A program made the translations under genes and the position numbers. From an uncultured virus (IMG/VR IMGVR_UViG_3300009130_000019) (lineage: Duplodnaviria; Heunggongvirae; Uroviricota; Caudoviricetes), in IMG/VR virus record IMGVR_UViG_3300009130_000019: a stretch of 64,000 nt of DNA. One strand, given 5' to 3'. This document shows, piece by piece, positions 1 through 64,000 of the stretch. Each line of letters begins with the position of its first letter. Within the stretch, counting starts at the first letter, position 1. The notes beneath the pieces were generated by a model that had not been told where the DNA came from, made no database searches, and saw only the letters and a program-made list of their open reading frames with translations.

Positions 1-99
1 AAGAAAGCTTTAGTGACATAAGCTGGTGCTATAAAGCATGTCATACCATGTGCATCCTCACGGTTCTTGAAAGGAAGCTCTTTTATTTTAATGTCCATA
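1..99 (-). CDS. Hypothetical protein, 5' part only (MDIKIKELPFKNREDAHGMTCFIAPAYVTKAF...), runs off the window
   Basis: ATG at 99 with an A-rich leader (AAACAATTTAATT) just after the stop of the 111..749 gene; open to base 1. Confidence 0.65.
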
Positions 100-110
100 A
101 TTAAATTGTT

Positions 111-749
111 TTAGTCCTCTACTGAGGTGTTTATAAATGTTATTTTGTGATAAGGATAATCCTGTGATGTTCTTGCTGTTCCTGGCACAAGCTTAAAGTA
201 CACAATGGTTTCACAGAGGTTAATTTTCTTTACAGAATTACATAGATCATACCCTTTCATAGACCAGCCAATAGAAACCATATGTTTCTCTAATTGATTT
301 AATGAAGTGTAAGGTTTATCTACAATGCCTTGGTCTGCTGCATTTTCAAACCTTTCATATTCTTGAATGGCATTTTTTATCCACTGTATTATTCTATATC
401 CTTTTATATAATAGTCTTTCCCTTCACTTTCACCGTTTACGGTTTCATAAAAGACTTGTGACCCAGGTACATGTCTATAAGTTTTACCTGACTTAAATAA
501 TTCTAACATTCTTGGATGTTGTTCATCTTTTGATATGCAAGGATATCCATAGGTGTTAAGCCTGCCTCTAAAATATTTATCAGGATATACATTAAATCTT
601 TTAGGGAATAAATCTGGATACTCCTTATATATATTAAGAAGCTTTACACAATCCCCAATTGTGTGGCATCTATAAAGCTTAAGTGCTTTTTGCACATAAT
701 CAGCCAAATATGTGCACTCTTCTACTTTAATTTTTAAGTAATCTTTCAT
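111..749 (-). CDS. Hypothetical early protein, 212 aa
   Basis: Long ORF in the minus-strand gene run; leader hairpin ACCTC-ACTA-GAGGT then ATAAACTAATTTAAG-ATG. Confidence 0.8.
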   Translation of the reverse strand: MKDYLKIKVEECTYLADYVQKALKLYRCHTIGDCVKLLNIYKEYPDLFPKRFNVYPDKYFRGRLNTYGYPCISKDEQHPRMLELFKSGKTYRHVPGSQVFYETVNGESEGKDYYIKGYRIIQWIKNAIQEYERFENAADQGIVDKPYTSLNQLEKHMVSIGWSMKGYDLCNSVKKINLCETIVYFKLVPGTARTSQDYPYHKITFINTSVED

Positions 750-798
750 CTTAAATTAGTTTATACCTCTAGTGAGGTGGTTGATAATATAATTTTAT

Positions 799-1245
799 TT
801 AATTTTCTTCACAAACACTTCTGATTTTGTTTGCTAAAACAATTACTTCAGGTCTACAAATAAAATTATTTGGATATTCAGGCAAACCCTTTAATGAATC
901 TGTATCTCCAAACTTTTGTACAACTGGATCTGTTGTATCAAATTTTTCTCCAATAAGAATGCGAAGTCCTGTTGTTTCGCTTATCTTATATTCATCTTTT
1001 TTGAAAGATTCTGGAGTTGCTGTCCATATAACCCTTGGAATGCACGGAGGTATTTTACATAATAAATCTTTATCCTTGTATAGTCTGTATCCATATACTA
1101 TACAATCAATGTCTTTGAAATTACAATATTCAATATCAAACATGCTTAGTTCATGCGTAACAATATTGTTTTTATGCATTCCATATGCAAAATTTGGATC
1201 TCTGTTTATATCTGTGTCAATAAATAAAACTATCAAATTTTTCAT
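799..1245 (-). CDS. Hypothetical early protein, 148 aa
   Basis: ORF with A-rich leader AAAACAATTTAACT-ATG, co-oriented with neighbours. Confidence 0.8.
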   Translation of the reverse strand: MKNLIVLFIDTDINRDPNFAYGMHKNNIVTHELSMFDIEYCNFKDIDCIVYGYRLYKDKDLLCKIPPCIPRVIWTATPESFKKDEYKISETTGLRILIGEKFDTTDPVVQKFGDTDSLKGLPEYPNNFICRPEVIVLANKIRSVCEEN

Positions 1246-1272
1246 AGTTAAATTGTTTTAAATGTTTAATAA

Positions 1273-1638
1273 TTAGTTACTAAATTCTGCAATAACTCTT
1301 TCCACAAATTTATCCTCCTCATTAAGGTCCGATCTATGGGTGTAAAAAGAACCAGAATGACAACATGGGCAGTCCTCCTCCCAAAACATTACTTCAAAAC
1401 CCGGACAGCTATGTTGTTTACTTCCAGTGTCTTTATACACAGATAATCCATCTGTGTTTCCTATTCTACAAAACTTGCCATAGGTAACTATCCCACCTTT
1501 TATTTTCCCATAAATAATTCTACCAGTTTCACTCCCCCATTTTTCATGACTGTATTCTTCATGGTAATTTTCTACCTCATTGATGATAAGAACAATATTA
1601 TGGTCACGCAATTTTTTAACATTTTTTTTACTAAGCAT
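1273..1638 (-). CDS. Hypothetical early protein, 121 aa, with a Cys/His cluster (HSC...CPCCH)
   Basis: ORF; leader hairpin GTCAGGG-CTAGTAA-CCCTGGC followed by ACTAAACTA. Confidence 0.8.
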   Translation of the reverse strand: MLSKKNVKKLRDHNIVLIINEVENYHEEYSHEKWGSETGRIIYGKIKGGIVTYGKFCRIGNTDGLSVYKDTGSKQHSCPGFEVMFWEEDCPCCHSGSFYTHRSDLNEEDKFVERVIAEFSN

Positions 1639-1690
1639 AATATAAATAGTTTAGTGCCAGGGTTACTAGCCCTGACGTTTAATAATAAGT

Positions 1691-1831
1691 TTACTTATGG
1701 TTACCCGCACATAGAAGGGAAAGCCCTGCACTGATAAGCAACCACACAATGAAGCATGAAGGAACACCTAGCATATAAAATGCAAAGGTTAAACCTCCTA
1801 CTATTGTTAGGAATTCTATAAGCTCTTCCAT
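1691..1831 (-). CDS. Small membrane protein, 46 aa (MEELIEFLTIVGGLTFAFYMLGVPSCFIVWLLISAGLSLLCAGNHK)
   Basis: C-terminal part of track ORF 1691..2074; internal ATG at 1831 has an AAAAACTATATT leader; two hydrophobic segments; the longer start overlaps the 1947..2222 gene. Confidence 0.6.
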   Translation of the reverse strand: MEELIEFLTIVGGLTFAFYMLGVPSCFIVWLLISAGLSLLCAGNHK

Positions 1832-1946
1832 AATATAGTTTTTAAATACACTAATCTTACTTGCTATATTAGTGCAGAACCTGAAGGGATTATCCTCGGC
1901 AAGCAGGTATATTGGTTTTGCGCCTGATCTAACAGACTGTTTGAAT

Positions 1947-2222
1947 TTAAAGTGTTTCATCCGCCCCTTCTGCTCCACTAGTGAGGTAGTCCTCATAGTC
2001 AGCTTGAAGGGTTGGAAATTGGATGACTCTATAGTAGGATTTCTCCTCAAAAACTTGAGAAATCTTACCGTCAATTAGACAGTAGCCCTCATTAGTGAGG
2101 ACTGCTGACTGAAATGCCGCCTCTTCATCAGCGGTCATTTCAGATTTAGGTAGATCACCTCTCCAGGAATAGCCTTCATCCTTGGAAATGTTTCTGGCGA
2201 ATAAATAATGTTCTACTTTCAT
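1947..2222 (-). CDS. Hypothetical acidic protein, 91 aa
   Basis: ATGA stop/start overlap with the upstream gene ending at 2219. Confidence 0.75.
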   Translation of the reverse strand: MKVEHYLFARNISKDEGYSWRGDLPKSEMTADEEAAFQSAVLTNEGYCLIDGKISQVFEEKSYYRVIQFPTLQADYEDYLTSGAEGADETL

Positions 2223-2380
2223 GATTTCTTAAATTTTTTGGTTATTAAAATTATTGCTATTGTTTGTGCTGCTTCACGCACATCATCTGCCCACTCACAA
2301 TTAGGCGTGTGATCTAACTGATCAGCTATATCATCAAGCCTTTCAATTAGATCTCTTAATTTTGATTCTTCTAGTGTCAT
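2219..2380 (-). CDS. Hypothetical helical protein, 53 aa (MTLEESKLRDLIERLDDIADQL...)
   Basis: ATG at 2380 has an A-rich leader; the track start at 2419 lies inside a hairpin. Confidence 0.65.
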   Translation of the reverse strand: MTLEESKLRDLIERLDDIADQLDHTPNCEWADDVREAAQTIAIILITKKFKKS

Positions 2381-2401
2381 GTGTTTTATATTTTTATAAG
2401 T

Positions 2402-2434
2402 AAAAAAATACCTGTACATCCTATGTGCACAGGT
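2402..2434 (-). terminator. Intrinsic terminator-like hairpin ACCTGTGCA-CATAGGA-TGTACAGGT followed by A and T7
   Basis: 9-bp stem with a G-U pair on the minus strand and a U-tract. Confidence 0.6.
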
Positions 2435-2490
2435 TTAAAAGGTGGTCAAATGTAAGGCAAGACCAGACCTCCAAGACTTAATACCAACCT

Positions 2491-2530
2491 TCAGTAGCCA
2501 CAGGATTTCAACCCCGCAATATGTGACTAC
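2491..2530 (-). ncRNA. Degenerate tRNA-like minihelix (element C)
   Basis: GTAGTCACA/TGTGGCTAC 9-bp stem enclosing GGGG-TTGAAAT-CC (T-loop-like); acceptor arm related to elements A and B. Confidence 0.35.
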
Positions 2531-2600
2531 TTAAATTGGTGTGACTCAGCGTCAGGTAGCAAGAGCATCCCTAAGAATGCTAATGCAACTAAGAAGACAA

Positions 2601-2738
2601 TCACTTCTTCTTAGTTTTGACTTTAACCTGCTTAACAGGTTGTAAAGTTTTTCCATCTCTGCTTACAATATGAGATGGTTTCTTAACGCTGATAAAATCC
2701 TGTACAAAACACAAGTAGGCTTTATTAAGACCTTTCAT
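2601..2738 (-). CDS. Small basic protein, 45 aa (MKGLNKAYLCFVQDFISVKKPSH...KTKKK)
   Basis: Internal ATG of track ORF 2601..2843; short, so support is modest. Confidence 0.4.
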   Translation of the reverse strand: MKGLNKAYLCFVQDFISVKKPSHIVSRDGKTLQPVKQVKVKTKKK

Positions 2739-2987
2739 AACAAATAAATTAATGTGTTTCCTAAAAAGAATAAACCACCATGTTGCTGGAAACACAGTAA
2801 CACAGCATGGTGGTATTATCTTAAGTGAATACATTCCCCTCAATGGCGTCTACTTTAGTAGCAGACCACCAAGAAGGGAGATAGCCGAGATGGTTTTCAA
2901 GATGCATCTCGACATCTTTCTCTTTTAAAGTCCAGATGAAGCACTGTTGTACTTCGTCCTCCATCCAGACTATTCTATAGAGCATCA

Positions 2988-4205
2988 TTAAAATCTGAAT
3001 TTTATAGACTCCATAAACTCAGGAGTCATTTTAAATTCAATGTCAGCAATTTCAGTAGTAAACACCTCTTCCCATGTATTAAAATCATATAAAAGATTCC
3101 AAAAATGGAAATATTTGTTATCAAGTAACCAAAGCTTAGTCCCTACTAAGCAGGAGCTAGTCATTTTCTTGAAGGATCTGAAAGAAATAATTCCTCTTTC
3201 AAGGATATTGTTTCTTTCCTCTCTGTTGAGGATTTTTTCTTGAAGTTTTTTCAACCCCTTTTTTAGAAAATAATTTTCTACATGGGTTTCAAACCCTTCA
3301 TCTGTCACCCAGATGAAGTATTTTTTGTTTACTTTGGCAGCAGAAAACTTACCGAAAGTTTTAATCCTACCAGAATGAACAACCCCCTCTGATTTGCAGT
3401 GGAGGAATTTACTTCCAATACAAACTTTTCCAATAGAAGTATTGTGGGATTCAAAATCCCAATAAATTCCGCTTAAGGATTTATAATATTCCCTCCAACG
3501 TAAATTTTTCAAGCACCAGACTGAGAGCCTGTTGGAAACAATATTTAGTTTTCCTTCGGAATGGCAATTTAATTCTTGCCTTTCCTTAAACTTCTCATGA
3601 TCAGCAACCCTTTTTATGAAATTCTTATTTCCATGATCAACAAGATGATGGAGAATCTCGACATTGTATTTAGCCCACTCCATGTGAGCTTTGTTTTTAA
3701 AATCAAAATTAGCTGCAATCTTTCTATGCAGCCATTTATTTTCTCCAATATATTTATAACGCTTTACCTTTTTTGCCAGCGTAAATAAACTGGCACCAGT
3801 TTCGATGCCGTGCCTGTTTAATTCATGAAGCATCTCTGCTCCACAATGAAGAAGTAGGTAGTCAGAAAAACTACAGTCATCATTGACTGTAATTAAATGA
3901 TTATATCTTGTGGGCACGTAATCCCACCTCTGCCAGAGGGCAGCCTGCTGAAACTCAGCAGCCTTTAATGGAGATAAGCCCTCAAACCCTTCATAAGGGC
4001 TTGGGCCATAGACTCCACAAGAGTCTAGGCTGCCGCCATGTGAAATAAAAACCTGCATATCTTCAGCAGAAATTTTCAACCCTTCTTTAGGGTAGCGTGT
4101 GAGCCACCCTCCTTTATCCGCCAACCCATAATATGGGTGTAGCTCTAGGTTTGAAAATTTTTCTTCAGACACTTGGTTGAGAGCTTTAATTATATTCATT
4201 TTCAT
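2988..4205 (-). CDS. Hypothetical early protein, 405 aa
   Basis: Long ORF, conserved leader hairpin upstream, 12-bp hairpin downstream (2930-2970); no motif recognised. Confidence 0.85.
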   Translation of the reverse strand: MKMNIIKALNQVSEEKFSNLELHPYYGLADKGGWLTRYPKEGLKISAEDMQVFISHGGSLDSCGVYGPSPYEGFEGLSPLKAAEFQQAALWQRWDYVPTRYNHLITVNDDCSFSDYLLLHCGAEMLHELNRHGIETGASLFTLAKKVKRYKYIGENKWLHRKIAANFDFKNKAHMEWAKYNVEILHHLVDHGNKNFIKRVADHEKFKERQELNCHSEGKLNIVSNRLSVWCLKNLRWREYYKSLSGIYWDFESHNTSIGKVCIGSKFLHCKSEGVVHSGRIKTFGKFSAAKVNKKYFIWVTDEGFETHVENYFLKKGLKKLQEKILNREERNNILERGIISFRSFKKMTSSCLVGTKLWLLDNKYFHFWNLLYDFNTWEEVFTTEIADIEFKMTPEFMESIKFRF

Positions 4206-4250
4206 AGTTGATAATGGTTTGTAGTGCTACACCCTATGAAGTGATGCAAC
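4201..4250 (-). promoter_or_regulatory. Conserved leader hairpin, copy 1 (ACTTCATAGGGT ... TACAAACCA ... AACTATGAAAA)
   Basis: Three sequence blocks shared with 5090-5137 at nearly the same spacing to the ATG; flanking stems differ in sequence. Confidence 0.6.
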
Positions 4251-4315
4251 ACGGATTTATAAAATATTTAAATCCATCTTATATTGGAATGGTTAAGTAG
4301 AGGACAAAGTCCTGA

Positions 4316-4382
4316 TAGTAGTCACAACAGGGATCGAACCTGCTTGTATAAATATACTCTCCAATGTAACCTATTTGTGAAG
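4316..4382 (-). ncRNA. tRNA-like RNA with a truncated anticodon arm (element B)
   Basis: TCACA/TGTGA acceptor pairing, D-loop-like TAGGTTACATTGGAGA, T-arm GCAGG-TTCGATC-CCTGT, 3' end TGTGACT-A-CTA. Confidence 0.55.
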
Positions 4383-4764
4383 TAACGGGACAGCGGCACC
4401 CCTACAGCTGTCCCTTGATTTGAATCAGATTACTCCATGATAATTATTTTTAGTGAATAATAGCACCTCAACAAATAGGTTTATTCTTTGTTACTGCCAT
4501 AAGCAAAGAAAACTATTGGTGCAAGATTTAGAGAGAAGGATTTAACTGAAAACTTGGCAGAAAGTCTTTTATAAAATAAAATATAGGACCATCACCAGAC
4601 CATTGCATCACCGCTATAACTATTTGTTTAACCATTTATACCCGCTAAGGTTCCTTCTCTTGGTTAAGTTTATAGCAGCTACTCAATAGACCTGCTTGAA
4701 AATTTATGGGCAAAAGCCCAGGTTAACAAAATGTGCGTTGTCAGTATGCGCACCCCACTATTTA

Positions 4765-5094
4765 TTAAACTGCCCCACAATCCCAACACGCCCCCCAAGA
4801 AGGGTCGTGGTTTTTAATAATTTCCCCTTTATAGCTGATCACCTCGGCATCAGCTACAATAGTACCACCACAAAAACTACAAGAACCAAGTTCTTTAGTT
4901 TTTTTTTCTACATTCAAGTCTTCTTTGGTTAATTTTTCTATGTAATAACCATCTTGAAGATGGCCTTGCCCATCACCGTAGGCAAGATAAATTTCATGAA
5001 TATCATCTTCATTCAGGAAAAGCACCTCTCTTTTCCCGTTGATGTTTGTTACGTAAAATGATTTCTGTTTTGTTCTAAAAATTGAATTTTTCAT
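4765..5094 (-). CDS. Hypothetical protein with C-terminal Zn-ribbon (CSFC...CWDC), 109 aa
   Basis: Two CxxC pairs; start moved to ATG 5094, which matches the conserved leader spacing. Confidence 0.75.
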   Translation of the reverse strand: MKNSIFRTKQKSFYVTNINGKREVLFLNEDDIHEIYLAYGDGQGHLQDGYYIEKLTKEDLNVEKKTKELGSCSFCGGTIVADAEVISYKGEIIKNHDPSWGACWDCGAV

Positions 5095-5137
5095 AGTTAA
5101 TTTGGTTTGTACTACCATACCCTATGAAGTATGGCAG
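5090..5137 (-). promoter_or_regulatory. Conserved leader hairpin, copy 2 (CTGCCATAC-TTCATAGG-GTATGGTAG)
   Basis: 9-bp stem; same 12-mer and downstream blocks as 4201-4250. Confidence 0.6.
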
Positions 5138-5151
5138 GATGTTAATAAAAA

Positions 5152-5207
5152 ATAGAACCCACAGCCTGACTTGAACAGGCAGCACACCTATATTAGTGGT
5201 GTGGGTT
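5152..5207 (-). ncRNA. tRNA-like minihelix RNA lacking D and anticodon arms (element A)
   Basis: Perfect ACCCACA/TGTGGGT acceptor stem stacked on perfect T-arm GCCTG-TTCAAGT-CAGGC, 19-nt connector, 3' end T-CTA. Confidence 0.6.
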
Positions 5208-5210
5208 ATT

Positions 5211-5286
5211 CTTAGGCTACCAAGCTTGTGGACACCTACTTCTTATAAGCAGGTTATATCCATCCCACAAGCAGATGTAGCCTAAG
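5211..5286 (-). ncRNA. Long structured hairpin, candidate ncRNA
   Basis: CTTAGGCTAC/GTAGCCTAAG and GCTTGTGG/CCACAAGC stems plus inner ACCT/AGGT pairing; non-coding context; strand inferred from neighbours. Confidence 0.5.
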
Positions 5287-5554
5287 TAATCATAGACTAC
5301 AACTGTATTGTGGTTAGCTTGGTAGCTTGTCAGGCGTGTTGCCTTACTTTGAGTAAAGCTTTTCCACACCTCGCAAATTCCTAATTTCTTCATCCTATAT
5401 ATTTTTAAGGATTAAAGATTCCTATCAACACCAAGCCCTGATAGTATAGGCTTTCCTCCTACAAGCACTTACATCTTGATTCTCGGAGGACTGTAGAACC
5501 ACCCAAGGGTTTTGCTCCCCTGCAAGTCAGCATCTAGCTGAGGTGGTTAAGTTT

Positions 5555-5809
5555 TTAGAATGGTAGTGTGTCATAATACCACCAATTACCTAAAAACTTA
5601 TTTGCTGCAGTCATTTCTGCAGCAGTCATGTTAAATACCACAGTCGGCTGTGGCCAATTCATGTTTGGCTCATGCGCCTGTGTTGCCACAGACACAATAG
5701 AACCAAATTTAGCAACCCACCCCTGAGAGGTAAGCTGCAAGTTTTCACAGTCTACTGATGTGCCACAATTACGTGTGGCATAAGTGGAAATTTTTACTAT
5801 AACTTCCAT
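5555..5809 (-). CDS. Hypothetical protein, 84 aa (MEVIVKISTYATRN...), first gene of the leftward block
   Basis: Internal ATG of track ORF 5555..5848 with AT-rich leader. Confidence 0.6.
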   Translation of the reverse strand: MEVIVKISTYATRNCGTSVDCENLQLTSQGWVAKFGSIVSVATQAHEPNMNWPQPTVVFNMTAAEMTAANKFLGNWWYYDTLPF

Positions 5810-5834
5810 AATACATAAGGTTTTGTATCCCCTT

Positions 5835-6121
5835 ATACACATGTACAAGAGGATAGATTAATAAAATAAATACATACATAGATACTCAGCAGCAGAAGAT
5901 CAGAGTTCTTGTCTCCTTGCTTGCTTCCATGTATGTAAGCATACACATGCACATCAAACTGAATGCTTGACTTGTACACATGTATACCCTTGCAACAAAA
6001 AATTTTTGTGCAAGACATGCAGAGTTGCCCTATGTCAATCATAGGGGGTACACTACACGGAAGCAAAACCCGGGGGCAAAATATTATAGACCCCCACACA
6101 TTTCAACACACACATTTCAAC
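5835..6121. repeat. Repeat-rich divergent intergenic region (TACACATG x3; CACACATTTCAAC x2)
   Basis: TACACATG at 5836, 5942, 5975; 13-mer at 6095-6107 and 6109-6121; coincides with the strand and skew switch. Confidence 0.6.
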
Positions 6122-6162
6122 GGGTACATATTTTGTTATGTTCACATAAATAGTTTAGAGTG

Positions 6163-6194
6163 TTTGGGATATTGTTAATAAAGTGATATATTTG
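6163..6194 (+). promoter_or_regulatory. Bacteroidota sigma-A type promoter
   Basis: TTTG (6163-6166), 20-nt spacer, TATATTTG (6187-6194), matching the -33/-7 consensus TTTG-N19-21-TAnnTTTG; ATG at 6208. Confidence 0.75.
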
Positions 6195-6207
6195 GCAAAA
6201 AGGGATT

Positions 6208-6495
6208 ATGGCAAAAAGAAAGAGTATACGTGTTAGTGCAGAGGAGGCAGAGGAGATTATGCGTGAGGCATATGACAACAGTTACAGGTTATTGATGGGT
6301 GAGGTTAGTTACAGGGGTTTAGAGCGGGAGTGCAGGGAGAAGGACATAGATATGTATTTAACATATTATAGTGATATTGGGCCAACATTAGAGGATGTTG
6401 AGGATATGTTATTGTGGTATGAGGAAAAGGAGTGGTATGAGAGGTGTGGTGTTATAAAGAGGTATATAGACAAGAAGTTTAAGAAAGGCAAGTAA
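6208..6495 (+). CDS. Hypothetical protein with a UvrB/UvrC-like helical motif (EEKEWYERCGVIKR)
   Basis: ORF directly after promoter; motif resemblance by eye. Confidence 0.65.
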   Translation: MAKRKSIRVSAEEAEEIMREAYDNSYRLLMGEVSYRGLERECREKDIDMYLTYYSDIGPTLEDVEDMLLWYEEKEWYERCGVIKRYIDKKFKKGK

Positions 6496-6498
6496 ACT

Positions 6499-6530
6499 TT
6501 TGGAGTTTAGATTTAAATTAATTATATTTG
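6499..6530 (+). promoter_or_regulatory. Bacteroidota sigma-A type promoter
   Basis: TTTG (6499-6502), 20-nt spacer, TATATTTG (6523-6530). Confidence 0.75.
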
Positions 6531-6558
6531 GATTATTAAATAACAAAAGCAATATAAG

Positions 6559-6780
6559 ATGGAAAGTACAGAAACAATGGATGATGTTAAGGAGATGAGC
6601 AAGGAGGAGTTACGTGAGAGGCGTAAAAAGGTTACAGAGTATTATGAGGATCACATTCCTCACTTGAAGGTTCAGTTGGAGTATGAGAGGTTATTAACAG
6701 AGATAGAGGAGAACAGGGCAAAGCGTGCACAGGCACAGAAATTTTTGGCACAGATCATGGCACCTGAAGAGAAGGCATAA
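6559..6780 (+). CDS. Small coiled-coil protein, 73 aa
   Basis: ORF bracketed by its own promoter and terminator. Confidence 0.8.
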   Translation: MESTETMDDVKEMSKEELRERRKKVTEYYEDHIPHLKVQLEYERLLTEIEENRAKRAQAQKFLAQIMAPEEKA

Positions 6781-6810
6781 TTACCGTGGGGGTAATTATT
6801 TTGCATAGTT

Positions 6811-6842
6811 AGGGGTGGGGAGTATTTCTTCACCCTTTTTTT
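6811..6842 (+). terminator. Intrinsic terminator
   Basis: AGGGGTGGGGA/TCTTCACCCTT stem with G-U pairs followed by a T-run. Confidence 0.7.
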
Positions 6843-6853
6843 AAAATATAATC

Positions 6854-7765
6854 ATGGAGACATTAAAGGTAGGGTCAAAGGGTATTAATGTAGTTAAGTT
6901 ACAGAGTATTTTAAAGTTAAAGCAGGATGGGTTATTTGGGAGGAAGACTGAGGCAGCTGTAAAGAATTTCCAGATGTACAGGGATTTGAAGGCTGATGGT
7001 ATAGTTGGGATGGAGACATGGGCAAGTTTGTTATCACATGTTGGTCCTATAGAGGCAATAGATCAGGATTCAGATTTACAATATTTTGAGACAAATTATG
7101 ATCAGCGTATAGAGAAGTATTATTTACCTAAGGGGGAGTATGTGGAGAAGAGGTATGATAACAGGTATTGTTTTTTGCATCATACAGCGGGGAGGGAGAA
7201 TCCATTTAGGGTTATAGACAGCTGGGGAAGAGATAGTAGGGGGAGAGTAGGTACTGAATTTGTGCTGGGTGGACAGAGTCATACTACAGGTAGCAGGGAT
7301 TATGATGGTGTTATGGTTCAGGCATTTCCTGAGGGCAATCATGCCTGGCATTTAGGGAAGACGGGTTCAGGGATAATGAACAAGGCTAGTGTTGGGATAG
7401 AGATATGTTCTATGGGTTATTTGGATAATGACTTAAAGACTTATGTTGGTAGTAAGTGTTTAACTTCACAAGCATGCAAGTTGGTAGAGCCTTTTAAGGA
7501 CAGGGTATATTGGCATAAGTATTCTGACCGTCAGTTAGAGGAGATAGAAAAGTGGATAAAGTATATAGGTGAGAGGGACAAGATAGATATGAGGCTTGGT
7601 TTAAAGCAATGGATTAAGAAGTATGGTCCTGTTAAGGCTTTTGGTTTTCAGGAGGATGCTTATTATGGTAAGGTGGAGGGTTTGCTGACACACACAAATG
7701 TAAGAAAAGATAAAAGTGATTGCTATCCAGATCCGGGATTGGTGGATATAATCATGAGTTTATAA
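6854..7765 (+). CDS. Endolysin: N-terminal peptidoglycan-binding domain plus N-acetylmuramoyl-L-alanine amidase (Amidase_2 type)
   Basis: LKVGSKG..V..LQ...DGLFG..TE.AV..FQ...L.ADGIVG..TW (PG_binding_1 pattern); LHHTAG, AWHLG, SVGIEIC, LTH...KSDC zinc-amidase motifs. Confidence 0.9.
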   Translation: METLKVGSKGINVVKLQSILKLKQDGLFGRKTEAAVKNFQMYRDLKADGIVGMETWASLLSHVGPIEAIDQDSDLQYFETNYDQRIEKYYLPKGEYVEKRYDNRYCFLHHTAGRENPFRVIDSWGRDSRGRVGTEFVLGGQSHTTGSRDYDGVMVQAFPEGNHAWHLGKTGSGIMNKASVGIEICSMGYLDNDLKTYVGSKCLTSQACKLVEPFKDRVYWHKYSDRQLEEIEKWIKYIGERDKIDMRLGLKQWIKKYGPVKAFGFQEDAYYGKVEGLLTHTNVRKDKSDCYPDPGLVDIIMSL

Positions 7766-7967
7766 GGTAGGCTAGGCAATTATTTTTAAACAAAGTGTTT
7801 GGGACTTGATAATTCTGAAAGCCTGCCTACCTTTAAGATATAGGGAAGGGGAGAAACTATTTTTACTTAATTTTATTATTTAATTATGGGTTAGTATATT
7901 TATTTTATGGCTAAATTAAATTGCCCCCTTCCTTATTTAAGAAATAATTCAAAAACTTTATTAAGCT

Positions 7968-8327
7968 ATGACGAGAGTAAGTAAGGTAGACAAGAAGGTA
8001 AGATCAACAAGAGATAAAGTTATAAAGTATCAGATCTTGACATATTGTTTTTTTAAAAACATTAAGGTCAGTACTACTGAACTTGAGTTGTTAACAGAGC
8101 TATCCAAGAATAATGGCATAGAGATAAACGAGCTGTGTCAGCAATTATCTGTTAAAAGTGTATATAGAACAAAGCAGTCAGCCAGGAATGCTATAACAAA
8201 AGCAGAGAAAAAGACGTTAATAATAAAGAATGGTGATGCCAGAAAGAAGAGAGTTTATATATCTGAAGATTTAAATATTCAGATAGATGGCATTATATTT
8301 TTAGATATAAAGATACTGGGAGAATGA
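7968..8327 (+). CDS. Putative winged-helix DNA-binding protein
   Basis: Basic 119 aa; TELELLTEL...INELCQQL...QSARNAITKAEKKTLIIK wHTH-like pattern. Confidence 0.6.
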   Translation: MTRVSKVDKKVRSTRDKVIKYQILTYCFFKNIKVSTTELELLTELSKNNGIEINELCQQLSVKSVYRTKQSARNAITKAEKKTLIIKNGDARKKRVYISEDLNIQIDGIIFLDIKILGE

Positions 8328-8683
8328 ATCCAAAGAAGTCCAGCAAGTATAAAGAGGGGATAGCAAAAGAGTTGGGGGTTCACGAAGATGTAGTAGATGC
8401 CTTTATAGGGTTTTATTATGACAAGGTCAGGCAGTCATTATCAGATTTGGTTTACCCTAAGGTATATTTGCATAACTTAGGGACTTTTGATTTAAGGAAG
8501 AGAAAGTTAGAGCAAAATATAACCAGGCAAAAAGACATATTAGGGAATTTAAAGAAAAGAACCTATTGTGGCTATGAAAAAAGCATGGTAATTCAAGAGA
8601 GGATAAAGCTATTTGAAAGAGCTTTAGAAGACATGAATAAAATATTGGAAGAGAAGAAAAAATTTAAAGATGGACTTAAATAA
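8324..8683 (+). CDS. IHF/HU-like DNA-binding protein
   Basis: IAKELGV...VDAFI....V...L....KVYLHNLGTF histone-like pattern. Confidence 0.7.
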   Translation: MNPKKSSKYKEGIAKELGVHEDVVDAFIGFYYDKVRQSLSDLVYPKVYLHNLGTFDLRKRKLEQNITRQKDILGNLKKRTYCGYEKSMVIQERIKLFERALEDMNKILEEKKKFKDGLK

Positions 8684-8990
8684 ATATTTGGGAGCTTTCA
8701 AGAGCAGGAAGCAAATTCTTGAGGGTATAAAGAATAAAATATTTAAGAAAGAACATGTGGAGGCGGAAGCTGCTAAGAGGTGGGCAAAGTGTAGGCAGTG
8801 TCCAAGCTTAGACACCAAAGGGTCAAAGTGCATGGTTAAAGGTACTGCCCCTTGTTGTAGTGAATGTGGGTGTAGCCTATCTCTAAAAACAAGATCCTTG
8901 TCTTCAGACTGCCCTTTAGGAAAATGGAAAGCTCTTATGGATGAGGATACAGAAGAAAAGCTTATGATAAATTTAATATTTAAAGAGTAA
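8670..8990 (+). CDS. Cys-rich Zn-finger protein
   Basis: CxxC...C...CCxxCGC...K.R.....CPLGKW. Confidence 0.75.
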   Translation: MDLNKYLGAFKSRKQILEGIKNKIFKKEHVEAEAAKRWAKCRQCPSLDTKGSKCMVKGTAPCCSECGCSLSLKTRSLSSDCPLGKWKALMDEDTEEKLMINLIFKE

Positions 8991-9796
8991 TGGGGTTAAC
9001 ATTTATAGAAAAAGGTCATAAATATGAAAGTCAGGATGGAATCTCCTGGACTTCTGTAACATCTTTTATACATAAGTTTAAGCCTGCTTTTAACAAGGAA
9101 AAGATTGCTAAAAAGTGTTCAACAAAGAAAAGTTCTAAGTGGTATGGCTTAGACCCTCAGGTAGTAATGAATATCTGGGAAGGAGAAACACAGCGAGCTA
9201 TAGATCTTGGAAATTGGTATCACAACCAAAGAGAGTCTGACCTTTTGGATTTTAAAACCATTGAAAGAGAAGGGGTGAATCTTCCAATTGTAAAACCTAT
9301 AATTGAAGAAGGAATAAAACATGCTCCTAAACAGAAGTTGTCAGACGGTGTGTATCCAGAGCATTTTGTTTATTTGAAATCTGCTGGTTTGTGCGGGCAG
9401 GCAGACCTTGTAGAAATTGTTAATGGGAAGATAAATATCACAGACTACAAGACTAATAAAGAGATTAAAGAAAAGAGTTTTGTAAACTGGGAAGGAATAT
9501 CTTCTAAAATGTACATTCCGGTAAATCATTTGGATGATTGTAATCTAAACCATTATAATTTACAAATGAGTATATATGCTTATATAATTAAAAAGCACAA
9601 CCCTAAATTAAAGGTTGGATCATTAACTGTTCAGCATGTAAAGTTTGAATCAGAAAGTCAGGATGAATATGGTTATCCTATAACAAAGTATGTAAATGGA
9701 GATCCTGTAATTAAAGAAATAAAAATGTATAACCTTCCATATTTAAAAGAAGAGGTTACCAGTTTAATAATGTGGATTAAAGATCAAAAGCTATGA
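8990..9796 (+). CDS. PD-(D/E)xK superfamily nuclease (Cas4/RecB-like exonuclease)
   Basis: SVT, G..YH, E, GQADL, ITDYKT, Y.LQMSIY motifs; sits upstream of TerL as in crAss-like phages. Confidence 0.85.
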   Translation: MGLTFIEKGHKYESQDGISWTSVTSFIHKFKPAFNKEKIAKKCSTKKSSKWYGLDPQVVMNIWEGETQRAIDLGNWYHNQRESDLLDFKTIEREGVNLPIVKPIIEEGIKHAPKQKLSDGVYPEHFVYLKSAGLCGQADLVEIVNGKINITDYKTNKEIKEKSFVNWEGISSKMYIPVNHLDDCNLNHYNLQMSIYAYIIKKHNPKLKVGSLTVQHVKFESESQDEYGYPITKYVNGDPVIKEIKMYNLPYLKEEVTSLIMWIKDQKL

Positions 9797-10311
9797 TAAT
9801 TAAATTATTTGATATACAGAATGAAAAGGTTGTTCCAACAGAGCATTGTTTTACATTGAAGTTTCTAAAGGATATCATGGAGGCGTTCCCTGATACATAT
9901 TTAAGTATATATCAATATCTGTTTTATATGACCTGTCCAAATCCAGATATGAATCCATTTTTTAATTTAAGGGAGCACGAAAAAGAAGATTTAATCCTTG
10001 AAGAGATAAATATGGAAGAATCTACAGAGGATGAGCTTATCCAGGAAGCATTGTATAAATGTGAAAAGCTATACCAAACTCCTACCTACAGAGCATATAA
10101 GGGAATAAAGGGAATGATGGATAAACTGGCAAAATATATGGAGACAACACCTATAGAGCATGGAAGAGATGGGAATATAACAGCTCTTATAAATGCAGCT
10201 TCTAAATTTGAACAGATAAGAAACTCATACAAAGGAGCATTTAATGATATGAAAAAAGAGCAGCAAAGTGTTGTAAGGGGAGGGCAAGGATTAGCATATG
10301 ATCAATTATAA
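9793..10311 (+). CDS. Conserved-looking phage protein, candidate terminase small subunit
   Basis: 172-aa helical protein two genes upstream of TerL; function inferred from position only. Confidence 0.45.
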   Translation: MIIKLFDIQNEKVVPTEHCFTLKFLKDIMEAFPDTYLSIYQYLFYMTCPNPDMNPFFNLREHEKEDLILEEINMEESTEDELIQEALYKCEKLYQTPTYRAYKGIKGMMDKLAKYMETTPIEHGRDGNITALINAASKFEQIRNSYKGAFNDMKKEQQSVVRGGQGLAYDQL

Positions 10312-10322
10312 AAACCAATATT

Positions 10323-10595
10323 ATGAAAATTAGACCATTAGGCAGCAAGGTGTTGCTGAAAGAAAAAGAAGCGCCAAAATTTTTTAAAGGTACAAGTATT
10401 TTAATTCCTCAAACAGCACAAAACAAAGAATATTTAGCTTATGTTGTAAGAAAAGGGAAAGATGTAAAAAATGTAGCAGAGGGAAATTTAGTTAAATATG
10501 CAAAACATATTCAGCTTATTGAGATGGAACACGAAGGAGAAGATCACTTTCTTATTGATGAAAAAGATATACACGCAATAATTGAAGATGATTAG
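10323..10595 (+). CDS. groES: Co-chaperonin GroES (Cpn10)-like protein
   Basis: MKIRPLGSKVLLK, SILIP, VV..G..V..V..G..V.Y, FLIDEKDIHAII; 90 aa. Confidence 0.85.
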   Translation: MKIRPLGSKVLLKEKEAPKFFKGTSILIPQTAQNKEYLAYVVRKGKDVKNVAEGNLVKYAKHIQLIEMEHEGEDHFLIDEKDIHAIIEDD

Positions 10596-12771
10596 CATAC
10601 CAACACATAAAGATGGCAATTGGCAAACTACTGAATTTAGTGATGACTCAGAGTTTGCCATTTTTATTTTAAGTTTATTTAAAGAGCCTGGTCAATATGA
10701 GTTTGATGAAACCTCATTTTTGTTTAATGAACAAGCCAGGGCTTTTAATAAACAGAAATTTTATTGCAAAAGTCCATTTAGATCTAAAGATTTTATAAAA
10801 TATTGGGAAACAGAAAAGAACAAGTGTAGGAAAGGGGTGCTTTATATAAATAAAGATAAATCCTGGTTTATTACCAGAGATTATTATATGTGGCTAAACT
10901 TCCTTCCTATTTATGACAAGGAAGAAAAGAAGTATGGTTTTGCTAAAGTCAGAGATGCCCAATACCATATGGCTTTATATGAATTGCTTGCAGAGTTAAA
11001 TAATGAACACGCAGCCATTTTAAAAAAAAGGCAGATAGCTTCTTCCTATTTTCATATGGCAAAGCTTTTAAATCAATATTGGTTTGAAGAAGGTTCCGTT
11101 TGTAAAATAGGTGCTTCTCTAAAAGATTATATTAATGATAAAGGCTCCTGGAAGTTCTTAGAAGAATATAGAGATTTCCTAAATGAACACACTGCATGGT
11201 ATAGACCAAGTAATCCAGAGAAGGTATTGTTATGGCAACAGCAAATTGAGGTGCGGGTTGGTAACAGAAAGACAAACAAAGGGTTAAAATCAAAAATACA
11301 AGGGGCTTCTTTTGAGAAAAATCCCACAACAGGTGTAGGTGGGCCTACAACATACTTTTTCCATGAGGAGGCAGGAATTGCTCCTAAGATGGATAAGACA
11401 TATGAATACTTACGTCCTGCAATGTCATCAGGGATGATGACAACAGGTATGTTTATAGCGGCAGGGTCTGTGGGTGACCTTGATCAGTGTAAGCCATTAA
11501 AAGATATGATACTAAATCCCAAAGCTAATGGTATAAGAGGTGTTGAAACAGACTTAATAGATGAAGATGGTAGAATAGGGGTTGCAGGTTTATTCATTCC
11601 TGAACAGTGGTCTATGCCACCATATATAGATATGTATGGCAATTCTTTAATTCAAGAAGCTTTAGATGCCATACATAAAGAAAGAGCACAATGGAAAATA
11701 GATCTTAAGCCAGAGCAATATCAACTAAGGATTTCACAAAAACCTACAAACATTGCTGAAGCTTTTGCGTATAGAAAAGAAAGCATCTTTCCTCAAGGGA
11801 TAATATCCAGGCAATTAAAAAAGATAGAAGATAAAGAATATAGTTATGAACATATAGAGCTTGATAGAACACAAGATGGCATTCAAGCAAAAAGATCTAA
11901 AAGGATTCCTATAAACACTTTCCCTGTTAATAGAAAGCTTCAAGATAAATCAGGATGTCTTATTGTGTGGGAAAGGCCAGTAAGTAACCCAGGGTTTGGC
12001 ATGTATTATGCAGGAATTGACCCTGTTTCTGAAGGAAAAACTACAACTTCTGATTCTTTATGTAGTATCTTTGTATATAAGAACCCCGTAGAGGTCATAA
12101 GAGAAACAGTAGAAGGTGTAGAGCATATTATAGAGCAAGATAAAATTGTTGCTGCCTGGTGTGGGAGGTTTGATGACATTAATAAAACCCACAAACAACT
12201 TGAATTAATAATAGAATGGTATAATGCATGGACAGTTGTAGAGAATAATATTTCTTTATTTATTCAGTATATGATATCTAAAAGAAAGCAGAGATATCTA
12301 GTTCCTAAAAATCAAATACTATTTTTAAAAGACTTGGGTTCTAATAAGAATGTATTTTCTGATTATGGGTGGAAAAACACCGGAGTTCTATTCAAAAATC
12401 ATTTGATATCTTATGCTATAGAATTTTTAAGAGAGGAGATAGATGAAGAGTTTGATGAAGAAGGTAATACTATTGGCTCTACTTTAGGAATAGAAAGAAT
12501 TCCTGACCCCATGTTATTAAAAGAAATGATAGCATATCAACCAGGAGTAAACGTAGATAGACTTGTGGCTTTTTCATCACTAATAGCATTTGCTAAAGTG
12601 CAGCAATCTAATAGAGGTTATTCTAAAAGAAAAGAAAGTGAATTGGACAATAAGTTTGACAAATCAAAAAATTTATATAAATTAAAATATAGCCCATTTA
12701 GAAACATAGGGAAAAACAAAGTTATAAACGGGAAGAAGTTTAAAAAGTCAGCTTTTAAAAATCTTAAATAA
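10588..12771 (+). CDS. terL: Terminase large subunit
   Basis: LKKRQIASS (Walker A-like), YFFHEEAG (Walker B), YAGIDPV and NVDR nuclease motifs; directly upstream of portal; ATG 10588 preferred over TTG 10582. Confidence 0.92.
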   Translation: MISIPTHKDGNWQTTEFSDDSEFAIFILSLFKEPGQYEFDETSFLFNEQARAFNKQKFYCKSPFRSKDFIKYWETEKNKCRKGVLYINKDKSWFITRDYYMWLNFLPIYDKEEKKYGFAKVRDAQYHMALYELLAELNNEHAAILKKRQIASSYFHMAKLLNQYWFEEGSVCKIGASLKDYINDKGSWKFLEEYRDFLNEHTAWYRPSNPEKVLLWQQQIEVRVGNRKTNKGLKSKIQGASFEKNPTTGVGGPTTYFFHEEAGIAPKMDKTYEYLRPAMSSGMMTTGMFIAAGSVGDLDQCKPLKDMILNPKANGIRGVETDLIDEDGRIGVAGLFIPEQWSMPPYIDMYGNSLIQEALDAIHKERAQWKIDLKPEQYQLRISQKPTNIAEAFAYRKESIFPQGIISRQLKKIEDKEYSYEHIELDRTQDGIQAKRSKRIPINTFPVNRKLQDKSGCLIVWERPVSNPGFGMYYAGIDPVSEGKTTTSDSLCSIFVYKNPVEVIRETVEGVEHIIEQDKIVAAWCGRFDDINKTHKQLELIIEWYNAWTVVENNISLFIQYMISKRKQRYLVPKNQILFLKDLGSNKNVFSDYGWKNTGVLFKNHLISYAIEFLREEIDEEFDEEGNTIGSTLGIERIPDPMLLKEMIAYQPGVNVDRLVAFSSLIAFAKVQQSNRGYSKRKESELDNKFDKSKNLYKLKYSPFRNIGKNKVINGKKFKKSAFKNLK

Positions 12772-15527
12772 TGAGAGTATTTAACGCATTACAAATAAAG
12801 AAAGGAGCTAAGGGAGAAGGATATCCAACTTCCTCAAGCCTTACACAGCCATTACAGTTTTTGCCAAAGAAAAAGAAAGATGATGATTGGTTTGCATGGA
12901 ACATGGATTGGCTTGAACTTCAAGGACTGGAGTTTATAAGATTAAATTCCAGAAGATTGCTAAAAAACTACAAGTTAGCTAAAGGCATTATAGATAAAAC
13001 AGACTATATCATAGAGGAGGACAATGACTATAAAGACATTATAGATGTTCTTACAAAGGAAGATGAGACTGCTTTAGAGCTAAAGTTCTACCCCATCATA
13101 CCTAACGTTATTAATGTTCTCTCAGGAGAATTCTCTAAAAGATATTCTAAGGTTCAATTCAGAGCTGTTGATGACCTTTCTTATAATGAAATGCTTGAGC
13201 AAAAAAGAGCAATGATAGAAGAAAATCTTCTTGCAGATGCTGAAAAAAAGATTATCATTAAAATGATAGAGATGGGGATGGACCCAAGTAGTGAAGAAGC
13301 TCAACAGCAACTAAATCCTGAAGCTATAAAAAGCTTACCTGAAATTGAAGATTTCTTTTCTAAAGACTATAGATCTTTAGTAGAAGAATGGGCTTCACAC
13401 CAGTTAAATATTGATGAAGAAAGATTTAAAATGCAAGAACTTGAAGAAAGAGCATTTAGAGACATGCTTATTACAGATAGGGAGTTTTGGCATTTTAAAA
13501 TGTTGGAAGATGATTATGAACTAGAGTTATGGAACCCAGTGCTCACCTTTTATCAAAAATCTCCAGATGTAAGATATATAGCAGATTCTAATTTTGTAGG
13601 AAAGCTAGATCTTATGACCTCGGCAGATGTGATAGATAAATATGGGTATTTAATGAACCAGGACCAGCTAGAATCTCTACAAAAAATATATCCTGCAAAA
13701 TCTGCTCTTTATCAAGTTAATGGATATCAAAATGATGGATCTTATTATGATGCAAGTAAATCTCATGAGTGGAATACAAATATGCCAGGCCTTGCCTATA
13801 GAAGATTTGTAAGCAATTGGTCTAATGATCCAGCTAAAGGAGGTGATATAGTTTCTGCAATACTTAATGAAAGTGACGACCTAAAACTTTGGGGAGAAGG
13901 AGACTTAATGAGAGTTGCTACATGCTATTGGAAAACCCAAAGAAAAATAGGTCATTTAACAAGGGTGAAAGAAGATGGTGAAGTAATTCAGGAAATAATA
14001 GATGAAAGTTATAGGATTACAGAAAAACCCATGTATGACACATCTATATTTAAAAACAAAACAAAAGAAAACTTACTACAGGGAGAACATATAGATTGGA
14101 TATGGATAAATGAAGTATGTGGAGGAGTAAAAATTGGACCAAACCTACCAGCAAACTGGAGGTCTAATATGGGTAACAATATTAATCCTATATATCTGGG
14201 AATTAATAGAAAAAAACCAGGAAGAGTACCTTTCCAATTTAAGGGAACAAAAACTTTATATGGTTGTAAGCTTCCTGTAGAAGGAAGAGTGTTTTCTGAC
14301 AGGAACACAAAATCTGTTGCTCTTGTAGATTTAATGAAAGCATATCAGGTTGGATATAATTTAGTAAATAACCAGATAGCTGATATACTTGTAGATGAGC
14401 TTGGTACAGTAATTATGTTTGATCAGAATGCTCTTCCTAGACATTCTATGGGTGAAGATTGGGGGAAAGGGAATTATGCTAAGGCATATGTAGCAATGAA
14501 AGATTTCCAGATGTTACCTTTAGATACATCTATTACCAATACAGAGAATGCCACTAATTTTAATCATTATCAGGTTTTAAATATGGAGCAATCTCAAAGA
14601 TTGATGACTAGAATACAACTTGCTAATTATTTTAAACAACAAGCATTTGAAGCATTAGGGGTAAATCCGCAAAGATTAGGTGCTCCAATAAGTCAGCAAA
14701 CAGCTACGGGTGTAACCCAGGCATTAAACCAATCTTATGCTCAAACAGAGATATATTTTACTCAGCATTCAGATAATCTAATGCCAAGAGTGCATCAAAT
14801 GAGAACAGATTTAGCTCAGTATTATCACAGTACAAACCCCAGCGTAAGACTATCTTATACTACTACAGAAGCAGAGAATGTAAATTTTATTATTAATGGA
14901 ACAGATCTTCTTCTTAGAGATTTTAATGTTTTTGCCACTACTAAAACAAACCATAGATCAATTTTAGATCAGCTTAAGCAGTTGTCAATGACAAATAATA
15001 CATCTGGAGCTTCTATATATGACTTAGGAAATATTATTAAAGCAGAATCCATAGCTGAAGTTACAGATATATTAAAAGATGCAGAAACAAAAATGCAGGT
15101 TCAAAGACAACAAGAAATGCAACAACAACAACAAATGCAACAAGAGCAAATACAAGCTAAGATGCAAGAAGAACAAATGAAATTGCAGTTTGAAGCTCAG
15201 GAAAATGATAAAGAAAGACAAAAAGATATTACTGTTGCAGAAATCAGAGCTGCTGGATATGGAGCTATGCAGGATATTAATCAAAACTTACAATCAGATT
15301 ATATAGATGCAATGAAAGATATTCGTGAGACTACAAAATACAGAGAGCAAATGGATATGAAAAGAGAGCAAAACATTAATAAAAATACTATAGATAAGCA
15401 AAAGCTTGAAATTGAAAGAGAAAGACTACAAACACAAAAAGATATAGCAAATAAAAATCTTGAAATAGCCAAAGAGAATAAAAACAAATATGATATGCAG
15501 GCAAAAAAGAAGAAAAAAGATAAATGA
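12771..15527 (+). CDS. Portal protein, crAss-like
   Basis: 918 aa after TerL; YPIIPNVINVL.GE, SxVDLMKxYQ..YN, Q-rich coiled-coil C-terminus. Confidence 0.88.
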   Translation: MRVFNALQIKKGAKGEGYPTSSSLTQPLQFLPKKKKDDDWFAWNMDWLELQGLEFIRLNSRRLLKNYKLAKGIIDKTDYIIEEDNDYKDIIDVLTKEDETALELKFYPIIPNVINVLSGEFSKRYSKVQFRAVDDLSYNEMLEQKRAMIEENLLADAEKKIIIKMIEMGMDPSSEEAQQQLNPEAIKSLPEIEDFFSKDYRSLVEEWASHQLNIDEERFKMQELEERAFRDMLITDREFWHFKMLEDDYELELWNPVLTFYQKSPDVRYIADSNFVGKLDLMTSADVIDKYGYLMNQDQLESLQKIYPAKSALYQVNGYQNDGSYYDASKSHEWNTNMPGLAYRRFVSNWSNDPAKGGDIVSAILNESDDLKLWGEGDLMRVATCYWKTQRKIGHLTRVKEDGEVIQEIIDESYRITEKPMYDTSIFKNKTKENLLQGEHIDWIWINEVCGGVKIGPNLPANWRSNMGNNINPIYLGINRKKPGRVPFQFKGTKTLYGCKLPVEGRVFSDRNTKSVALVDLMKAYQVGYNLVNNQIADILVDELGTVIMFDQNALPRHSMGEDWGKGNYAKAYVAMKDFQMLPLDTSITNTENATNFNHYQVLNMEQSQRLMTRIQLANYFKQQAFEALGVNPQRLGAPISQQTATGVTQALNQSYAQTEIYFTQHSDNLMPRVHQMRTDLAQYYHSTNPSVRLSYTTTEAENVNFIINGTDLLLRDFNVFATTKTNHRSILDQLKQLSMTNNTSGASIYDLGNIIKAESIAEVTDILKDAETKMQVQRQQEMQQQQQMQQEQIQAKMQEEQMKLQFEAQENDKERQKDITVAEIRAAGYGAMQDINQNLQSDYIDAMKDIRETTKYREQMDMKREQNINKNTIDKQKLEIERERLQTQKDIANKNLEIAKENKNKYDMQAKKKKKDK

Positions 15528-15877
15528 AGTTAACGGCTACACATATTATATTCATTGTTCAGTCATCTTTAATTCTAATACTATTCTTAGTAATAGTATT
15601 TAGAAAACCACCTTCACCAACAGTAGTGGACTATAATAAGATTAAACACCAAATAGAAGAATCTATAAATACACTTAAATCTGAATTTGATTCTCTTAGT
15701 GAAGAAAATACACTTCTTTATAGAAAGATGGATTCTTTAAAATATCAAATGCCGGATAATAAGAAAAGCCTAGATAAAATTAATAAGGAAATAAAAAGAT
15801 TAAATGAAACATATATTATTAATAATTATAGGGATAGCTCTGATGCTGCCCTTATCCGCAGATTGTCAGGAGGATAA
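15524..15877 (+). CDS. Putative inner-membrane spanin-like protein
   Basis: N-terminal transmembrane helix followed by coiled coil; overlaps next gene by 74 nt. Confidence 0.55.
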   Translation: MKLTATHIIFIVQSSLILILFLVIVFRKPPSPTVVDYNKIKHQIEESINTLKSEFDSLSEENTLLYRKMDSLKYQMPDNKKSLDKINKEIKRLNETYIINNYRDSSDAALIRRLSGG

Positions 15878-16238
15878 AGTTCTGATTGAAAGAGATGTGC
15901 TTATAAGGATAGCGTCACAACTGGATAGTTTTGAAGTCCTAAAGAAATTAGAAGTTAAATATCTTTCTTTTAAAGACTCCTGTGTTATATTGACAAATAC
16001 TCAAATGGAATATATAGAAACACAGGATAAGTTGATATTTAATAAAAGTAAACAAATAGAAAATCTAAAAACTTCAGAAACTGAGTATAAGAATTTAATT
16101 GAAGTTAATGAAGGCCTTGTAAAAACATATCAAAAAAAAGCTAAGGTAGGAAGAAGAAATACTGTGATAAGTTTAGTAGGTGGGGGTGTTTTAACACTGG
16201 GTTTAACAACAGCTTTAATCATAAGTATAGTACAATAA
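15804..16238 (+). CDS. Putative spanin partner (signal peptide, coiled coil, C-terminal transmembrane helix)
   Basis: MKHILLIIIGIALMLPLSADCQ signal; C-terminal VISLVGGGVLTLGLTTALIISIV. Confidence 0.5.
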   Translation: MKHILLIIIGIALMLPLSADCQEDKVLIERDVLIRIASQLDSFEVLKKLEVKYLSFKDSCVILTNTQMEYIETQDKLIFNKSKQIENLKTSETEYKNLIEVNEGLVKTYQKKAKVGRRNTVISLVGGGVLTLGLTTALIISIVQ

Positions 16239-16430
16239 AGCAGGTATTGGAGATTTTTAAATTTATTCTTGGTAGGAAGGTTATTTTTCTCCTTTATCTG
16301 CTTAATGTAACAAAGGGTAAAAAAAGTAGCTATATACTGCAAAGATTAATAAATTTAATATAAACCTTAGAAAGTTTTAAGTATAAATATTGCGTATATT
16401 AACATTATAAATAATAAAAAACCAACAACA

Positions 16431-17669
16431 ATGAGTGAAGTAACAGAAAAAATTGAAACAAAAACAGAGACAGTAAACATTGACATAGATGAAATTTTTA
16501 ACGGAGCACCTTCTGCTGAAGGGATAACTCTTCCAGAGGAAGAGCCTCAAAAGCAAAACATCTTCAAGAAAAAAGAAAGTGCTGATATGTCTTTTACAGA
16601 ACCTCAAGAAGAGGTTCAGGAACCTGATAATGTACAAGAAGAAAAAGTAGTTGAACAACCAAGTGAAGAAACATCTGAATTATTAGATAGCATTGATGAA
16701 GAAAGAGAAGAAAATAATGTAGCTCCTGTTAATAAAAAAAGTACTTCTTACATTTTTAAAAAGCTTATTGAAAAAGATAAGATAGTACCTTTTGATGATA
16801 ATAAATCATTAGATGACTATACTGCAAAAGATTGGGAAGAGTTAATAGAAGCAAATTTTGAAGAGGTTGCTAATAAAGTCAGAAGAGAAACTCCAAAACA
16901 GTTTTTTGACAGTTTGCCACAAGAACTTCAAATAGCTGCAAGATATGTAGCAGAGGGAGGGGAAGATATGAAAGGTTTGTTTCAAACACTAGCTGCTGTA
17001 GAAGAAACTAGATCTTTAGATATAAAAAATGAAAAAGATCAACATATTATAATTAGTGATTATTTGCAAGCTACAGGATATGGCACTGTAGAAGAAATAG
17101 AAGAAGAAATAGAACTATGGAAAGATTTGGGTAAGCTTGAACAGCAAGCTGCTAAATTTAAACCTAAGTTAGACAAAATGCAAGAAAAAGTTGTTGCAAG
17201 AAAGCTTGAAGAGCAACAAATGAGGCAGCAGCAACAAGAAAATGCATCAAAGCAATATATGTCTAATGTATATCACACATTAAAAGACGGGAGTCTAGGA
17301 GACATTAAGCTGAATAAAAAAACACAGTCTATGCTTTATAATGGATTGGTATCCCCAAGCTTTCCGTCTGTAAGTGGCAAAAATACTAACCTGTTAGGGC
17401 ATTTGCTTGAAAAGTATCAATTTGTAGAGCCAAATTATACATTAATTGCAGAAGCTCTTTGGTTGCTCTCAGATCCAAATGGATATAAAAATAAAATTAT
17501 GGAAAAGGGAGCGCAACAATCTGTTGAAAAAACAGTAAGAAAACTTAAGACGGAACAATCAAATAATAATAGTTCCTCCTTGGGTATTCAAAAAGCAGAG
17601 GAAGAAAATAACAGAACATCAAGAAAAAGAAAGATCCCTAGATCTAACAATATATTTAAAAGATTTTAA
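16431..17669 (+). CDS. Putative capsid scaffolding/assembly protein
   Basis: 412 aa, acidic disordered N-terminus, helical core, immediately upstream of the major capsid gene. Confidence 0.7.
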   Translation: MSEVTEKIETKTETVNIDIDEIFNGAPSAEGITLPEEEPQKQNIFKKKESADMSFTEPQEEVQEPDNVQEEKVVEQPSEETSELLDSIDEEREENNVAPVNKKSTSYIFKKLIEKDKIVPFDDNKSLDDYTAKDWEELIEANFEEVANKVRRETPKQFFDSLPQELQIAARYVAEGGEDMKGLFQTLAAVEETRSLDIKNEKDQHIIISDYLQATGYGTVEEIEEEIELWKDLGKLEQQAAKFKPKLDKMQEKVVARKLEEQQMRQQQQENASKQYMSNVYHTLKDGSLGDIKLNKKTQSMLYNGLVSPSFPSVSGKNTNLLGHLLEKYQFVEPNYTLIAEALWLLSDPNGYKNKIMEKGAQQSVEKTVRKLKTEQSNNNSSSLGIQKAEEENNRTSRKRKIPRSNNIFKRF

Positions 17670-17699
17670 ACATTTATTAAATTCAATCAATAATTAATT

Positions 17700-19316
17700 A
17701 TGGCAACTCCAGTATTAAACAATGGAATTTTCCTTAGAGATACTAACTATAAAGCGAGTTCACATGTTGATTCATATCACTTAACACAAATGTTGGGAAG
17801 TGCAGAGCCTATGGATATGGGACCTGTAGACATTTGGGCTATGACGCAAAAGGTAGAAATGCCTTTGTATCAAATGGCTTCCTTTGGTGGTAAGAATACA
17901 ATCTTTGTAGACAACGCTAGAGGTGAGTACAAATGGCAAACTCCTATTGCACAAGACCTACCATACATTGTAGGTGACATTGAACCATTAAATATTACAA
18001 AAGGTATTGATGGTCAAACATTTCAAATTAAATTGTCTAAAAGATCTTTTGGGCATGGTGACATCATTACGTATGATAAATATAATGGCCTTGAGCTTTA
18101 TATTACTGCTGATGATATTATCCCCGCAGGTGATGGGTGTATTTATACAGTTCAGCTTGTAAATAATGATAGCTCTGCTACATTAGACAATGCTTATTTA
18201 GCTTCTGGAACTAAATACTTCCGTAAAGGTTCTGCCAGGGGTGAATATGGTGAAAGGTTCTCTGATATTGAAACAGGTTCAGGCTTTAGAGAGTTCTACA
18301 ACTACGTAGGTGGTGCTGAGGCTCATGTTCATTATTCTATTTCTAGCCGTGCTGATCTTATGATCAAAGGTGGTCTTAATGCAGATGGTACAGTACCAGT
18401 AACAGAAATTTGGAGAAACTTTGATCAGGATGCTAACCCCTCTGTTTCTTCTATTGAAGATCTTGTTCAAGGAATGGGTAAAGCAGGGGCAAGACAAGCT
18501 TTTGAAGACGGTTCTTTATCAAGAACTTTCTTAACAAACCTTGAAGCTGCTCACCTTTCTAAAATTGCTAATGATATTGAAACTTACCTCATGTGGGGTA
18601 AAGGTGGTAGAATTAAGCAAGACGGTCCTGATGATATCAGACTTTCTGTAGGTCTTTGGTCACAGCTTGACAACTCTTTCAAAAGAGTTTATAACAAATC
18701 TACTTTTACTCTTGATATGTTCAAATCTGAACTTTATAACTTCTATCAAGGAAAAGTTGAGTTTAAAGGGCCGGATCCACAAAGACAGCTTATTGTACAA
18801 ACAGGCATTGGTGGTATGCAAATGATTAACAAGGCTATTGCTGATGAAGTATATGGCTCAGGGCTTGTACAAAATGCCACTGAAATTGGAGCTGTATCTG
18901 GAAAAGGTATGGATCTTGACTTTGGGTTTGCATATACTAGTTTCACAATTCCTTTCTTAGCAAATGTTAAGTTTGTTCTTAATCCCGCATTTGACAACCT
19001 CCATACAAATGATATTGAGAATCCTCTTATTGATGGAAGACCTCTAAGTTCATTTAGTTTTGTCATCTTTGATGTAACCGATGAAGGTAATGATAACATT
19101 TTCTTGTTGAAACTTAACTGGGACAACCAATTAAAATGGTTCTATCAAAATGGTACTATGGACTATATGGGAAGAACTCAAGGATTTGCATCTACCGGAA
19201 ATTTCAACGGCTATAGAGTATTTATGACTCAAACTATGCCAGCGATTTGGGTGAAAGATCCAACTAAAGTTTTGAAAATTGTTATGAGAAATCCTGTAAC
19301 AGGAGGATCATTCTAA
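17700..19316 (+). CDS. Major capsid protein, crAss-like
   Basis: 538 aa; position after portal and scaffold; YLMWGKGG, VQTGIGG, P.IWVKDPTK motifs; followed by a terminator. Confidence 0.88.
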   Translation: MATPVLNNGIFLRDTNYKASSHVDSYHLTQMLGSAEPMDMGPVDIWAMTQKVEMPLYQMASFGGKNTIFVDNARGEYKWQTPIAQDLPYIVGDIEPLNITKGIDGQTFQIKLSKRSFGHGDIITYDKYNGLELYITADDIIPAGDGCIYTVQLVNNDSSATLDNAYLASGTKYFRKGSARGEYGERFSDIETGSGFREFYNYVGGAEAHVHYSISSRADLMIKGGLNADGTVPVTEIWRNFDQDANPSVSSIEDLVQGMGKAGARQAFEDGSLSRTFLTNLEAAHLSKIANDIETYLMWGKGGRIKQDGPDDIRLSVGLWSQLDNSFKRVYNKSTFTLDMFKSELYNFYQGKVEFKGPDPQRQLIVQTGIGGMQMINKAIADEVYGSGLVQNATEIGAVSGKGMDLDFGFAYTSFTIPFLANVKFVLNPAFDNLHTNDIENPLIDGRPLSSFSFVIFDVTDEGNDNIFLLKLNWDNQLKWFYQNGTMDYMGRTQGFASTGNFNGYRVFMTQTMPAIWVKDPTKVLKIVMRNPVTGGSF

Positions 19317-19329
19317 CAGTATACTTTAA

Positions 19330-19358
19330 GGGAGGGGCTAACACCTCTCCCATTTTTT
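19330..19358 (+). terminator. Intrinsic terminator after major capsid gene
   Basis: GGGAGGGG-CTAACA-CCTCTCCC then ATTTTTT. Confidence 0.8.
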
Positions 19359-19376
19359 GATTTTAAAATATAAGAT

Positions 19377-19568
19377 ATGTCTATTTATAAAAAAGCTCCG
19401 TTTACAAAAGTAACTGAACTAACAAACTCTTCAGTATCTAAATTGGTAGCTTCTAAAGGAGCGGGTAAAGAACTTAAAGAATTTGCAAATAATGCCGCTG
19501 CTATAGCAGGTGGATTAGTTGTGGGTGATTTATATCATACCGCTGGTGCTTTAATGGTAGTAGTATAA
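19377..19568 (+). CDS. Small virion protein, possible head fibre/decoration, 63 aa
   Basis: FANNAAAIAGGLVVGDLYHTAG resembles a motif of phage structural proteins; follows MCP. Confidence 0.55.
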   Translation: MSIYKKAPFTKVTELTNSSVSKLVASKGAGKELKEFANNAAAIAGGLVVGDLYHTAGALMVVV

Positions 19569-19593
19569 TTATTAATAAAAAAACCAACAAAAA

Positions 19594-20610
19594 ATGAGTG
19601 ATTACACAATTGTAGAAAAATACCAACAAGGTAAAAATCAAACCATTGCTATTAAACCATATTTTAATCCTGATAAAGATAATATGGGATTGCAAAATTA
19701 TGGAATGGCTTTACATGATGGTGTATGGCACCAGGAAAGTTTAGCATGTTTAGAGCTAAATGGAGTTAAGAGATATGTTACAGGACTTAATGAATTTGCT
19801 CCAGATGTTAAAATGCTACCTCCTGGTGAAAAAGAAATGAAAATCAAAGAGATAAGAAAGGTTGTAAGTCAATTAGAAAAAGAATTGGCTGCAAATGTAG
19901 TTGATCCAGAAGACAAAGATTTTTGGAATAAGCTTACATTGCTTAGGCCTGACAATCATGATTTTTGGTCAAGAATAGAATTAAGGTGTGGTAATGACCC
20001 AGTATATCTTGACCCTGTTAAAGACCCTTATGATTTAATTAAAATATATGCTATTAATGCAGGTGGCTTTTCTATAGTTGCTAAATCTCTTAAAAAAGCT
20101 AAACAGTCTAATAATAAATATAAATTTTATTTAGACCAGCTTGAAGAAACAATTAGCACAAGAACAGAGTATTCTAAAATAAGAAACAAAGCTTTAGCTC
20201 AGTTAGAAAACATGTATAATAAAAATGCTACAAAACTTATGTATGTGGCTAAATGCATTGATGTAGAAAGTACCCAATATACTAAATCAACATCTAATGA
20301 TGTAATCTATGAAAACATGGATTTGTTTATAAATGGTGAGGGAACCGAAAGAAACAAAAAGAAAGCAGCTGAGAAATTTTTAAGCACGTCAAAAATGACA
20401 ATGAAAAACTTAAAGATTTCCGCATTGGTTAAAGATGCTTTATATTATAGATTTATAACAAGAAAGCAAAATGGCTGGATAGAAACTTTAGACACAGCGG
20501 TAAAGTTAGGAAAGTCTCCTACAGAAGTAGTTGCTTTTTTAAACAACCCGGAAAATGAAGATTCTCTAGCCCACATAAAAGGGAAAGTAGAACACTATTG
20601 GAATTCTTAA
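19594..20610 (+). CDS. crAss-like capsid-module protein, 338 aa
   Basis: Long ORF downstream of MCP with AAAACCAACAA leader; synteny. Confidence 0.7.
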   Translation: MSDYTIVEKYQQGKNQTIAIKPYFNPDKDNMGLQNYGMALHDGVWHQESLACLELNGVKRYVTGLNEFAPDVKMLPPGEKEMKIKEIRKVVSQLEKELAANVVDPEDKDFWNKLTLLRPDNHDFWSRIELRCGNDPVYLDPVKDPYDLIKIYAINAGGFSIVAKSLKKAKQSNNKYKFYLDQLEETISTRTEYSKIRNKALAQLENMYNKNATKLMYVAKCIDVESTQYTKSTSNDVIYENMDLFINGEGTERNKKKAAEKFLSTSKMTMKNLKISALVKDALYYRFITRKQNGWIETLDTAVKLGKSPTEVVAFLNNPENEDSLAHIKGKVEHYWNS

Positions 20611-20620
20611 ATATTGAAGA

Positions 20621-21325
20621 ATGTTAAATCAAACTCTAATAATAAAGCTAAAACAAAGGCTAAATAAATTGTCAAGTAATGATTTTGACAATATAGAGAA
20701 TTGGCAAATTCTTGAAGCTTTTAATAAAGCTCAAATAGAATGGGTTAGAAGGCAACTTCACGGTAACAACATCTACAAAGAAGGAGATGAGTTATCTAAA
20801 AGAAGAGTTGATGATCTTCAAATATTATTAGAGGAGTTAGATTTAACAGGTGTTGAAACAGAAAGGTATCTGGAGACAGATAACTTCCCTGTAGATACAT
20901 ATCTTGAATATAAAAGAGTAAGTGCTAAAGCTACTAATGATTGTTGTTCTGAAGCAAGATCTATGACAGTTTATCTTGCAGAGGAAGCTAATGTTGAGCT
21001 TATTTATAGGGATGAGTTAAAAAGACCAGACTTTGAATGGGGTGAAACATTTTGCACTTTAATTGGCAATACAATTAGAATTTACAGAAGAGATTTTACA
21101 ATTGTAGAGCCTGTATTAACATACTATAGAAAACCTAGACTTGTTGAATTTCTTGGTGTTTTAAATCCATACACAGCAACAACATCAACAGCAGATGTTC
21201 TTTGTGAGTTTAAAGATGATATTGTTGAACTTATAATTGATGAGACAGCTGCTTTAATTGCTGGTGATATAGAAAACATGATTCAAATGCAAAGAGAGCA
21301 ACAAGCGGCTGAAAGAAATAATTAG
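20621..21325 (+). CDS. Putative tail ring / head-tail connector protein
   Basis: K..LNKL.S, FNKAQ, LTYYRKP, C.F...IVELIIDE pattern of crAss ring proteins; synteny. Confidence 0.65.
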   Translation: MLNQTLIIKLKQRLNKLSSNDFDNIENWQILEAFNKAQIEWVRRQLHGNNIYKEGDELSKRRVDDLQILLEELDLTGVETERYLETDNFPVDTYLEYKRVSAKATNDCCSEARSMTVYLAEEANVELIYRDELKRPDFEWGETFCTLIGNTIRIYRRDFTIVEPVLTYYRKPRLVEFLGVLNPYTATTSTADVLCEFKDDIVELIIDETAALIAGDIENMIQMQREQQAAERNN

Positions 21326-21327
21326 CA

Positions 21328-21759
21328 ATGGAAAGATTATTGAAAAAACAAAACAGCAATTCTTTACAAAGACCAAGTAGGGTTGATGAAATGACTGCAA
21401 TGTTAGTTCAGGAATTAATGAATGCTTCAACAAGTTTTCATAAGCTGCATCTTAAAGTTTCTGGGACTGGCTCATATGCTCAACATAAAGCACTGGGGGA
21501 GATATATGAAGTTTTGCCTAAATTTGCAGATGATATTGCTGAGGGTTTTCAAGGGGCTAATGAAGCTATATTGCATTGCAACCCAAAGCCTTATGTTTAT
21601 CTAAATGATGTTGAACATGCTTTAGAATACATGAGAGAAATATATCAGGCAATTTCAGAATTGCAATTAATAATGCCTTATTCTGAAATAACAAATCAAC
21701 TTGATTTAGTAAAAGATGTAATTAATTCAGTAAAATATAAGCTTTTATTTCTGAGTTAA
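21328..21759 (+). CDS. Ferritin/Dps-like four-helix-bundle protein
   Basis: FHKLHL.V.G.GSYAQHKAL.E.Y......DDIAE..QG and C-terminal KY.L.FL. Confidence 0.75.
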   Translation: MERLLKKQNSNSLQRPSRVDEMTAMLVQELMNASTSFHKLHLKVSGTGSYAQHKALGEIYEVLPKFADDIAEGFQGANEAILHCNPKPYVYLNDVEHALEYMREIYQAISELQLIMPYSEITNQLDLVKDVINSVKYKLLFLS

Positions 21760-21824
21760 TAAAAAAAGATTTATATTATTTATATTGTTTAGTAATTTTA
21801 TTTTGTAATTAAAAATTTTTAAAA

Positions 21825-23063
21825 ATGGCTTATTTTAATCATGCTTTTTGTAAAAGCTTTCTAGTAACTGATGTTGCTAATACACCAGGGGTTTTACCTC
21901 AGGATTTAGTAGGTGGCCAGCTTGGTATAGCTGATGGTTCATGGGGTGTTTTAGACCCTACTTCTATTCCGTTGCCTCCAGTTACCCCCCTGGCTAAAAA
22001 TATGTTTTATTTTGCTCAGGGTAGCTTCATGCCTAATGATTCAGTTGGCACTCATGGTGGTTATCAAGAATCTGTAAAATCTAAAGGGGTTAATCCTAAG
22101 TATATAACTAGACTTTGGTCTTCAGTATGTCAACCGGCTGTTGCTTCAACTGTACAAATTTGTGTAGGTCCTACATGTGCTCCATGTGGTGAAAATCTTT
22201 TCATTAGAGTTGATGTTAAAGGTTCTCCTGCACTACGCTTTTTAAATCACAATGCTTATGCAATTGGTGATAGCTCAGGCTCTGCTGCTATAAATGCAGT
22301 TCCAGGAAACTGTTGTATTGACGGACAAGATTATCTTGATCCTGCTGTAGCTCTTGCTAAAGCTGCCGCAATGCTTTTAGAAGATCCAATTATTCAACCA
22401 TTTGTTCAAGAAGCAGGAGCAGGAGGTATTGTTGTTGCTGGTGGTGCTCAAGCTGGAACTTATACTATTGCACAGGCTTTAGACGGTGTAACATATGTGC
22501 CATCAACTGACCCTGTTGGTGATGGCATAACAGAAGTATGTCTTACTTTTGAAGGTGCTTATGCTGACACACAATTTGGTGATTGTTCATTTGATACCAG
22601 AGATCATTATGAAATGGAGCCAGTACAATTAGTAGGTTCTGTACTTGATGAAACTGGAGATCCTTGTAATGACTGCGGTGTAGTTACTTCAACACCTGGA
22701 GAAATGGCACAAACTCATAGAGGTACTGTATTAAGAGCTCTTCTACTACATGAAAGATATCTTCAAAGTCCTTATCATCAAGGCTCTTCTGATTCTGTAA
22801 GAATTAGAGAGATTGAAGGCTTTGATGCTATTAAGGCTGCTGTTGATGCTGATTTTTATAAAGTTTACTATCTACAGCATAGTATTCCTAGACTTAACAA
22901 CCCAACAGGAACATTTGATAATGACCAGTATATTTATCAGTTTTTTGTTGAGTGTGGTTCTGGAGCAGAAGCTGAAATGGAAGGATTGTTTGCGCAAATA
23001 GAAGCATTAAGTAATGCATTTGGCAACCCAATTTCATTTGAAGGTAATATAGATCTAATATAA
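21825..23063 (+). CDS. Virion structural protein, possibly auxiliary capsid protein, 412 aa
   Basis: Own terminator, acidic and Cys-containing; position in the crAss capsid/tail module. Confidence 0.6.
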   Translation: MAYFNHAFCKSFLVTDVANTPGVLPQDLVGGQLGIADGSWGVLDPTSIPLPPVTPLAKNMFYFAQGSFMPNDSVGTHGGYQESVKSKGVNPKYITRLWSSVCQPAVASTVQICVGPTCAPCGENLFIRVDVKGSPALRFLNHNAYAIGDSSGSAAINAVPGNCCIDGQDYLDPAVALAKAAAMLLEDPIIQPFVQEAGAGGIVVAGGAQAGTYTIAQALDGVTYVPSTDPVGDGITEVCLTFEGAYADTQFGDCSFDTRDHYEMEPVQLVGSVLDETGDPCNDCGVVTSTPGEMAQTHRGTVLRALLLHERYLQSPYHQGSSDSVRIREIEGFDAIKAAVDADFYKVYYLQHSIPRLNNPTGTFDNDQYIYQFFVECGSGAEAEMEGLFAQIEALSNAFGNPISFEGNIDLI

Positions 23064-23071
23064 TAACAATT

Positions 23072-23105
23072 AGAAAAGGTGAGAATTTTCTTGCCTTTTC
23101 TTTTT
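23072..23105 (+). terminator. Intrinsic terminator
   Basis: AGAAAAGGTGAG-AATTTT-CTTGCCTTTTCT followed by TTTT. Confidence 0.7.
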
Positions 23106-23115
23106 CCTTTTAGCT

Positions 23116-23670
23116 ATGGCAGAAAAACATATTTTAAGTTTAGAAGTACCACTTAATACCAATTGTGGGTTAATGACTATAACAGATACAAGTGTATATA
23201 CTACTAACTTGCCTGTTGATTGTCCAGAGTTATTGATAACTCCTCCTGGATATAATTCTCCTATCTTGTTTAAATTACAACAAGGGTTTTCTATAAACAT
23301 AACTGCTTGTGACTTAAACTTGCAGTTGTCTGACTGTGGAAATACATTAGGGTCAATACCAGATGGGGTTTATATACTTAGGTATAGCGTGTCTCCTAAT
23401 GATAAGGTATATGTAGAGTACAATCATTTAAGAGTTACTAATATCACAAACCTATATTATCAGGTGTTGTGTGAGATAAACATAAATGACTGTGAGCCAC
23501 ATAGCGAAAGAAAAGACTTAATAAATGAACTTGAGTATATAAAACTTCTTATTGATGCTGCAATATCAAATGTAGAGTATTGTAGAAGCCCATCTAAAGG
23601 TATGGATTTATATAACTATGCTTATAAGAGGCTACATAAAATATCCTGTACATATGATGTTTGCATATAA
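23116..23670 (+). CDS. Putative tail ring/hub protein, 184 aa
   Basis: ITDTSVY, IPDGVYILRYSVSP (Ig-like) plus helical C-terminus; synteny. Confidence 0.55.
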   Translation: MAEKHILSLEVPLNTNCGLMTITDTSVYTTNLPVDCPELLITPPGYNSPILFKLQQGFSINITACDLNLQLSDCGNTLGSIPDGVYILRYSVSPNDKVYVEYNHLRVTNITNLYYQVLCEININDCEPHSERKDLINELEYIKLLIDAAISNVEYCRSPSKGMDLYNYAYKRLHKISCTYDVCI

Positions 23671-23685
23671 AAAACCAACAAAATT

Positions 23686-23814
23686 ATGGCAAGTCATACT
23701 AAGTGCAGTTATTGTAACAGAGCAATAACATGTGGGTGTCAAAAAACAAAAAACTCAAAAGGAGAAATAGTACATAAATCATGTTTAAGAAAATCTAATG
23801 TAAAAAAAAAGTAG
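23686..23814 (+). CDS. Small Cys-rich basic protein not in the ORF track (MASHTKCSYCNRAITCGCQKTKNSKGEIVHKSCLRKSNVKKK); possibly extended to 23873 by -1 frameshift
   Basis: AAAACCAACAAAATT-ATG leader; CxxC..CGC..HxxC; fills the gap between two genes. Confidence 0.7.
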   Translation: MASHTKCSYCNRAITCGCQKTKNSKGEIVHKSCLRKSNVKKK

Positions 23815-23872
23815 TTAGGAAATTAGATTCTTTAACGCAGGCAATACAAAAGGCAAACAAAAGGATTATATA

Positions 23873-24958
23873 ATGTTTAGTTTAGAAAACAAAATTAATA
23901 CAGAGCAAAGATTTGCAAATTTAGTGTATAAGGATTTTCAAACAAAAAGATTTGGCCTTACACCATGCTGCGATGTAGAGATTGATGAAATTAAACTAAA
24001 GAAATATCTTTGTGATTATCAGGAGCAAAAAGATCATGATGATAATCTATTGCCTACAGAAGACTTAGATATAACAATTATAGATTGTGATAATTTACCT
24101 GTACAGCCAGTTCCAACACCACCAGATGATATTCCAATAGTAGAACCAACTGAAGCTTGTAGAAGTATTTATATAAATGGTTTAGACCAGCGTGTATTTC
24201 TTGATGGGTCAGGCGGTAATGTTTATAGCAATCTATTTAATTACCAACAGTCTCAAAGTCATTCAACGTGGGTAAAGTTTCCAGATGTTCCACCGCCTGG
24301 ATCCAGAGAAGAGCTTTTTATTCTTTTTAGTAGATATTATTTAGGAGATGATTCTATTACAGATCCTGATTATGGATTAGGTATAGCCTATAACAGAAAT
24401 GTAGATTCACTTGGTAATGTTTCAGGTTTTTTGGTATTTGTGCTTAGCAATCAAGTAGTTGCAAATCAATACCACCTTAAACGAATTGATTATGCAATAA
24501 CAACAACAGATTGGTTTAACATAACTTTAGTAACAGATTGTGATGATCCAAACAATACAAAATTTTATGTTAATGGAGTTGAAATAACATCTGTAGCAGT
24601 AAGCATTTCTACTTTAGCTTCAAGTATATCATACAATAATGAAGATTATGAAATAGGCTCTATAACAAACACAGGATTAGAAAGGCCTGATATATATTCA
24701 GAGTTTACAGTTCATTCACATAGGGTTTGGGATACTATTTTATCTCCCGCTGAAATTGTTAGTGAATATAATTTAGGTTTTAAAAGAATAGTCCCTATTT
24801 TAGATGGAAATTGTGTTTTAGATATACAGTGTTCTGCCTCAGTTTGGGATACCATTAATACAGAATATGTTGTTCCAGAAAATAAATTGCCTATATCATG
24901 GTCTACAGAAAACGCTTTACAAACAGATTTAGTTAACGATTGTCCACAAGGAATATGA
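23873..24958 (+). CDS. Tail protein with concanavalin A/LamG-like domain
   Basis: STWVK, WFNITLV, KFYVNGVE, YEIG, RVWDTILS.AEI..EYN.G LamG pattern after a helical N-terminal anchor and Pro-rich linker. Confidence 0.75.
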   Translation: MFSLENKINTEQRFANLVYKDFQTKRFGLTPCCDVEIDEIKLKKYLCDYQEQKDHDDNLLPTEDLDITIIDCDNLPVQPVPTPPDDIPIVEPTEACRSIYINGLDQRVFLDGSGGNVYSNLFNYQQSQSHSTWVKFPDVPPPGSREELFILFSRYYLGDDSITDPDYGLGIAYNRNVDSLGNVSGFLVFVLSNQVVANQYHLKRIDYAITTTDWFNITLVTDCDDPNNTKFYVNGVEITSVAVSISTLASSISYNNEDYEIGSITNTGLERPDIYSEFTVHSHRVWDTILSPAEIVSEYNLGFKRIVPILDGNCVLDIQCSASVWDTINTEYVVPENKLPISWSTENALQTDLVNDCPQGI

Positions 24959-25197
24959 TAAGTAGATTTTTTATAATAGATTCTTCAGATCCAAATATTG
25001 ATTTAATTGTAACTTATTGTGTACAAGATATAGATACATGTAGAAAAAGAAAGGATGGTCTGAAAAAATTAGTTTATCTTTATCCATATGATGAAACAAA
25101 TCATCCTGAACTAGCTGGATATGTAGAATATAACAAAGAGCAAATTAAGTTGTTTTTAAGTGATGAGGATTGGACTGGTTCTTTTCAACTTACTTAA
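24955..25197 (+). CDS. Small hypothetical protein coupled to the LamG gene, 80 aa
   Basis: ATGA overlap with upstream stop at 24955-24958. Confidence 0.65.
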   Translation: MISRFFIIDSSDPNIDLIVTYCVQDIDTCRKRKDGLKKLVYLYPYDETNHPELAGYVEYNKEQIKLFLSDEDWTGSFQLT

Positions 25198-25221
25198 ATC
25201 ATAACACATAAATAAAAAAAC

Positions 25222-28200
25222 ATGTTACCAACAGACAACGGAAAAAATATGCCTTGCACACCAGTTTCATCTAACTGTGTTATATGGCAAGGTCCAGATA
25301 TAGAGTGTATCAATTTATGTAATGGTGATACAATAAGCGATGTAGTTGCAAAGTTAGCTACAGAGCTTTGTGCGTTAATAGATGCAACTTGTGAATGTAA
25401 TCCAGATTTAACAGGATTAGATTTAAATTGCATTCCCCCTGCAACGGTTCCTGACCCTACAAATTTAGTTGATGTTTTGAATGGTATTATTATTCAAGCT
25501 TGTGTGTCATCAACTGGAACATCAACCACATTAAATACAACATCAAAAAGGGTGGCAGCAGATGGCAATTTGCTTTTACCTAAATGTTTGTATTATCCTG
25601 ATGAATTTGGGAACCCTGTTACTGAGCTTCCTATAAATGAATTTGTAGTTTTTTTAGCTAATGAGATTTGTGGTATACAAAGTAGTGTAGTATTAATAAA
25701 TGCAGCAATAGAAAATTTTGAAACCAGAATAGGAATATTAGAAAACTGTGTTCTACCATGTGTCCCACAAAAAAATGTAGTTACAGAAGTAGTTTCTACA
25801 TGTTTGTTTCCCGGTGAATTAAAAGATGTTTCTATACTTCTTTTGGCAATAGAGAAAGACTATTGTAGTTTAAAAACAAATGTAGGAACATCTCAAGATA
25901 TATTGAATGCAATAGCTGCACAATGTATTTTTGGAACCACAGAAAGATTATCAGCACCTGGAACATATGCTGCTGATGCAAATTGGATTAACAGCCCATC
26001 AAATTTATCTCAGTCTTTGAAAGATCAATGGGTAGTAATATGTGATTTATATGCTTCTATAAAAGACATTCAAGAAAATTGTTGTGACACAGGATGCTCA
26101 GGATTAAATTTTGGATTCTTATATAATGTTGTTACAGATTCTAGCAATGTACCAGTTACACTAAATCTTAACTTTACTTCTTCTTCATTGCCTGGAAGTT
26201 ATTCAGATTGCGGTGGGTCAACAAATGTAAAAATAACAGATTCTTTAGGAAGTGAAATAAACCAGGGTGTAAATGTAGCCTCTTTACAAAATAGTTCTAT
26301 AGGAGCAAATATTAGTTTAGCTGCTTTAAATGTAAATAATTCTATTACTGTACAAGTAGATTTTTGTGCAACAGATGGAGTTAATACTTGTCAAGAAAAA
26401 CAAACTATAATTATACCTTTAGAAACTTTATGTCCTAATGATATAGTAGCAAGTGGAATAACAGAAGACCAAGCAACAGTAACATTTACAAATATTCTAG
26501 GAACTTCAGTACAATACAAGATAGATATAGTTGATGATATAACAAGTGCAATAGCAGCAACAACAACAGTTGGTATGCCTGGGTTTAATATATCAGAAAC
26601 TTTAACGGGCTTAGCAAGCGGAACAAATTACAGTGTTGCGGTTACTGTAATAAGTAATGGAATACCTAAAATATGTACATCAGTGCCTTTTGTGACAACA
26701 GGTGTTAACTGTAATAATTTTAGTACAAATACAACTGGAGCTTCAGGATCTAATGATATTTATTTAGGATATACAGATAGTGGTGGAATTCAGACACCTT
26801 ATCATTATAATCCAGATGATAAGGTAATAGTTGTAGGAGCACCCGCCATCCCCACATGTTATGCTCCTATTGTAAATTCTCAATCTATTAATGAGGCTAC
26901 TGGAGATGTAACATTAGATCTTTCTTATGGGTTAGCTCCAGGAACATCTATTTTAATAGAGTCAAGTATAGATGGTATAAATTGGCTTTTGCCTGATTCT
27001 GGTGCAGATGGTGTGAGGATTTATGCATCAGGTATAACATCAGGGATATTATACTTAAGAGTACAGACAGACTGTACAACAAGTACAAGTGAATATGTTG
27101 TCATTAGATATGATTTCATAACAAACCAATGGCAGTTTATTCAAAGTCCAAGTGATTGCAAGTATGATTCTATACTAAATGCCTGTCCGGCAGGTGTTCA
27201 AGTTGCTCAACAATATCTTGAATGTGGCACAGTAACATATACAGTATTTTCTGGAGGTATAGATTCTTATTGGTTTTATATAAAGCAATATACTAGAGAT
27301 GGTGTTACATTTTACGTTTATGCTGGATGGAATCAACTAACAGGTGTAACAACAATTGTTGAATGTTGTGCTTGTCCTGCATTTATTTTAACAGAGCAAC
27401 TAACAGTATATTGTTTAGAAAACAATTCTACAACTATAGATCTCCCTTATGTATTAGGAAATGGAATACCTCTGATGAATGTTGTTACATCAACAACTAA
27501 TGGAACATTGGTACAAACTGATGTAGGGGGTAATTCATTTACATATACACATATAGGAGCATCTAATAGTTATGCTGATACTTTTTCTGTAGAGATAGTT
27601 CCTCAAGTTCTTGGGGACTGTGAAAGCTTAACGGCTACAGTTCAGATACAAATTAAACCAAGTAGAGTAAAAATAAATTATCAAGATCAACCTGTATTTG
27701 TTTTTGTAGATACAAATGTATATACAGTAGGAGATGCTACAGATATAAAAACAGGAGTAACAGCATTAGCAACACAATGGAATACAGACTGGGGATATAC
27801 TGGTACTGTTTATTTTATCCCTGTCAATGACAAAAGGTGGCTAGGGTATCAAAAAGCTATTGTAGATGATGGTGTTAGTGCAAGTTTGGCAGGTGGTGGA
27901 TATACTGCATTAGAAGTTCTACCAACTTCATGGACAGGAGGAGCACCCATCTATAAAAACGGTGTTCTTTTATTTATCTTTAGTAATGATTCAGATGGCG
28001 TATATCATGATGCAACATTAGTATCTGGATTTGGTTCTGGATTAACTGTCCAACCAAGAACTGATTATAAAGATGATTTTGATGCTTTATATGATGCGGA
28101 AAATGGAACCAATACATCACCATGGGCTACCGCTCTTGGTATTACCAGAGGTCAATACCCTGATGGCTTTAGTGCTGTATATTATCCATTTACTACTCAG

Positions 28201-29022
28201 TATTCTGGAGCGGCAGATGCAGCATCCATACTTCAGTCTTTAGCGGCATATGTAGGTGAAATGATACCTCCTAATGAATATGGTATTAAAACAGCTGTAG
28301 ATGTTACAGGATATTTATTACAAGGTCTTGTGCCTTCAGCAACAAATCCATATTCAGGAGCTACAACAACAGGAGGCAATACATTGATCCCATTATACAC
28401 ATATGGGTTTATGGTGTATTTAAATAATCTGTTAAAAACAAACACATTAACAGATATTGCAGCTGGTAATAATGCTCCGTTTTTAACACAGCTTACATTA
28501 GCAGCGCAAGACACAAGTGGTACATTTCCTGCAACGCCAACAGGTACAATTTTATATCAGGTAATAAGATGTAATAGTGGAGGCGTTGGATTAATAGAGT
28601 ACACTGGTGTAGCACCTTATCCAGCCGTGAATACAACTTATGTTACTTTAGCAGCAGATAATAGCACAGGCTTTGATCAGCATTTTCATATTATAGGATA
28701 TGGATTAGGAGCAGCAATATTTGACTTTACAAACCCAGCAGTTGTTGCAGGATGTGAAGTCTTATCTACACAATTTAGAGTAGCTGATTGTACTACTGGT
28801 TATGAATATGATGTAGAATTTGGTGCTACAGTAGGAGTGGTTCCAGGAAATGTTTACAAACTAACTAATACTGGCCCAGACTTTTTACCTGGAGCACCAG
28901 ATGATTGGTTGACTGGTCAAGATAGATGTATAACTGTATTAAACCAATTAGTTGTTGGATTAGATATTACTTCAATAACAGTTGTTTCTACTCACTTGAA
29001 CTGTACAACTTGTACACCTTAA
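25222..29022 (+). CDS. Large Cys-rich tail fibre/adhesin-like protein with FN3/Ig-like domains, 1266 aa
   Basis: N-terminal C...SSNCVIWQGPD..C; FN3-like LTGLASGTNYSVAV; Thr/Val/Gly-rich beta composition. Confidence 0.75.
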   Translation: MLPTDNGKNMPCTPVSSNCVIWQGPDIECINLCNGDTISDVVAKLATELCALIDATCECNPDLTGLDLNCIPPATVPDPTNLVDVLNGIIIQACVSSTGTSTTLNTTSKRVAADGNLLLPKCLYYPDEFGNPVTELPINEFVVFLANEICGIQSSVVLINAAIENFETRIGILENCVLPCVPQKNVVTEVVSTCLFPGELKDVSILLLAIEKDYCSLKTNVGTSQDILNAIAAQCIFGTTERLSAPGTYAADANWINSPSNLSQSLKDQWVVICDLYASIKDIQENCCDTGCSGLNFGFLYNVVTDSSNVPVTLNLNFTSSSLPGSYSDCGGSTNVKITDSLGSEINQGVNVASLQNSSIGANISLAALNVNNSITVQVDFCATDGVNTCQEKQTIIIPLETLCPNDIVASGITEDQATVTFTNILGTSVQYKIDIVDDITSAIAATTTVGMPGFNISETLTGLASGTNYSVAVTVISNGIPKICTSVPFVTTGVNCNNFSTNTTGASGSNDIYLGYTDSGGIQTPYHYNPDDKVIVVGAPAIPTCYAPIVNSQSINEATGDVTLDLSYGLAPGTSILIESSIDGINWLLPDSGADGVRIYASGITSGILYLRVQTDCTTSTSEYVVIRYDFITNQWQFIQSPSDCKYDSILNACPAGVQVAQQYLECGTVTYTVFSGGIDSYWFYIKQYTRDGVTFYVYAGWNQLTGVTTIVECCACPAFILTEQLTVYCLENNSTTIDLPYVLGNGIPLMNVVTSTTNGTLVQTDVGGNSFTYTHIGASNSYADTFSVEIVPQVLGDCESLTATVQIQIKPSRVKINYQDQPVFVFVDTNVYTVGDATDIKTGVTALATQWNTDWGYTGTVYFIPVNDKRWLGYQKAIVDDGVSASLAGGGYTALEVLPTSWTGGAPIYKNGVLLFIFSNDSDGVYHDATLVSGFGSGLTVQPRTDYKDDFDALYDAENGTNTSPWATALGITRGQYPDGFSAVYYPFTTQYSGAADAASILQSLAAYVGEMIPPNEYGIKTAVDVTGYLLQGLVPSATNPYSGATTTGGNTLIPLYTYGFMVYLNNLLKTNTLTDIAAGNNAPFLTQLTLAAQDTSGTFPATPTGTILYQVIRCNSGGVGLIEYTGVAPYPAVNTTYVTLAADNSTGFDQHFHIIGYGLGAAIFDFTNPAVVAGCEVLSTQFRVADCTTGYEYDVEFGATVGVVPGNVYKLTNTGPDFLPGAPDDWLTGQDRCITVLNQLVVGLDITSITVVSTHLNCTTCTP

Positions 29023-29033
29023 AATAAATAAAA

Positions 29034-29615
29034 ATGGCTTGTAATTGTAATAAGTGTAATACCAGTAAAAACTGCGGATGTAATGATTCTTCCTTAACAA
29101 CACCATGTACATATTCTGATTGTGGCATAGGTTCTGAAAGATGTGCAGATGTACAATGTGCTGAATGTGTTAGTTATTGTGGGACTACATTTCAAATAAA
29201 TACAATAGATGGATTAAATACCATAAGAATAGAATCTGGTGAAAGGCTAGATTCTATAGTGCAAAAATTTGCATTAATACTAGCTAGAGGTATTGGTGAC
29301 TGTACAGCAGACAATAAGCTTCATGCACCTTATAACTTGTTTGCTACAGACATAACATCCTCTCAAGCTACCATACAGTGGAATAATACTTCTACGGCAA
29401 CTACAATATTAAGGGTTTGGTATCAAGAATATACAGACCCTATGGTTCCAGGTCCTATTCTACAAGCTGTAGAATATAATCCTTATACTAATGAATCAAA
29501 TTACATTCTCTCATCCTTAATCTCGTCAAGTACATACAGAGTTTATATACAGGTGTTAGATGGAGGTCTAGGGGATTGCCAATCAGTTACAATAGAATTT
29601 GAAACTTTGGCTTAA
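29034..29615 (+). CDS. Cys-rich structural protein with C-terminal FN3 domain
   Basis: ACNCNKC...CGC, CAECVSYCG; APYNL.ATDITSSQATIQW...L.SSSTYRVYI FN3 pattern. Confidence 0.75.
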   Translation: MACNCNKCNTSKNCGCNDSSLTTPCTYSDCGIGSERCADVQCAECVSYCGTTFQINTIDGLNTIRIESGERLDSIVQKFALILARGIGDCTADNKLHAPYNLFATDITSSQATIQWNNTSTATTILRVWYQEYTDPMVPGPILQAVEYNPYTNESNYILSSLISSSTYRVYIQVLDGGLGDCQSVTIEFETLA

Positions 29616-29652
29616 GACATGATAGTTTGTTGGTATGCCTATCATTTAGTTT

Positions 29653-29681
29653 AAGGAGTCTTGTTATCAGGACTCCTTTTT
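29653..29681 (+). terminator. Intrinsic terminator
   Basis: AAGGAGTCTTG-TTAT-CAGGACTCCTT then TTT. Confidence 0.8.
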
Positions 29682-29724
29682 ATTTTTAAATCTGAAGGAT
29701 AATTAAAAATTACAAACATATATT

Positions 29725-30291
29725 ATGATAAATAATTTTAAAGAACCAAATCTAAACGGTCCAAGATACAGACCTAAAATGATAACACTTCTTAACAAGA
29801 AGACGTATAATGAATTTAAGGAAATGTATCCCATGTTTGCCAATATAGAAGATTCTGTATTAAAAGAAATTATTAAAATATTTAACAAAAGAATATGGGA
29901 AGGCGTTATAGAGCATAGAGATGGTGTTGAACTTCCTAATTCTTTGGGGTATTTATTTATAGGAACTTGTAAACCAGCAAAGACAGTTAATACAAATTAT
30001 GCTCTGTCAAAAAAGTATGGGAAGGTAATACAGAATCATAACTGGGAAACAGATGGTAATTTAGGAAAGATATTTTATACTAATTATACATCAAAATACA
30101 GATTTAGAAATAGAGATTTATGGAGGTTTCAGGCTCACAGAGACTTTAAAAGAACTGTGGCAAAAACATATCCGGGCCAATGGACTAAATATATTTTCAT
30201 GAATAAAAAGAAAAAGGTATCTCATCTATATAAAAATGTTGACGAGAATTTTGAGGAAGAATTAAAAAATTATAATGAATTTGAATTTTAA
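29725..30291 (+). CDS. IHF/HU-related protein of the crAss tail module
   Basis: IIKIFNKRIWEGVIE...GVELPNSLGYLFI...WRFQAHRDFKR; position just before ring genes. Confidence 0.6.
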   Translation: MINNFKEPNLNGPRYRPKMITLLNKKTYNEFKEMYPMFANIEDSVLKEIIKIFNKRIWEGVIEHRDGVELPNSLGYLFIGTCKPAKTVNTNYALSKKYGKVIQNHNWETDGNLGKIFYTNYTSKYRFRNRDLWRFQAHRDFKRTVAKTYPGQWTKYIFMNKKKKVSHLYKNVDENFEEELKNYNEFEF

Positions 30292-30294
30292 ATT

Positions 30295-30969
30295 ATGGTA
30301 AAGATAAATGAAGTTATTTCACGTATAAGAGGTCAGGTGAAGGCTGAAGTTCAAGATGCTTTTGTTACTGATAGATATATCTACAGCTTAATTACCAAAT
30401 ATGGGAAACTGTTAATGAGAAGGCAGGATTTTGCTAATAAACTTATGAAGTTTAATTCTATTTGGAATTTCTTGCCATATGTTGAATTAATAGAAATAGA
30501 TAAAGTTGAAGCTAAGTGTACTGGAATACAAACTGGATGTACAATAAAAAGAACAAAGGATAAACTTCCTGATATGTTAGATGGATATTGGGGGCCTTTA
30601 ATTAGAACGGTAAGCTCTATAGATAACTCTATAGAATTGCAACCTACACAGCCTGGGACATATACCTCAATAACAAAAACTACATCTTTTAGATATAATA
30701 AGAAAAAATATTACTGGTTTTTAAATAATTATTTATATTTCCCTAATTTAGAATGGGATGCCGTTAGAGTAGAAGCTGTATTTGATGATGATATTTCAAC
30801 TTGGCTCTGTGACTCAGATGCAGATAATTGCATTCCTAGATATGAGCAAGAATTAAATATCCCAGACTTTTTGATGGCAGAAATAGAAAGTCAAATACTA
30901 AATGTAATGTTCAACACATTAAAAATACCAGGGGAAGATTCTGATAACAAAATAAATCCGCATAGATAA
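30295..30969 (+). CDS. Putative tail ring protein, 224 aa
   Basis: RTKDKLP, YYWFLNNYLYFPN, VRVEAVF; synteny before tail tubular and muzzle genes. Confidence 0.65.
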   Translation: MVKINEVISRIRGQVKAEVQDAFVTDRYIYSLITKYGKLLMRRQDFANKLMKFNSIWNFLPYVELIEIDKVEAKCTGIQTGCTIKRTKDKLPDMLDGYWGPLIRTVSSIDNSIELQPTQPGTYTSITKTTSFRYNKKKYYWFLNNYLYFPNLEWDAVRVEAVFDDDISTWLCDSDADNCIPRYEQELNIPDFLMAEIESQILNVMFNTLKIPGEDSDNKINPHR

Positions 30970-31862
30970 TGAGCATATCACATAAATACAGAACCTTTGA
31001 TCAGCTATATGAAGACGTTTCTATAGATTTTGCCTCATATACACTTGAAGGGCTAGTTGATCCAGCGCAATTAATTAAGGTAGCAACCAGAGTTAATTAT
31101 GATTTGGGATTAAGAATCCATAGAACTAAAGAAGTTTTGTTAGATATAGAACATGGAAAGGCAAAGCTGCCTTATGATTTTGCATATTTAAATTATGCAT
31201 TTAGATGTGGAGAATATACTATAGTAGACAGGCCTCCTTCCGGAACACATATAGAAACATTTAATGATGTGCCTTATGTTCCAGCTCCTGGTGAATCAGG
31301 CCCATGTGATGATCCTGAATGTAGGGATGTGTGTGTCATAGAAACATGTGATGGCAATAATCAATATCAATTGGTACAAAGAATAAGACCTGGCCATTAT
31401 AGAACATTCACTGCTTTTATGCCTTTAAGAATTAAAACGGTAAATAAATATGTATGTGACTGCCCAAATATAAATGAGCAGTGTTCAGATATAGCAGAAA
31501 TAAAAGATGGGTTTATATTGACATCTTTTGAACAAGGTAAGGTATATATTAGTTATCAAGGAGCACTTGAAGATAAAGAGGGTAATTTATTGGTTCTTGA
31601 CCATCCCTATTGTAATGAATATTATGAATATGCGTTAAAACAGCGTATATTAGAGAATATGTTATTTGCAGGAGAGAATGTTGGCAATAAACTAAACTTA
31701 ATAGAAGGTAGATTAAGAGGTGCTAGAAATAATGCATTGTCATTTGTTAACACTCCAGACTTTAGAGAGATGTATGAAATTTGGAGAGTTAATAGAAAAG
31801 CTCAATATCATAATTACTATAACATGTTTAAAAGTTATCCAACTCAGGGATATAATAAATAA
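30969..31862 (+). CDS. Putative tail tubular / ring protein, 297 aa
   Basis: AKLPYDF, TSFEQGKVYISYQG..EDKEGN.LV.D, immediately upstream of the muzzle gene. Confidence 0.65.
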   Translation: MSISHKYRTFDQLYEDVSIDFASYTLEGLVDPAQLIKVATRVNYDLGLRIHRTKEVLLDIEHGKAKLPYDFAYLNYAFRCGEYTIVDRPPSGTHIETFNDVPYVPAPGESGPCDDPECRDVCVIETCDGNNQYQLVQRIRPGHYRTFTAFMPLRIKTVNKYVCDCPNINEQCSDIAEIKDGFILTSFEQGKVYISYQGALEDKEGNLLVLDHPYCNEYYEYALKQRILENMLFAGENVGNKLNLIEGRLRGARNNALSFVNTPDFREMYEIWRVNRKAQYHNYYNMFKSYPTQGYNK

Positions 31863-31864
31863 TC

Positions 31865-34800
31865 ATGGCAAAAAAGAAAAAGAATACTGGGAATTTAACA
31901 AGTAGCACAGAAACTAATACATTTATAAAAGGGATGAATAAAGATGTAAACTCATCTTTTCAACCAAAACAATCTTGGTTTCATGCTATTAATGCCTATA
32001 ATAATTCAGCGGATGGAGATGCAGGAGTTATAGGTAATGAGCCAGCTAATTTACAATGTGCAGAAATACCATACCCTATTATAGGAGCTATTTATAAAGA
32101 GGGGGATCAATGGTATATATTTTCTACAGATGATGTAAGTTCAGAAATAGGATTATTAGATGATAGTAAATGTGAGTATACAACAATAGTTAATGATCCA
32201 TGTCTTAACTTTAACAGAAAATATTTAATAAGTGGTGCAGCAAAGGAGAACTATGATTGCACATGGCAAGTGTATTGGGATGACAATTCAAATCCTTCAA
32301 GGACATTAAATGTAGATAACATTCCTTGGATACAAGTAGAGGTACAACCCCCTGGATCAGATTGTATAGAATATGCAAATATAGATGCCCTTGATTGTGA
32401 AAAGATAAGACTAGCTCCTTTAATGAAAACTCCATGTCTTGAATTAACAAGAGACATAGATGGAGGCCTTATAAGAAATGGTAGTTATCAAGCTTATGTT
32501 GCTTATGTAGTAAATGAACAAAGAGTAACAGATTATATAGGGGTGTCAAATATACAAAGTTTGTTTACTCATGAAGATGTAGGAAGCTCTTTAAATATAA
32601 AGCTTACAAATCTTGATCAAACTTTTGAGTTTTATGAATTAGTTATTTTATCTAATGCAAAAGAGCAAGTAGTAGCAAGAAAAATAGGTATATATAGTAC
32701 AGAGCAAAATAGTGTTTCATTAGATTTTATTGACGCAGCTTTAATAAGCGTTCCATTAGAACAGCTATTTGGAAGAAGCCCTGCTTATGAGAAGTCAGAA
32801 TCTATGTATGTTGTAAATGACTACTTAATAAGACAAGGGCCAACAGAGCAGTTTGATTTTAACTATCAACCTTTTGCAAATCAAATAGAAACAAAATGGC
32901 AAGTTGTTGAATATCCTGCTGATTATTATTTTAAGGGTGGTAATAAGACAAGCTTTATGAGAGATGAGCAATATGCTTTCTTTATAAGGTGGATATATAA
33001 TACTGGTGAAAGGTCTGCTTCATATCATATTCCTGGAAGAGTAGCTAAAGTAGGTGGTTTTTCTGGGAATGGGCAAACAAGCGGCTCTCCTTTTAGTTCT
33101 GGTAATGAAAAAGATATTAATCAGTCTTTTAATAGTCTAAATACATCTGAAGAAAATTGGCAGGTATATAACACAGCAGAAATAACAAGTATTTTCAACC
33201 CGCCTTTACCTTTAGATGACGGAGGAGAAATTATAGCAGAAGGTATAATGGGGTACTGGGAATCTACAGAAAGATACCCCGCAACAAAACCAGAGATATG
33301 GGATGCTAGTTTTAATGCTCCAAATATATTTGATTCTACAGATCCTGCTCATGATTTGTGCGGTAAAAATATAAGGCATCACAAAATGCCCTCAGAAGAA
33401 GTTCATCCAAGATTGCATTTATCTACATCAGATGGTCAAAAAATAAGAATCTTAGGTGTTAAGTTTTCAAATATTAGAAGACCATTATTTAATGATGGTA
33501 CTGTTATTCCTAATATTGTAGGGTATGAAATAATAAGAGGTTCCAGAGAAGGAGCTAAGTCTATTATGGCTAAGGGGATATTTAAAAACATGAGGAAATA
33601 TAATATCCCTAATGAAGAGAACTTAATAAATACCGGGGTTCAAGGCTTGTATCCTAATTATCCATATAATGACTTAAGGTCTGATGCATTTTTTCATGAT
33701 GGCACAGGAGTTACAGGAAGAAGAACCGAAGGATTGCAATCTTATCAAAATAGTGTTATTCCTGGGAATTTAGATTATGCACCACCACTTGGAGCAATTG
33801 ATGGTTATACAAAAGATGTGTTTACATTTCATACACCAGAACTGCCATTTAGAAAGCCATATCTAAACGCATATGAAACAAGAATATATGGCAAGTACAA
33901 AGGTGAGGCTACAGGATATTTTACAAAATCAGAGGATCATCCTGGGCAGAAGCTTTTAATGAACTATCCTATTGTTTATGCAGCAATATTGGGAATGGGT
34001 TATGCTTTCACACAGTTTAAAGGGAAAAAAAATCAAAAAAATTTACCATTGCAATTTTTGCATTCTCATCCTAGTTTAGGTTTTAATATAACAGGAGAAT
34101 TCGTTTTTGGATCAGGAGAAATAAGCACTAAAAAAGTTAGTTTAGAACAACCTGCTGTAGGAGCAGCTCTGGGAGCTGGAGTGAATTATGGTATTTATTT
34201 GGGTGTAAATGGATTATTTCAAGACACTGTAATTGATACAATATTAAATGATTTCCTATCAGTTAATGATTTAGTTGATGTAGTATCAGGAGGTTTAAAA
34301 ACAGAAAAATCACAAGATGCATTAAACAAAAGAACTTATCAATCAATACAAACTACAGGAGGAACTACAGGAGGTGGTATAGAAATAGAATATGAAGGAA
34401 CTGATTTTAAATCCCTTCCAAGTATTTTAAGAGTTTTAATGTCTATACCGGGCTTTCTTGTGTATACTGCTGAAGGAGCTAATGTGCTTATTGAGTTGTT
34501 TTATAATATAATGTCTTATCAGGATTATGCATTAAAACATAATTCACATGGATTTTATACAACTTTAGATCCTTTAAACGGAGATCAATTTAGAAGTAGA
34601 AATATAGCATCTAATTATTTGGGGAGTTCATTTAATATATTTGGAGATGCAAGTAATCAATTATATAAAATTAACAACCTTTTCAGACCTGATACTATAG
34701 CAATTAATACAAACAATGAATTTCAAGATCCTCAGCCAGATGATGATAGGTCAAGATATAGTTTAGGGCAATTAGAATTTGAAGACGGGGAAATTGCTAT

Positions 34801-37800
34801 ACATAAATCATATCAAGGAAGAAAGTTTAAAAAGCCTATATGTGCATTATATGGAGCATTGAAATTTAAAATAGATAATCAATACGGTCAAATAGAAGGG
34901 GTGAAACAAACTCCTATGAGAGGCTGTATTCAATATGTAGATTTAAACCAACCTCCTACTTATACATTTGAAACAGATGCTTTTTTTACAGGAGATGTTT
35001 ATATAAATAGATATACAGAGAAAACCATTATGCCTATATTTACAGATTTTTTGTATGGGCAACCAGATGGTTATGTATATGATTATCTGAAGTATACAAA
35101 CATACCATATCCAAGATATTGGATGAATACTGAGAGATATGATTTCACTCAAATATATGATATATTTAATCAGCTAGGGTCAATTTTTTCTGGAAGTGGA
35201 AATGATTGGTTTAAAATTTTACCCTCAGATTTATATAGTGTAGATGTTCCTTATGCTGGAGATCCAGCAACATTTGCTTTTGTAGATCTTATTTCTGGAG
35301 GAATCCCATCATTAGCAACACAGTCATTATTTGGCGTTACTAATGGTGCTATATACACACATATTAATGGAGTTCAGGATTTCTTTGTAGAATCTGAATT
35401 AAACATAGCTCAAAGAGATTGGAAAACGCCACCAGATAAAAGGCATTATGATCCATATCTATATAATAATGTTGCTGATTTGTTTCATGCTAAAATACAG
35501 AAAGAAGATAATTTCTATTTGTATGATTACTCTTTAAGTACTAGTAGGTTTATAACAAACTTAACAAGTTTTGGTGTTATTCAACCAAGAGACTATGATC
35601 CACAGATAGCAGAAACTTGTTTTACATTCTATCCTAAAAGACTAATATATTCATTAAGAGCACAAGAAGAAGCTAAGAAAGATTTCTGGAGAGTGTTCTT
35701 ACCTAACAATTACAAGGACTTCAAGAATAAGGTTAGTGTAATTAAACCTGTAAATCAAACAGGTGCTTTGATGTTTTTCCCTTATGCATCTCCTAAGATG
35801 TTTATGGGTGTTGATCAGTTACAAACAGACTTAGGCACAAAAGTTATTCTGGGTGACGGAGGTCTATTTGCTAGAGAGCCACAAAATATTACCAACTCTG
35901 ATATGGCTAATGAATATGCTTCTTGTGAAAGTGCAAGAAGTGTAATCAATACTCCAATGGGTATATTTTTTATATCGCAAGCTCAAGGTAAAATATTTCA
36001 ATACTCAGGGAAATTAGTGGCTATATCTGACAAAGGAATGAAATGGTGGTTTAATAAATACTTACCATCAGTATTATTAAGACAATTCCCTGAACTAGAA
36101 GGCACAGAATTAGATGACAATCCAGTAGTTGGAATAGGTTGTCAAGCAATATATGATATCAATGATGATATTGTATACTTCACAAAGAAAGACTATAGCG
36201 TTAAAGAAGAATATGTAGGACAAATAATATTTGATCCATTTTTATGTCAGTTTGAATTTCAATATTCTGGAACAAGATTTCCTGTAAAGTTAGAAGATGA
36301 AACATATTTTGATAATGCTTCATGGACAGTTTCTTATGATCCAAAAATAAGAGGTTGGATATCATTCCATGATTGGCACCCAGAGTTTGTGCTACCAAGT
36401 ATAAATCACTTTTTAACAACTAAAACGTTTGCATCAGACATACCCCTTTGTCCTCCTGGTTATTCTTTAGTAAATGGAGTTTGTCAAAAAACATTAAATG
36501 AAACAACCCCTGGATTTGTAGATATAGATGAAGTTCCAGCAAATATAAACTATGATGTAAATCCTATTGAATGTGATTGTCCGCCTGGATATACATTAGT
36601 TTTCCCTGAGGTTCTTCCAAATAATCAAGTTATATGGACTCAACCTACAGGTGATTGTGAAACAAACATATTAACAAATACTGGAGGGCCAGGTAATGGA
36701 ACACCAGTAATTGAAGAGCAGTCATTAGAATGTCCTATAGATTTAGTATTTGTTGTTCAGGCAGATGATAGCACAAGTGTAGATGATTTACATAATCCAG
36801 ACCAGCAAATAATTTTAACAAATTACATACAACAGTTTTTATTAAATGGAGATATAGCCAATGCTATAAATAACCAAAATATGCAAGTTGGTGTAGTAAT
36901 GCATGCTAAAAATGGTGTTGGTAATTGCTTTGTATTTGGAGGTGGTATAGATTATAGCTTAGGTACAAATGATCGTTTAAATTTTGCATTTCCTTCTGGT
37001 CAGAGATTTATGCAAAGTAATGATCCATCTACAAATACAGATAACGTAGCAATTGCTAATGGTATTTTTAGTTGGTTAAATAATAACTGGATAGGTAATA
37101 GAGGAATACTTACTACATGGGGTACAGATTATGGACAAAGGTTTGGTATAAATGAGGTTATAAATAGAAGGTTTTCACCTGAATCACAACTAGGGAATAG
37201 AGATGCAGATCCTAATTATAGAGCTATAGTATTTCATGTTACTGGTTTGGTTAACATATGGAATATTGGTCCACCCGTTTGCTATACTACAGCTAATATT
37301 GCACAACAAAATTTATCTCCTTTGCAAACTCCTGGTGGTCAAGGGCCATCATGGATGTATTCTTTAGCAGCTTATATACCGTATGAATATGATATAATTA
37401 CCGGAGCATATAATCCAACGCCAGGAACTGTGGTAGGACCTTTAAGTTCTGACAGTTTTACAATTAATGATATAACCCAATCTTTAGATTTTTCTTCTGA
37501 TATAATTAATGTTGTAAATAAGATAAAAGAAATATGTAACAATCCAACAAGTACGGTAGATGTTTGTGATTGTTATGATTATGATTTAACTATACTTGAT
37601 ACTGCACCGTTAGATCAATATGATATTCTTTATCAAGAGTGTGTTACAGGAAGCTATGAAACTCAGGTTGTTCAAAAAGGACAAACTGTAACAATATCAT
37701 GTGTTAGAGAAAACAGTGTAAGCTTTGTTCAAAATATAGGTGCTGGCTTCTTTACTTTGATACAAGGTGTTTTATGTGATACTCAATACAATTGTGATTC

Positions 37801-38710
37801 TGGACCAACATCAGAACCATCTATTGCATCTGTTCCTGCTATTTGTAGAAAAATAGATTGTGGATGCCCACCTTCATCATTACCAAATGCTACTCTAACT
37901 CAAACAGGGGACTGTGACAGTATAAGTAATTTAGTATACCTTGTTGGAGATCCATCATATATAATCCCTCCTGATCTGATTAGCTGTGATTATGAAGCTT
38001 TATTACAGGTTGAGCCAAGTCTTGAAAGAGGAACTTTATGGAGGCATAATTACAGGTGCGATCTTTATGCCAATTATTATGGTCAAGATTATCCTTGGGA
38101 GATAGAGCTTGTAGAAAATACAGGTCAAATGGTTACTACTATAAGAAGCTTTGAATATCAAATGGAAGCATATGTATATAATGGTGATTTACATAACGGA
38201 TGTGGAGATGATAGATGGCATGACCTGGATTTCAATTTTGATAAAGCTATAATATATAACTCAGAGCAGGTTTCTGGCTTACTTACTTTAGTGCCACATC
38301 CTAAGGAAGACCCGCTTAATATGATTATATATCCAATTATTGGAGCACAGGATATACAGATACTGTATTCTAAAGAAGAGCAGAAGTACAGGTTCAATCA
38401 ATTTTGGGACATAACCAGAGATAGAGCAGAGTTTACCAATCCTACTACTACTCCTCCTTTTTTCCCTACATATCAATACCAACCAGGTGTTACACCACTT
38501 GATAGCCCAGGGCAAAATATATTTATTACAGAACTAAATGGTTATATTAAAGATCTAAACTTTAATAATTTATTGTATCAAAAGTCTAGTGATCAACGTA
38601 AAAAGTTTAGACACTATTTTAATAAGGTTATCCTAAGAAGAACACTATCAGGTAATAGGAAGATGCTTCTTAAATTAAATAACACTAAGTTAAATTTATC
38701 AATAAGGTAA
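31865..38710 (+). CDS. Tail stabilisation / muzzle protein with internal Cys-rich and VWA-like insertion, 2281 aa
   Basis: N-terminal F.KGMNKD, FMRDEQYAF, GDVYINRY, WTVSY.....WISFHDW.P, LWRHN, FDKAIIYNSEQVSG; crAss synteny. Confidence 0.8.
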   Translation: MAKKKKNTGNLTSSTETNTFIKGMNKDVNSSFQPKQSWFHAINAYNNSADGDAGVIGNEPANLQCAEIPYPIIGAIYKEGDQWYIFSTDDVSSEIGLLDDSKCEYTTIVNDPCLNFNRKYLISGAAKENYDCTWQVYWDDNSNPSRTLNVDNIPWIQVEVQPPGSDCIEYANIDALDCEKIRLAPLMKTPCLELTRDIDGGLIRNGSYQAYVAYVVNEQRVTDYIGVSNIQSLFTHEDVGSSLNIKLTNLDQTFEFYELVILSNAKEQVVARKIGIYSTEQNSVSLDFIDAALISVPLEQLFGRSPAYEKSESMYVVNDYLIRQGPTEQFDFNYQPFANQIETKWQVVEYPADYYFKGGNKTSFMRDEQYAFFIRWIYNTGERSASYHIPGRVAKVGGFSGNGQTSGSPFSSGNEKDINQSFNSLNTSEENWQVYNTAEITSIFNPPLPLDDGGEIIAEGIMGYWESTERYPATKPEIWDASFNAPNIFDSTDPAHDLCGKNIRHHKMPSEEVHPRLHLSTSDGQKIRILGVKFSNIRRPLFNDGTVIPNIVGYEIIRGSREGAKSIMAKGIFKNMRKYNIPNEENLINTGVQGLYPNYPYNDLRSDAFFHDGTGVTGRRTEGLQSYQNSVIPGNLDYAPPLGAIDGYTKDVFTFHTPELPFRKPYLNAYETRIYGKYKGEATGYFTKSEDHPGQKLLMNYPIVYAAILGMGYAFTQFKGKKNQKNLPLQFLHSHPSLGFNITGEFVFGSGEISTKKVSLEQPAVGAALGAGVNYGIYLGVNGLFQDTVIDTILNDFLSVNDLVDVVSGGLKTEKSQDALNKRTYQSIQTTGGTTGGGIEIEYEGTDFKSLPSILRVLMSIPGFLVYTAEGANVLIELFYNIMSYQDYALKHNSHGFYTTLDPLNGDQFRSRNIASNYLGSSFNIFGDASNQLYKINNLFRPDTIAINTNNEFQDPQPDDDRSRYSLGQLEFEDGEIAIHKSYQGRKFKKPICALYGALKFKIDNQYGQIEGVKQTPMRGCIQYVDLNQPPTYTFETDAFFTGDVYINRYTEKTIMPIFTDFLYGQPDGYVYDYLKYTNIPYPRYWMNTERYDFTQIYDIFNQLGSIFSGSGNDWFKILPSDLYSVDVPYAGDPATFAFVDLISGGIPSLATQSLFGVTNGAIYTHINGVQDFFVESELNIAQRDWKTPPDKRHYDPYLYNNVADLFHAKIQKEDNFYLYDYSLSTSRFITNLTSFGVIQPRDYDPQIAETCFTFYPKRLIYSLRAQEEAKKDFWRVFLPNNYKDFKNKVSVIKPVNQTGALMFFPYASPKMFMGVDQLQTDLGTKVILGDGGLFAREPQNITNSDMANEYASCESARSVINTPMGIFFISQAQGKIFQYSGKLVAISDKGMKWWFNKYLPSVLLRQFPELEGTELDDNPVVGIGCQAIYDINDDIVYFTKKDYSVKEEYVGQIIFDPFLCQFEFQYSGTRFPVKLEDETYFDNASWTVSYDPKIRGWISFHDWHPEFVLPSINHFLTTKTFASDIPLCPPGYSLVNGVCQKTLNETTPGFVDIDEVPANINYDVNPIECDCPPGYTLVFPEVLPNNQVIWTQPTGDCETNILTNTGGPGNGTPVIEEQSLECPIDLVFVVQADDSTSVDDLHNPDQQIILTNYIQQFLLNGDIANAINNQNMQVGVVMHAKNGVGNCFVFGGGIDYSLGTNDRLNFAFPSGQRFMQSNDPSTNTDNVAIANGIFSWLNNNWIGNRGILTTWGTDYGQRFGINEVINRRFSPESQLGNRDADPNYRAIVFHVTGLVNIWNIGPPVCYTTANIAQQNLSPLQTPGGQGPSWMYSLAAYIPYEYDIITGAYNPTPGTVVGPLSSDSFTINDITQSLDFSSDIINVVNKIKEICNNPTSTVDVCDCYDYDLTILDTAPLDQYDILYQECVTGSYETQVVQKGQTVTISCVRENSVSFVQNIGAGFFTLIQGVLCDTQYNCDSGPTSEPSIASVPAICRKIDCGCPPSSLPNATLTQTGDCDSISNLVYLVGDPSYIIPPDLISCDYEALLQVEPSLERGTLWRHNYRCDLYANYYGQDYPWEIELVENTGQMVTTIRSFEYQMEAYVYNGDLHNGCGDDRWHDLDFNFDKAIIYNSEQVSGLLTLVPHPKEDPLNMIIYPIIGAQDIQILYSKEEQKYRFNQFWDITRDRAEFTNPTTTPPFFPTYQYQPGVTPLDSPGQNIFITELNGYIKDLNFNNLLYQKSSDQRKKFRHYFNKVILRRTLSGNRKMLLKLNNTKLNLSIR

Positions 38711-40008
38711 TGAAAGGATATTTTAATAAAAAAGAAAGCAGAGGTTTACCAGGTGGACCTAATCAACAGTTTACATATGCAACAGGTGTATTCATGCAGG
38801 ATATGTATCATGTTCCTAAAGCTCAAAAAGGAGGAGAAGGTTATAGAATTGATGCATCAGGTTATAATGATCCCTATAAAGTTATACCAAGTGGTAATAT
38901 AACCATGACAGAACAAGATGGCGGTGCTTTAAAGAAAGGCCCTTTGCTTGGTATAGATAACATGGGTAATCAACAAATGATGTTCCCCGGTTATGAATAT
39001 CAATTTCCTGGTAATATGGTTATGGAGATACCCGTAGCACAGAAAGGCAATGGTGAGAAAGAAAATAAAATAAAAAATAGAATATTAAAAGAATATCCAG
39101 GTTTTGAAAATATTTTAAATAAAACTAAATATTATAAAACAGATATATTAGATAGTAGTAAAACAGGATTTGGAGACACTGAAACAATTTTTCCTAATAT
39201 AGATACTGTTAAGTATTCTGATTATAAAAAAGGTTTAAAAGATTTACCTAATCCTAATTACGGTACAAGTAATTATACCGTAGCATATAATCCTAAAAAT
39301 ATAAACTTAGATGAATCTACAATTCCATTAGCTTCAGAGTTGTTTCATATTTCTAATTTGGACCCAGTGTTAAAATCTTTAAGACAGGATGTAATAAATG
39401 CTGCATACGAAAGCGATCCTTATTTTAAAAAAGATGTAAAAGAAAGAATAAAAGAGTATCCAGAGTATACAAAAAAAGAACAAGAAGAAATTGTAGCAGA
39501 TGGATACATGAGAAATGTTCTTTATAACTCTTTATTAGAAAATACAGGTAAAGATTATATTCTTAAAAACAATAGATATCATCCTGAAGAAGCTAAAGAT
39601 ATTAGCGGATTTTATCAACCGATGTCAAATCAAATAATAAATTATTTACAGAATCCACAAGGTTATCCATTACCACAAGTTAATGTAACTGCAAAAAGAA
39701 TTAATAAACAAAAAGGTGGTGAATTCCAAAGGCTAGTTAAAAAATACACAACACAAGGTTGGGATTCTCTTAATCCTCAAGAGCAACAGTTCTATAGAGA
39801 AACTTATCAGAGAGGTGGTTCAATTAAATTAGACCCTGCTAAGAAAGGAACATTTAAAGCATTGGCTACTAAATATGGAATGTCTATGGATAAGTTAGCT
39901 ATGGATATGAAAAAGAATCCTGATAAATATTCACCGGAAGCAAGAAAGAAAGCTAACTTTTATAGAAACTTTGTAATGCAATATGGTGGAGCTACAAATT
40001 TTTTATAA
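38710..40008 (+). CDS. Putative virion cargo protein with QxGG repeats, 432 aa
   Basis: First gene after muzzle; IPSGNITM...M.PG..Y.FPG..V.E.P module; C-terminal K...KGTF...A...KANF.RN module. Confidence 0.7.
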   Translation: MKGYFNKKESRGLPGGPNQQFTYATGVFMQDMYHVPKAQKGGEGYRIDASGYNDPYKVIPSGNITMTEQDGGALKKGPLLGIDNMGNQQMMFPGYEYQFPGNMVMEIPVAQKGNGEKENKIKNRILKEYPGFENILNKTKYYKTDILDSSKTGFGDTETIFPNIDTVKYSDYKKGLKDLPNPNYGTSNYTVAYNPKNINLDESTIPLASELFHISNLDPVLKSLRQDVINAAYESDPYFKKDVKERIKEYPEYTKKEQEEIVADGYMRNVLYNSLLENTGKDYILKNNRYHPEEAKDISGFYQPMSNQIINYLQNPQGYPLPQVNVTAKRINKQKGGEFQRLVKKYTTQGWDSLNPQEQQFYRETYQRGGSIKLDPAKKGTFKALATKYGMSMDKLAMDMKKNPDKYSPEARKKANFYRNFVMQYGGATNFL

Positions 40009-40100
40009 AGAAGACATGGTGTCATGTTATAGGAAATAAATAAAAGTTAGTAACTTTAATATAAATTTTGTATATTAATTATACACAAATAACCGTTACA

Positions 40101-43100
40101 ATGGCAAACAAAAAAAGTTTACAAGAGGGTGGAATGACTGAAGTTAGAAATAACATGGAGTACTTATTAAGTGAATTGCAAGATAAGATACAAAATCAAA
40201 ATATTCCTGTACAACAATCTGTAGCCGATTTAGTTTCAGAAGGTAACAATCCTCAGGAAATAGCTCAAGCCCTTTTACAAATAGGATATAAAGAAGATGA
40301 TATAAAACAGATATTTAATTCTTTACCTAAGTCTGAAGAGGATTCAGAAATTGACAAAGATGTTCAAGAGGAGCAACAACAGCAAAATATAGAACAGCCT
40401 CAGAAACAACAAGAAAAAGTCCAACAAATGGAACAAGAAGGGGTTGTTGCTAAAAAGGGTAAGCAAATGCAATCTTCTATATATGATATACCAAAAGCAA
40501 AACAAGGTATGGCTTTTAGAGATTGGATGAGACAGGCAAGAAGGCATGGAAGCATTAATCAAAATGAAATGTACCAAGCCCCGGAAGCAAGGTATCTTCC
40601 TATGCAAAAAGAAAGCTATTCAGCAATTGATGCTATGAAAAACATAGGTTCAAATCTTATGGATTTCATAGATAAAACAAAAACCTGGAATGATAATAAA
40701 GAACACCTTTATAACTATAAAGTAAATGTTCCTGAAGGTGTAGACATTGATGACTACGCAATAAATGCTAAAGAGCTATATAGAGCGGCAACAGAAAAAG
40801 ACAGTCTTGGTAACAATAGATTTATAAGGACAAAGGATAACATAGGTAAGATTGTTAAAAACAAATCACGTATGTACTATGGTCCTAAAAAAAATAGATA
40901 TTCTTTTGATATAAGAAACCCATATGAAGAAGATGATAAAAAAATAGACAGGATGAGAAAAAAGGAATTTGGTGCAAACTACATGAAAAAAAGCATTCCT
41001 TTAAGTCAATTTCAAGGGTTTGATTATGACCAGTCTCAAGCTATAGGAGATTATATGTATAATAAATATATGGGCAACACACCAAAAGGAACGGTCTTAG
41101 GAGTAGATAAATATGGTATGCCTATATATCAAACAGGAGATACAGATTATGATTTAATGTTAGGACAAAAGAAATTTAATGTAACTCAAAACAATGTAGA
41201 TAATGCTATGAATAATCTTTATAATAGAAAAGGAGCAACTTTAGATTGGGTTAAAAAACAACTAGGAGGTAACACTCACAATACATATCATGGGTATCAA
41301 ATTGGAGGTGAGCCATTAAGTAAAAAGCAATGGTATTTACAAAATCCTGAAGCTAAATTAAAAACAGCAAGTGAAATAGATTCATTATATAAAGATTATA
41401 TTGATAATTTTCAATATGATGATTATGAAATAGAGTATGAACCAGAGATACAAACAGAAACTATAAATTTCCAAGAGCCTACTGCAACAATAACAAACAA
41501 AGGCTGGGGTGATTTCAGAAAAGGTTTAGATAAGTTTGGAGATGTAGCTGAAGCTACAGTTAATATAACTGGAAATGTAAATAAGTTTTTAAGAGGTATA
41601 GATTATGACAAACAGCTTGGTGATGCAACATACCAATCATCTGACAGTATTCATGGAATAGATGACCCAGAAAAAGGTTTTTGGACATATCAACAAGAAG
41701 GTATTTTACAACCAGACCATCAGACAGAATGGATGGCACAAAAAGGAAAAGAAATGAACAGGTATCAAAAAGGTAAAGAAAAATATCATGTTAATCCAGA
41801 TGGAACATTCGATATTAATAGTAAATGGTTTAAAGGTTTGCCATTAGAAAAACAAAGGAAAGTAGCAGCTTACAACCAAGATATTACAAGAGGGGCAGGA
41901 ACGCCTTTTACAGGAGCTGTTCCTGCAACTTTTGGCAGCTTACCTTCAAGGGTTGAGGTAACAAGAAGAACACCACCAAATGATTATATGAATCCTTTTT
42001 CTGGGCCAGACATCATGCCAGATTTATCACCGTTAGATAAAGTAATACTAAATAACAATAAACAACCTTCTCCTATAGGAGGAGATGGATTATCAGAAGA
42101 GTTTATCAATGCTCTTAGGCCGGGTAAAGTTTATGGGGATAGAAAATATGGTGGTGATTTAGATAAGTATCAAGGTAATAGAAGAAGTGAAACACAACCT
42201 AATTCTAATACTTTAAGGAAAATTCCATTTTTAGATTATGTTCAAAGTATATTTGATAGAAGGAATATAAAAAGAAATGTAAATACACCGCTGAATTTCT
42301 CATCTAACCAAAACAAACAGTTTATTGATTCTTGGGAAAGAGAATTTTTAAGATCAAATCAAGAATACCCTGCACAAGAAATGGAATTTTTACCTTTTGG
42401 AGAAAATGGGCAAATGATAAGTGCAAACTTCATAAGAAGTTTTAAACCAGGTACTACTGAATGGTGGTTGAAAGAAAACTTAAATCAAAGAGATGAAAAT
42501 GCTGAAATCCTTAGACAAGTGCTTAAAAGAAAAATGGAAGATTCTGGCAGACTTCCTTTTAAAGAGTTTAGTAGACAAAGAGGTGGTGGTTTAGATAAGT
42601 ATCAAAAAGGAGATGAGGTAGTGAGAAAATTTGGCCCTCCTTTATTTCCTTTTTCTCCTGGAGAAAGAGAGGTGTTTCAAGATAATTTAACGGGATATTT
42701 TAATTTAATGAAAGAAAATGAAGAGTGGAAAAGACAAAATGATCCTAGCTGGAATATAGAACAAAGTAAGACAAGGAAAGAAGGCTTTGATAGTCCATTG
42801 TGGTCATATGGTGATAGATATGATGTTCCTTTTATTGGGTTGGTTAAAAACAATAAAAGGGTTCCTTTAGAAAATGTGCTGCCAGGAGAGGTTCTTAGAG
42901 AGTATTATAAATTAAAAAACCCTTCTCAACAAAGACAAATGTTATTAAATTATGATCCAAATCTTAGCGGTCAAATTACACAGTTAATGTTTGAATCTCC
43001 TAAAAAACAATATGGAGGATCTTCAGATCCATTTTCTACAAAAAGACAACTTAGAAAAAAGAAAGGAGGACAAGTAGCTAACATATCTACAGAAGTATTA

Positions 43101-43145
43101 AAAAGACTACAAGCAACTAAAGGTGCAAAATTTAATATATTATGA
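40101..43145 (+). CDS. Putative virion cargo protein, modular with QxGG repeats, ~1014 aa
   Basis: ATG 40101 preferred over TTG 40068; more than ten Q/K-x-G-G/K motifs. Confidence 0.7.
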   Translation: MANKKSLQEGGMTEVRNNMEYLLSELQDKIQNQNIPVQQSVADLVSEGNNPQEIAQALLQIGYKEDDIKQIFNSLPKSEEDSEIDKDVQEEQQQQNIEQPQKQQEKVQQMEQEGVVAKKGKQMQSSIYDIPKAKQGMAFRDWMRQARRHGSINQNEMYQAPEARYLPMQKESYSAIDAMKNIGSNLMDFIDKTKTWNDNKEHLYNYKVNVPEGVDIDDYAINAKELYRAATEKDSLGNNRFIRTKDNIGKIVKNKSRMYYGPKKNRYSFDIRNPYEEDDKKIDRMRKKEFGANYMKKSIPLSQFQGFDYDQSQAIGDYMYNKYMGNTPKGTVLGVDKYGMPIYQTGDTDYDLMLGQKKFNVTQNNVDNAMNNLYNRKGATLDWVKKQLGGNTHNTYHGYQIGGEPLSKKQWYLQNPEAKLKTASEIDSLYKDYIDNFQYDDYEIEYEPEIQTETINFQEPTATITNKGWGDFRKGLDKFGDVAEATVNITGNVNKFLRGIDYDKQLGDATYQSSDSIHGIDDPEKGFWTYQQEGILQPDHQTEWMAQKGKEMNRYQKGKEKYHVNPDGTFDINSKWFKGLPLEKQRKVAAYNQDITRGAGTPFTGAVPATFGSLPSRVEVTRRTPPNDYMNPFSGPDIMPDLSPLDKVILNNNKQPSPIGGDGLSEEFINALRPGKVYGDRKYGGDLDKYQGNRRSETQPNSNTLRKIPFLDYVQSIFDRRNIKRNVNTPLNFSSNQNKQFIDSWEREFLRSNQEYPAQEMEFLPFGENGQMISANFIRSFKPGTTEWWLKENLNQRDENAEILRQVLKRKMEDSGRLPFKEFSRQRGGGLDKYQKGDEVVRKFGPPLFPFSPGEREVFQDNLTGYFNLMKENEEWKRQNDPSWNIEQSKTRKEGFDSPLWSYGDRYDVPFIGLVKNNKRVPLENVLPGEVLREYYKLKNPSQQRQMLLNYDPNLSGQITQLMFESPKKQYGGSSDPFSTKRQLRKKKGGQVANISTEVLKRLQATKGAKFNIL

Positions 43146-46100
43146 AAATAAAGTTTAATGATTTACCTGATGGGTTTGAAGTAAGAAACGGACAGGTTGT
43201 GGAAGTGAAACAATCTGGAGGTTCTACTGGTGACCAAAACAATTATGGTTTAGTTACAACACCTAAAGACCATATTGCTGACGATGAAATAAAAGTCAAA
43301 CATTCTATGTCTCCAGTCCCTAGAGATCAGGCAAACATAGAAGCAGAGAAAGGAGAGACTGTACTTACAGACCTTAATGGTGATGGAGAATTTGGCTTAT
43401 ATGACATCCAGGGTAAAAGACATGCCAAGGGTGGAACACCCTTGTTTCTACCAGAACAATCTTTTGTTTATTCAGATTTCAACAAAATGAAATTTACAAA
43501 AGATGAAATGGCTGAGATGGGCATAGAGTCTAAAAAAAGATTAACACCTGCAAAGATATCAAAGAAATATGGCCTAAATGAATATTATGCTTCTTTAAAG
43601 GATCCATATGCAGATGAGATACAGGCAAACACTGCTGATCTTATGTTAGAAAAGAATAAGATGCAGTTGTCAAAGCTTGCATTTTTACAAGAGTCTAAAA
43701 AAGATTTTGAAGATGGTGTCCCAGTTTCTTCATTTCCTTTCCTTGTAGAGCAAGGTCAAGATCCTATTGCATACATGCAAGAGGTAGAGAATATAAATAG
43801 ACACAAAGCAGAGGAGAAGTTTATAAGTTCTTTACCACCAGAACAACAGATGCAGATTGCTGCCTTGCAACAATATATGCAACAGGTAGATCAACAAGAA
43901 CAAGAAATGGTTGACGCTAATACAGAGCAGGGTGCATTACCACCACCTACTAACATGGGTGCGCAACAAGGTATGATGCCTCCACCACCTGAGATGGATA
44001 ATCAACAACTTGCACAAATGGGTTTTGAGGTAGAAGGTATGTCATATGCTCAAGATGGCTATGAATTATTAAATGCTCAAAGAGGTAGAGATATTAAAAA
44101 AAGACAAGAAAGAAAAGCTGCTTATTACAAAGAAAAAGAAGCTATTGATTCTATACCTAAACAAAAAATTGCACAGTATATAGATACTGACGGAGGATTT
44201 ACATACACTATTTGGCAAGATTCAGAAGGAAACAAATATCAAAGAGAAGAAGGTTTTGTAAATGACGATGGTATATTTGTAGCATCATCAGATAATTTTT
44301 CTGGTCATGGTGGTTGGATTACAGATCCTAAAAGAATAGCTGCAACAGAAAATGATCCATATTTACAGAAGTTTAGAGGTGATGTTCCAAAAAGTGGACA
44401 AGTAATGGATGAAGGGTGGGAAGAAAACATAATTACAGAAACATCTGTAGATGATGAACAGGATCCAGCTCTAGATAAACTAGATAAAGTTACTGCTAGA
44501 AGTTCTAAAAGAAAATATTTACCAACTAATAATCTAAATGTAATAAACCAAAGGAATGTTTCTAATAAAGAACAAGAGTATATAGAGCAATTACCCGGAG
44601 ACATGAAAGAAACACCTGGAAGTATGTTAGATTGGGTGAGTAAGCAATATGCTGGAGATCCCATTAAAGCAAATGTAGAACAAGAAGGTGCTCTACCATT
44701 TCTCCCTGACTACACTACACCAGAAGATGTGCAGGTACCTGCTGTAGAGCAATCTCCACAAGTAGATTCTGAGGGTGTTTATTCAGATTATAAAATAGCA
44801 AAAGAAGAATATAAAGCACAAGGTTATTCAAATGAAGAAGCGGCAAGATTAGCTGCAGAAGACCAATCTCCACAAACAGATGGGAATATTGAATTAATTA
44901 AATCAATATTAAATCTTCCAAATGCATCTAACATACCTGATAACATTAAAAAAGTAATGTTAGAAAATGCTAATCGCTTAGATCCTGATTTTATTGAATA
45001 CATGACTAATGAATTAGCCGAAGCTAATGATCCTAGTAAAGCTGCATATAAAGATCGTGCAACACGAAGAGCAGTATCTGGGCTAATTCAAGGGTTTCAA
45101 AATAAAATGTTAGGCCCTTGGCAAACAGGTAATGATGCAGATAGAACTTTTAAGCAAGTATATAAGCCTGGTGATTGGAATGACCCTGCGTTTATAAATG
45201 CTATAAAAAACTATGAGGAAACAGGTAAATTTACTGAATTTAATTCAAGCCAAGCAACTACAAAAACAACAAATAACACAACAGAATCACAACAATCTCC
45301 ACAAACAGATAATAATCAAACAACTAAACAAGAAGCTGAAGAATTTTTAGATGATCCGCAAGGAGACAACCAAAATGTTCCTACAGCACAAGAAGTCTTT
45401 GAAACAGAAGACGGCACACTATTAAGTCTTGATCCTTCGCTTGCACCAGACATTACACCAGAGAATAGAATATTCTTAGGTAATGAAAAACTGCGTAAAA
45501 ACTATGAAGCATTAGAAAAAACATTTAAAGATCCTAAATCTCCTGCTGCTAAAGCACTTATACAAAAGTTTAGAGATGGTATTAACAATGATGATTACTT
45601 TGGTAAAAGAGTGTCAAGAGAAGATAAAGAAAAATTAAGAAATTTAAGTGAGCAGGAAATTGTTGATTACTTTTTAATGTTAGAAAAAAGAAATCTTGGA
45701 GCATATGCTCATGAGTTAGCTGGAGGTAAAAAGATTTCTGATTATGATCAAACAGGAGACGCTAATTTAGGAACAGATCCTGAATTAGAAAAGATGTTTG
45801 ATCAAATGGGATTATCTAAACAAACATCAGGTTTAGGCGGCATAGCTCAACAGTTAAGTTATATTGCTTACAGAGATATGCTTAAAGATAGAGATGCGGG
45901 TAACTTAACAGACGCTCAAAACAAAGCACTTTCCAACTTTAGGATAAAACAAGTTGGTAAAAGAGATGAAGCTTATAATATTGATGCAGAAAATGATATT
46001 TCAAGAGCAGATGGTTACTTAACTAATACAACTACAGGAGAAATTGCAGAATGGGTAGAAGATTATCCAGATGCTGAAGAAGTAAAGCCAATACCTCTAG

Positions 46101-47014
46101 CAGAAGAAGCAACAATAGAAGAAGAAGATCCTGATATTAATCTCCAGCCTAATGAATTAAAAGTACCATACAATCCTAATGACCCAAGATTCTGGTTACA
46201 GGATTTGCTTAAGCTAAATGCAATAGCAAATAGAAAGCGTAAGAAGTTTTATCCTTGGCAACCTGCTGTTGAAGACATTGATGTTGACTGGGTGCTAGAA
46301 GACCCTACAAGAGCTATAGCTGCCACTAATGAGCAGATGAACTTGATGGCACAAGGGCTTGGAACTTTTGGCGGACCTCAATCTTTTAATTCAAGGATGG
46401 CTAATGTTCAAGCAAAAACTGCTGCTAACATTGCAAATATTACAGCTGGTGTTCACAATAGAAACGTCAATACAGTAAATAGAGGCTTAGCACAACAAGC
46501 TCAATATGACTATATGATTGACAAAGAAAATAGAACAAGAAAAACTAAGCTTTATGATGATACAATGAAGGTAGAGCAAAATGCTTTGATTGAAGAGAAT
46601 TTTGACAGAGAGCAATATGCAGATGCTTTAGCCAGTGCTTATACCAATATGGCTAATACATATAATATGAACACTCTTTATGATAATTACAATATAGACC
46701 CAACAACTGGGGGGATGATGTATTTTACTAATCCTACAGCATTAGACCCTTCTCCATATAATGCAAAATCAAAAATGGATAAATATTTTGACTTTAGAAA
46801 TAACTTTAGAAAAAAATTCAAAACTGACCCTACTGATGCTGAAATAAAATATTTTATGGGAATAGAAGAAGATAATAGTAATATGTCTAACTATCAAAGA
46901 GAGGCAAGAAAAAATAGTCCGGCTCTAATGCGTGGTTATGATTATGTGGGGCAAAAAGGAAAAGAATTACGGCATAAATTATTACCATTTTTTACAGGAC
47001 AAGTAGGAATTTAA
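43142..47014 (+). CDS. Putative virion cargo/ejection protein, 1290 aa
   Basis: N-terminal ANIEAEKGE...GKRH..GG module, acidic variable middle, Q/N/A-rich helical C-terminus; upstream of RNAP. Confidence 0.7.
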   Translation: MKIKFNDLPDGFEVRNGQVVEVKQSGGSTGDQNNYGLVTTPKDHIADDEIKVKHSMSPVPRDQANIEAEKGETVLTDLNGDGEFGLYDIQGKRHAKGGTPLFLPEQSFVYSDFNKMKFTKDEMAEMGIESKKRLTPAKISKKYGLNEYYASLKDPYADEIQANTADLMLEKNKMQLSKLAFLQESKKDFEDGVPVSSFPFLVEQGQDPIAYMQEVENINRHKAEEKFISSLPPEQQMQIAALQQYMQQVDQQEQEMVDANTEQGALPPPTNMGAQQGMMPPPPEMDNQQLAQMGFEVEGMSYAQDGYELLNAQRGRDIKKRQERKAAYYKEKEAIDSIPKQKIAQYIDTDGGFTYTIWQDSEGNKYQREEGFVNDDGIFVASSDNFSGHGGWITDPKRIAATENDPYLQKFRGDVPKSGQVMDEGWEENIITETSVDDEQDPALDKLDKVTARSSKRKYLPTNNLNVINQRNVSNKEQEYIEQLPGDMKETPGSMLDWVSKQYAGDPIKANVEQEGALPFLPDYTTPEDVQVPAVEQSPQVDSEGVYSDYKIAKEEYKAQGYSNEEAARLAAEDQSPQTDGNIELIKSILNLPNASNIPDNIKKVMLENANRLDPDFIEYMTNELAEANDPSKAAYKDRATRRAVSGLIQGFQNKMLGPWQTGNDADRTFKQVYKPGDWNDPAFINAIKNYEETGKFTEFNSSQATTKTTNNTTESQQSPQTDNNQTTKQEAEEFLDDPQGDNQNVPTAQEVFETEDGTLLSLDPSLAPDITPENRIFLGNEKLRKNYEALEKTFKDPKSPAAKALIQKFRDGINNDDYFGKRVSREDKEKLRNLSEQEIVDYFLMLEKRNLGAYAHELAGGKKISDYDQTGDANLGTDPELEKMFDQMGLSKQTSGLGGIAQQLSYIAYRDMLKDRDAGNLTDAQNKALSNFRIKQVGKRDEAYNIDAENDISRADGYLTNTTTGEIAEWVEDYPDAEEVKPIPLAEEATIEEEDPDINLQPNELKVPYNPNDPRFWLQDLLKLNAIANRKRKKFYPWQPAVEDIDVDWVLEDPTRAIAATNEQMNLMAQGLGTFGGPQSFNSRMANVQAKTAANIANITAGVHNRNVNTVNRGLAQQAQYDYMIDKENRTRKTKLYDDTMKVEQNALIEENFDREQYADALASAYTNMANTYNMNTLYDNYNIDPTTGGMMYFTNPTALDPSPYNAKSKMDKYFDFRNNFRKKFKTDPTDAEIKYFMGIEEDNSNMSNYQREARKNSPALMRGYDYVGQKGKELRHKLLPFFTGQVGI

Positions 47015-47024
47015 AACATAAACA

Positions 47025-50000
47025 ATGGCAACGTATGTACCAAATGTAGCTCAGTACTTACCTGAGTTAAAAACATTTACACCAGATTATAAGTTTTTGT
47101 CTAATGTTCTAACGGCAAAACAAACAAAATATGATACTAATTATAAGCAGTTAAATAATGCTTATAGCAGAATCATGTATTCAGATCTTTCAAGACAAGA
47201 TACACAAGAGGCTAGAGATCAATTTGTAAATGACTTACAGCCAACATTAGAAAAAATATCTGGACTAGATTTATCTTTAGCTCAAAATGTAAGAGCGGCA
47301 AATGCTGTTTTTGAACCATTTTATGACAATGACTTAGTTATGAAAGATATGGTTTATACTAAAAACTATAAAGATAATCTTTCTTATGCTGAAAGTTTAA
47401 TGTATTCTAATGATCAAGAAACAAAAGATAAATATTGGAAAGAGGGGATAGAATACATGGCTATAAAAATGGAAGATTTTAAAAACGCTTCACAGGAAGT
47501 AGCTATGAATATGGGCTTGGAACAATATGTAGAACACCCACAGTTATATAAAAAAGCCAGAGCTTATTTAGATGAAAAGGGTTATAAAATAGAATATGAC
47601 GAACTTTCTAAAGACCGTGATTTTATTATTACAAATACAAATGGAGAAGATGTTACAGCTACAATTATGGCTGATTTAAAACAAATGTTTTCTAAAGATC
47701 AACTTATTAATAAGGCGTATTATACACAGTCATATGTAGATTCACGAAACTATGCCAAAAACCAGATGAATGAAGGTCTGGTTGGTAGTGTGCAAGAAGG
47801 AATCAATAAATATAACATGGGTAATATTGAAGCATACAAAAAAAGCCAAGAAGCCTCAGTTGAGAAATATGATGCCAGAATAAATAGTTTAAATGATGAA
47901 TTGAACACTATACAACAAAACCTTAAAGGGAAAGCTCCTGTTCCTGGAAGTTTGGATGATATGTATATTAAAAAAATACAAAATCAAATAGAGGGTGATA
48001 ATAAAGAAAAAGAAATGCTTATGCAAAGTATTACTTTAGCAAATGAAGTTTTGTCTTCAGGAGATTCAAAAATGATTAATGATAGAGGTTATTCTATACA
48101 AATGAATACCAATATAATGCAAGACCTTAGAACAGCTGCTACAAATTATTCAATGCTTACAGCAAAGAAAAAAATTGAGGTTAATCAAGCTGAACTCCAT
48201 GCAAAAAATAGAAGGCATGCAGCTAGAATGCAAAGAGAAAAATTCATCTTTGAAGAAAGAATGAAAGAAAAGCAATCTCAATTAGATGCACAAAAAGAAC
48301 TTGCCGTATATGAAGGTAAATTAGATATAGAAAAGGAAAGGGGAATAAAAAGAACCACTTTTAAGTATGATGATGATAAAACACTTATAGATAAAGCTTA
48401 TGATTTTCTTGGTCTTGGAGAAACTGGATCAACTACTTTGCTAACAAAAACTGGTATTGAAGACTTAAGTGAAAAAGTAAGAAATGATACTGAATTAGAA
48501 TTTATAGAAAACGCCCAGGAAAAACTTGTATCAGAGGAGTTAGGGTTATATACAAGTTTATATAGTATTACTGATAATGATAGCCCTGTTAATGGTATGG
48601 TAAAAATACCTGATGGATATATAGTTCCAGAAGAATATGAAGAAAATATAACAGAGTATAAGGACAATATATATATGAAGTCTGAAGCTTTTAAAGAACT
48701 TGTAAAAGAAAACAAAAATGCATATGAAGCTTATTCAGGCCATTTATACGACATGTTAAGTAATGAAGATACTCCTGAAAATCCTGATAAAAAAACAAGT
48801 AATTCACTTAAGCACAATTCTAATAATAATGCATCTTTTGAAGCCATTATAAATTTACAAGAAAAGAAAAAAAATATAGAAGATCAAAGGAATAAGTATT
48901 TTAGTACCGCAAAGGAGCAAATGAGAGTAGCATCTGAATTGTCTGGGAACAAATATTTACCAAGCCCTATACAAGAAGATCAAAATGGTACTGATCAATT
49001 GTTATCTCAAGAACAATTTAATAAAACCATAGAGTCAAGTGATGCTTATGCACCTAGATATTTAAATTCCAAAAAATTTATAAATCATGTTAGAGGTGGC
49101 TTGCATCTAGGGGAGGCACATATTTTAAAAGATGAGATAATTCAAAACTATGAAAAGAATAAAAAGTTACCTGATGATTTTATATTAGAAGATAAAGAAA
49201 TATTAGTTGATGGTAAAAAACAATACACAAAAAGATTTAATCCTAAATATTTTTCTATAAGAAGAACAACATATGGAAATAGAGAAAACCAAAGAGCTTT
49301 AAGTAAATCAATGGGAATCATGACTCAAGCAGCAGGCGGGTATCTTATGGCTGAAAGGTATTATCGTATGTTTCCTGTTAAGAATGAGAAGTTATATAAC
49401 AATATATCAAATTCATATTCTAGGCAATTAGAAGAGCTTGATCAAATACAAAAAGGTACATATTTAAGTCCAAAAGATGAAAAGCCCATTAGTGGTGTAC
49501 CATACTATTCATTTGTTGCTCAACAGTTAGATCTACAAGACCCAAATGCCTTATTACCAACATTGCAAATAGGGTTTAAAACTTCTGATGTTATGAATAA
49601 TTTTCAATATAAAGACTTCAAAGAAAGTGGAGACGTGACAAAAATCCCTAGAAGTATGAAGAATACAATGTTTTTGGAAAAGGCCATTCAGAATTCTTTA
49701 GGTGATTATGAGGTGTATCAAACAAAACTAACTAGTGCCACTGGTAGAAAGTTTGATAATTATAAAAAGGAGGATCAAGTAGATCCAAATATGGTGTTAA
49801 ATATAATAAACAACTATAAAACAGGGAAGTTAGAAGATGATTATATTATTGAATATACTCCAGGTAATGACCATGAAGGATCTTCAGAGTATAGAATTAT
49901 TGCCAAAACAGACGTAAAAGCTAATAAGCAACATATATTTGGTTATGAGTACAATAATTTTATAACTATAAAAATGCCTAATAGGTATGACGGCAATGAA

Positions 50001-50444
50001 ATAAATCCTCTTAATGATGAAACGAATTATATTTTAAATAGTTTAATTAACAAAAAGACTGGCACACATAATAGAGGATTTGCTGATAACTCAAGCGTAA
50101 GTGTTGTTAAAGATGGAAATAGTTATAAATTTAATACAGATTTTTATCAATGGAACAGGACCACAGGAAATTATGATTTATTAACTTCACAACAAATTCA
50201 AAGTCAATTACCTTCTTTTGAAACTAACACTAGAATGTTTAATACTTATAAGCAAGCTAATGATTATTATGAAGAACAGGTAAAATTATTAACAGACTGG
50301 TCTAGCAATCAGTTAAGAAGGAAAGAAGATATAACAAGATATTATAGTGAGTGGTTGTCAAACTTTAATCCACCTTTAGAAAACTCAAAAGAAAACTATA
50401 AAGAGTTTTTAGAAATGTTAAACAAAACAAATTATGGGCGATAA
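47025..50444 (+). CDS. Putative virion cargo/ejection protein, 1139 aa
   Basis: Helical/coiled-coil; directly upstream of and overlapping the RNAP gene by 11 nt. Confidence 0.7.
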   Translation: MATYVPNVAQYLPELKTFTPDYKFLSNVLTAKQTKYDTNYKQLNNAYSRIMYSDLSRQDTQEARDQFVNDLQPTLEKISGLDLSLAQNVRAANAVFEPFYDNDLVMKDMVYTKNYKDNLSYAESLMYSNDQETKDKYWKEGIEYMAIKMEDFKNASQEVAMNMGLEQYVEHPQLYKKARAYLDEKGYKIEYDELSKDRDFIITNTNGEDVTATIMADLKQMFSKDQLINKAYYTQSYVDSRNYAKNQMNEGLVGSVQEGINKYNMGNIEAYKKSQEASVEKYDARINSLNDELNTIQQNLKGKAPVPGSLDDMYIKKIQNQIEGDNKEKEMLMQSITLANEVLSSGDSKMINDRGYSIQMNTNIMQDLRTAATNYSMLTAKKKIEVNQAELHAKNRRHAARMQREKFIFEERMKEKQSQLDAQKELAVYEGKLDIEKERGIKRTTFKYDDDKTLIDKAYDFLGLGETGSTTLLTKTGIEDLSEKVRNDTELEFIENAQEKLVSEELGLYTSLYSITDNDSPVNGMVKIPDGYIVPEEYEENITEYKDNIYMKSEAFKELVKENKNAYEAYSGHLYDMLSNEDTPENPDKKTSNSLKHNSNNNASFEAIINLQEKKKNIEDQRNKYFSTAKEQMRVASELSGNKYLPSPIQEDQNGTDQLLSQEQFNKTIESSDAYAPRYLNSKKFINHVRGGLHLGEAHILKDEIIQNYEKNKKLPDDFILEDKEILVDGKKQYTKRFNPKYFSIRRTTYGNRENQRALSKSMGIMTQAAGGYLMAERYYRMFPVKNEKLYNNISNSYSRQLEELDQIQKGTYLSPKDEKPISGVPYYSFVAQQLDLQDPNALLPTLQIGFKTSDVMNNFQYKDFKESGDVTKIPRSMKNTMFLEKAIQNSLGDYEVYQTKLTSATGRKFDNYKKEDQVDPNMVLNIINNYKTGKLEDDYIIEYTPGNDHEGSSEYRIIAKTDVKANKQHIFGYEYNNFITIKMPNRYDGNEINPLNDETNYILNSLINKKTGTHNRGFADNSSVSVVKDGNSYKFNTDFYQWNRTTGNYDLLTSQQIQSQLPSFETNTRMFNTYKQANDYYEEQVKLLTDWSSNQLRRKEDITRYYSEWLSNFNPPLENSKENYKEFLEMLNKTNYGR

Positions 50445-53400
50445 TTTAAACATGCCAGATAACCTGGAGTTTACACAACAAGACATTGATACAACATTGG
50501 GTCAAGATTTACCAACAACACCAACAGATCTTGATTATGACATTATGTTTAAGGAGTTTTCTGATGCTGCTAACAGTATTTCATATCATTCAGATTATGA
50601 GCCATTAAATTCTAATTATTCTGGGCCAGTTGGTTTTAATTATAATCCATATGAGCAGAATGTTAATCTTTCAAATTCAGAGATTAACATTCTTAAAAAT
50701 ATGAACCAAATAAATGATAAGGTTCTTAAAAATCCTAAGCCTTTACATCCTATTTATACAAATAAGAGAATAACTAATTTTGAAAGATATTATTCTCATG
50801 ATAAATTTGGAGAACTTGGTTGGCATCCATATAGAGATAATGAAAAGATATATAATGAAAACTCAACAGTTTGGGATGACTATGGTAGAATGCTTGGTCA
50901 AATGCCAAAATTGCTTTATACGGGTTTTGTATCTGCATATAGATCTATAGGAGATTTATTTGATGATGACCCTTACTTATTTGGGGGTAAAGATTTAGAT
51001 TCAGCCAGAGAGTTTTCTGATGCTATGAGAATAGGTAATTCTACTAGGGGTGGTGTAGGAGAATTTATGAATAATTTAGTATTGCAGTTTGGATATACAG
51101 GAGGTATTATTTTAAATATTGCAGCAGAAGAATTTATATTATCGGGACTAACAAGAGGGGGGTCTATTTTTACAGCCCCTGCTAGAGTTTTACAAAAAAC
51201 AGCAACTTCAGCAGCAAGAGCAACCAGAATAAAAGAGGGTATAGAATTATTAGGTTCAACAGTAAGCAAATTAAAAAACATAGAAAATTCTAAAGGTTTT
51301 TATCAGGCACTAAGAACTGGTGACAGTAAACTAATGAAGTTTTTACTTCCTGAAACAATGGGTGCCAGGAGACTTATCACAAGTACAAATGGCATGAAAA
51401 ATCTTTCGGACTTTGGGAAAACCATGAAGACTTACGGCGGGTTTTACAGAGATCTTAGAAGTCTTAATTATGCTATATCTGAAGCCAAGATGGAAGGGGG
51501 TATGGTGTATGATGAAAGAATGGTTAATGGCTTAGCATCAAGAAGTGAAGATTCTACATTAGAATATTTACCTGATGAAGATTTAGAATTAATTAGAAAC
51601 GGTGCTAATGAGTCAGCCTATTATACAACTTTGTTAAATGCTCCTTTTATATATTTTACTAATCAATTTATATTAGGAAATGCATTAGGATCTTCTAACA
51701 GGTCTTTAGCTAAATTAATAGCTGATAATTCTGATTCAGTAGCTAAAAAACTTATTAGGCAATCTCCTCTTAAAAAAACATTTTTAGGAAAACCAATTCT
51801 TGATGATGCTGGGAAAGTTTTAGTGAAGCAATCTGGAGCAAAGGGTGTTAAAGGTTTTACAGCAAAAGGTTTAGCTATAGGAACAGCAGGTGTAGCATTA
51901 AGATATTTTAGTCAAAATTTTGGTGAAGGTGTACAAGAGGTATATCAAGAAGCTGTATCTCATGGGGTAGGACATTATTATGATGCAATAATAAAAGATC
52001 CTACATTAAATACAAGAAATTTATTTGCCGCATCATTAAGTGAGGGGATGTCTAGTCAATTTTCTGAACAAGGATTTAAAACTTTCCTTTCAGGGTTTAT
52101 GATGGGCGGTATAGCAGGGCCTGTTCAAAGCTTTTTGTTTAATCATATACCTAATGCAAAAAACTATTTATTTAACAGAGAAGAATTCTTAGCAAAGAAG
52201 AAAGAATTTAAACAATATATTGATAAGCTTGAGAACCAATATAACAGTAGTTATACAAAATTTAAAGAAGATCCTGATAAGTTTTTAGATTTAAAGGTTG
52301 TTAATACAATAATGCAAAGGCAGGTTAGCCAAGCTATGAATGAAACAGTTGTTGATAATGACAACTATGAAAAGATAAACCAAAGGGATATATCTAAATT
52401 TCAAAACTTATATACTTTAGCTAACAATGGTTCTTTAGATATGTTTAGAGATCAGTTGAATGACTATTTAAAACTATCTGATGAAGACATTGCAACAGCA
52501 TTCCCTTCTCTTAAATCTGAAGTTAAAACAGGGAAAATAAAAGAAAGGTTAAATAGCTATATAGAACAAATAGATAAAGTTGAAGAATTATATAATAAAA
52601 ATAAAAACAAAAATATAAATCCTTTTGACCCATCACAGTATGACCCTCTTAAAGAGCCTGGTTTATTCCAGGAAGAAAGCTTTAGGTATAAAACATTTGA
52701 GCACATTAGGTACCTTGCAATGTTCACAGAAAATTCAATGATAAGAGCAGGGGAAAGAATGATTAGTTTATATAAATCACTAGAGGTTGACCCCGTGTTT
52801 AAAAACATGGCTGCTAATGATCTTGTATTGCTTACTCAGGACCGGCTTATTTCTGATGAAATAAATAATCTTAAAGCTGAAATAAAACTTGCTGAAGATA
52901 CTGATACTAAATATGAAGGTCTTAATCTTAAAAAAAGAAAGCTTAAGAATTTACAAAAAATACAAGAGTTTTTAAAAGGTGGAAGAAATAAATTTGGTTC
53001 TATTAAACTAGAAAAGAAAGAACAAATAAGAAAGCTTTTTAAGAAGTATGTACAAGACTTAGCTACAGATAAGCAATCTATCTTAAATACTGATATTCTG
53101 GATGAGCAAATAGATAAAATATTTGATTATAATAAATTATCAGAGGATGAGAAGATGTATAATAATTCTATTATAGCATTATCTGACCCCACTAAGTTTG
53201 ATGAATTATTTACTGCTACTTATAAAAAAAGAAAAGAAATATATGATAATGGAGTTAAGATATTCAGAGATAGTATATACAAACATATCAATAATGAAAT
53301 ATACAGAAAGATTTTAAATGACTTAGCAGACATGGGTTATTATTTAGACCCTCAAGAAGTAATAGCATTCCATGAAAGTGGATATAAAGATTTTTCTTTA

Positions 53401-56400
53401 ATTACTAAAATATATGATGAGAAAGGTATAGTTGAAGATGTAAACATTGAAAAGACTTTAAAGAAATTGCTTGATGATGCAATGCTTAAAGAAGAGCAAG
53501 AGGAAGAGACAGAAGATGATAACAAAGCAATAATTGATGAGGAGATAAAACTTCTAATGGAAGAGTTTGAATTAGATAGTTACACAATAGCTACTCCAGA
53601 GCAGGATCAACAAATAACAAATTTAGAAAAATCTATATTAGGGCAGATACAATTTAACAACCCAAATGAAAATGCATCATCAATAAATAAAAAACATTCA
53701 GATAATCTTTCTATGGTTATTGACTCCTTGTTAGTAGTTGCTGCAAACAACTCATCTATTGAGGCGTATAACTCTTTGCAAGCTTTTGAATTTTATATAA
53801 ATGGTCAACTTGAAGAAAACCAAAAGCAATTTCTTGATAGAATATTTGGCAAGTATGATAAGACTGAAGAAATAAAAAAAGGCTTTAACTCAGAACTAAA
53901 TGAAATTAATGAAGAGGAAGAGATTGAAGAAGTTGGAGATGAGGATTTAGATGAAGAAGAACAAAACAAAGAAGAAGAAGAAAAAAAGAAACTTTCATTA
54001 TTAAACGAAAGGGTGTTTCCTGAGCTTAATAATATTGAGTTAAAGATTAGGGTAAGTAAAAAAACAAAGAAATTTATTATTACAGAAAATAATAAAAGGC
54101 TATCAAAAAACCTCCAGTTATATTTTGGTTTAGATAGTATTGCATTTGACACTTTAGAAGATGCACGCAATGTTTTACAAGGCTTAGAAAAAAGTGAAGA
54201 TGTTGACAATAAGGTTTTTTATTTAAAAAATAATGAATCTCTACAAAATGATCAAACCGTATATGATAATTCAGGTAGAGCTTATATAGTCAAAACAACA
54301 CTACCGTATTTTATTTTAAATAAAGAAATAGTTGCAGTAGATGCTTTAAATAGGAGAAGCCAAATATTAACAGAAGATGGGTTTATTAAAAACTTTTCTA
54401 AGGAGAAAAGAAAAAAGGACTACCCAAATAAATTATCTACAGTAGATAACAATGTTGTTTTAATACCAAGATCTTACAATGTTGATCCAAACACAAAGAA
54501 AAGAATACCTGCGGTTATACCTCAAGAAACATATGCTGCTGTAATGTCTTATTTGGGTAAATCTTATGAAAAAGATGAAGCTAATTTATTTGAAATAAAT
54601 ATATCGTCTTTAGAGCCTACAGATAAACTTAGGCCAGTACAACCTAATATATCAGAGGATGCTCACCCACACATGTTTTATAAGGGGGTTCCATATAGTA
54701 TTTCACTGTCTTTAACTCCAGAGGGTTTATCTTTAATTAACACTGAATTACAAAACAAAAAAATTGAAGTACTTTCTAGTCCTGTCATAGCCTTTTTAAA
54801 TACTAATAATATAGTATTTAAAGATACAAATGGGATTGAGATAAACCCCCTTGAAATGACATTTGATCAAGCGCAAATGTTTTTTCAAAAATTAGACAAT
54901 AATAAATATGAAAGATTAATTGATAATTTTGCTTCAAATAAAGCTTTAGAATATGGCATTAAAGATTATTTTGAAAACAATAATGTAACATCTGTTAAAT
55001 TTACCGAAGAGGAATTTATAAAACAATTTGACATAAGTTTTTTGACGGCTATACAAGAGTTTGACTATAACTCAAACAACCCCATAGAGTTAAACCAGGT
55101 GATGTTTTCTAAAGTTGAAGGTCAATATTTTATAACAAGAAATGTTTTGGATAAAGATTTTAATGTTGTAATAGACATGGAAGTTCCTGGGAATCCAGAA
55201 TTAGATCAATCTTTATTGACTAGAATTGAAAAAGCTAGTGAAGAATATAAGTTTCAGCAAGGGTATATTGCTTGGTCATTTGCACCAAATGGAGATCTTA
55301 TATATATACCACTTAAATCTAAAGTTTTAGAAGATGAAAAGATAGAATCAATATTTAAATCTATTCAAGAAACATCTAATAAAGTAAAAGAAAACCAAAG
55401 TGTAGATCTTGATAAGTTTAATACTGAAAAAGATTATTTCATATCTATGCCTAAAGGTTTTTATTTAAATATTACAGTTGTTGAAGATACTGGGAATGTT
55501 TTATTTACACTTAAGAAAAAAGAATTTAATGGACAAGAAACTAAAACAGTATTTCAAGACACCTTGACATTTACTAATGAACAAATCACACAGTTGTCAA
55601 TTGATAATTTGCAGCAAATATTTGATTATTTTAATGTTCAAATAAAAGATAAATTAGATGATACAATTGCTGAAAATTTCACTCTTACAAAAGAGCAGTT
55701 TAGAGTAAATTTTTCTAAAGATTCTACTAATGAAGAAATTGCAGGAGATGTAAAAACTGATTTACAAGCAAGGGTGTATAAGCGTAAAAATTATAAAATA
55801 CAAGCTTCTACTGAGGCTATAGAGCAAATTAAAAACCCTCCTGTTAACACAAACAACAATAATAATAGCAATGCTAATAATCAAAACTCTAATAAATCAG
55901 ACTTAGATAAAAAGATAGAAGAGATTAATTATATAAGAGAAGGTGCTAAATTGTTAATTGATTCAACTAAACTAGCAAATGTTGTTAGGCAATCAAATAT
56001 TCAAAATACCAAGGAAGGGCTTGAAAATATTGTTAAGTTTTTAAATAATACGTTTTCAGATACATATAAACTTATAGAATTTGATGGAAATCAACTTACC
56101 TTGTCTAGGAATGGTATAGAATTTAAAATACCTTTTTCAGAAAATAAGCTAGGAGGGGGTGCAATTTATGTATTCGACTTTAATATAAATGACATTATAG
56201 ATGCTAAATATAATGCAGAAATAGCAGCATTAACTTTAAATAACAACAATCCAGAATTTAGTAGAGATGATTTAGAGAATCAATTAAGAGAATTAGAAGA
56301 TCAAGAACAAAAAAAGAGAAATGAAATAAACAAGCTTAAAAGAAAGCTTAAAAAACAAACTGATCAAAATAAGATTAATTCTATTACTCAAAAAATAAAT

Positions 56401-59400
56401 GAGTTAGAAGCTGAAGAATTACAATTAGATAAGAAAATATCTGAAATAAATAAACAGCTCAATGAAATTATTGGGAAAGTTATTAATAAGTCTCATACTA
56501 AATATTCAGTAGAAGATATAGATACATTTATAAATTGGCTTAAAGATAATCTACCAAGCTTTATTACAGTTGAAGATATTGATACCCTTAAAGACAATAT
56601 GTTACGTGGAGGAAAAAGAGTGGGTGGGTTTATGATGGACATAAGAAAGATAGCTGGAAAGATTAAATCTGGCGGAGTTATCTTTACTAAAGATGCAAAT
56701 CCAGGAAAGTATCATGAAGCTTTTCACGCTGTATTTAGATTATTGCTTACAAATGAGGAAATTAGAAACTATTTACAAATAGCAGAAAAAGAAGTAAGGG
56801 AAAAATTAAGAAAAGAAGGTAAAACCTTAGACCAAGAACTTGAGTTGTTTAAAAATATTGATATAAGGTTTGATACATATTCTAAAAAACAGTTAAAGGA
56901 AAGATATTTAGAAGAGTATATGGCAGACGAGTTTGATTTATTTAAATCAAATCCAAGATCTACAAAAACAAACTCTTTCATCAAAAGTCTTTTTAATAGA
57001 ATTGTAGAAATAATTAAGAATGTATTATCTTATTTTAGAAAGTCTGATAATGTAGCTTATAATAATCTTAATGAATTATTTATGGCTATTGATTCAGGGA
57101 AATATAAGTCTGCAAATCTAATGGATAACAGATTTACAGAAACGTTTTCTCCAGGGACTTCAGAAATTATTAACACTTTAGTTCCGTATAAGAAAAGATC
57201 TGGTGGAGAATTAGTGTATCTTGATAGTGATACAAGTGATGCTTTAGTAAATCAAATTTATGCAAGAGTTTTAGTTCAACAAGAAAACAGGCCTGGTGTT
57301 ACCATAGATGAACTTATGGATGAAAGCATTGAAAAATTTAATGACTTATATGAGCGACAGATAGAAGACTTAGAAGAAAATGATCCTGAAAATAAAAAAA
57401 TTAGCAGATATAATAATGTTCTTGAAGCATTAGATAATTTTAGAAAGGATATTAAGATCAATATAAATGAAAGGCTTAAATACATAAATCTTACACAGGA
57501 GAATATTGATAATGCTGAAGATGACAGTCTATATGAAATAGGAGAGAACACATCTAACTATGGTCTTAAACAAGAGATGATAGGTGCTGAAAAGTCTATG
57601 CCTAATTTTGTAAGAAAATATTTTGCTTCTACAACAATGGAAAAAAGGGATATGTTTGGTAATACATATCTCACCGAAGATACTATTGATGAGAATGGAG
57701 ATATAGTTAAAGGAGAAAAAATAGTTTCCACACCAAATGTTGCAGAGGCATATAATGGATTCTTAAGAGCAACTAGTGATATATTTAATCATTCAGAAAT
57801 GCTTACCAAACTTGTAGTATTTACCGAGTCAAGTAATTTTGAATCTAAAGCAATTATAGATAGGTTGCTTAAAGATGTAGGTATGACAAGAGAGCAAATC
57901 CTTCAAGATGGAATAGATGAAGGATCTTTTATAGCTCTAAGTCTTGATAATGTTAGTAAAAAACCATATTTATTACATAGAGTATTAAAGTCTTTTGAGA
58001 ATAGCATGTTTACATATAACATGTCAGTATATGATAAAAACACAAACCAATCATATACATATAATCCAATGACTTATTCTGCAAGAACTGCTCAAATAGA
58101 AAGGTGGAGTATTGGAAATGTTGCTGCTATAAAAAAACCAGAGGCAGAGAATTTTACAAAAGTAAAGAAAGCTCGTACAATATTTCAAAATAAAAAAGTT
58201 AGGACTGATCAAAGTTTATTGGAAGACTCAAGGTTAATAGCGGAATTAATTGAAGATGGTGTAGGCATTTCATTAAGCCCTTTGTATATACAGTATTCTA
58301 TAGCAAAAAGTCAAGCACATACAATAAAACAAAGATATTTACGTAATGCTTTTGATAAAAGAGATCCTATAACAATAAGTGATTTGGAACAGTTATCATT
58401 TTTTGCTTTCACAGGCAATGCTATTTTTGTAAAAGATGCAGAAAAAGATATATCTAAAATTTATAGAAGATTAGCTTATAATAATATTGCTTTTGATGAA
58501 ACTATAGGAACTACAACATTTTTAAATCCTGAAAATGAAAGAATATATGCTCACCAATTACCAACCTTTAATGCAAAGTTTGCTAAAGACCTAAATGAAA
58601 ACTATCTTGATTTTTTAAATTATTTAGTTGAAAATGATTCAATCTTAGAATATAATCATTTAGTTAACCAGGAAGACTTTATAGAGTTTGTTGAGAATGG
58701 CGGGTTTAAATATGAAAGAATAGGTGGGTATTCTATTAAAGAATCTTCTGAAGACAGTTCATCTGGGTCATTTATAAATAAAGGTAAGTCATATGGTAAG
58801 TTAACAATGGAAGAGTTTTTAACTATTTTATTAATGAATTACACCTCTAATATAACAGGTTCCGGTAGGTTTTCAGATTCAAAAATTCCAGCATCACCAA
58901 TATTTACAAGAGTTGCAGAAACTTCAAGGACGGGACCAGAATTTCAAATGCCTATATATAAAGCCATTGAAGAAGATAGTAGTATTACCGATAAAGCAAT
59001 ATATGATTTCTACAATTATATTAAAGGAGAGTTTTTAAGAATACAAAAAGAGAGTGCTGAAAATGCAAACACAAAGTTAATAAATAAATATAATGCTATA
59101 ATAAGCGATGTTACTGGTGAGCTTGTTAGAGATGAAAATAAAGAAGGCACAGCATTTAGACTATATAAAACATCAGCTGTTTTAAATAATAATTTAGTTC
59201 AGGTAGAAAAAATAGAAAACCCTGCCACTGACAAGCTTGTGTATGATGTTATTAGTAAGTCTCCAAAGGGACAGGTAACAATAAGCAAAACATCAGAATT
59301 AGCAAACTCTTTAGAAAGAGATGAGAATTTTGCAAATAAAATTAAAATAAAAAAAGAGGAAAATCAACAAGAAATAGATTACAAAAGAACATATTTAATT

Positions 59401-62400
59401 TATGTTGGAGAAAGTAAAGATGGATATATATTTGATTATGATAATAATTATGATGAATATATAGACAAGTCAATTACAGATAAGATTGAAAGACTTGCTT
59501 TAGATCCAGAAAATCAAGGTAGAGATTTTGAAGAAATAATGTCAGAGGAATTTACTGACAATTTAGAAAATATATTTGATCCATTAAATCCCAAAACAAA
59601 AATATCTGTACCTGCTTTTGTAAGAGAAAAATTAGAAGCTGAATTTGAAAAGTTTAAATCTATACTTCAAGATGAAAATATTAATTATTTAAATCCAGAA
59701 TCTGAACTATATAATATCATTAATGGAACTCTTGTTGATCAAGAAAGATTAGATTCTTCAAATATAGAATATAATAAATTAGTTAATCAAAATGCAGAAA
59801 AAAGCAGAAAGGTATTAAATCTTAAAAACAATTTATCTAATATTAGAAATTCTAATATTACTATTGATCATAATCTTAAACAAATATTTTTTAATCATTA
59901 CTTTAATAATTTTGCATTAAATCAATTGTTATTGGGTGATCATGCTAAACTATTTGATAGTTATCAAAAAGAAATAAAAAGGGGTAAGGCTGGAGAATCT
60001 GCAGGGGCAAGTGCTTATTCAGAATTATTTGATAGCAAACTTGGAGTACATGAGCCAGTAAAAGAGTTTGACATGTTGGTTTTTAATGAGCCAAAAAATG
60101 AATCTTCATTAACAGGGGAAAAGCTAGATGAAGCTGATGGTCAGCTGTATATGACTGTTAAAGCATTTAGATATTTTTGGTTTGGCATAGCAAAACTTTC
60201 ACCTAATCAAGCGGCATTACTTGACAAAATAGAAAAAGGGGAAAAACTAACTGCAGAAGAAATATGGGGAACTTTAAAAGGCGGTTATAGATCTGGGGGT
60301 GCTGTTAAGAATGGTGAAATGCTCAACCCTAAAAAACTTGTGTATAATGATGCAGAAGTAATGGTAAAGATGTCTGCTTATGTTTTAAGAAAAGAAGATA
60401 CATCTGAAAAATTTAATAATACCTGGGTAGCAAAGCCACATAAATTATTGCTACATAATCTTAGGGAGAAATTAGAAAAGCATGAAAAAGAACATGGTGC
60501 ACCAACTGTTGCTGCTCCATTATCTGCAGTTAAAAAAATGCAGGCTAGTGTAAATGGGTTGCTCAGGATGATATCTAATGATCAACAAGATAGTGATTTA
60601 GGTGTAATGAAGTTAGATGCAAAATACTTTCTTCAACAACAAGTTAACCCTTCTAATAAAACTATTATTACAGACCCTACGCAGATTACATTCTTATTAG
60701 AAAATGAGCAAGATGATAATCATGTAGTATTAATAAATGGGGAGGAATTTAAAATATCAGAAATTAAAGAATCTTTTGAGAAAAACAAGAGTGATATTTT
60801 AAAGTTTAATTATGCTAATAAAAAAGCATTAATGTTTGATGAAGCTATTGGCGAGTTTAAGAAGTTTAAAAAGACAAGTGAAATGACACCTAATCTTTTA
60901 AGCTTTTTAAGATACGCAGAAGAGTCATTGAAGTCTTCTAATTCATCAAGTGAAATTCTTCAATATTTTAATCTTAGTGAAGATGCTTATAGAACAGGCT
61001 TATTAAACAATCCTATAAGTATAAAAAAATACGAAGAGTTATTACTATCATATTTTAGCAAGTCTATTTTAAAACAAAAAATTCCTGGCTCTCAATATAC
61101 AATGAGATCTGATTTTGGAGATAGAGTATACAGAAGGGTGTATTCTTATAGAGAAATAGAATTAAATGGCAAGGCTTATTATATACCAGATAAACAAGAA
61201 GTAATTAGAGAAGAAGTAGCATTAAAAGAAATACGTAATTCTTATCAGTTACATATTGATCTTGACCCTGGCACAAACACAATATCAGATAATGCGGGAA
61301 GTGATAGAAATTTAAAAGGTCTTAAAAGTCTGATTGATAAAGACACAAAAAATGAAGGTGTTATTATTATTGACCGTCTAAGGTATGATATGACTGAATA
61401 TACTTATGAAAACATTAATGATCTTGATAGTTGGACACCAACAGGTGAAAAATATACTGAGGCTATTACTGCAATTATAGACCCGGAAGTGTATGAGAAA
61501 TTACAGATTGTTAAGAAAACATCTATGCAACTTGAGCAAGGTTTTAAACAGTGGATAAGTTTAAAGAATTATCCTACTAAAGGAGGGTTGCTTATAGCTA
61601 GAAAAGATAAGAAAAAATACAATGAAGAAAAAGAAAGAATAAACTATGCTAAACAAGAAAATGCTTGGTATGACAAAAAAAATAAAATGTTTGTACCAAA
61701 AGGATTTGAGAAAATACCTGATGTTTTAGCTAAGTTATTTGCCCTTAGAATACCTACCCAAGACAAGCATTCGGCTCTGGCTGTAAAAATTGTTGATTTT
61801 ATGTCAGCAACTAATGGGTCAACTATTACTACAGCAAGAGAAATTGTTGAAGTGTCTGGAGCTGACTTTGATATTGATAAATTGTTTGCTCAATTTAAAG
61901 AGTTTGTATATGACAAAGAAACTAAAAACTTTGTTGAAGTTGGTATAAGGCCGGGAGAAGAGTTTTATGATTACATAAAAGTTATAAATAAAAAAGTAAA
62001 TACTCCAGGTACAATATTTTTTGAAGCTTATGAAAAATACAAACTAGGCAATGGCTTTCCATCTACTATATCTTATACTGACAAACAAATAAAAATAGCT
62101 AAAAAAATTGGTTTTAATGAAAAAGCTTTTAAGGCTTTAGTAATGTTGGATTTGCCAACAACATTAGAAGACTTTAACCAATATTATATTGATAATGAAA
62201 AAACATATCCATTTGATTCTATTAATCAAAATAAAGTTTTAGATGCAAAATATGCCCTTGTTGGCAATACTGCTATTACTAGTAAGTCTAAGTTGTACTT
62301 AGCACCTGATGGAACACTTAGCCGTACAAAAGAAGATGATTCCTATAAAGAAATAGAAGTAGAGCTGCCAGCTGTAGCTTATCAACCTGCAACTATGGAT

Positions 62401-64000
62401 GCTTTAAAAGAATCACTTGAAGATTTTAAAAGAAAGTTTCCTGATTGGGCAAAAACTGTAATAGATGATATTTTTGACAATGATACATTAACTGGCCTAA
62501 TGTTAGCATATAGGAACAATCAAGTTGGTTCAAGGCTTATTGGTGCCTCGGTACTACCAAATACATATTTGCCAAAGCTTGGTACGCTTGGTATATCAAT
62601 CAATGAAAATTTTGCATTAGATATAAATGGTATAACTTTTAATAAGTTTGGTTCTATACTTGAAATGAAATCAGATGGAGCATTTGGTAGAAGATCACAA
62701 GATAATATGTCTGCTCTTATTACAGCAATGACAGATAACGCAACAGAACAATATGCTGGTAAATTTAATATAAATATAAATTCATTAGGTATATTATCTA
62801 ATATGGTTATGCTTGGGGTTCCTTTGCAAACAGGTCTTATGATGATTATTAATCCAGAAATACTTAATCTCTATAAGATAAGTACAGGAGGTAGGCAGTT
62901 CAAAGAAAATCTAAGTGGTTTAATGCAAAGGATAAATAACTATTTTGAAGAAAATACTATAACTACAGTAAGTAATATTTCTAATTCACAATTAGAATAT
63001 CTTGTTAATTCTGATATGAATGCTGAAGATATACTAGATGATATAGATAACATAAATGAAAATAAAATTGAATATCTTAAAAACTTATATTCTCTTTTAC
63101 AAAATTATCAAAAAGGTAATAATTTGGCAGATTATAACTATAGTTTAGGAACTTTATTTTCTTTGCAAAAAGGTGTTAGTGACGTTGATTCCATGACTAA
63201 AATAGATGAAGCAATTGATAATTTAGGACTAGAAAAAGATTCAAAAAAACTTGATCCAAAAGAACATCCTTTTGATGCCAAAAAATTATTTGTAGATAAA
63301 TCTATGCCATTAAATAAAATTGTTAGAACTTACTATGATATATATAAAGATATTAAAAATGATATTTTGCCCAATGTAGTGATGACTCAAACAAAAATGT
63401 TTAAAGATTTATTCCAGTCAATAATTTCTAAAGATGTTATAGGTTTTATAACTAGAGATGGAAAGAAGAAACTAAAATATGATCTTGCTGCTTATGCTCA
63501 AATAAAAGCATATATGCAATATGTTTTTGAAAATAAACAAGGGACAAGCTATTCTAACCTAACAAATAATTTAATATATCCCTTTGATCAATATGGTGAT
63601 TCAAATGCAGATTCTATAACAACTATATATGATGAGATTGTTGATAAGAATCCAGATTTAGAAAATAACTTTTTTGTATATCAGTTTGTAAGGCCGATTA
63701 TAGCAGATCCTAATATAAATACATATGACATTCATATGCTGGCCAATAATATGATGAGCAAAATACCCGATCATAAAAAAAGAGATGTTATTGATGATTT
63801 TGTTAAATTATATAAAAACAACAAAACAAAATCTTTGGCTGTTCAAATATTTAATTATTTATTAGTTAAAGATGGATTACAATATAGTAGAGATTCTATT
63901 ATGCAAGCTTTGGCACCTATAGTAATGCAAGACTTTACAGAGGTTGTTGGAGAGACATTTGAAAGATTTAAGGATGGACCTGTTGATATTGATGGGATGT
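50434..64000 (+). CDS. Giant virion-associated DNA-dependent RNA polymerase polyprotein (>4,500 aa, 3'-truncated by window) with zincin domain
   Basis: Starts MGDNLNMPDNLEF; no + ORF is listed after 50444, consistent with an unclosed frame; in-frame HEAFH (56713), EEYMADEF (56911), ADGQ (60133), RIPTQDKHS (61747), SGADFDIDK (DFDID at 61864-61878). Confidence 0.92.
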   Translation, partial: MGDNLNMPDNLEFTQQDIDTTLGQDLPTTPTDLDYDIMFKEFSDAANSISYHSDYEPLNSNYSGPVGFNYNPYEQNVNLSNSEINILKNMNQINDKVLKNPKPLHPIYTNKRITNFERYYSHDKFGELGWHPYRDNEKIYNENSTVWDDYGRMLGQMPKLLYTGFVSAYRSIGDLFDDDPYLFGGKDLDSAREFSDAMRIGNSTRGGVGEFMNNLVLQFGYTGGIILNIAAEEFILSGLTRGGSIFTAPARVLQKTATSAARATRIKEGIELLGSTVSKLKNIENSKGFYQALRTGDSKLMKFLLPETMGARRLITSTNGMKNLSDFGKTMKTYGGFYRDLRSLNYAISEAKMEGGMVYDERMVNGLASRSEDSTLEYLPDEDLELIRNGANESAYYTTLLNAPFIYFTNQFILGNALGSSNRSLAKLIADNSDSVAKKLIRQSPLKKTFLGKPILDDAGKVLVKQSGAKGVKGFTAKGLAIGTAGVALRYFSQNFGEGVQEVYQEAVSHGVGHYYDAIIKDPTLNTRNLFAASLSEGMSSQFSEQGFKTFLSGFMMGGIAGPVQSFLFNHIPNAKNYLFNREEFLAKKKEFKQYIDKLENQYNSSYTKFKEDPDKFLDLKVVNTIMQRQVSQAMNETVVDNDNYEKINQRDISKFQNLYTLANNGSLDMFRDQLNDYLKLSDEDIATAFPSLKSEVKTGKIKERLNSYIEQIDKVEELYNKNKNKNINPFDPSQYDPLKEPGLFQEESFRYKTFEHIRYLAMFTENSMIRAGERMISLYKSLEVDPVFKNMAANDLVLLTQDRLISDEINNLKAEIKLAEDTDTKYEGLNLKKRKLKNLQKIQEFLKGGRNKFGSIKLEKKEQIRKLFKKYVQDLATDKQSILNTDILDEQIDKIFDYNKLSEDEKMYNNSIIALSDPTKFDELFTATYKKRKEIYDNGVKIFRDSIYKHINNEIYRKILNDLADMGYYLDPQEVIAFHESGYKDFSLITKIYDEKGIVEDVNIEKTLKKLLDDAMLKEEQEEETEDDNKAIIDEEIKLLMEEFELDSYTIATPEQDQQITNLEKSILGQIQFNNPNENASSINKKHSDNLSMVIDSLLVVAANNSSIEAYNSLQAFEFYINGQLEENQKQFLDRIFGKYDKTEEIKKGFNSELNEINEEEEIEEVGDEDLDEEEQNKEEEEKKKLSLLNERVFPELNNIELKIRVSKKTKKFIITENNKRLSKNLQLYFGLDSIAFDTLEDARNVLQGLEKSEDVDNKVFYLKNNESLQNDQTVYDNSGRAYIVKTTLPYFILNKEIVAVDALNRRSQILTEDGFIKNFSKEKRKKDYPNKLSTVDNNVVLIPRSYNVDPNTKKRIPAVIPQETYAAVMSYLGKSYEKDEANLFEINISSLEPTDKLRPVQPNISEDAHPHMFYKGVPYSISLSLTPEGLSLINTELQNKKIEVLSSPVIAFLNTNNIVFKDTNGIEINPLEMTFDQAQMFFQKLDNNKYERLIDNFASNKALEYGIKDYFENNNVTSVKFTEEEFIKQFDISFLTAIQEFDYNSNNPIELNQVMFSKVEGQYFITRNVLDKDFNVVIDMEVPGNPELDQSLLTRIEKASEEYKFQQGYIAWSFAPNGDLIYIPLKSKVLEDEKIESIFKSIQETSNKVKENQSVDLDKFNTEKDYFISMPKGFYLNITVVEDTGNVLFTLKKKEFNGQETKTVFQDTLTFTNEQITQLSIDNLQQIFDYFNVQIKDKLDDTIAENFTLTKEQFRVNFSKDSTNEEIAGDVKTDLQARVYKRKNYKIQASTEAIEQIKNPPVNTNNNNNSNANNQNSNKSDLDKKIEEINYIREGAKLLIDSTKLANVVRQSNIQNTKEGLENIVKFLNNTFSDTYKLIEFDGNQLTLSRNGIEFKIPFSENKLGGGAIYVFDFNINDIIDAKYNAEIAALTLNNNNPEFSRDDLENQLRELEDQEQKKRNEINKLKRKLKKQTDQNKINSITQKINELEAEELQLDKKISEINKQLNEIIGKVINKSHTKYSVEDIDTFINWLKDNLPSFITVEDIDTLKDNMLRGGKRVGGFMMDIRKIAGKIKSGGVIFTKDANPGKYHEAFHAVFRLLLTNEEIRNYLQIAEKEVREKLRKEGKTLDQELELFKNIDIRFDTYSKKQLKERYLEEYMADEFDLFKSNPRSTKTNSFIKSLFNRIVEIIKNVLSYFRKSDNVAYNNLNELFMAIDSGKYKSANLMDNRFTETFSPGTSEIINTLVPYKKRSGGELVYLDSDTSDALVNQIYARVLVQQENRPGVTIDELMDESIEKFNDLYERQIEDLEENDPENKKISRYNNVLEALDNFRKDIKININERLKYINLTQENIDNAEDDSLYEIGENTSNYGLKQEMIGAEKSMPNFVRKYFASTTMEKRDMFGNTYLTEDTIDENGDIVKGEKIVSTPNVAEAYNGFLRATSDIFNHSEMLTKLVVFTESSNFESKAIIDRLLKDVGMTREQILQDGIDEGSFIALSLDNVSKKPYLLHRVLKSFENSMFTYNMSVYDKNTNQSYTYNPMTYSARTAQIERWSIGNVAAIKKPEAENFTKVKKARTIFQNKKVRTDQSLLEDSRLIAELIEDGVGISLSPLYIQYSIAKSQAHTIKQRYLRNAFDKRDPITISDLEQLSFFAFTGNAIFVKDAEKDISKIYRRLAYNNIAFDETIGTTTFLNPENERIYAHQLPTFNAKFAKDLNENYLDFLNYLVENDSILEYNHLVNQEDFIEFVENGGFKYERIGGYSIKESSEDSSSGSFINKGKSYGKLTMEEFLTILLMNYTSNITGSGRFSDSKIPASPIFTRVAETSRTGPEFQMPIYKAIEEDSSITDKAIYDFYNYIKGEFLRIQKESAENANTKLINKYNAIISDVTGELVRDENKEGTAFRLYKTSAVLNNNLVQVEKIENPATDKLVYDVISKSPKGQVTISKTSELANSLERDENFANKIKIKKEENQQEIDYKRTYLIYVGESKDGYIFDYDNNYDEYIDKSITDKIERLALDPENQGRDFEEIMSEEFTDNLENIFDPLNPKTKISVPAFVREKLEAEFEKFKSILQDENINYLNPESELYNIINGTLVDQERLDSSNIEYNKLVNQNAEKSRKVLNLKNNLSNIRNSNITIDHNLKQIFFNHYFNNFALNQLLLGDHAKLFDSYQKEIKRGKAGESAGASAYSELFDSKLGVHEPVKEFDMLVFNEPKNESSLTGEKLDEADGQLYMTVKAFRYFWFGIAKLSPNQAALLDKIEKGEKLTAEEIWGTLKGGYRSGGAVKNGEMLNPKKLVYNDAEVMVKMSAYVLRKEDTSEKFNNTWVAKPHKLLLHNLREKLEKHEKEHGAPTVAAPLSAVKKMQASVNGLLRMISNDQQDSDLGVMKLDAKYFLQQQVNPSNKTIITDPTQITFLLENEQDDNHVVLINGEEFKISEIKESFEKNKSDILKFNYANKKALMFDEAIGEFKKFKKTSEMTPNLLSFLRYAEESLKSSNSSSEILQYFNLSEDAYRTGLLNNPISIKKYEELLLSYFSKSILKQKIPGSQYTMRSDFGDRVYRRVYSYREIELNGKAYYIPDKQEVIREEVALKEIRNSYQLHIDLDPGTNTISDNAGSDRNLKGLKSLIDKDTKNEGVIIIDRLRYDMTEYTYENINDLDSWTPTGEKYTEAITAIIDPEVYEKLQIVKKTSMQLEQGFKQWISLKNYPTKGGLLIARKDKKKYNEEKERINYAKQENAWYDKKNKMFVPKGFEKIPDVLAKLFALRIPTQDKHSALAVKIVDFMSATNGSTITTAREIVEVSGADFDIDKLFAQFKEFVYDKETKNFVEVGIRPGEEFYDYIKVINKKVNTPGTIFFEAYEKYKLGNGFPSTISYTDKQIKIAKKIGFNEKAFKALVMLDLPTTLEDFNQYYIDNEKTYPFDSINQNKVLDAKYALVGNTAITSKSKLYLAPDGTLSRTKEDDSYKEIEVELPAVAYQPATMDALKESLEDFKRKFPDWAKTVIDDIFDNDTLTGLMLAYRNNQVGSRLIGASVLPNTYLPKLGTLGISINENFALDINGITFNKFGSILEMKSDGAFGRRSQDNMSALITAMTDNATEQYAGKFNININSLGILSNMVMLGVPLQTGLMMIINPEILNLYKISTGGRQFKENLSGLMQRINNYFEENTITTVSNISNSQLEYLVNSDMNAEDILDDIDNINENKIEYLKNLYSLLQNYQKGNNLADYNYSLGTLFSLQKGVSDVDSMTKIDEAIDNLGLEKDSKKLDPKEHPFDAKKLFVDKSMPLNKIVRTYYDIYKDIKNDILPNVVMTQTKMFKDLFQSIISKDVIGFITRDGKKKLKYDLAAYAQIKAYMQYVFENKQGTSYSNLTNNLIYPFDQYGDSNADSITTIYDEIVDKNPDLENNFFVYQFVRPIIADPNINTYDIHMLANNMMSKIPDHKKRDVIDDFVKLYKNNKTKSLAVQIFNYLLVKDGLQYSRDSIMQALAPIVMQDFTEVVGETFERFKDGPVDIDGM

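Follow-up and report, generated by a model that had tools for sequence, protein, structure and literature searches.

What separates the genes in a leftward unit of small ORFan genes of this marine crAss-like phage, and could the separators have a function of their own? The window analysed here is the whole 64,000-nt stretch of DNA from the uncultured virus IMGVR_UViG_3300009130_000019 (Caudoviricetes), to which all positions refer. In the first ~3.7 kb of the unit, genes alternate with noncoding cassettes. An earlier note had described nine elements on the minus strand, the same order occurring three times (A, B and C), and all nine are present, at most a few bases from where it had placed them; a fourth minus-strand cassette, U (5598-5394), had been overlooked. 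On the RNA, read 5' to 3', a hairpin at or just past a stop codon is followed by a compact, closed helix-junction (37-52 nt) in which the second hairpin is stacked straight onto the closing stem's 3' strand, then by one or more leader hairpins and an A-rich translation start. CTA occupies the CCA position after each of A, B and U. Runs of T come after A (in the window) and after C' (in two lineages), and none follows A', B' or U. Our reading of these modules, to which we give a probability of only about 40%, is that they may serve RNA processing and translation as punctuation cassettes. Decayed tRNA genes, of which the acceptor and T arms are left, probably mark the sites where the long transcript is cut and control the translation of the next gene. 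The features are as follows, with L004, G004 and L018 denoting relatives:

5550..5598, minus strand: first hairpin of cassette U, covering the 3'-terminal part of gene 1 (5812-5555), stop codon included; U begins directly after it
5498..5549, minus strand: U element, a closed three-way junction of 52 nt, with CTA directly 3'
5394..5497, minus strand: leader of ORF 2, with hairpins CCUCC...GGAGG, AAGCC...GGCUU and AGGA...UCCU, then an A-rich stretch and the ATG at 5393
5217..5393, minus strand: ORF 2, 58 aa, doubtfully coding, with the long hairpin 5286-5211 as its 3' part
5211..5286, minus strand: first hairpin of cassette A, with a 10-bp outer stem CTTAGGCTAC/GTAGCCTAAG, inside the doubtful ORF 5393-5217
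5153..5207, minus strand: A element, a tRNA-like minihelix (5207-5156) with an 8-bp acceptor-like stem AACCCACA/TGTGGGTT
5112..5137, minus strand: A' leader hairpin, whose loop TTCATAG (5128-5122) complements CTATGAA (5096-5090), spanning the ATG at 5094
4765..5094, minus strand: gene 3, 109 aa, with a C-terminal CxxC...CxxC and a homologue in L018 (77% nucleotide identity)
4733..4753, minus strand: hairpin GTGCG...CGCAC directly past the gene 3 stop codon, shared with L018
4387..4414, minus strand: first hairpin of cassette B, GGGACAGC...GCUGUCCC
4316..4382, minus strand: B element (minihelix 4380/4371-4320), a decayed tRNA-Val(UAC)-type gene as judged from its alignment to bacterial tRNA-Val(UAC)
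4224..4252, minus strand: B' leader hairpin, whose loop TTCATAG (4240-4234) complements CTATGAA (4207-4201), spanning the ATG at 4205
2988..4205, minus strand: gene 4, a 405-aa ORFan, not in L004 and replaced in the contig of sequencing run X6
2774..2814, minus strand: hairpin ACCACCATG...CATGGTGGT with a T run, a conserved module upstream of gene 6
2564..2581, minus strand: first hairpin of cassette C, past the gene 6 stop codon
2494..2530, minus strand: C minihelix, with an 8-9-bp stem GTAGTCAC/GTGGCTAC, a bulge on the 5' side and a short inner hairpin abutting the 3' strand
2438..2493, minus strand: conserved C spacer, with a 32-nt block invariant in three lineages and TACATTTG at 2454-2447
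2410..2434, minus strand: C' hairpin, loop CATAGGA, then ATTTTTTT
2219..2380, minus strand: gene 7, 53 aa, in G004 and not in L004

Is the tRNA likeness of the helix-junctions more than chance? A scan of the 64 kb for minihelices constrained by a T loop (a 7-bp closing stem and a 5-bp stem with G53-C61 and a TTCRANN loop abutting the 3' strand) returned exactly two matches, A (5206-5157) and B (4371-4320), while 1000 shuffles gave a mean of 0.003 and never two or more (0/1000). Once the T-loop rule was dropped, the bare minihelix shape was not enriched (17 against 12.85 +/- 3.4 expected), and neither was the hexamer CATAGG in the window (16 against 27.5). ARAGORN made zero tRNA calls over the window, and Rfam gave nothing at gathering scores and no ribozyme match. 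The T arm of A at 5180-5164, GCCTG-TTCAAGT-CAGGC, is letter-identical to one in real phage tRNAs, and CTA at 5155-5153 stands in the CCA position ahead of the T run. The interior of A comprises 19 nt and offers an alternative 6-bp hairpin, CACACC/GGTGTG; the tRNA-like fold (-16.0 to -16.4 kcal/mol) is 4 kcal/mol worse than another fold, the MFE being -20.4 kcal/mol. In three lineages the interior loop of A alone varies, apart from one T-stem change from U-A to U.G.

In a whole-length alignment of B to tRNA-Val(UAC), its 3' part is identical at 25/27 positions and its 5' part at 23/49, with 11 gap columns. Nothing but the T arm and the 3' strand of the acceptor is preserved. An exact match to a 21-nt stretch of B occurs at 48 bacterial genome loci, and ARAGORN calls a tRNA-Val over it in all seven of the loci checked (7/7). 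The T arm (4343-4327) and the discriminator A4319 are intact and the CCA is now CTA (4318-4316), whereas the D and anticodon arms are wrecked, with a D loop TTGGAGAG, an anticodon loop ATACAA and a 10-nt deletion as remnants. Aligned to the Rfam tRNA model, B scores 16 bits (gathering score 29) and shows a collapse of both inner arms. B demonstrably goes back to a gene of the tRNA-Val(UAC) type from which the D and anticodon arms have disappeared and in which CCA has turned into CUA, and the view that both A and B are tRNA mimics of true tRNA descent is supported. The original acceptor of B has 5 bp (TCACA/TGTGA), and an alternative compact stem of 7 bp, GGTTACA/TGTGACT, closes 4371-4320. The compact fold is about as good as the MFE (-10.1 against -10.2), and its acceptor stem is absent from the 563-nt fold of the B region. 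The 71-nt stretch originally proposed for B has no unusual overall stability (-11.2 kcal/mol, z +0.13, equalled by 95/200 shuffles).

The other two helix-junctions are of a different kind. C had been put forward as a third anticodon-less tRNA-like RNA, and this part of the proposal fails where A and B stand: C has no T-loop consensus and is a conserved bulged hairpin. Its outer stem is invariant in three lineages and its bulge variable, with one inner G.U changed to G-C in L004. U shows neither a T-loop consensus nor a tRNA signature. It has a 7-bp closing stem, AACCACC/GGTGGTT, a hairpin I, TCAGC-TAGAT-GCTGA, and a hairpin II, CAGGGG-AGCAAAA-CCCTTG, which abuts the 3' strand; this three-way junction is the MFE (-22.4 kcal/mol) and forms also within the 466-nt fold. 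The three cassettes had been called parallel, but A, B and C are not equivalent, since C lacks the T-loop consensus and C' is terminator-like.

Folding energies of the nine elements first described were scored as z against 200 shuffles per element. The first hairpins reach -14.1 kcal/mol (z -3.2) at 5598-5550, -37.0 kcal/mol (z -6.0, equalled by 0/200 shuffles) at 5286-5211, which stops 3 nt short of the A element, -18.7 kcal/mol (z -3.5) at 4414-4387 and -8.7 kcal/mol (z -3.4) at 2581-2564. For the junctions, A (63 nt) gives -20.9 kcal/mol (z -2.7) and 2530-2491 gives -14.4 kcal/mol (z -2.8); A' (5137-5112), B' (4252-4224) and C' (2434-2410) give -13.8 (z -3.3), -14.2 (z -4.1) and -12.2 kcal/mol (z -4.05), respectively. 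The 466-nt fold of 5560-5095 has z -8.9 and the B intergenic region z -4.2, while the ORF 2 leader reaches only z -0.6. L004 has, at the position matching 5598-5550, a hairpin of other sequence (-17.0 kcal/mol, z -4.9); the sequence of 2581-2564 is likewise not kept in L004 or G004, where other hairpins appear to be present as judged by eye.

What might the leader hairpins do? A' and B' form a single 52-nt direct repeat with 71% identity, and the 25-nt pattern common to them has two matches where 0.00 are expected. Genes 3 and 4 are the only ones (2/39 genes of the window) with an upstream complement of at least 6-7 nt to the start codon, and in both it sits in a hairpin loop and is retained in L004 and G004; the energy of the duplex between loop and start codon is -7.9 kcal/mol. 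A' is 100% identical in L004 and G004, and the X6 contig lacks 3 nt at 4242-4244, which yields a clean 9-bp B' stem in the same register as A'. The exact complementarity accounts for A' and B' better than the plain leader hairpins of the earlier note. C' shares merely CATAG in its loop with A' and B' and, with the T run after it, scores as terminator-like; it looks like a terminator.

Taken together, the punctuation reading would work as follows. The unit would be transcribed as one long RNA, from which host RNase P, on the 5' side, and RNase Z, past the discriminator, would excise the minihelix. Acceptor/T-arm minihelices are substrates of both enzymes, and RNase Z is inhibited by an encoded CCA; in this scheme it would be unblocked because CCA has turned into CUA. 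Each cut would give the message upstream a hairpin at its 3' end and the one downstream a hairpin at its 5' end. The leader-hairpin loop UUCAUAG of cassettes A and B could pair with CUAUGAA over the start codon, and this pseudoknot may gate the translation of the next gene.

How far do relatives bear this out? Three viral contigs, and contigs from four sequencing runs, carry the modules again at 80-100% identity, and the intervening genes differ. RNA runs containing the stretch were not found. The order of hairpin, element, hairpin and gene is kept in the close relatives L004, L005 and G004 with changed genes, but the elements are missing from L003, the closest relative by its endolysin-like gene, and from all relatives farther off, so they are dispensable. 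L004 has the U block at 97.6%, A with A' at 93.7% and the C block at 82.5%, its genes being replaced or ~80% identical. G004 has A with A' at 90%, flanked by different genes, and keeps the C block, gene 7 included, at 80%; U was not found there at the corresponding place, and parts of the ORF 2 leader occur in two copies (88% identity). The hairpin module 2814-2774 is 87% identical in L004 and 94% in G004. U is identical in L004 between CTTAACCACC and TAATCCT, and the run X5 contig matches 5453-5549 with 0 differences, its flanks unlike on either side; U, the B intergenic region and C are likewise present with unlike flanks in contigs of runs from other studies. The joints of this shuffling fall at the cassette edges and right behind the start codon. 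Given conserved cassettes and genes that are not conserved, recombination between related phages uses the cassettes as joints and so shuffles the genes.

Covariation is thin. C' in L004 shows a single double compensatory pair (T-A to A-T) along with two one-sided changes, and A has none. The X6 differences given here are those listed, and up to 3 substitutions and 1 gap more lie in that contig. Three of them, in the 5' strand of the B compact stem, are one-sided and keep pairing, turning 5 Watson-Crick and 2 G.U pairs into 6 and 1, and none of those listed lies within the T arm or 3' strand of B. In the X5 and X6 contigs C4387 is T, which makes the closing pair of 4414-4387 G.U instead of G-C, and X6 has 0 differences across 2747-2814. 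Among the differences listed for X6 are also 1-nt indels at 5239 and 5316 within ORF 2, which resembles a 62-aa ORF of L004 only weakly (E 0.007, 7/19). Gene 3 scored 24.6 bits against DUF7837, under the cut-off of 27.8. As U is identical wherever present and the stems of A are near-invariant, conservation could reflect recent exchange and not constraint.

More distant relatives add context. In L018 a hatchet ribozyme scores 52.3 bits (gathering score 51); it is directly preceded by a 12-bp hairpin and has the ATG of the following gene 52 nt downstream, and a small hairpin between ribozyme and gene is visible by eye and is not in the predicted fold. The same unit holds a twister-like match (49 bits, E 9e-9), and together these make intergenic RNA cutting plausible in this lineage. 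L011 and L020 carry true tRNA-Met, -Leu and -Arg genes on the minus strand, at least 7.7 kb upstream of the endolysin-like gene. These tRNAs form a distal cluster and not gene-by-gene punctuation.

Could the cassettes act at the level of DNA and transcription instead, each as a terminator hairpin, a phage or host promoter and a leader, as in the hyperplastic regions of T4-type phages, with the conservation of the modules due to cassette recombination and the tRNA-like parts as functionless, decaying relics of a former phage tRNA cluster? We find this main rival doubtful, though possible. It resembles PeSL, cassettes of promoter and stem-loop terminator by which, in the part of the report available to us, recombination inserts, deletes or replaces ORFan genes between close relatives of T4-type phages (PMC2839356). 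The modular shuffling, with joints at cassette edges or after the start codon, is directly seen, B is a wrecked tRNA gene, and relatives hold real tRNA genes upstream on the same strand. Moreover, C' scores as an intrinsic terminator and A has a T run behind it, but A', B' and U have none. The invariant 32-nt block of the C spacer includes a TAnnTTTG-type box, and TACATTTG at 2454-2447 is a possible host-type -7 box; TAnnTTTG, however, is not enriched in the window (94 against 104) and is present in just one cassette of the four (1/4), a repeated promoter motif was not found, and sigma-70-like sites number 35 against 26.3 +/- 4.9 expected. Neutral decay, finally, fails to account for the identities of B (25/27 on the 3' side, 23/49 on the 5' side) or for its pairing-preserving X6 changes.

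Could the leader hairpins be N4-style DNA hairpin promoters for an injected virion RNA polymerase, the conserved loop TTCATAGG amid variable stems being the recognition element? We consider this improbable. N4 promoters have 5-7-bp stems and 3-nt loops, unlike the stems of 9-10 bp and loops of 7-8 nt found here; there are just two or three such hairpins, the other genes of the unit having small hairpins with unrelated loops, and the exact 7-nt complementarity of loop and start codon is left unexplained. The loop is indeed kept across hairpins with unlike stems (A', B', B' in X6, C', C' in L004), and the hairpins lie directly upstream of genes in a presumed early unit. The accessible part of one preprint fits as well: gp66, the crAss-like virion polymerase, uses single-stranded or denatured DNA as its template, and a linear early-promoter motif was not found for phi14:2 (bioRxiv 10.1101/2020.03.07.982082). 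Least credible is that the minihelices are themselves products, stable tRNA-acceptor mimics acting in trans as decoys for host enzymes or acceptor-end defence toxins or as substrates of the CCA-adding enzyme: the acceptor and T arm are selectively kept and the anticodon lost, three 52-nt elements lie in one unit, a tmRNA-like hit (tmRNA being likewise an anticodon-less tRNA mimic) lies in the long early intergenic region of phi14:2, and the long early intergenic RNAs of that phage are abundant and stable according to the same part of that preprint, but U and C lack tRNA signatures, most relatives lack the elements, and the strict position between stop-codon hairpin and leader hairpin suits a cis role better.

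The cassettes that we read as punctuation share with true phage tRNAs and tmRNA a T arm with G53-C61 and a TTCRANN loop and an acceptor stem, B being homologous to tRNA-Val, but have no cloverleaf, usable anticodon arm or CCA. The E. coli rpsO/S15 leader forms a translational-control pseudoknot that includes the start codon; here too an upstream hairpin loop complements the initiation region, a complementarity that is conserved, so that the start codon could be masked or trapped in a putative pseudoknot. Among phage intergenic ribozymes (hatchet, twister, theta), HDV-like theta ribozymes adjoin viral tRNAs and are linked to tRNA processing, as far as the accessible text goes (PMC10879173). The hatchet and twister-like element of L018 lie in the corresponding unit, whereas the window has no ribozyme match and a host enzyme would need to cut. 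As in PeSL, small conserved intergenic stem-loop cassettes stand between nonessential ORFan genes; unlike PeSL, they show no evident sigma-70-like promoter, are longer (100-560 nt) and include junctions derived from tRNA and a loop that complements the start codon. In the mitochondrial tRNA punctuation model and in mascRNA, a tRNA-like structure is cut by RNase P and RNase Z and sets mRNA ends. Plant mitochondrial t-elements contribute to 5' and 3' end formation, according to the part of the source available (PMC1920247). With these systems the cassettes share a degenerate tRNA-like structure between or beside messages as a putative RNase P/Z target; unlike t-elements and mascRNA, they lie in a phage operon, their cleavage is a prediction, and they retain only acceptor and T arm around a 19-21-nt interior, set between dedicated flanking hairpins in cassettes that are mobile.

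The plus strand of the window encodes, from about 6200 onwards, a terminase, a portal, a major head protein and giant virion proteins, which marks it as part of a large phage. Its terminase is 27% identical to terminases of crAss-like phages of Flavobacterium, Bacteroides and Cellulophaga, and DNA matches to the stretch come from marine metagenomes, with no RNA run listed for window 2300-6200. At 50434-63999 (plus), an open frame exceeding 4522 aa runs past the window end. A unit of small genes on the minus strand extends from a divergent intergenic region to the window start, and the noncoding cassettes investigated here lie in the first 3.7 kb of this unit:

~6207-5849: divergent intergenic region, start of the minus-strand unit
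5812-5555, minus: gene 1
5549-5498, minus: noncoding element U
5207-5156, minus: noncoding element A
5137-5112, minus: leader hairpin A'
5094-4765, minus: gene 3 (109 aa)
4380/4371-4320, minus: noncoding element B
4252-4224, minus: leader hairpin B'
4205-2988, minus: gene 4 (405-aa ORFan)
2530-2494, minus: noncoding element C
2434-2410, minus: hairpin C'
2380-2219, minus: gene 7 (53 aa)

The leftward genes gave no family match in PHROGs and Pfam except for a sub-threshold one to DUF7837 on gene 3; neither the 85-aa gene 1 product nor the 405-aa protein has relatives among viral contigs, and blastn of window 2000-6500 against the phage collection returned 0 matches. Judging from its position and content, we take the unit to be probably early. 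Boxes of the sequence TATATTTG at 6187-6194 and 6523-6530 (plus) shortly precede the plus strand's first two ORFs (6208 and 6559); they fit the Bacteroidetes-type -7 promoter element and suggest a Bacteroidota host, with transcription of the plus strand by the host polymerase. The divergent region holds two palindromes, CCCTATG-ATTGA-CATAGGG (6048-6030, minus; CATAGGG in the stem) and CTTGCACAAAAATTTTTTGTTGCAAG (6012-5987, minus). A small hairpin, CCTC-ACTA/AGTA-GAGG, is repeated at 781-766 and 131-116 (minus), 16-17 nt upstream of two ATGs (749 and 98), and a third related copy (1990-1975, minus) lies inside the 3' end of a gene. The 560-nt intergenic region around B contains a possible 36-aa ORF (~4634-4524, minus).

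Are the elements real, and are they tRNA-like? The earlier note had described three parallel cassettes, each consisting of a hairpin, a tRNA-like RNA, a CATAGG-loop hairpin and a gene. All nine of these noncoding elements are found in the window sequence and eight fold better than shuffled sequences, the exception being the 71-nt stretch of B (z +0.13). The common layout was also found, but it comprises four cassettes, since U had been overlooked, and two of them carry true tRNA signatures. When we scanned for a 7-bp closing stem with an interior of 2-25 nt and, placed directly against its 3' strand, a 5-bp stem that includes G53-C61 and carries a TTCRANN loop, the window returned exactly A (5206-5157) and B (4371-4320), against a shuffle mean of 0.003 (n=1000). 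Both have the 5-bp T stem with G53-C61 and a 7-nt TTCRANN loop, stacked on a 7-bp acceptor stem, and this loop consensus is absent in U and C. Without the T-loop rule the minihelix shape is not enriched in the window (17 vs 12.85 +/- 3.4 in shuffles), although four of the 17 lie on the minus strand at 4320-5547, one of them being U; the leftward units of 13 relatives hold 8 such shapes vs ~6 expected, and among these relatives only the contig L004 has U and A. At 52 nt, U equals A and B in size; it is a three-way junction, the junction fold being its MFE structure, and C is a bulged hairpin. ARAGORN found 0 tRNA genes in the window and Rfam 0 matches at gathering scores; with E up to 10, Rfam gave no tRNA match in 2000-7000 and none to A or U. 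A search of 1.4 kb with RF00005 scored B at 16 bits (E 5.1, gathering score 29), and in the alignment to the tRNA model the D and anticodon arms of B are collapsed to 8 and 7 nt. The ribozyme covariance models in Rfam, hatchet and twister included, had no match in the window at gathering scores or at E up to 10, and U was rejected as a hammerhead or other known ribozyme because its junction strands misfit by eye and Rfam had no match. CTA occupies the position of CCA after A, B and U, a post hoc observation on three cases only.

The origin of B could be traced. A 21-mer spanning the T arm and the 3' acceptor strand has exact matches at 48 bacterial genome loci and 0 in viral contigs; ARAGORN called tRNA-Val over it in all seven of the bacterial loci checked. 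Compared with Clostridium tRNA-Val(UAC), the 3' part of B is identical at 25 of 27 positions, the two changes being C72 to T and CCA to CTA, and the 5' part at only 23 of 49, with 11 gap columns. What survives of the D loop is TTGGAGAG, and of the anticodon loop ATACAA; a 10-nt deletion has taken the 3' side of the anticodon stem together with the variable loop and the first base of the T stem. On the evidence of these loci and this alignment, B is the remnant of a tRNA-Val-type gene in which decay has spared the T arm and the 3' acceptor strand. This 3' strand has found a second partner in the former D-stem region (GGTTACA/TGTGACT). In a variant contig from sequencing run X6, the 5' strand differs by one deletion and two substitutions and reads AGTCATA, giving a better-paired stem of six Watson-Crick pairs and one G.U, vs 5 + 2 in the window; among the changes listed for this contig, which are all but up to 3 substitutions and 1 gap, none falls in the T arm or 3' strand of B. 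We also considered whether B might end a tmRNA whose 5' strand lies far away, and rejected this because ARAGORN finds no tmRNA and a local 5' strand is present. As for A, its T-arm 17-mer is exact at 10 other viral loci, four of which are ARAGORN tRNAs (Ile, Ile, Arg, Met), and no ancestor of A was identified, none of them sharing its acceptor. A family of small hairpins with the same stem letters as the T arm of A, GCCTG-TTAGAT-CAGGC, has members before three L004 genes (~4030-4010, 3715-3690 and 3150-3130), where ACAA(C/A)AC and the ATG come next, and one copy in the window (1938-1918, minus). The bases just 5' of A (GGTAGCC...) appear to have a complementary segment 76-170 nt upstream, within unrelated-looking ORFs, in three lineages (window 5286-5277 with 5220-5211; L004 ~5969 with 5812; L030 ~1044 with 1163), with folding support for the window only.

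The hairpins between the elements and the genes had been treated as one CATAGG class. This holds for A' and B', which are parts of one 52-nt repeat, but C' differs: its loop is CATAGGA, it has no complementarity to a start codon, and it is followed by a T run. The 3' part of the A'/B' repeat is an A-rich start region present in plus-strand genes too. For the same reason the leader ACAAACCAAATT was rejected as a motif specific to the unit: leaders of plus-strand genes are similarly A-rich, so that it is an ordinary start region. The specific part of the repeat is the hairpin, whose stems differ while the loop TTCATAGG is common to both, and the run X6 form of B' has 3 nt fewer and forms a clean 9-bp stem in the register of A'. 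Within these loops, TTCATAG is exactly reverse-complementary to CTATGAA, which spans the start codon some 34 nt further downstream. The genes downstream of A' and B' are the only two among the 39 of the window with an upstream complement of at least 6 nt to their own start codon, the duplex amounts to -7.9 kcal/mol, and the complementarity is kept in L004 and in a third lineage, contig G004, despite different downstream genes. Together these observations point to a pseudoknot between loop and start codon, predicted here from the sequence. CATAG-loop hairpins are not enriched window-wide (9 vs 6.6 in shuffles); those that stand out are only the three in this region with stems of at least 9 bp. 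The TAG of the CATAG loops was rejected as the stop of an upstream ORF, as open frames ending there have just 8-31 codons in the window and L004; it ends a real ORF only in L018, a 114-kb relative.

Relatives gathered through the endolysin-like neighbour (6854-7765) comprised 9 viral and 15 metagenome loci on 20 distinct contigs, and only L004 and L005 among them carry the cassettes. Identity there is 97.6% for the U block, 93.7% for A with A', 87% for a module at 2817-2716 and 82.5% for the C block; both contigs lack genes 3-5 and cassette B, and have another gene after A'. G004, found by a DNA pattern made from A, has A with A' at 90%, a module at 2814-2732 at 94% and C, C' and gene 7 at 80%; it lacks U, and the genes on both sides of A differ from those of the window. 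The earlier note had predicted a conserved order and covariation in related phages. The order of elements at message boundaries is indeed that of the window in L004 (U, A, C) and G004 (A, C), but the elements are absent in more distant relatives, and window DNA 2370-5600 had no match in the L003, L006 and L011 records. Covariation is almost absent; the C' retained by L004 shows one double compensatory pair. Contigs of runs X3-X6 contain U (0-1 differences listed), the whole B intergenic region (~94% identical) and C, with flanks unlike those of the window or differently joined, and joints in relatives fall at cassette edges or a few bases past the ATG. Shared cassettes, unlike flanks and joints at the edges directly demonstrate modular gene shuffling at conserved cassettes: conservation of the noncoding modules exceeds that of the intervening genes, and gene content is mosaic.

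Insertion, deletion or replacement of genes together with stem-loops, bounded by cassettes, is the pattern by which PeSLs are recognized, and it is seen here. Could the modules be PeSL-like promoter/terminator cassettes (as described in PMC2839356) which carry tRNA relics? C' fits an intrinsic terminator, a G+C-rich hairpin directly before a T run, and the sequence after A reads CTATTTTTT in the window, CTATTTATTAC in L004 and CTATTTATTAT in G004. The form of an intrinsic terminator was not found in A', B', U or B. A sigma-70 scan, whose reach does not extend to phage-polymerase promoters, gave 35 sites in the window vs 26.3 +/- 4.9 expected, none prominent at cassettes, and C is the only one of the cassettes with a Bacteroidetes-type TAnnTTTG box. 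We regard this explanation as possible, though we hold it only tentatively. Another candidate function for the leader hairpins is that of hairpin promoters for a virion polymerase. Hairpin promoters of the N4 type have a 5-7-bp stem and a 3-nt loop. The window hairpins, with stems of 9-10 bp and loops of 7-8 nt, do not have this shape, and we consider the idea improbable.

More distant relatives carry other structured RNAs in this region:

L018 3860-3787, minus: hatchet ribozyme (52.3 bits, gathering score 51)
L018 5909-5848, minus: twister-P1-like match (49 bits, below the gathering score of 67.2; E 9e-9)
L027 (phi14:2, NC_021806) 4031-4502, plus: tmRNA-like match (46 bits, gathering score 47, E 6.8e-16)

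The hatchet has a 12-bp hairpin directly before it and, 52 nt after it, the ATG of a MoxR/AAA_5-type ATPase gene; a small hairpin between the two was seen by eye only. The twister-P1-like match lies upstream of the hatchet, in a 1.4-kb stretch of the leftward unit between a 193-aa ORF and the gene 3 homologue, where the ORFs listed are all short and unconserved (<100 aa). Two copies of a long noncoding repeat were seen by eye in L018 (~6640-6510 and ~5520-5370, minus); they share TTCACTATGTCCGCC and GCTCTCATA...GTACGTGAACCC, and one is closed by GGGTTCAC...GTGAACCC. Genes for tRNA-Met, -Leu and -Arg occur in L011 and L020, at least 7.7 kb upstream and on the same strand. In phi14:2 the tmRNA-like match is inside the long early intergenic region of 1.7 kb, g004-g006, whose RNA is abundant, stable and of unknown function, and no early promoter motif was found in this phage, according to the preprint (bioRxiv 10.1101/2020.03.07.982082). 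In the leftward units of L009 and L011, a motif CTGCTCCCTTCC (or ACTCCCTTCC) stands ~45-50 nt before the ATG of several genes and may be a lineage-specific promoter.

The reading that we favour for the window, at somewhat less than even odds, is that the cassettes punctuate the unit for RNA processing and translation. The minihelices would recruit RNase P and RNase Z to the transcript, where CUA in place of CCA may permit the RNase Z cut. The upstream hairpins, whose ends lie 0-15 nt from U, A and B and 33 nt from C, could shield the new 3' end and the leader hairpins the new 5' end, and pairing of loop and start codon might gate translation of the next gene. Against processing stand the near absence of covariation, a fold of A more stable than the tRNA-like one, the T runs after A and C', and the dispensability of the elements in relatives. 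A broader reading, to which we give a probability of roughly one in four, is that marine crAss-like phages punctuate an operon of ORFans, probably an early one, with RNA-cutting modules that can replace one another. From lineage to lineage these would be acceptor/T-arm minihelices of decayed tRNAs, cut by the host's RNase P and RNase Z, or hatchet or twister ribozymes, or true tRNAs, with end-protecting hairpins on both sides; two of the cassettes would add a loop that pairs with the next start codon, and the portable cassette would set both cutting and translation and drive gene shuffling. That the minihelices are instead trans-acting acceptor mimics seems very improbable. No element reached a full cloverleaf above the family threshold in ARAGORN or Rfam.

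The expression and regulation of early genes in crAss-like phages are largely unknown, and the biological roles of small ribozymes in phages are still unclear. The cassettes explain the swapping of ORFans between related phages. If they are processing and translation modules, they offer a concrete, testable model of early expression for an abundant phage group, in which tRNA genes have been recycled into cis-acting signals, and suggest that tRNA-like elements and small ribozymes are functionally equivalent. A literature search covering sources other than subscription journals found no account of Crassvirales tRNA-like elements or of phage minihelix processing signals. Processing signals resembling tRNA and shuffling cassettes are each already of a known kind; what appears to be new is their combination in a crAss-like phage, the descent of one element from tRNA-Val and the loop complementary to the start codon. 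Punctuation of an operon by such modules would be the phage counterpart of the mitochondrial tRNA punctuation model.

What the first reader, a model, noticed from the sequence alone, without database searches (positions are those of the whole stretch)
5152..5207. Minimal tRNA mimic with perfect acceptor and T arms but no D or anticodon arm
The minus strand reads A-ACCCACA-[19 nt]-GCCTG-TTCAAGT-CAGGC-TGTGGGT-T-CTA. That is a 7+5 bp coaxial helix with a canonical TTCRANY loop. Both stems are intact although the rest of the tRNA is absent, which argues against random decay. The top half of tRNA is what RNase P, RNase Z, CCA-adding enzyme and EF-Tu recognise (established). It could be a processing signal or a decoy for tRNA-targeting anti-phage effectors (inference).
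Basis: partly seen in the sequence, partly recalled or inferred. Interest (0 to 1): 0.7.

Follow-up and report, generated by a model that had tools for sequence, protein, structure and literature searches.

The report
Anticodon-less mini-tRNA elements in marine crAss-like phage
The flagged stretch is a real, conserved RNA-type hairpin shaped like the upper half of a tRNA, one of at least three interchangeable versions that sit between small genes of a group of marine crAss-like phages, most likely as a handle for the host's tRNA-trimming enzymes, though no expression data exist.

Summary
On the minus strand, 5206..5153 reads ACCCACA-19 nt-GCCTG-TTCAAGT-CAGGC-TGTGGGT-T-CTA. This is a 7+5 bp acceptor/T-arm stack with a canonical T loop. 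ARAGORN and Rfam call nothing there.

It is not chance and not a recent deletion. A second element with the same architecture but different sequence (E2, 4371..4316) lies 835 nt away on the same strand. Marine metagenome relatives carry E1, E2 or a third, 113-117-nt type (E3) at equivalent spacers, and none carries an intact tRNA. All 132 stem cells in 11 distinct E1/E2 sequences pair. The G.U pairs fit only the gene strand. The linker ranges from 10 to about 80 nt.

E1 heads a conserved intergenic cassette flanked by reassorted genes. Most relatives lack a T-run after the element, so it is not an intrinsic terminator. No cellular tRNA 3' half matches it.

Best reading (about 0.45): a transcribed tRNA top-half mimic cut by RNase P and RNase Z, like plant mitochondrial t-elements. 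This would split the message and release a ~51-nt RNA. Rivals are a tRNA/tmRNA relic, a trans-acting decoy, and a DNA-level recombination junction. No RNA data were available.

The parts
5153..5206 (-). E1: tRNA top-half element. Acceptor 5' strand 5206-5200, 19-nt linker 5199-5181 (possible 4-bp mini-hairpin CACU/GGUG with a variable loop), T stem 5180-5176 / 5168-5164, T loop TTCAAGT 5175-5169, acceptor 3' strand 5163-5157, discriminator T5156, CTA 5155-5153.
   Evidence: Model R1 scores it 59 bits. RNAalifold gives the same structure.
5141..5152 (-). T-rich tract TTTTTTATTAAC after E1. It is present only in the short E1 cassette variants.
   Evidence: The long variants L004, L009 and L022 have TTAACCGCAACAGG... 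here instead. The terminator scan did not list E1.
5103..5134 (-). Conserved hairpin CCATAC-TTCATAGG-GTATGG followed by TAGTACAAACCA. This is the second half of the cassette, 9-11 nt before the ATG at 5094.
   Evidence: A second copy lies at 4241..4215.
5217..5393 (-). Upstream small ORF (58 aa, no family hit). Its stop lies 10 nt before E1.
4765..5094 (-). Downstream ORF. It is listed from ATG 5118, but the likely start is ATG 5094. It has a weak, below-cut-off Pfam match to DUF7837 at its C-terminus.
4316..4371 (-). E2: second element of the same architecture. GGTTACA-21 nt-GCAGG-TTCGATC-CCTGT-TGTGACT-A-CTA.
   Evidence: R1 scores it 73.9 bits. Its minimum-energy fold is the tRNA-like fold.
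4215..4248 (-). Second copy of the TTCATAGG-loop hairpin plus TACAAACCA, upstream of the 405-aa ORF whose ATG is at 4205.
   Evidence: (repeat D1).
2492..2528 (-). E4: weak, degenerate third candidate. AGTCACA-TATTGC-GGGGTTGAAATCC-TGTGGCT-A-CTG. The 7-bp outer stem is kept in L001 (AGTCACG), but the T arm is degenerate.
   Evidence: R1 scores 15.2 bits, E 0.38, at the overlapping placement 2546..2492. The coordinates 2528..2492 are my own re-reading.

Best explanation
E1 is an RNA-level mimic of the tRNA acceptor/T-arm 'top half'. It is transcribed on the minus strand as part of the leftward small-gene region of a marine crAss-like phage. It forms the first half of a conserved intergenic cassette: minihelix, A/T-rich spacer, TTCATAGG-loop hairpin, TACAAACCA, then the ATG. 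Different small genes have been reassorted around this cassette. The inferred mechanism has three steps. Host RNase P cuts 5' of A5206, which would leave the upstream message ending just after its stop codon. RNase Z or an equivalent enzyme cuts after the discriminator T5156, because the gene encodes CTA rather than CCA. The CCA-adding enzyme may then tail the released ~51-nt RNA. The element would therefore punctuate the transcript as plant mitochondrial t-elements do, and it would yield a small stable RNA whose own role, if any, is unknown. The structure, its conservation, its strand and its modular behaviour are shown here. Transcription, cleavage and CCA addition are inferred.
For: (1) The geometry is exact and is rare by chance: 1.7% of 300 shuffles had one such element, while the window has two.
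(2) Family. E2 in the window, and E1, E2 or E3 in relatives, have different sequences but the same 7+5 bp stack, the same TTCRANN loop with G53-C61, and the same discriminator+CTA. Of the 20 loci fetched through the downstream motif alone, 16 have an element within 200 nt upstream and 1 (L010) has one further upstream. Two have none, and 1 (L016) is an unrelated chance match.
(3) Pairing. In 11 distinct E1/E2 sequences, 132 of 132 stem cells pair. With the 3' partner slid by 1-3 columns, only 34-47% pair. 0 of 500 shuffles reach the observed percentage paired or the observed covariation score. RNAalifold predicts exactly this structure on its own.
(4) All four single-side stem changes within a type keep the pair through G.U: E1 U-A to U.G in L002, and E2 A1/G1 with U72, C4/U4 with G69, and G49/A49 with U65. 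On the plus strand these would be C.A mismatches, so the gene strand is the structured strand.
(5) The constraint lies in the top half. The linker is 10 nt in L008, 16-23 nt in the other E1 and E2 variants, and 81-85 nt in E3. In E3, L011 and L018 are identical at 35 of 35 end positions but at only 66 of 88 aligned internal columns. In two more divergent Logan contigs, the differences listed inside E1 fall only at 5190, 5193 and 5194, in the mini-hairpin loop (30 further differences were not shown).
(6) The E3 insertion, compared with the empty sites in L010 and L014, runs exactly from acceptor nt 1 to discriminator+CTA. The unit is the tRNA-like RNA itself.
(7) Position: the gene strand, 10 nt after a stop codon and 62 nt before the next ATG.
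(8) Established knowledge, recalled: acceptor/T-arm minihelices are substrates of bacterial RNase P, RNase Z and the CCA-adding enzyme. Passages read in PMC1920247 show that t-elements direct RNase P and RNase Z cuts at mRNA ends.
Against: No RNA run holds the region, so transcription and RNA ends are untested.
Thermodynamics is weak. The minimum-energy fold of E1 does not contain the T arm, and the z-score of E2 is -0.9.
Within E1 the relatives are at least about 90% identical over the cassette, so most two-sided covariation comes from the E1-versus-E2 contrast. The measures 'pairs with a change on both sides' (5 against a shuffled mean of 4.3; 225 of 500 shuffles reach it) and 'further pair types' (360 of 500) are not significant.
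The whole cassette is conserved, not only E1, so recent spread by recombination could explain the conservation of E1.
E3 sits directly after a hairpin+T-run (L011, L018). E2 in the window lies about 400 nt after a hairpin+T-run. A 3'-end-forming role is therefore not obviously needed at those sites.
E1 has A at +1 and A at -1, not the G(+1)/U(-1) that I recall RNase P favours.
Element-less relatives exist (L014, L023), so the element is dispensable.
Confidence: 0.45

Rival explanations
1. Relic: E1, E2 and E3 are leftovers of phage tRNA or tmRNA genes whose middle was lost. They have no present function and are carried along inside recombining intergenic cassettes.
For: The elements are optional and interchangeable, like phage tRNA genes. 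E4 looks like a decaying copy. The related phage phi14:2 has a tmRNA-like gene in its early non-coding region that ends A-CTG. The whole E1 cassette is conserved, so hitch-hiking is possible.
Against: Three sequence-unrelated types all keep a perfect 12-bp stack and a canonical T loop while their linkers vary freely. All four one-sided stem changes preserve the pair. The E3 ends are 35 of 35 identical against 66 of 88 internally. No parental tRNA was found in 64 kb of the window or in 51 kb of a relative.
Confidence: 0.2
2. Trans-acting small RNA: the processed, CCA-tailed minihelix acts as a decoy or sponge for a factor that reads the acceptor/T-arm. Candidates are acceptor-end-modifying defence toxins and tRNA-modifying or tRNA-binding proteins.
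For: The unit of insertion is exactly the RNA from nt 1 to discriminator+CTA. E2 and E3 lie after hairpin+T-run sites, more like separate small genes than mRNA ends. In phi14:2, early non-coding RNAs are very abundant and stable (passages of bioRxiv 10.1101/2020.03.07.982082).
Against: No target is identified. There is no anticodon arm, so the element cannot decoy anticodon nucleases. No tRNA-related enzyme was found among the window's proteins. There are no expression data.
Confidence: 0.12
3. DNA-level junction: the cassette, including E1, matters mainly as a patch of homology or a structured site at which small genes are swapped. It would resemble the PeSL promoter/terminator cassettes of T4-like phages or integron attC sites.
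For: Two upstream gene types (A, B') and two downstream types (B, D) occur in all four combinations around the same E1 cassette. A+B is in L005 and L009, B'+B in L001, A+D in L004 and B'+D in L022. The window has A+C and L002 has a third pair. The PeSL precedent is PMC4122927 (abstract read) and PMC2839356 (search listing).
Against: This explains the shuffling but not why the patch is shaped like a tRNA top half, nor why three unrelated sequences keep that shape with strand-specific G.U pairs. No recombinase, integrase or homing endonuclease was detected nearby. This reading is compatible with the best explanation rather than exclusive of it.
Confidence: 0.1
4. Intrinsic terminator: a long hairpin followed by a U-run ends transcription of the upstream ORF.
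For: In the window and the short variants, a T-rich tract follows (TCTATTTTTTATT). The minimum-energy fold extends the stem with A/U pairs.
Against: The T-run starts 4 nt after the stem, and the terminator scan did not list the site. The long E1 variants L004, L009 and L022 have TTCTAYTTAACCGC with no U-run. E2 and E3 are followed by ACTATCAGGAC. A plain terminator does not need a TTCRANN loop or a 7+5 bp geometry.
Confidence: 0.05

Closest known systems
Plant mitochondrial t-elements (PMC1920247, passages read), and the mammalian MALAT1 mascRNA type of tRNA-like processing module (recalled)
   Same: A non-decoding tRNA-like structure built around an acceptor stem and a canonical T arm. It lies on the coding strand beside mRNA ends and carries no encoded CCA. 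The proposed cuts are by RNase P at the 5' side and RNase Z at the 3' side.
   Different: This element is in a phage, not an organelle or nucleus. It is much more reduced: no D or anticodon arm, and a linker as short as 10 nt. It occurs as interchangeable cassettes. Cleavage is unproven here.
Acceptor-stem/T-stem-loop model substrates of bacterial RNase P and 'top-half' minihelix substrates of the CCA-adding enzyme (recalled, not read here)
   Same: The same 12-bp coaxial stack with a T loop.
   Different: Those are laboratory constructs. This is a natural, conserved element with an extra 10-80-nt insert at the junction.
PeSL promoter-early stem-loop cassettes of T4-like phages (PMC4122927, abstract read; PMC2839356, listing)
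   Same: A short conserved intergenic regulatory cassette between variable small genes, with gene reassortment across it.
   Different: PeSLs are a terminator hairpin plus an early promoter. Here the structured part is a tRNA top-half mimic, and promoter or terminator activity is not shown.
tmRNA tRNA-like domain, including the tmRNA-like gene found here in Cellulophaga phage phi14:2
   Same: An acceptor and a T arm joined without an anticodon arm. No encoded CCA (phi14:2 ends A-CTG; the E elements end N-CTA). Located in an early non-coding region of a crAss-like phage.
   Different: E1 has C3-G70 rather than G3.U70. It has no tag reading frame and no pseudoknots. The Rfam tmRNA model gives no hit in the window.

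Membership tests
Canonical tRNA | Cloverleaf with an anticodon arm, detectable by tRNA finders | tested here: not met
   ARAGORN finds 0 genes in the window and 0 in 14 related loci. Rfam tRNA gives no hit at E<=10 over 3900-6900. Only 19 nt lie between the acceptor and the T stem.
Canonical tRNA | 7-bp acceptor stem stacked directly on a 5-bp T stem, with a TTCRANN loop closed by G53-C61 | tested here: met
tmRNA | G3.U70 in the acceptor, a tag reading frame and pseudoknots | tested here: not met
   E1 has C3-G70. The 19-nt linker cannot hold a tag. ARAGORN and Rfam find no tmRNA in the window.
t-element / tRNA-like processing signal | Acceptor-like stem plus a conserved T arm on the transcribed strand next to gene ends | tested here: met
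   Strand-specific G.U pairs appear.
t-element / tRNA-like processing signal | Transcript ends coincide with the ends of the element, and RNase P and RNase Z cleave it | not testable with these tools
   No RNA run is listed for the region.
Intrinsic (rho-independent) terminator | G+C-rich hairpin followed at once by a U-run, conserved among relatives | tested here: not met
   The site is not listed by the scan. The U-run is absent after E1 in L004, L009 and L022 and after E2 and E3.
PeSL-like mobile regulatory cassette | Conserved intergenic block flanked by unrelated, reassorted genes | tested here: met
   Window 5209-5076 is 91% identical to L001 although the flanks differ. All four flank combinations occur.
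PeSL-like mobile regulatory cassette | Promoter and terminator activity | not testable with these tools
   Consensus scans give no clear sigma-70 site in the cassette on the minus strand.
Phage attachment site carrying a copy of a host tRNA 3' half | Identity to a cellular tRNA 3' half, with an integrase nearby | tested here: not met
   Exact-pattern scans of one genome per 185,579 species gave 0 hits for the E1 3' half and 0 for the E3 3' half. Only exact matches would be seen. No integrase family was found among the neighbouring ORFs. The 5' acceptor strand is also present, which an att copy would lack.
Y RNA / YrlA tRNA-like RNAs | Match to the Rfam models | tested here: not met
   Rfam (the whole library, in which I recall Y RNA and YrlA models) gives no hit of any family at gathering score and none of these names at E<=10 over 3900-6900.

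The most novel reading that the evidence does not exclude
Marine crAss-like phages carry a family of interchangeable, anticodon-less 'mini-tRNA' genes (E1, E2, E3). In this reading they are matured by RNase P, RNase Z and CCA addition. They would serve either as the punctuation system that forms the ends of early transcripts made by the virion RNA polymerase, or as trans-acting decoys for host factors or defence toxins that read the acceptor/T-arm end of tRNAs.
Probability: 0.15. Interest if true: 0.8.

Novelty: new variant of a known kind. Interest (0 to 1): 0.55.

Why it matters
If the elements are cut by the host's tRNA enzymes, this would be a phage counterpart of organellar tRNA and t-element punctuation. 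It would show how a crAss-like phage shapes the messages of its small, fast-evolving early-type genes. It would also add a natural, minimal RNase P/RNase Z substrate family with a freely variable insert. The cassette around E1 is in addition a clear junction for gene reassortment, which bears on how these uncultured marine phages swap accessory genes. The full-text search for 'tRNA-like' together with 'crAss-like' returned one paper, which concerns low-scoring tRNA pseudogenes only. The search covers only the held library.

Tried and rejected
- Whole genome: none is held for this window.
- Named phage records: no DNA match to 4200-6900 (megablast) or 4700-5900 (blastn).
- RNA evidence: no RNA holder was listed for 3000-7000. 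The 14 runs are all DNA contigs.
- Laying four DNA runs gave variant information only.
- IMG/VR scans: the E2 3' half gave 0 hits and the constant spacer CAGGAC..GTCCTCTACTTAA gave 0 hits.
- Relatives of the 405-aa downstream protein: none in IMG/VR, and nothing usable in the protein atlas.
- Pfam and PHROGs gave no function for the small leftward ORFs.
- A full-length tRNA reading of E1 using the upstream strand GTCCACA (46-nt spacing) was rejected. That strand lies in the upstream ORF and is not conserved where the ORF differs, and no anticodon arm can be drawn.
- A far-upstream 5' partner for E2, as in a tmRNA, was considered. AGTTATA near 4620 and AGTTACA in L006 and L021 are candidates, but they are not conserved (absent in L017), so I kept the adjacent strand.
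- Model R1 does not score E3 well (9.3 bits in L018) because of its long insert. E3 was recognised by eye and by folding.
- R1 found only one copy in the 51-kb relative G001. Four other records could not be searched.

Full report
**What the window is.** The window is part of a crAss-like phage genome of about 30-38% G+C. Crassvirus major capsid, tail ring 1 and tail ring 2 domains, a terminase, a portal and several giant ORFs (2281 aa and more than 4522 aa) lie on the plus strand from about 6.8 kb onward. Bases 1-6100 carry small ORFs without family matches on the minus strand. GC skew switches sign near 6 kb. The DNA runs that hold the window are labelled seawater or marine metagenomes. The nearest named capsid relative is Leptolyngbya phage Lbo-JY46, at 27.6% identity.

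**The observation.** The parts are ACCCACA (5206-5200), a 19-nt linker, GCCTG-TTCAAGT-CAGGC (5180-5164), TGTGGGT (5163-5157), T5156 and CTA. In this phage a T-rich tract follows. ARAGORN and Rfam call nothing in the window. The element begins 10 nt after the stop of a 58-aa ORF and ends about 60 nt before the ATG at 5094 of the next ORF. In 300 Markov shuffles, a strict T arm with a fully paired 7-nt partner 5-80 nt upstream appeared in 1.7% of windows.

**A second and a third copy in the window.** The same scan found a second element, E2, at 4371..4316 on the same strand. It reads GGTTACA-21 nt-GCAGG-TTCGATC-CCTGT-TGTGACT-A-CTA. Both elements are followed by the same motif, a hairpin with loop TTCATAGG followed by TACAAACCA and an ATG. 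A covariance model built from E1 and E2 variants scores E2 at 73.9 bits and E1 at 59 bits. The next best hit in the window scores 15.2 bits at 2546..2492. Reading, I place this degenerate copy, E4, at 2528..2492. Its outer stem is kept in a relative but its T arm has decayed.

**Relatives.**
- An IMG/VR contig (L001) shares a block with window 5209-5076 at 91% identity, while the genes on both sides differ.
- A metagenome scan for the downstream motif alone, which is independent of the tRNA-like part, returned 20 loci.
- Of these 20 loci, 8 have E1, 6 have E2 and 2 have a third type, E3. E3 reads GAGTCAG-81 to 85 nt of hairpins-GTTGG-TTCGAAT-CCAAC-CTGACTC-A-CTA.
- L010 has an E2 further upstream. 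L014 and L023 have no element, only an ordinary hairpin+T-run. L016 is an unrelated chance match.
- ARAGORN finds no tRNA in 14 of these loci.
- The Rfam tRNA model touches E3 only weakly (21.6 and 18.4 bits against a threshold of 29).
- The Rfam tRNA model finds nothing at E<=1 in the 51-kb relative.

**Evidence for a selected RNA structure.**
- On 11 distinct E1/E2 sequences, all 132 stem cells form standard pairs. Five pairs change on both sides between E1 and E2.
- Sliding the 3' partner by 1-3 columns drops pairing to 34-47%. None of 500 shuffles reaches the observed pairing or covariation score.
- Two measures are not significant: pairs with two-sided change (225 of 500 shuffles reach the observed value) and further pair types (360 of 500). 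The variation falls into just two clades.
- RNAalifold independently returns the 7+5 bp structure.
- Within types, the four one-sided stem changes all give G.U or A-U pairs. That fits only the minus strand.
- The linker is free to vary. It is 10 nt in L008 and 16-23 nt in the other E1 and E2 variants, with changes confined to a mini-hairpin loop. It is 81-85 nt in E3.
- In E3, the two variants are identical at all 35 end positions but at only 66 of 88 aligned internal columns.
- In two more distant Logan contigs, the listed differences within E1 fall only in the mini-hairpin loop. That table was truncated.

**Limits of the evidence.** E1 variants are close relatives and the whole cassette is conserved. 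The fold energies are unimpressive, and the minimum-energy fold of E1 alone lacks the T arm.

**What the element is not.**
- It is not an intrinsic terminator. The scan does not list it. Three E1 variants, and all E2 and E3 copies, lack a U-run after the stem.
- It is not a copy of a cellular tRNA 3' half or an attachment site. Exact scans of the species-representative genomes gave no match for the 3' halves of E1 or E3. The 5' strand is present, and no integrase was found.
- It is not a tmRNA or a Y-like RNA.

**Modular behaviour.** E3 is inserted, relative to the empty sites, exactly from acceptor nt 1 to discriminator+CTA. E2 and E3 replace each other at one site. Around E1, two upstream gene types and two downstream gene types occur in all four combinations. 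The cassette is therefore a junction of gene reassortment, as described for PeSL cassettes of T4-like phages (PMC4122927, abstract read).

**Interpretation.** The best-supported reading is a transcribed tRNA top-half mimic recognised by tRNA end-processing enzymes. The closest known analogues are plant mitochondrial t-elements (PMC1920247, passages read). Transcription and cleavage are inferred, because no RNA run was listed. The rivals are set out in the Rival explanations section: a functionless relic, a trans-acting decoy, a purely DNA-level junction, and a terminator.

**Related leads.**
- In phi14:2, ARAGORN and the Rfam tmRNA model (46 bits against a threshold of 47; E 6.8e-16) find an unannotated tmRNA-like gene at 4031-4502. 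It lies within the long non-coding region. A preprint reports that phi14:2 intergenic regions are very highly and stably transcribed from early infection and are of unknown function.
- phi14:2 also has a T-arm element at about 1772-1850 that ends G-CTA.
- Lbo-JY46 has a candidate minihelix at about 4959-5014. Its A/U-only acceptor is not predicted to fold.
- Earlier unverified notes of this scan describe similar minihelices in other phages. I did not test them.

Noticed in passing
L025 (NC_021806, Cellulophaga phage phi14:2) 4031-4502 +: An unannotated tmRNA-like gene. ARAGORN calls a tmRNA with tag GSSVQKLAMVA*. The Rfam tmRNA model scores 46 bits against a gathering score of 47, E 6.8e-16. 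The acceptor has G3.U70 and the 3' end is A-CTG. It lies in the long non-coding stretch between g004 and g006, where a preprint reports very abundant early non-coding RNA of unknown function.
   Followed up: partly
L025 1772-1850 +: phi14:2 has a second tRNA-like T arm (GAAGG-TTCGAAT-CCTTC) with a weak, G.U-rich acceptor. It ends G-CTA and is followed by TACAAACC. Both features are shared with the window's cassettes.
   Followed up: partly
L026 (PP438436.1, Leptolyngbya phage Lbo-JY46) about 4959-5014 +: A candidate minihelix, AAACTAT-23 nt-CTTGG-TTCGATT-CCAAG-ATAGTTT-T-CTT, lies between two small genes. The annotated CDS start at 4975 lies inside it, and an in-frame ATG follows at 5029. The all-A/U acceptor stem is not predicted to fold.
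   Followed up: partly
window 5134..5109, 4248..4222, 2434..2410 and about 6047..6027, minus strand: Hairpins whose loops carry CAUAGG recur downstream of E1, E2 and E4. A hairpin CCCTATG-ATTGA-CATAGGG sits in the leader near 6040. The complement CCCTATGA also occurs twice in the phi14:2 early non-coding region. This could be a protein-binding or processing motif.
   Followed up: partly
window 4205-4765, minus strand: About 560 nt have no ORF longer than 39 aa on either strand apart from one overlapping 78-aa TTG frame. The stretch holds a hairpin+T-run right after the upstream ORF, several conserved hairpins and E2. Most of it is conserved in L008 but absent from L014, where the terminator abuts the constant spacer.
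   Followed up: partly
window 5400-5553, minus strand: A conserved non-coding block upstream of the 58-aa ORF is shared with L002/L003, partly with L001, and with several Logan contigs. It contains the hairpins TCCTCC...GGAGGA and AGCC...GGCT and a promoter-like TTGATA-16-AAAAAT.
   Followed up: no
window 2732-2814, minus strand: Another conserved intergenic hairpin (CCACCATGCTG...CAGCAACATGGTGG) lies before a small ORF. It is 94% identical to L001 2291-2373 although the surroundings differ. It appears to be a second kind of shuffled cassette.
   Followed up: no
window 6001-8000: GC skew is unusually strong here (+0.446) at the switch between the leftward and rightward gene blocks. Divergent promoter-like sites lie near 6078-6192.
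   Followed up: no
window 50434-63999 +: An open reading frame of more than 4522 aa runs off the window with no Pfam match. It follows ORFs of 2281, 1025, 1290 and 1139 aa.
   Followed up: no
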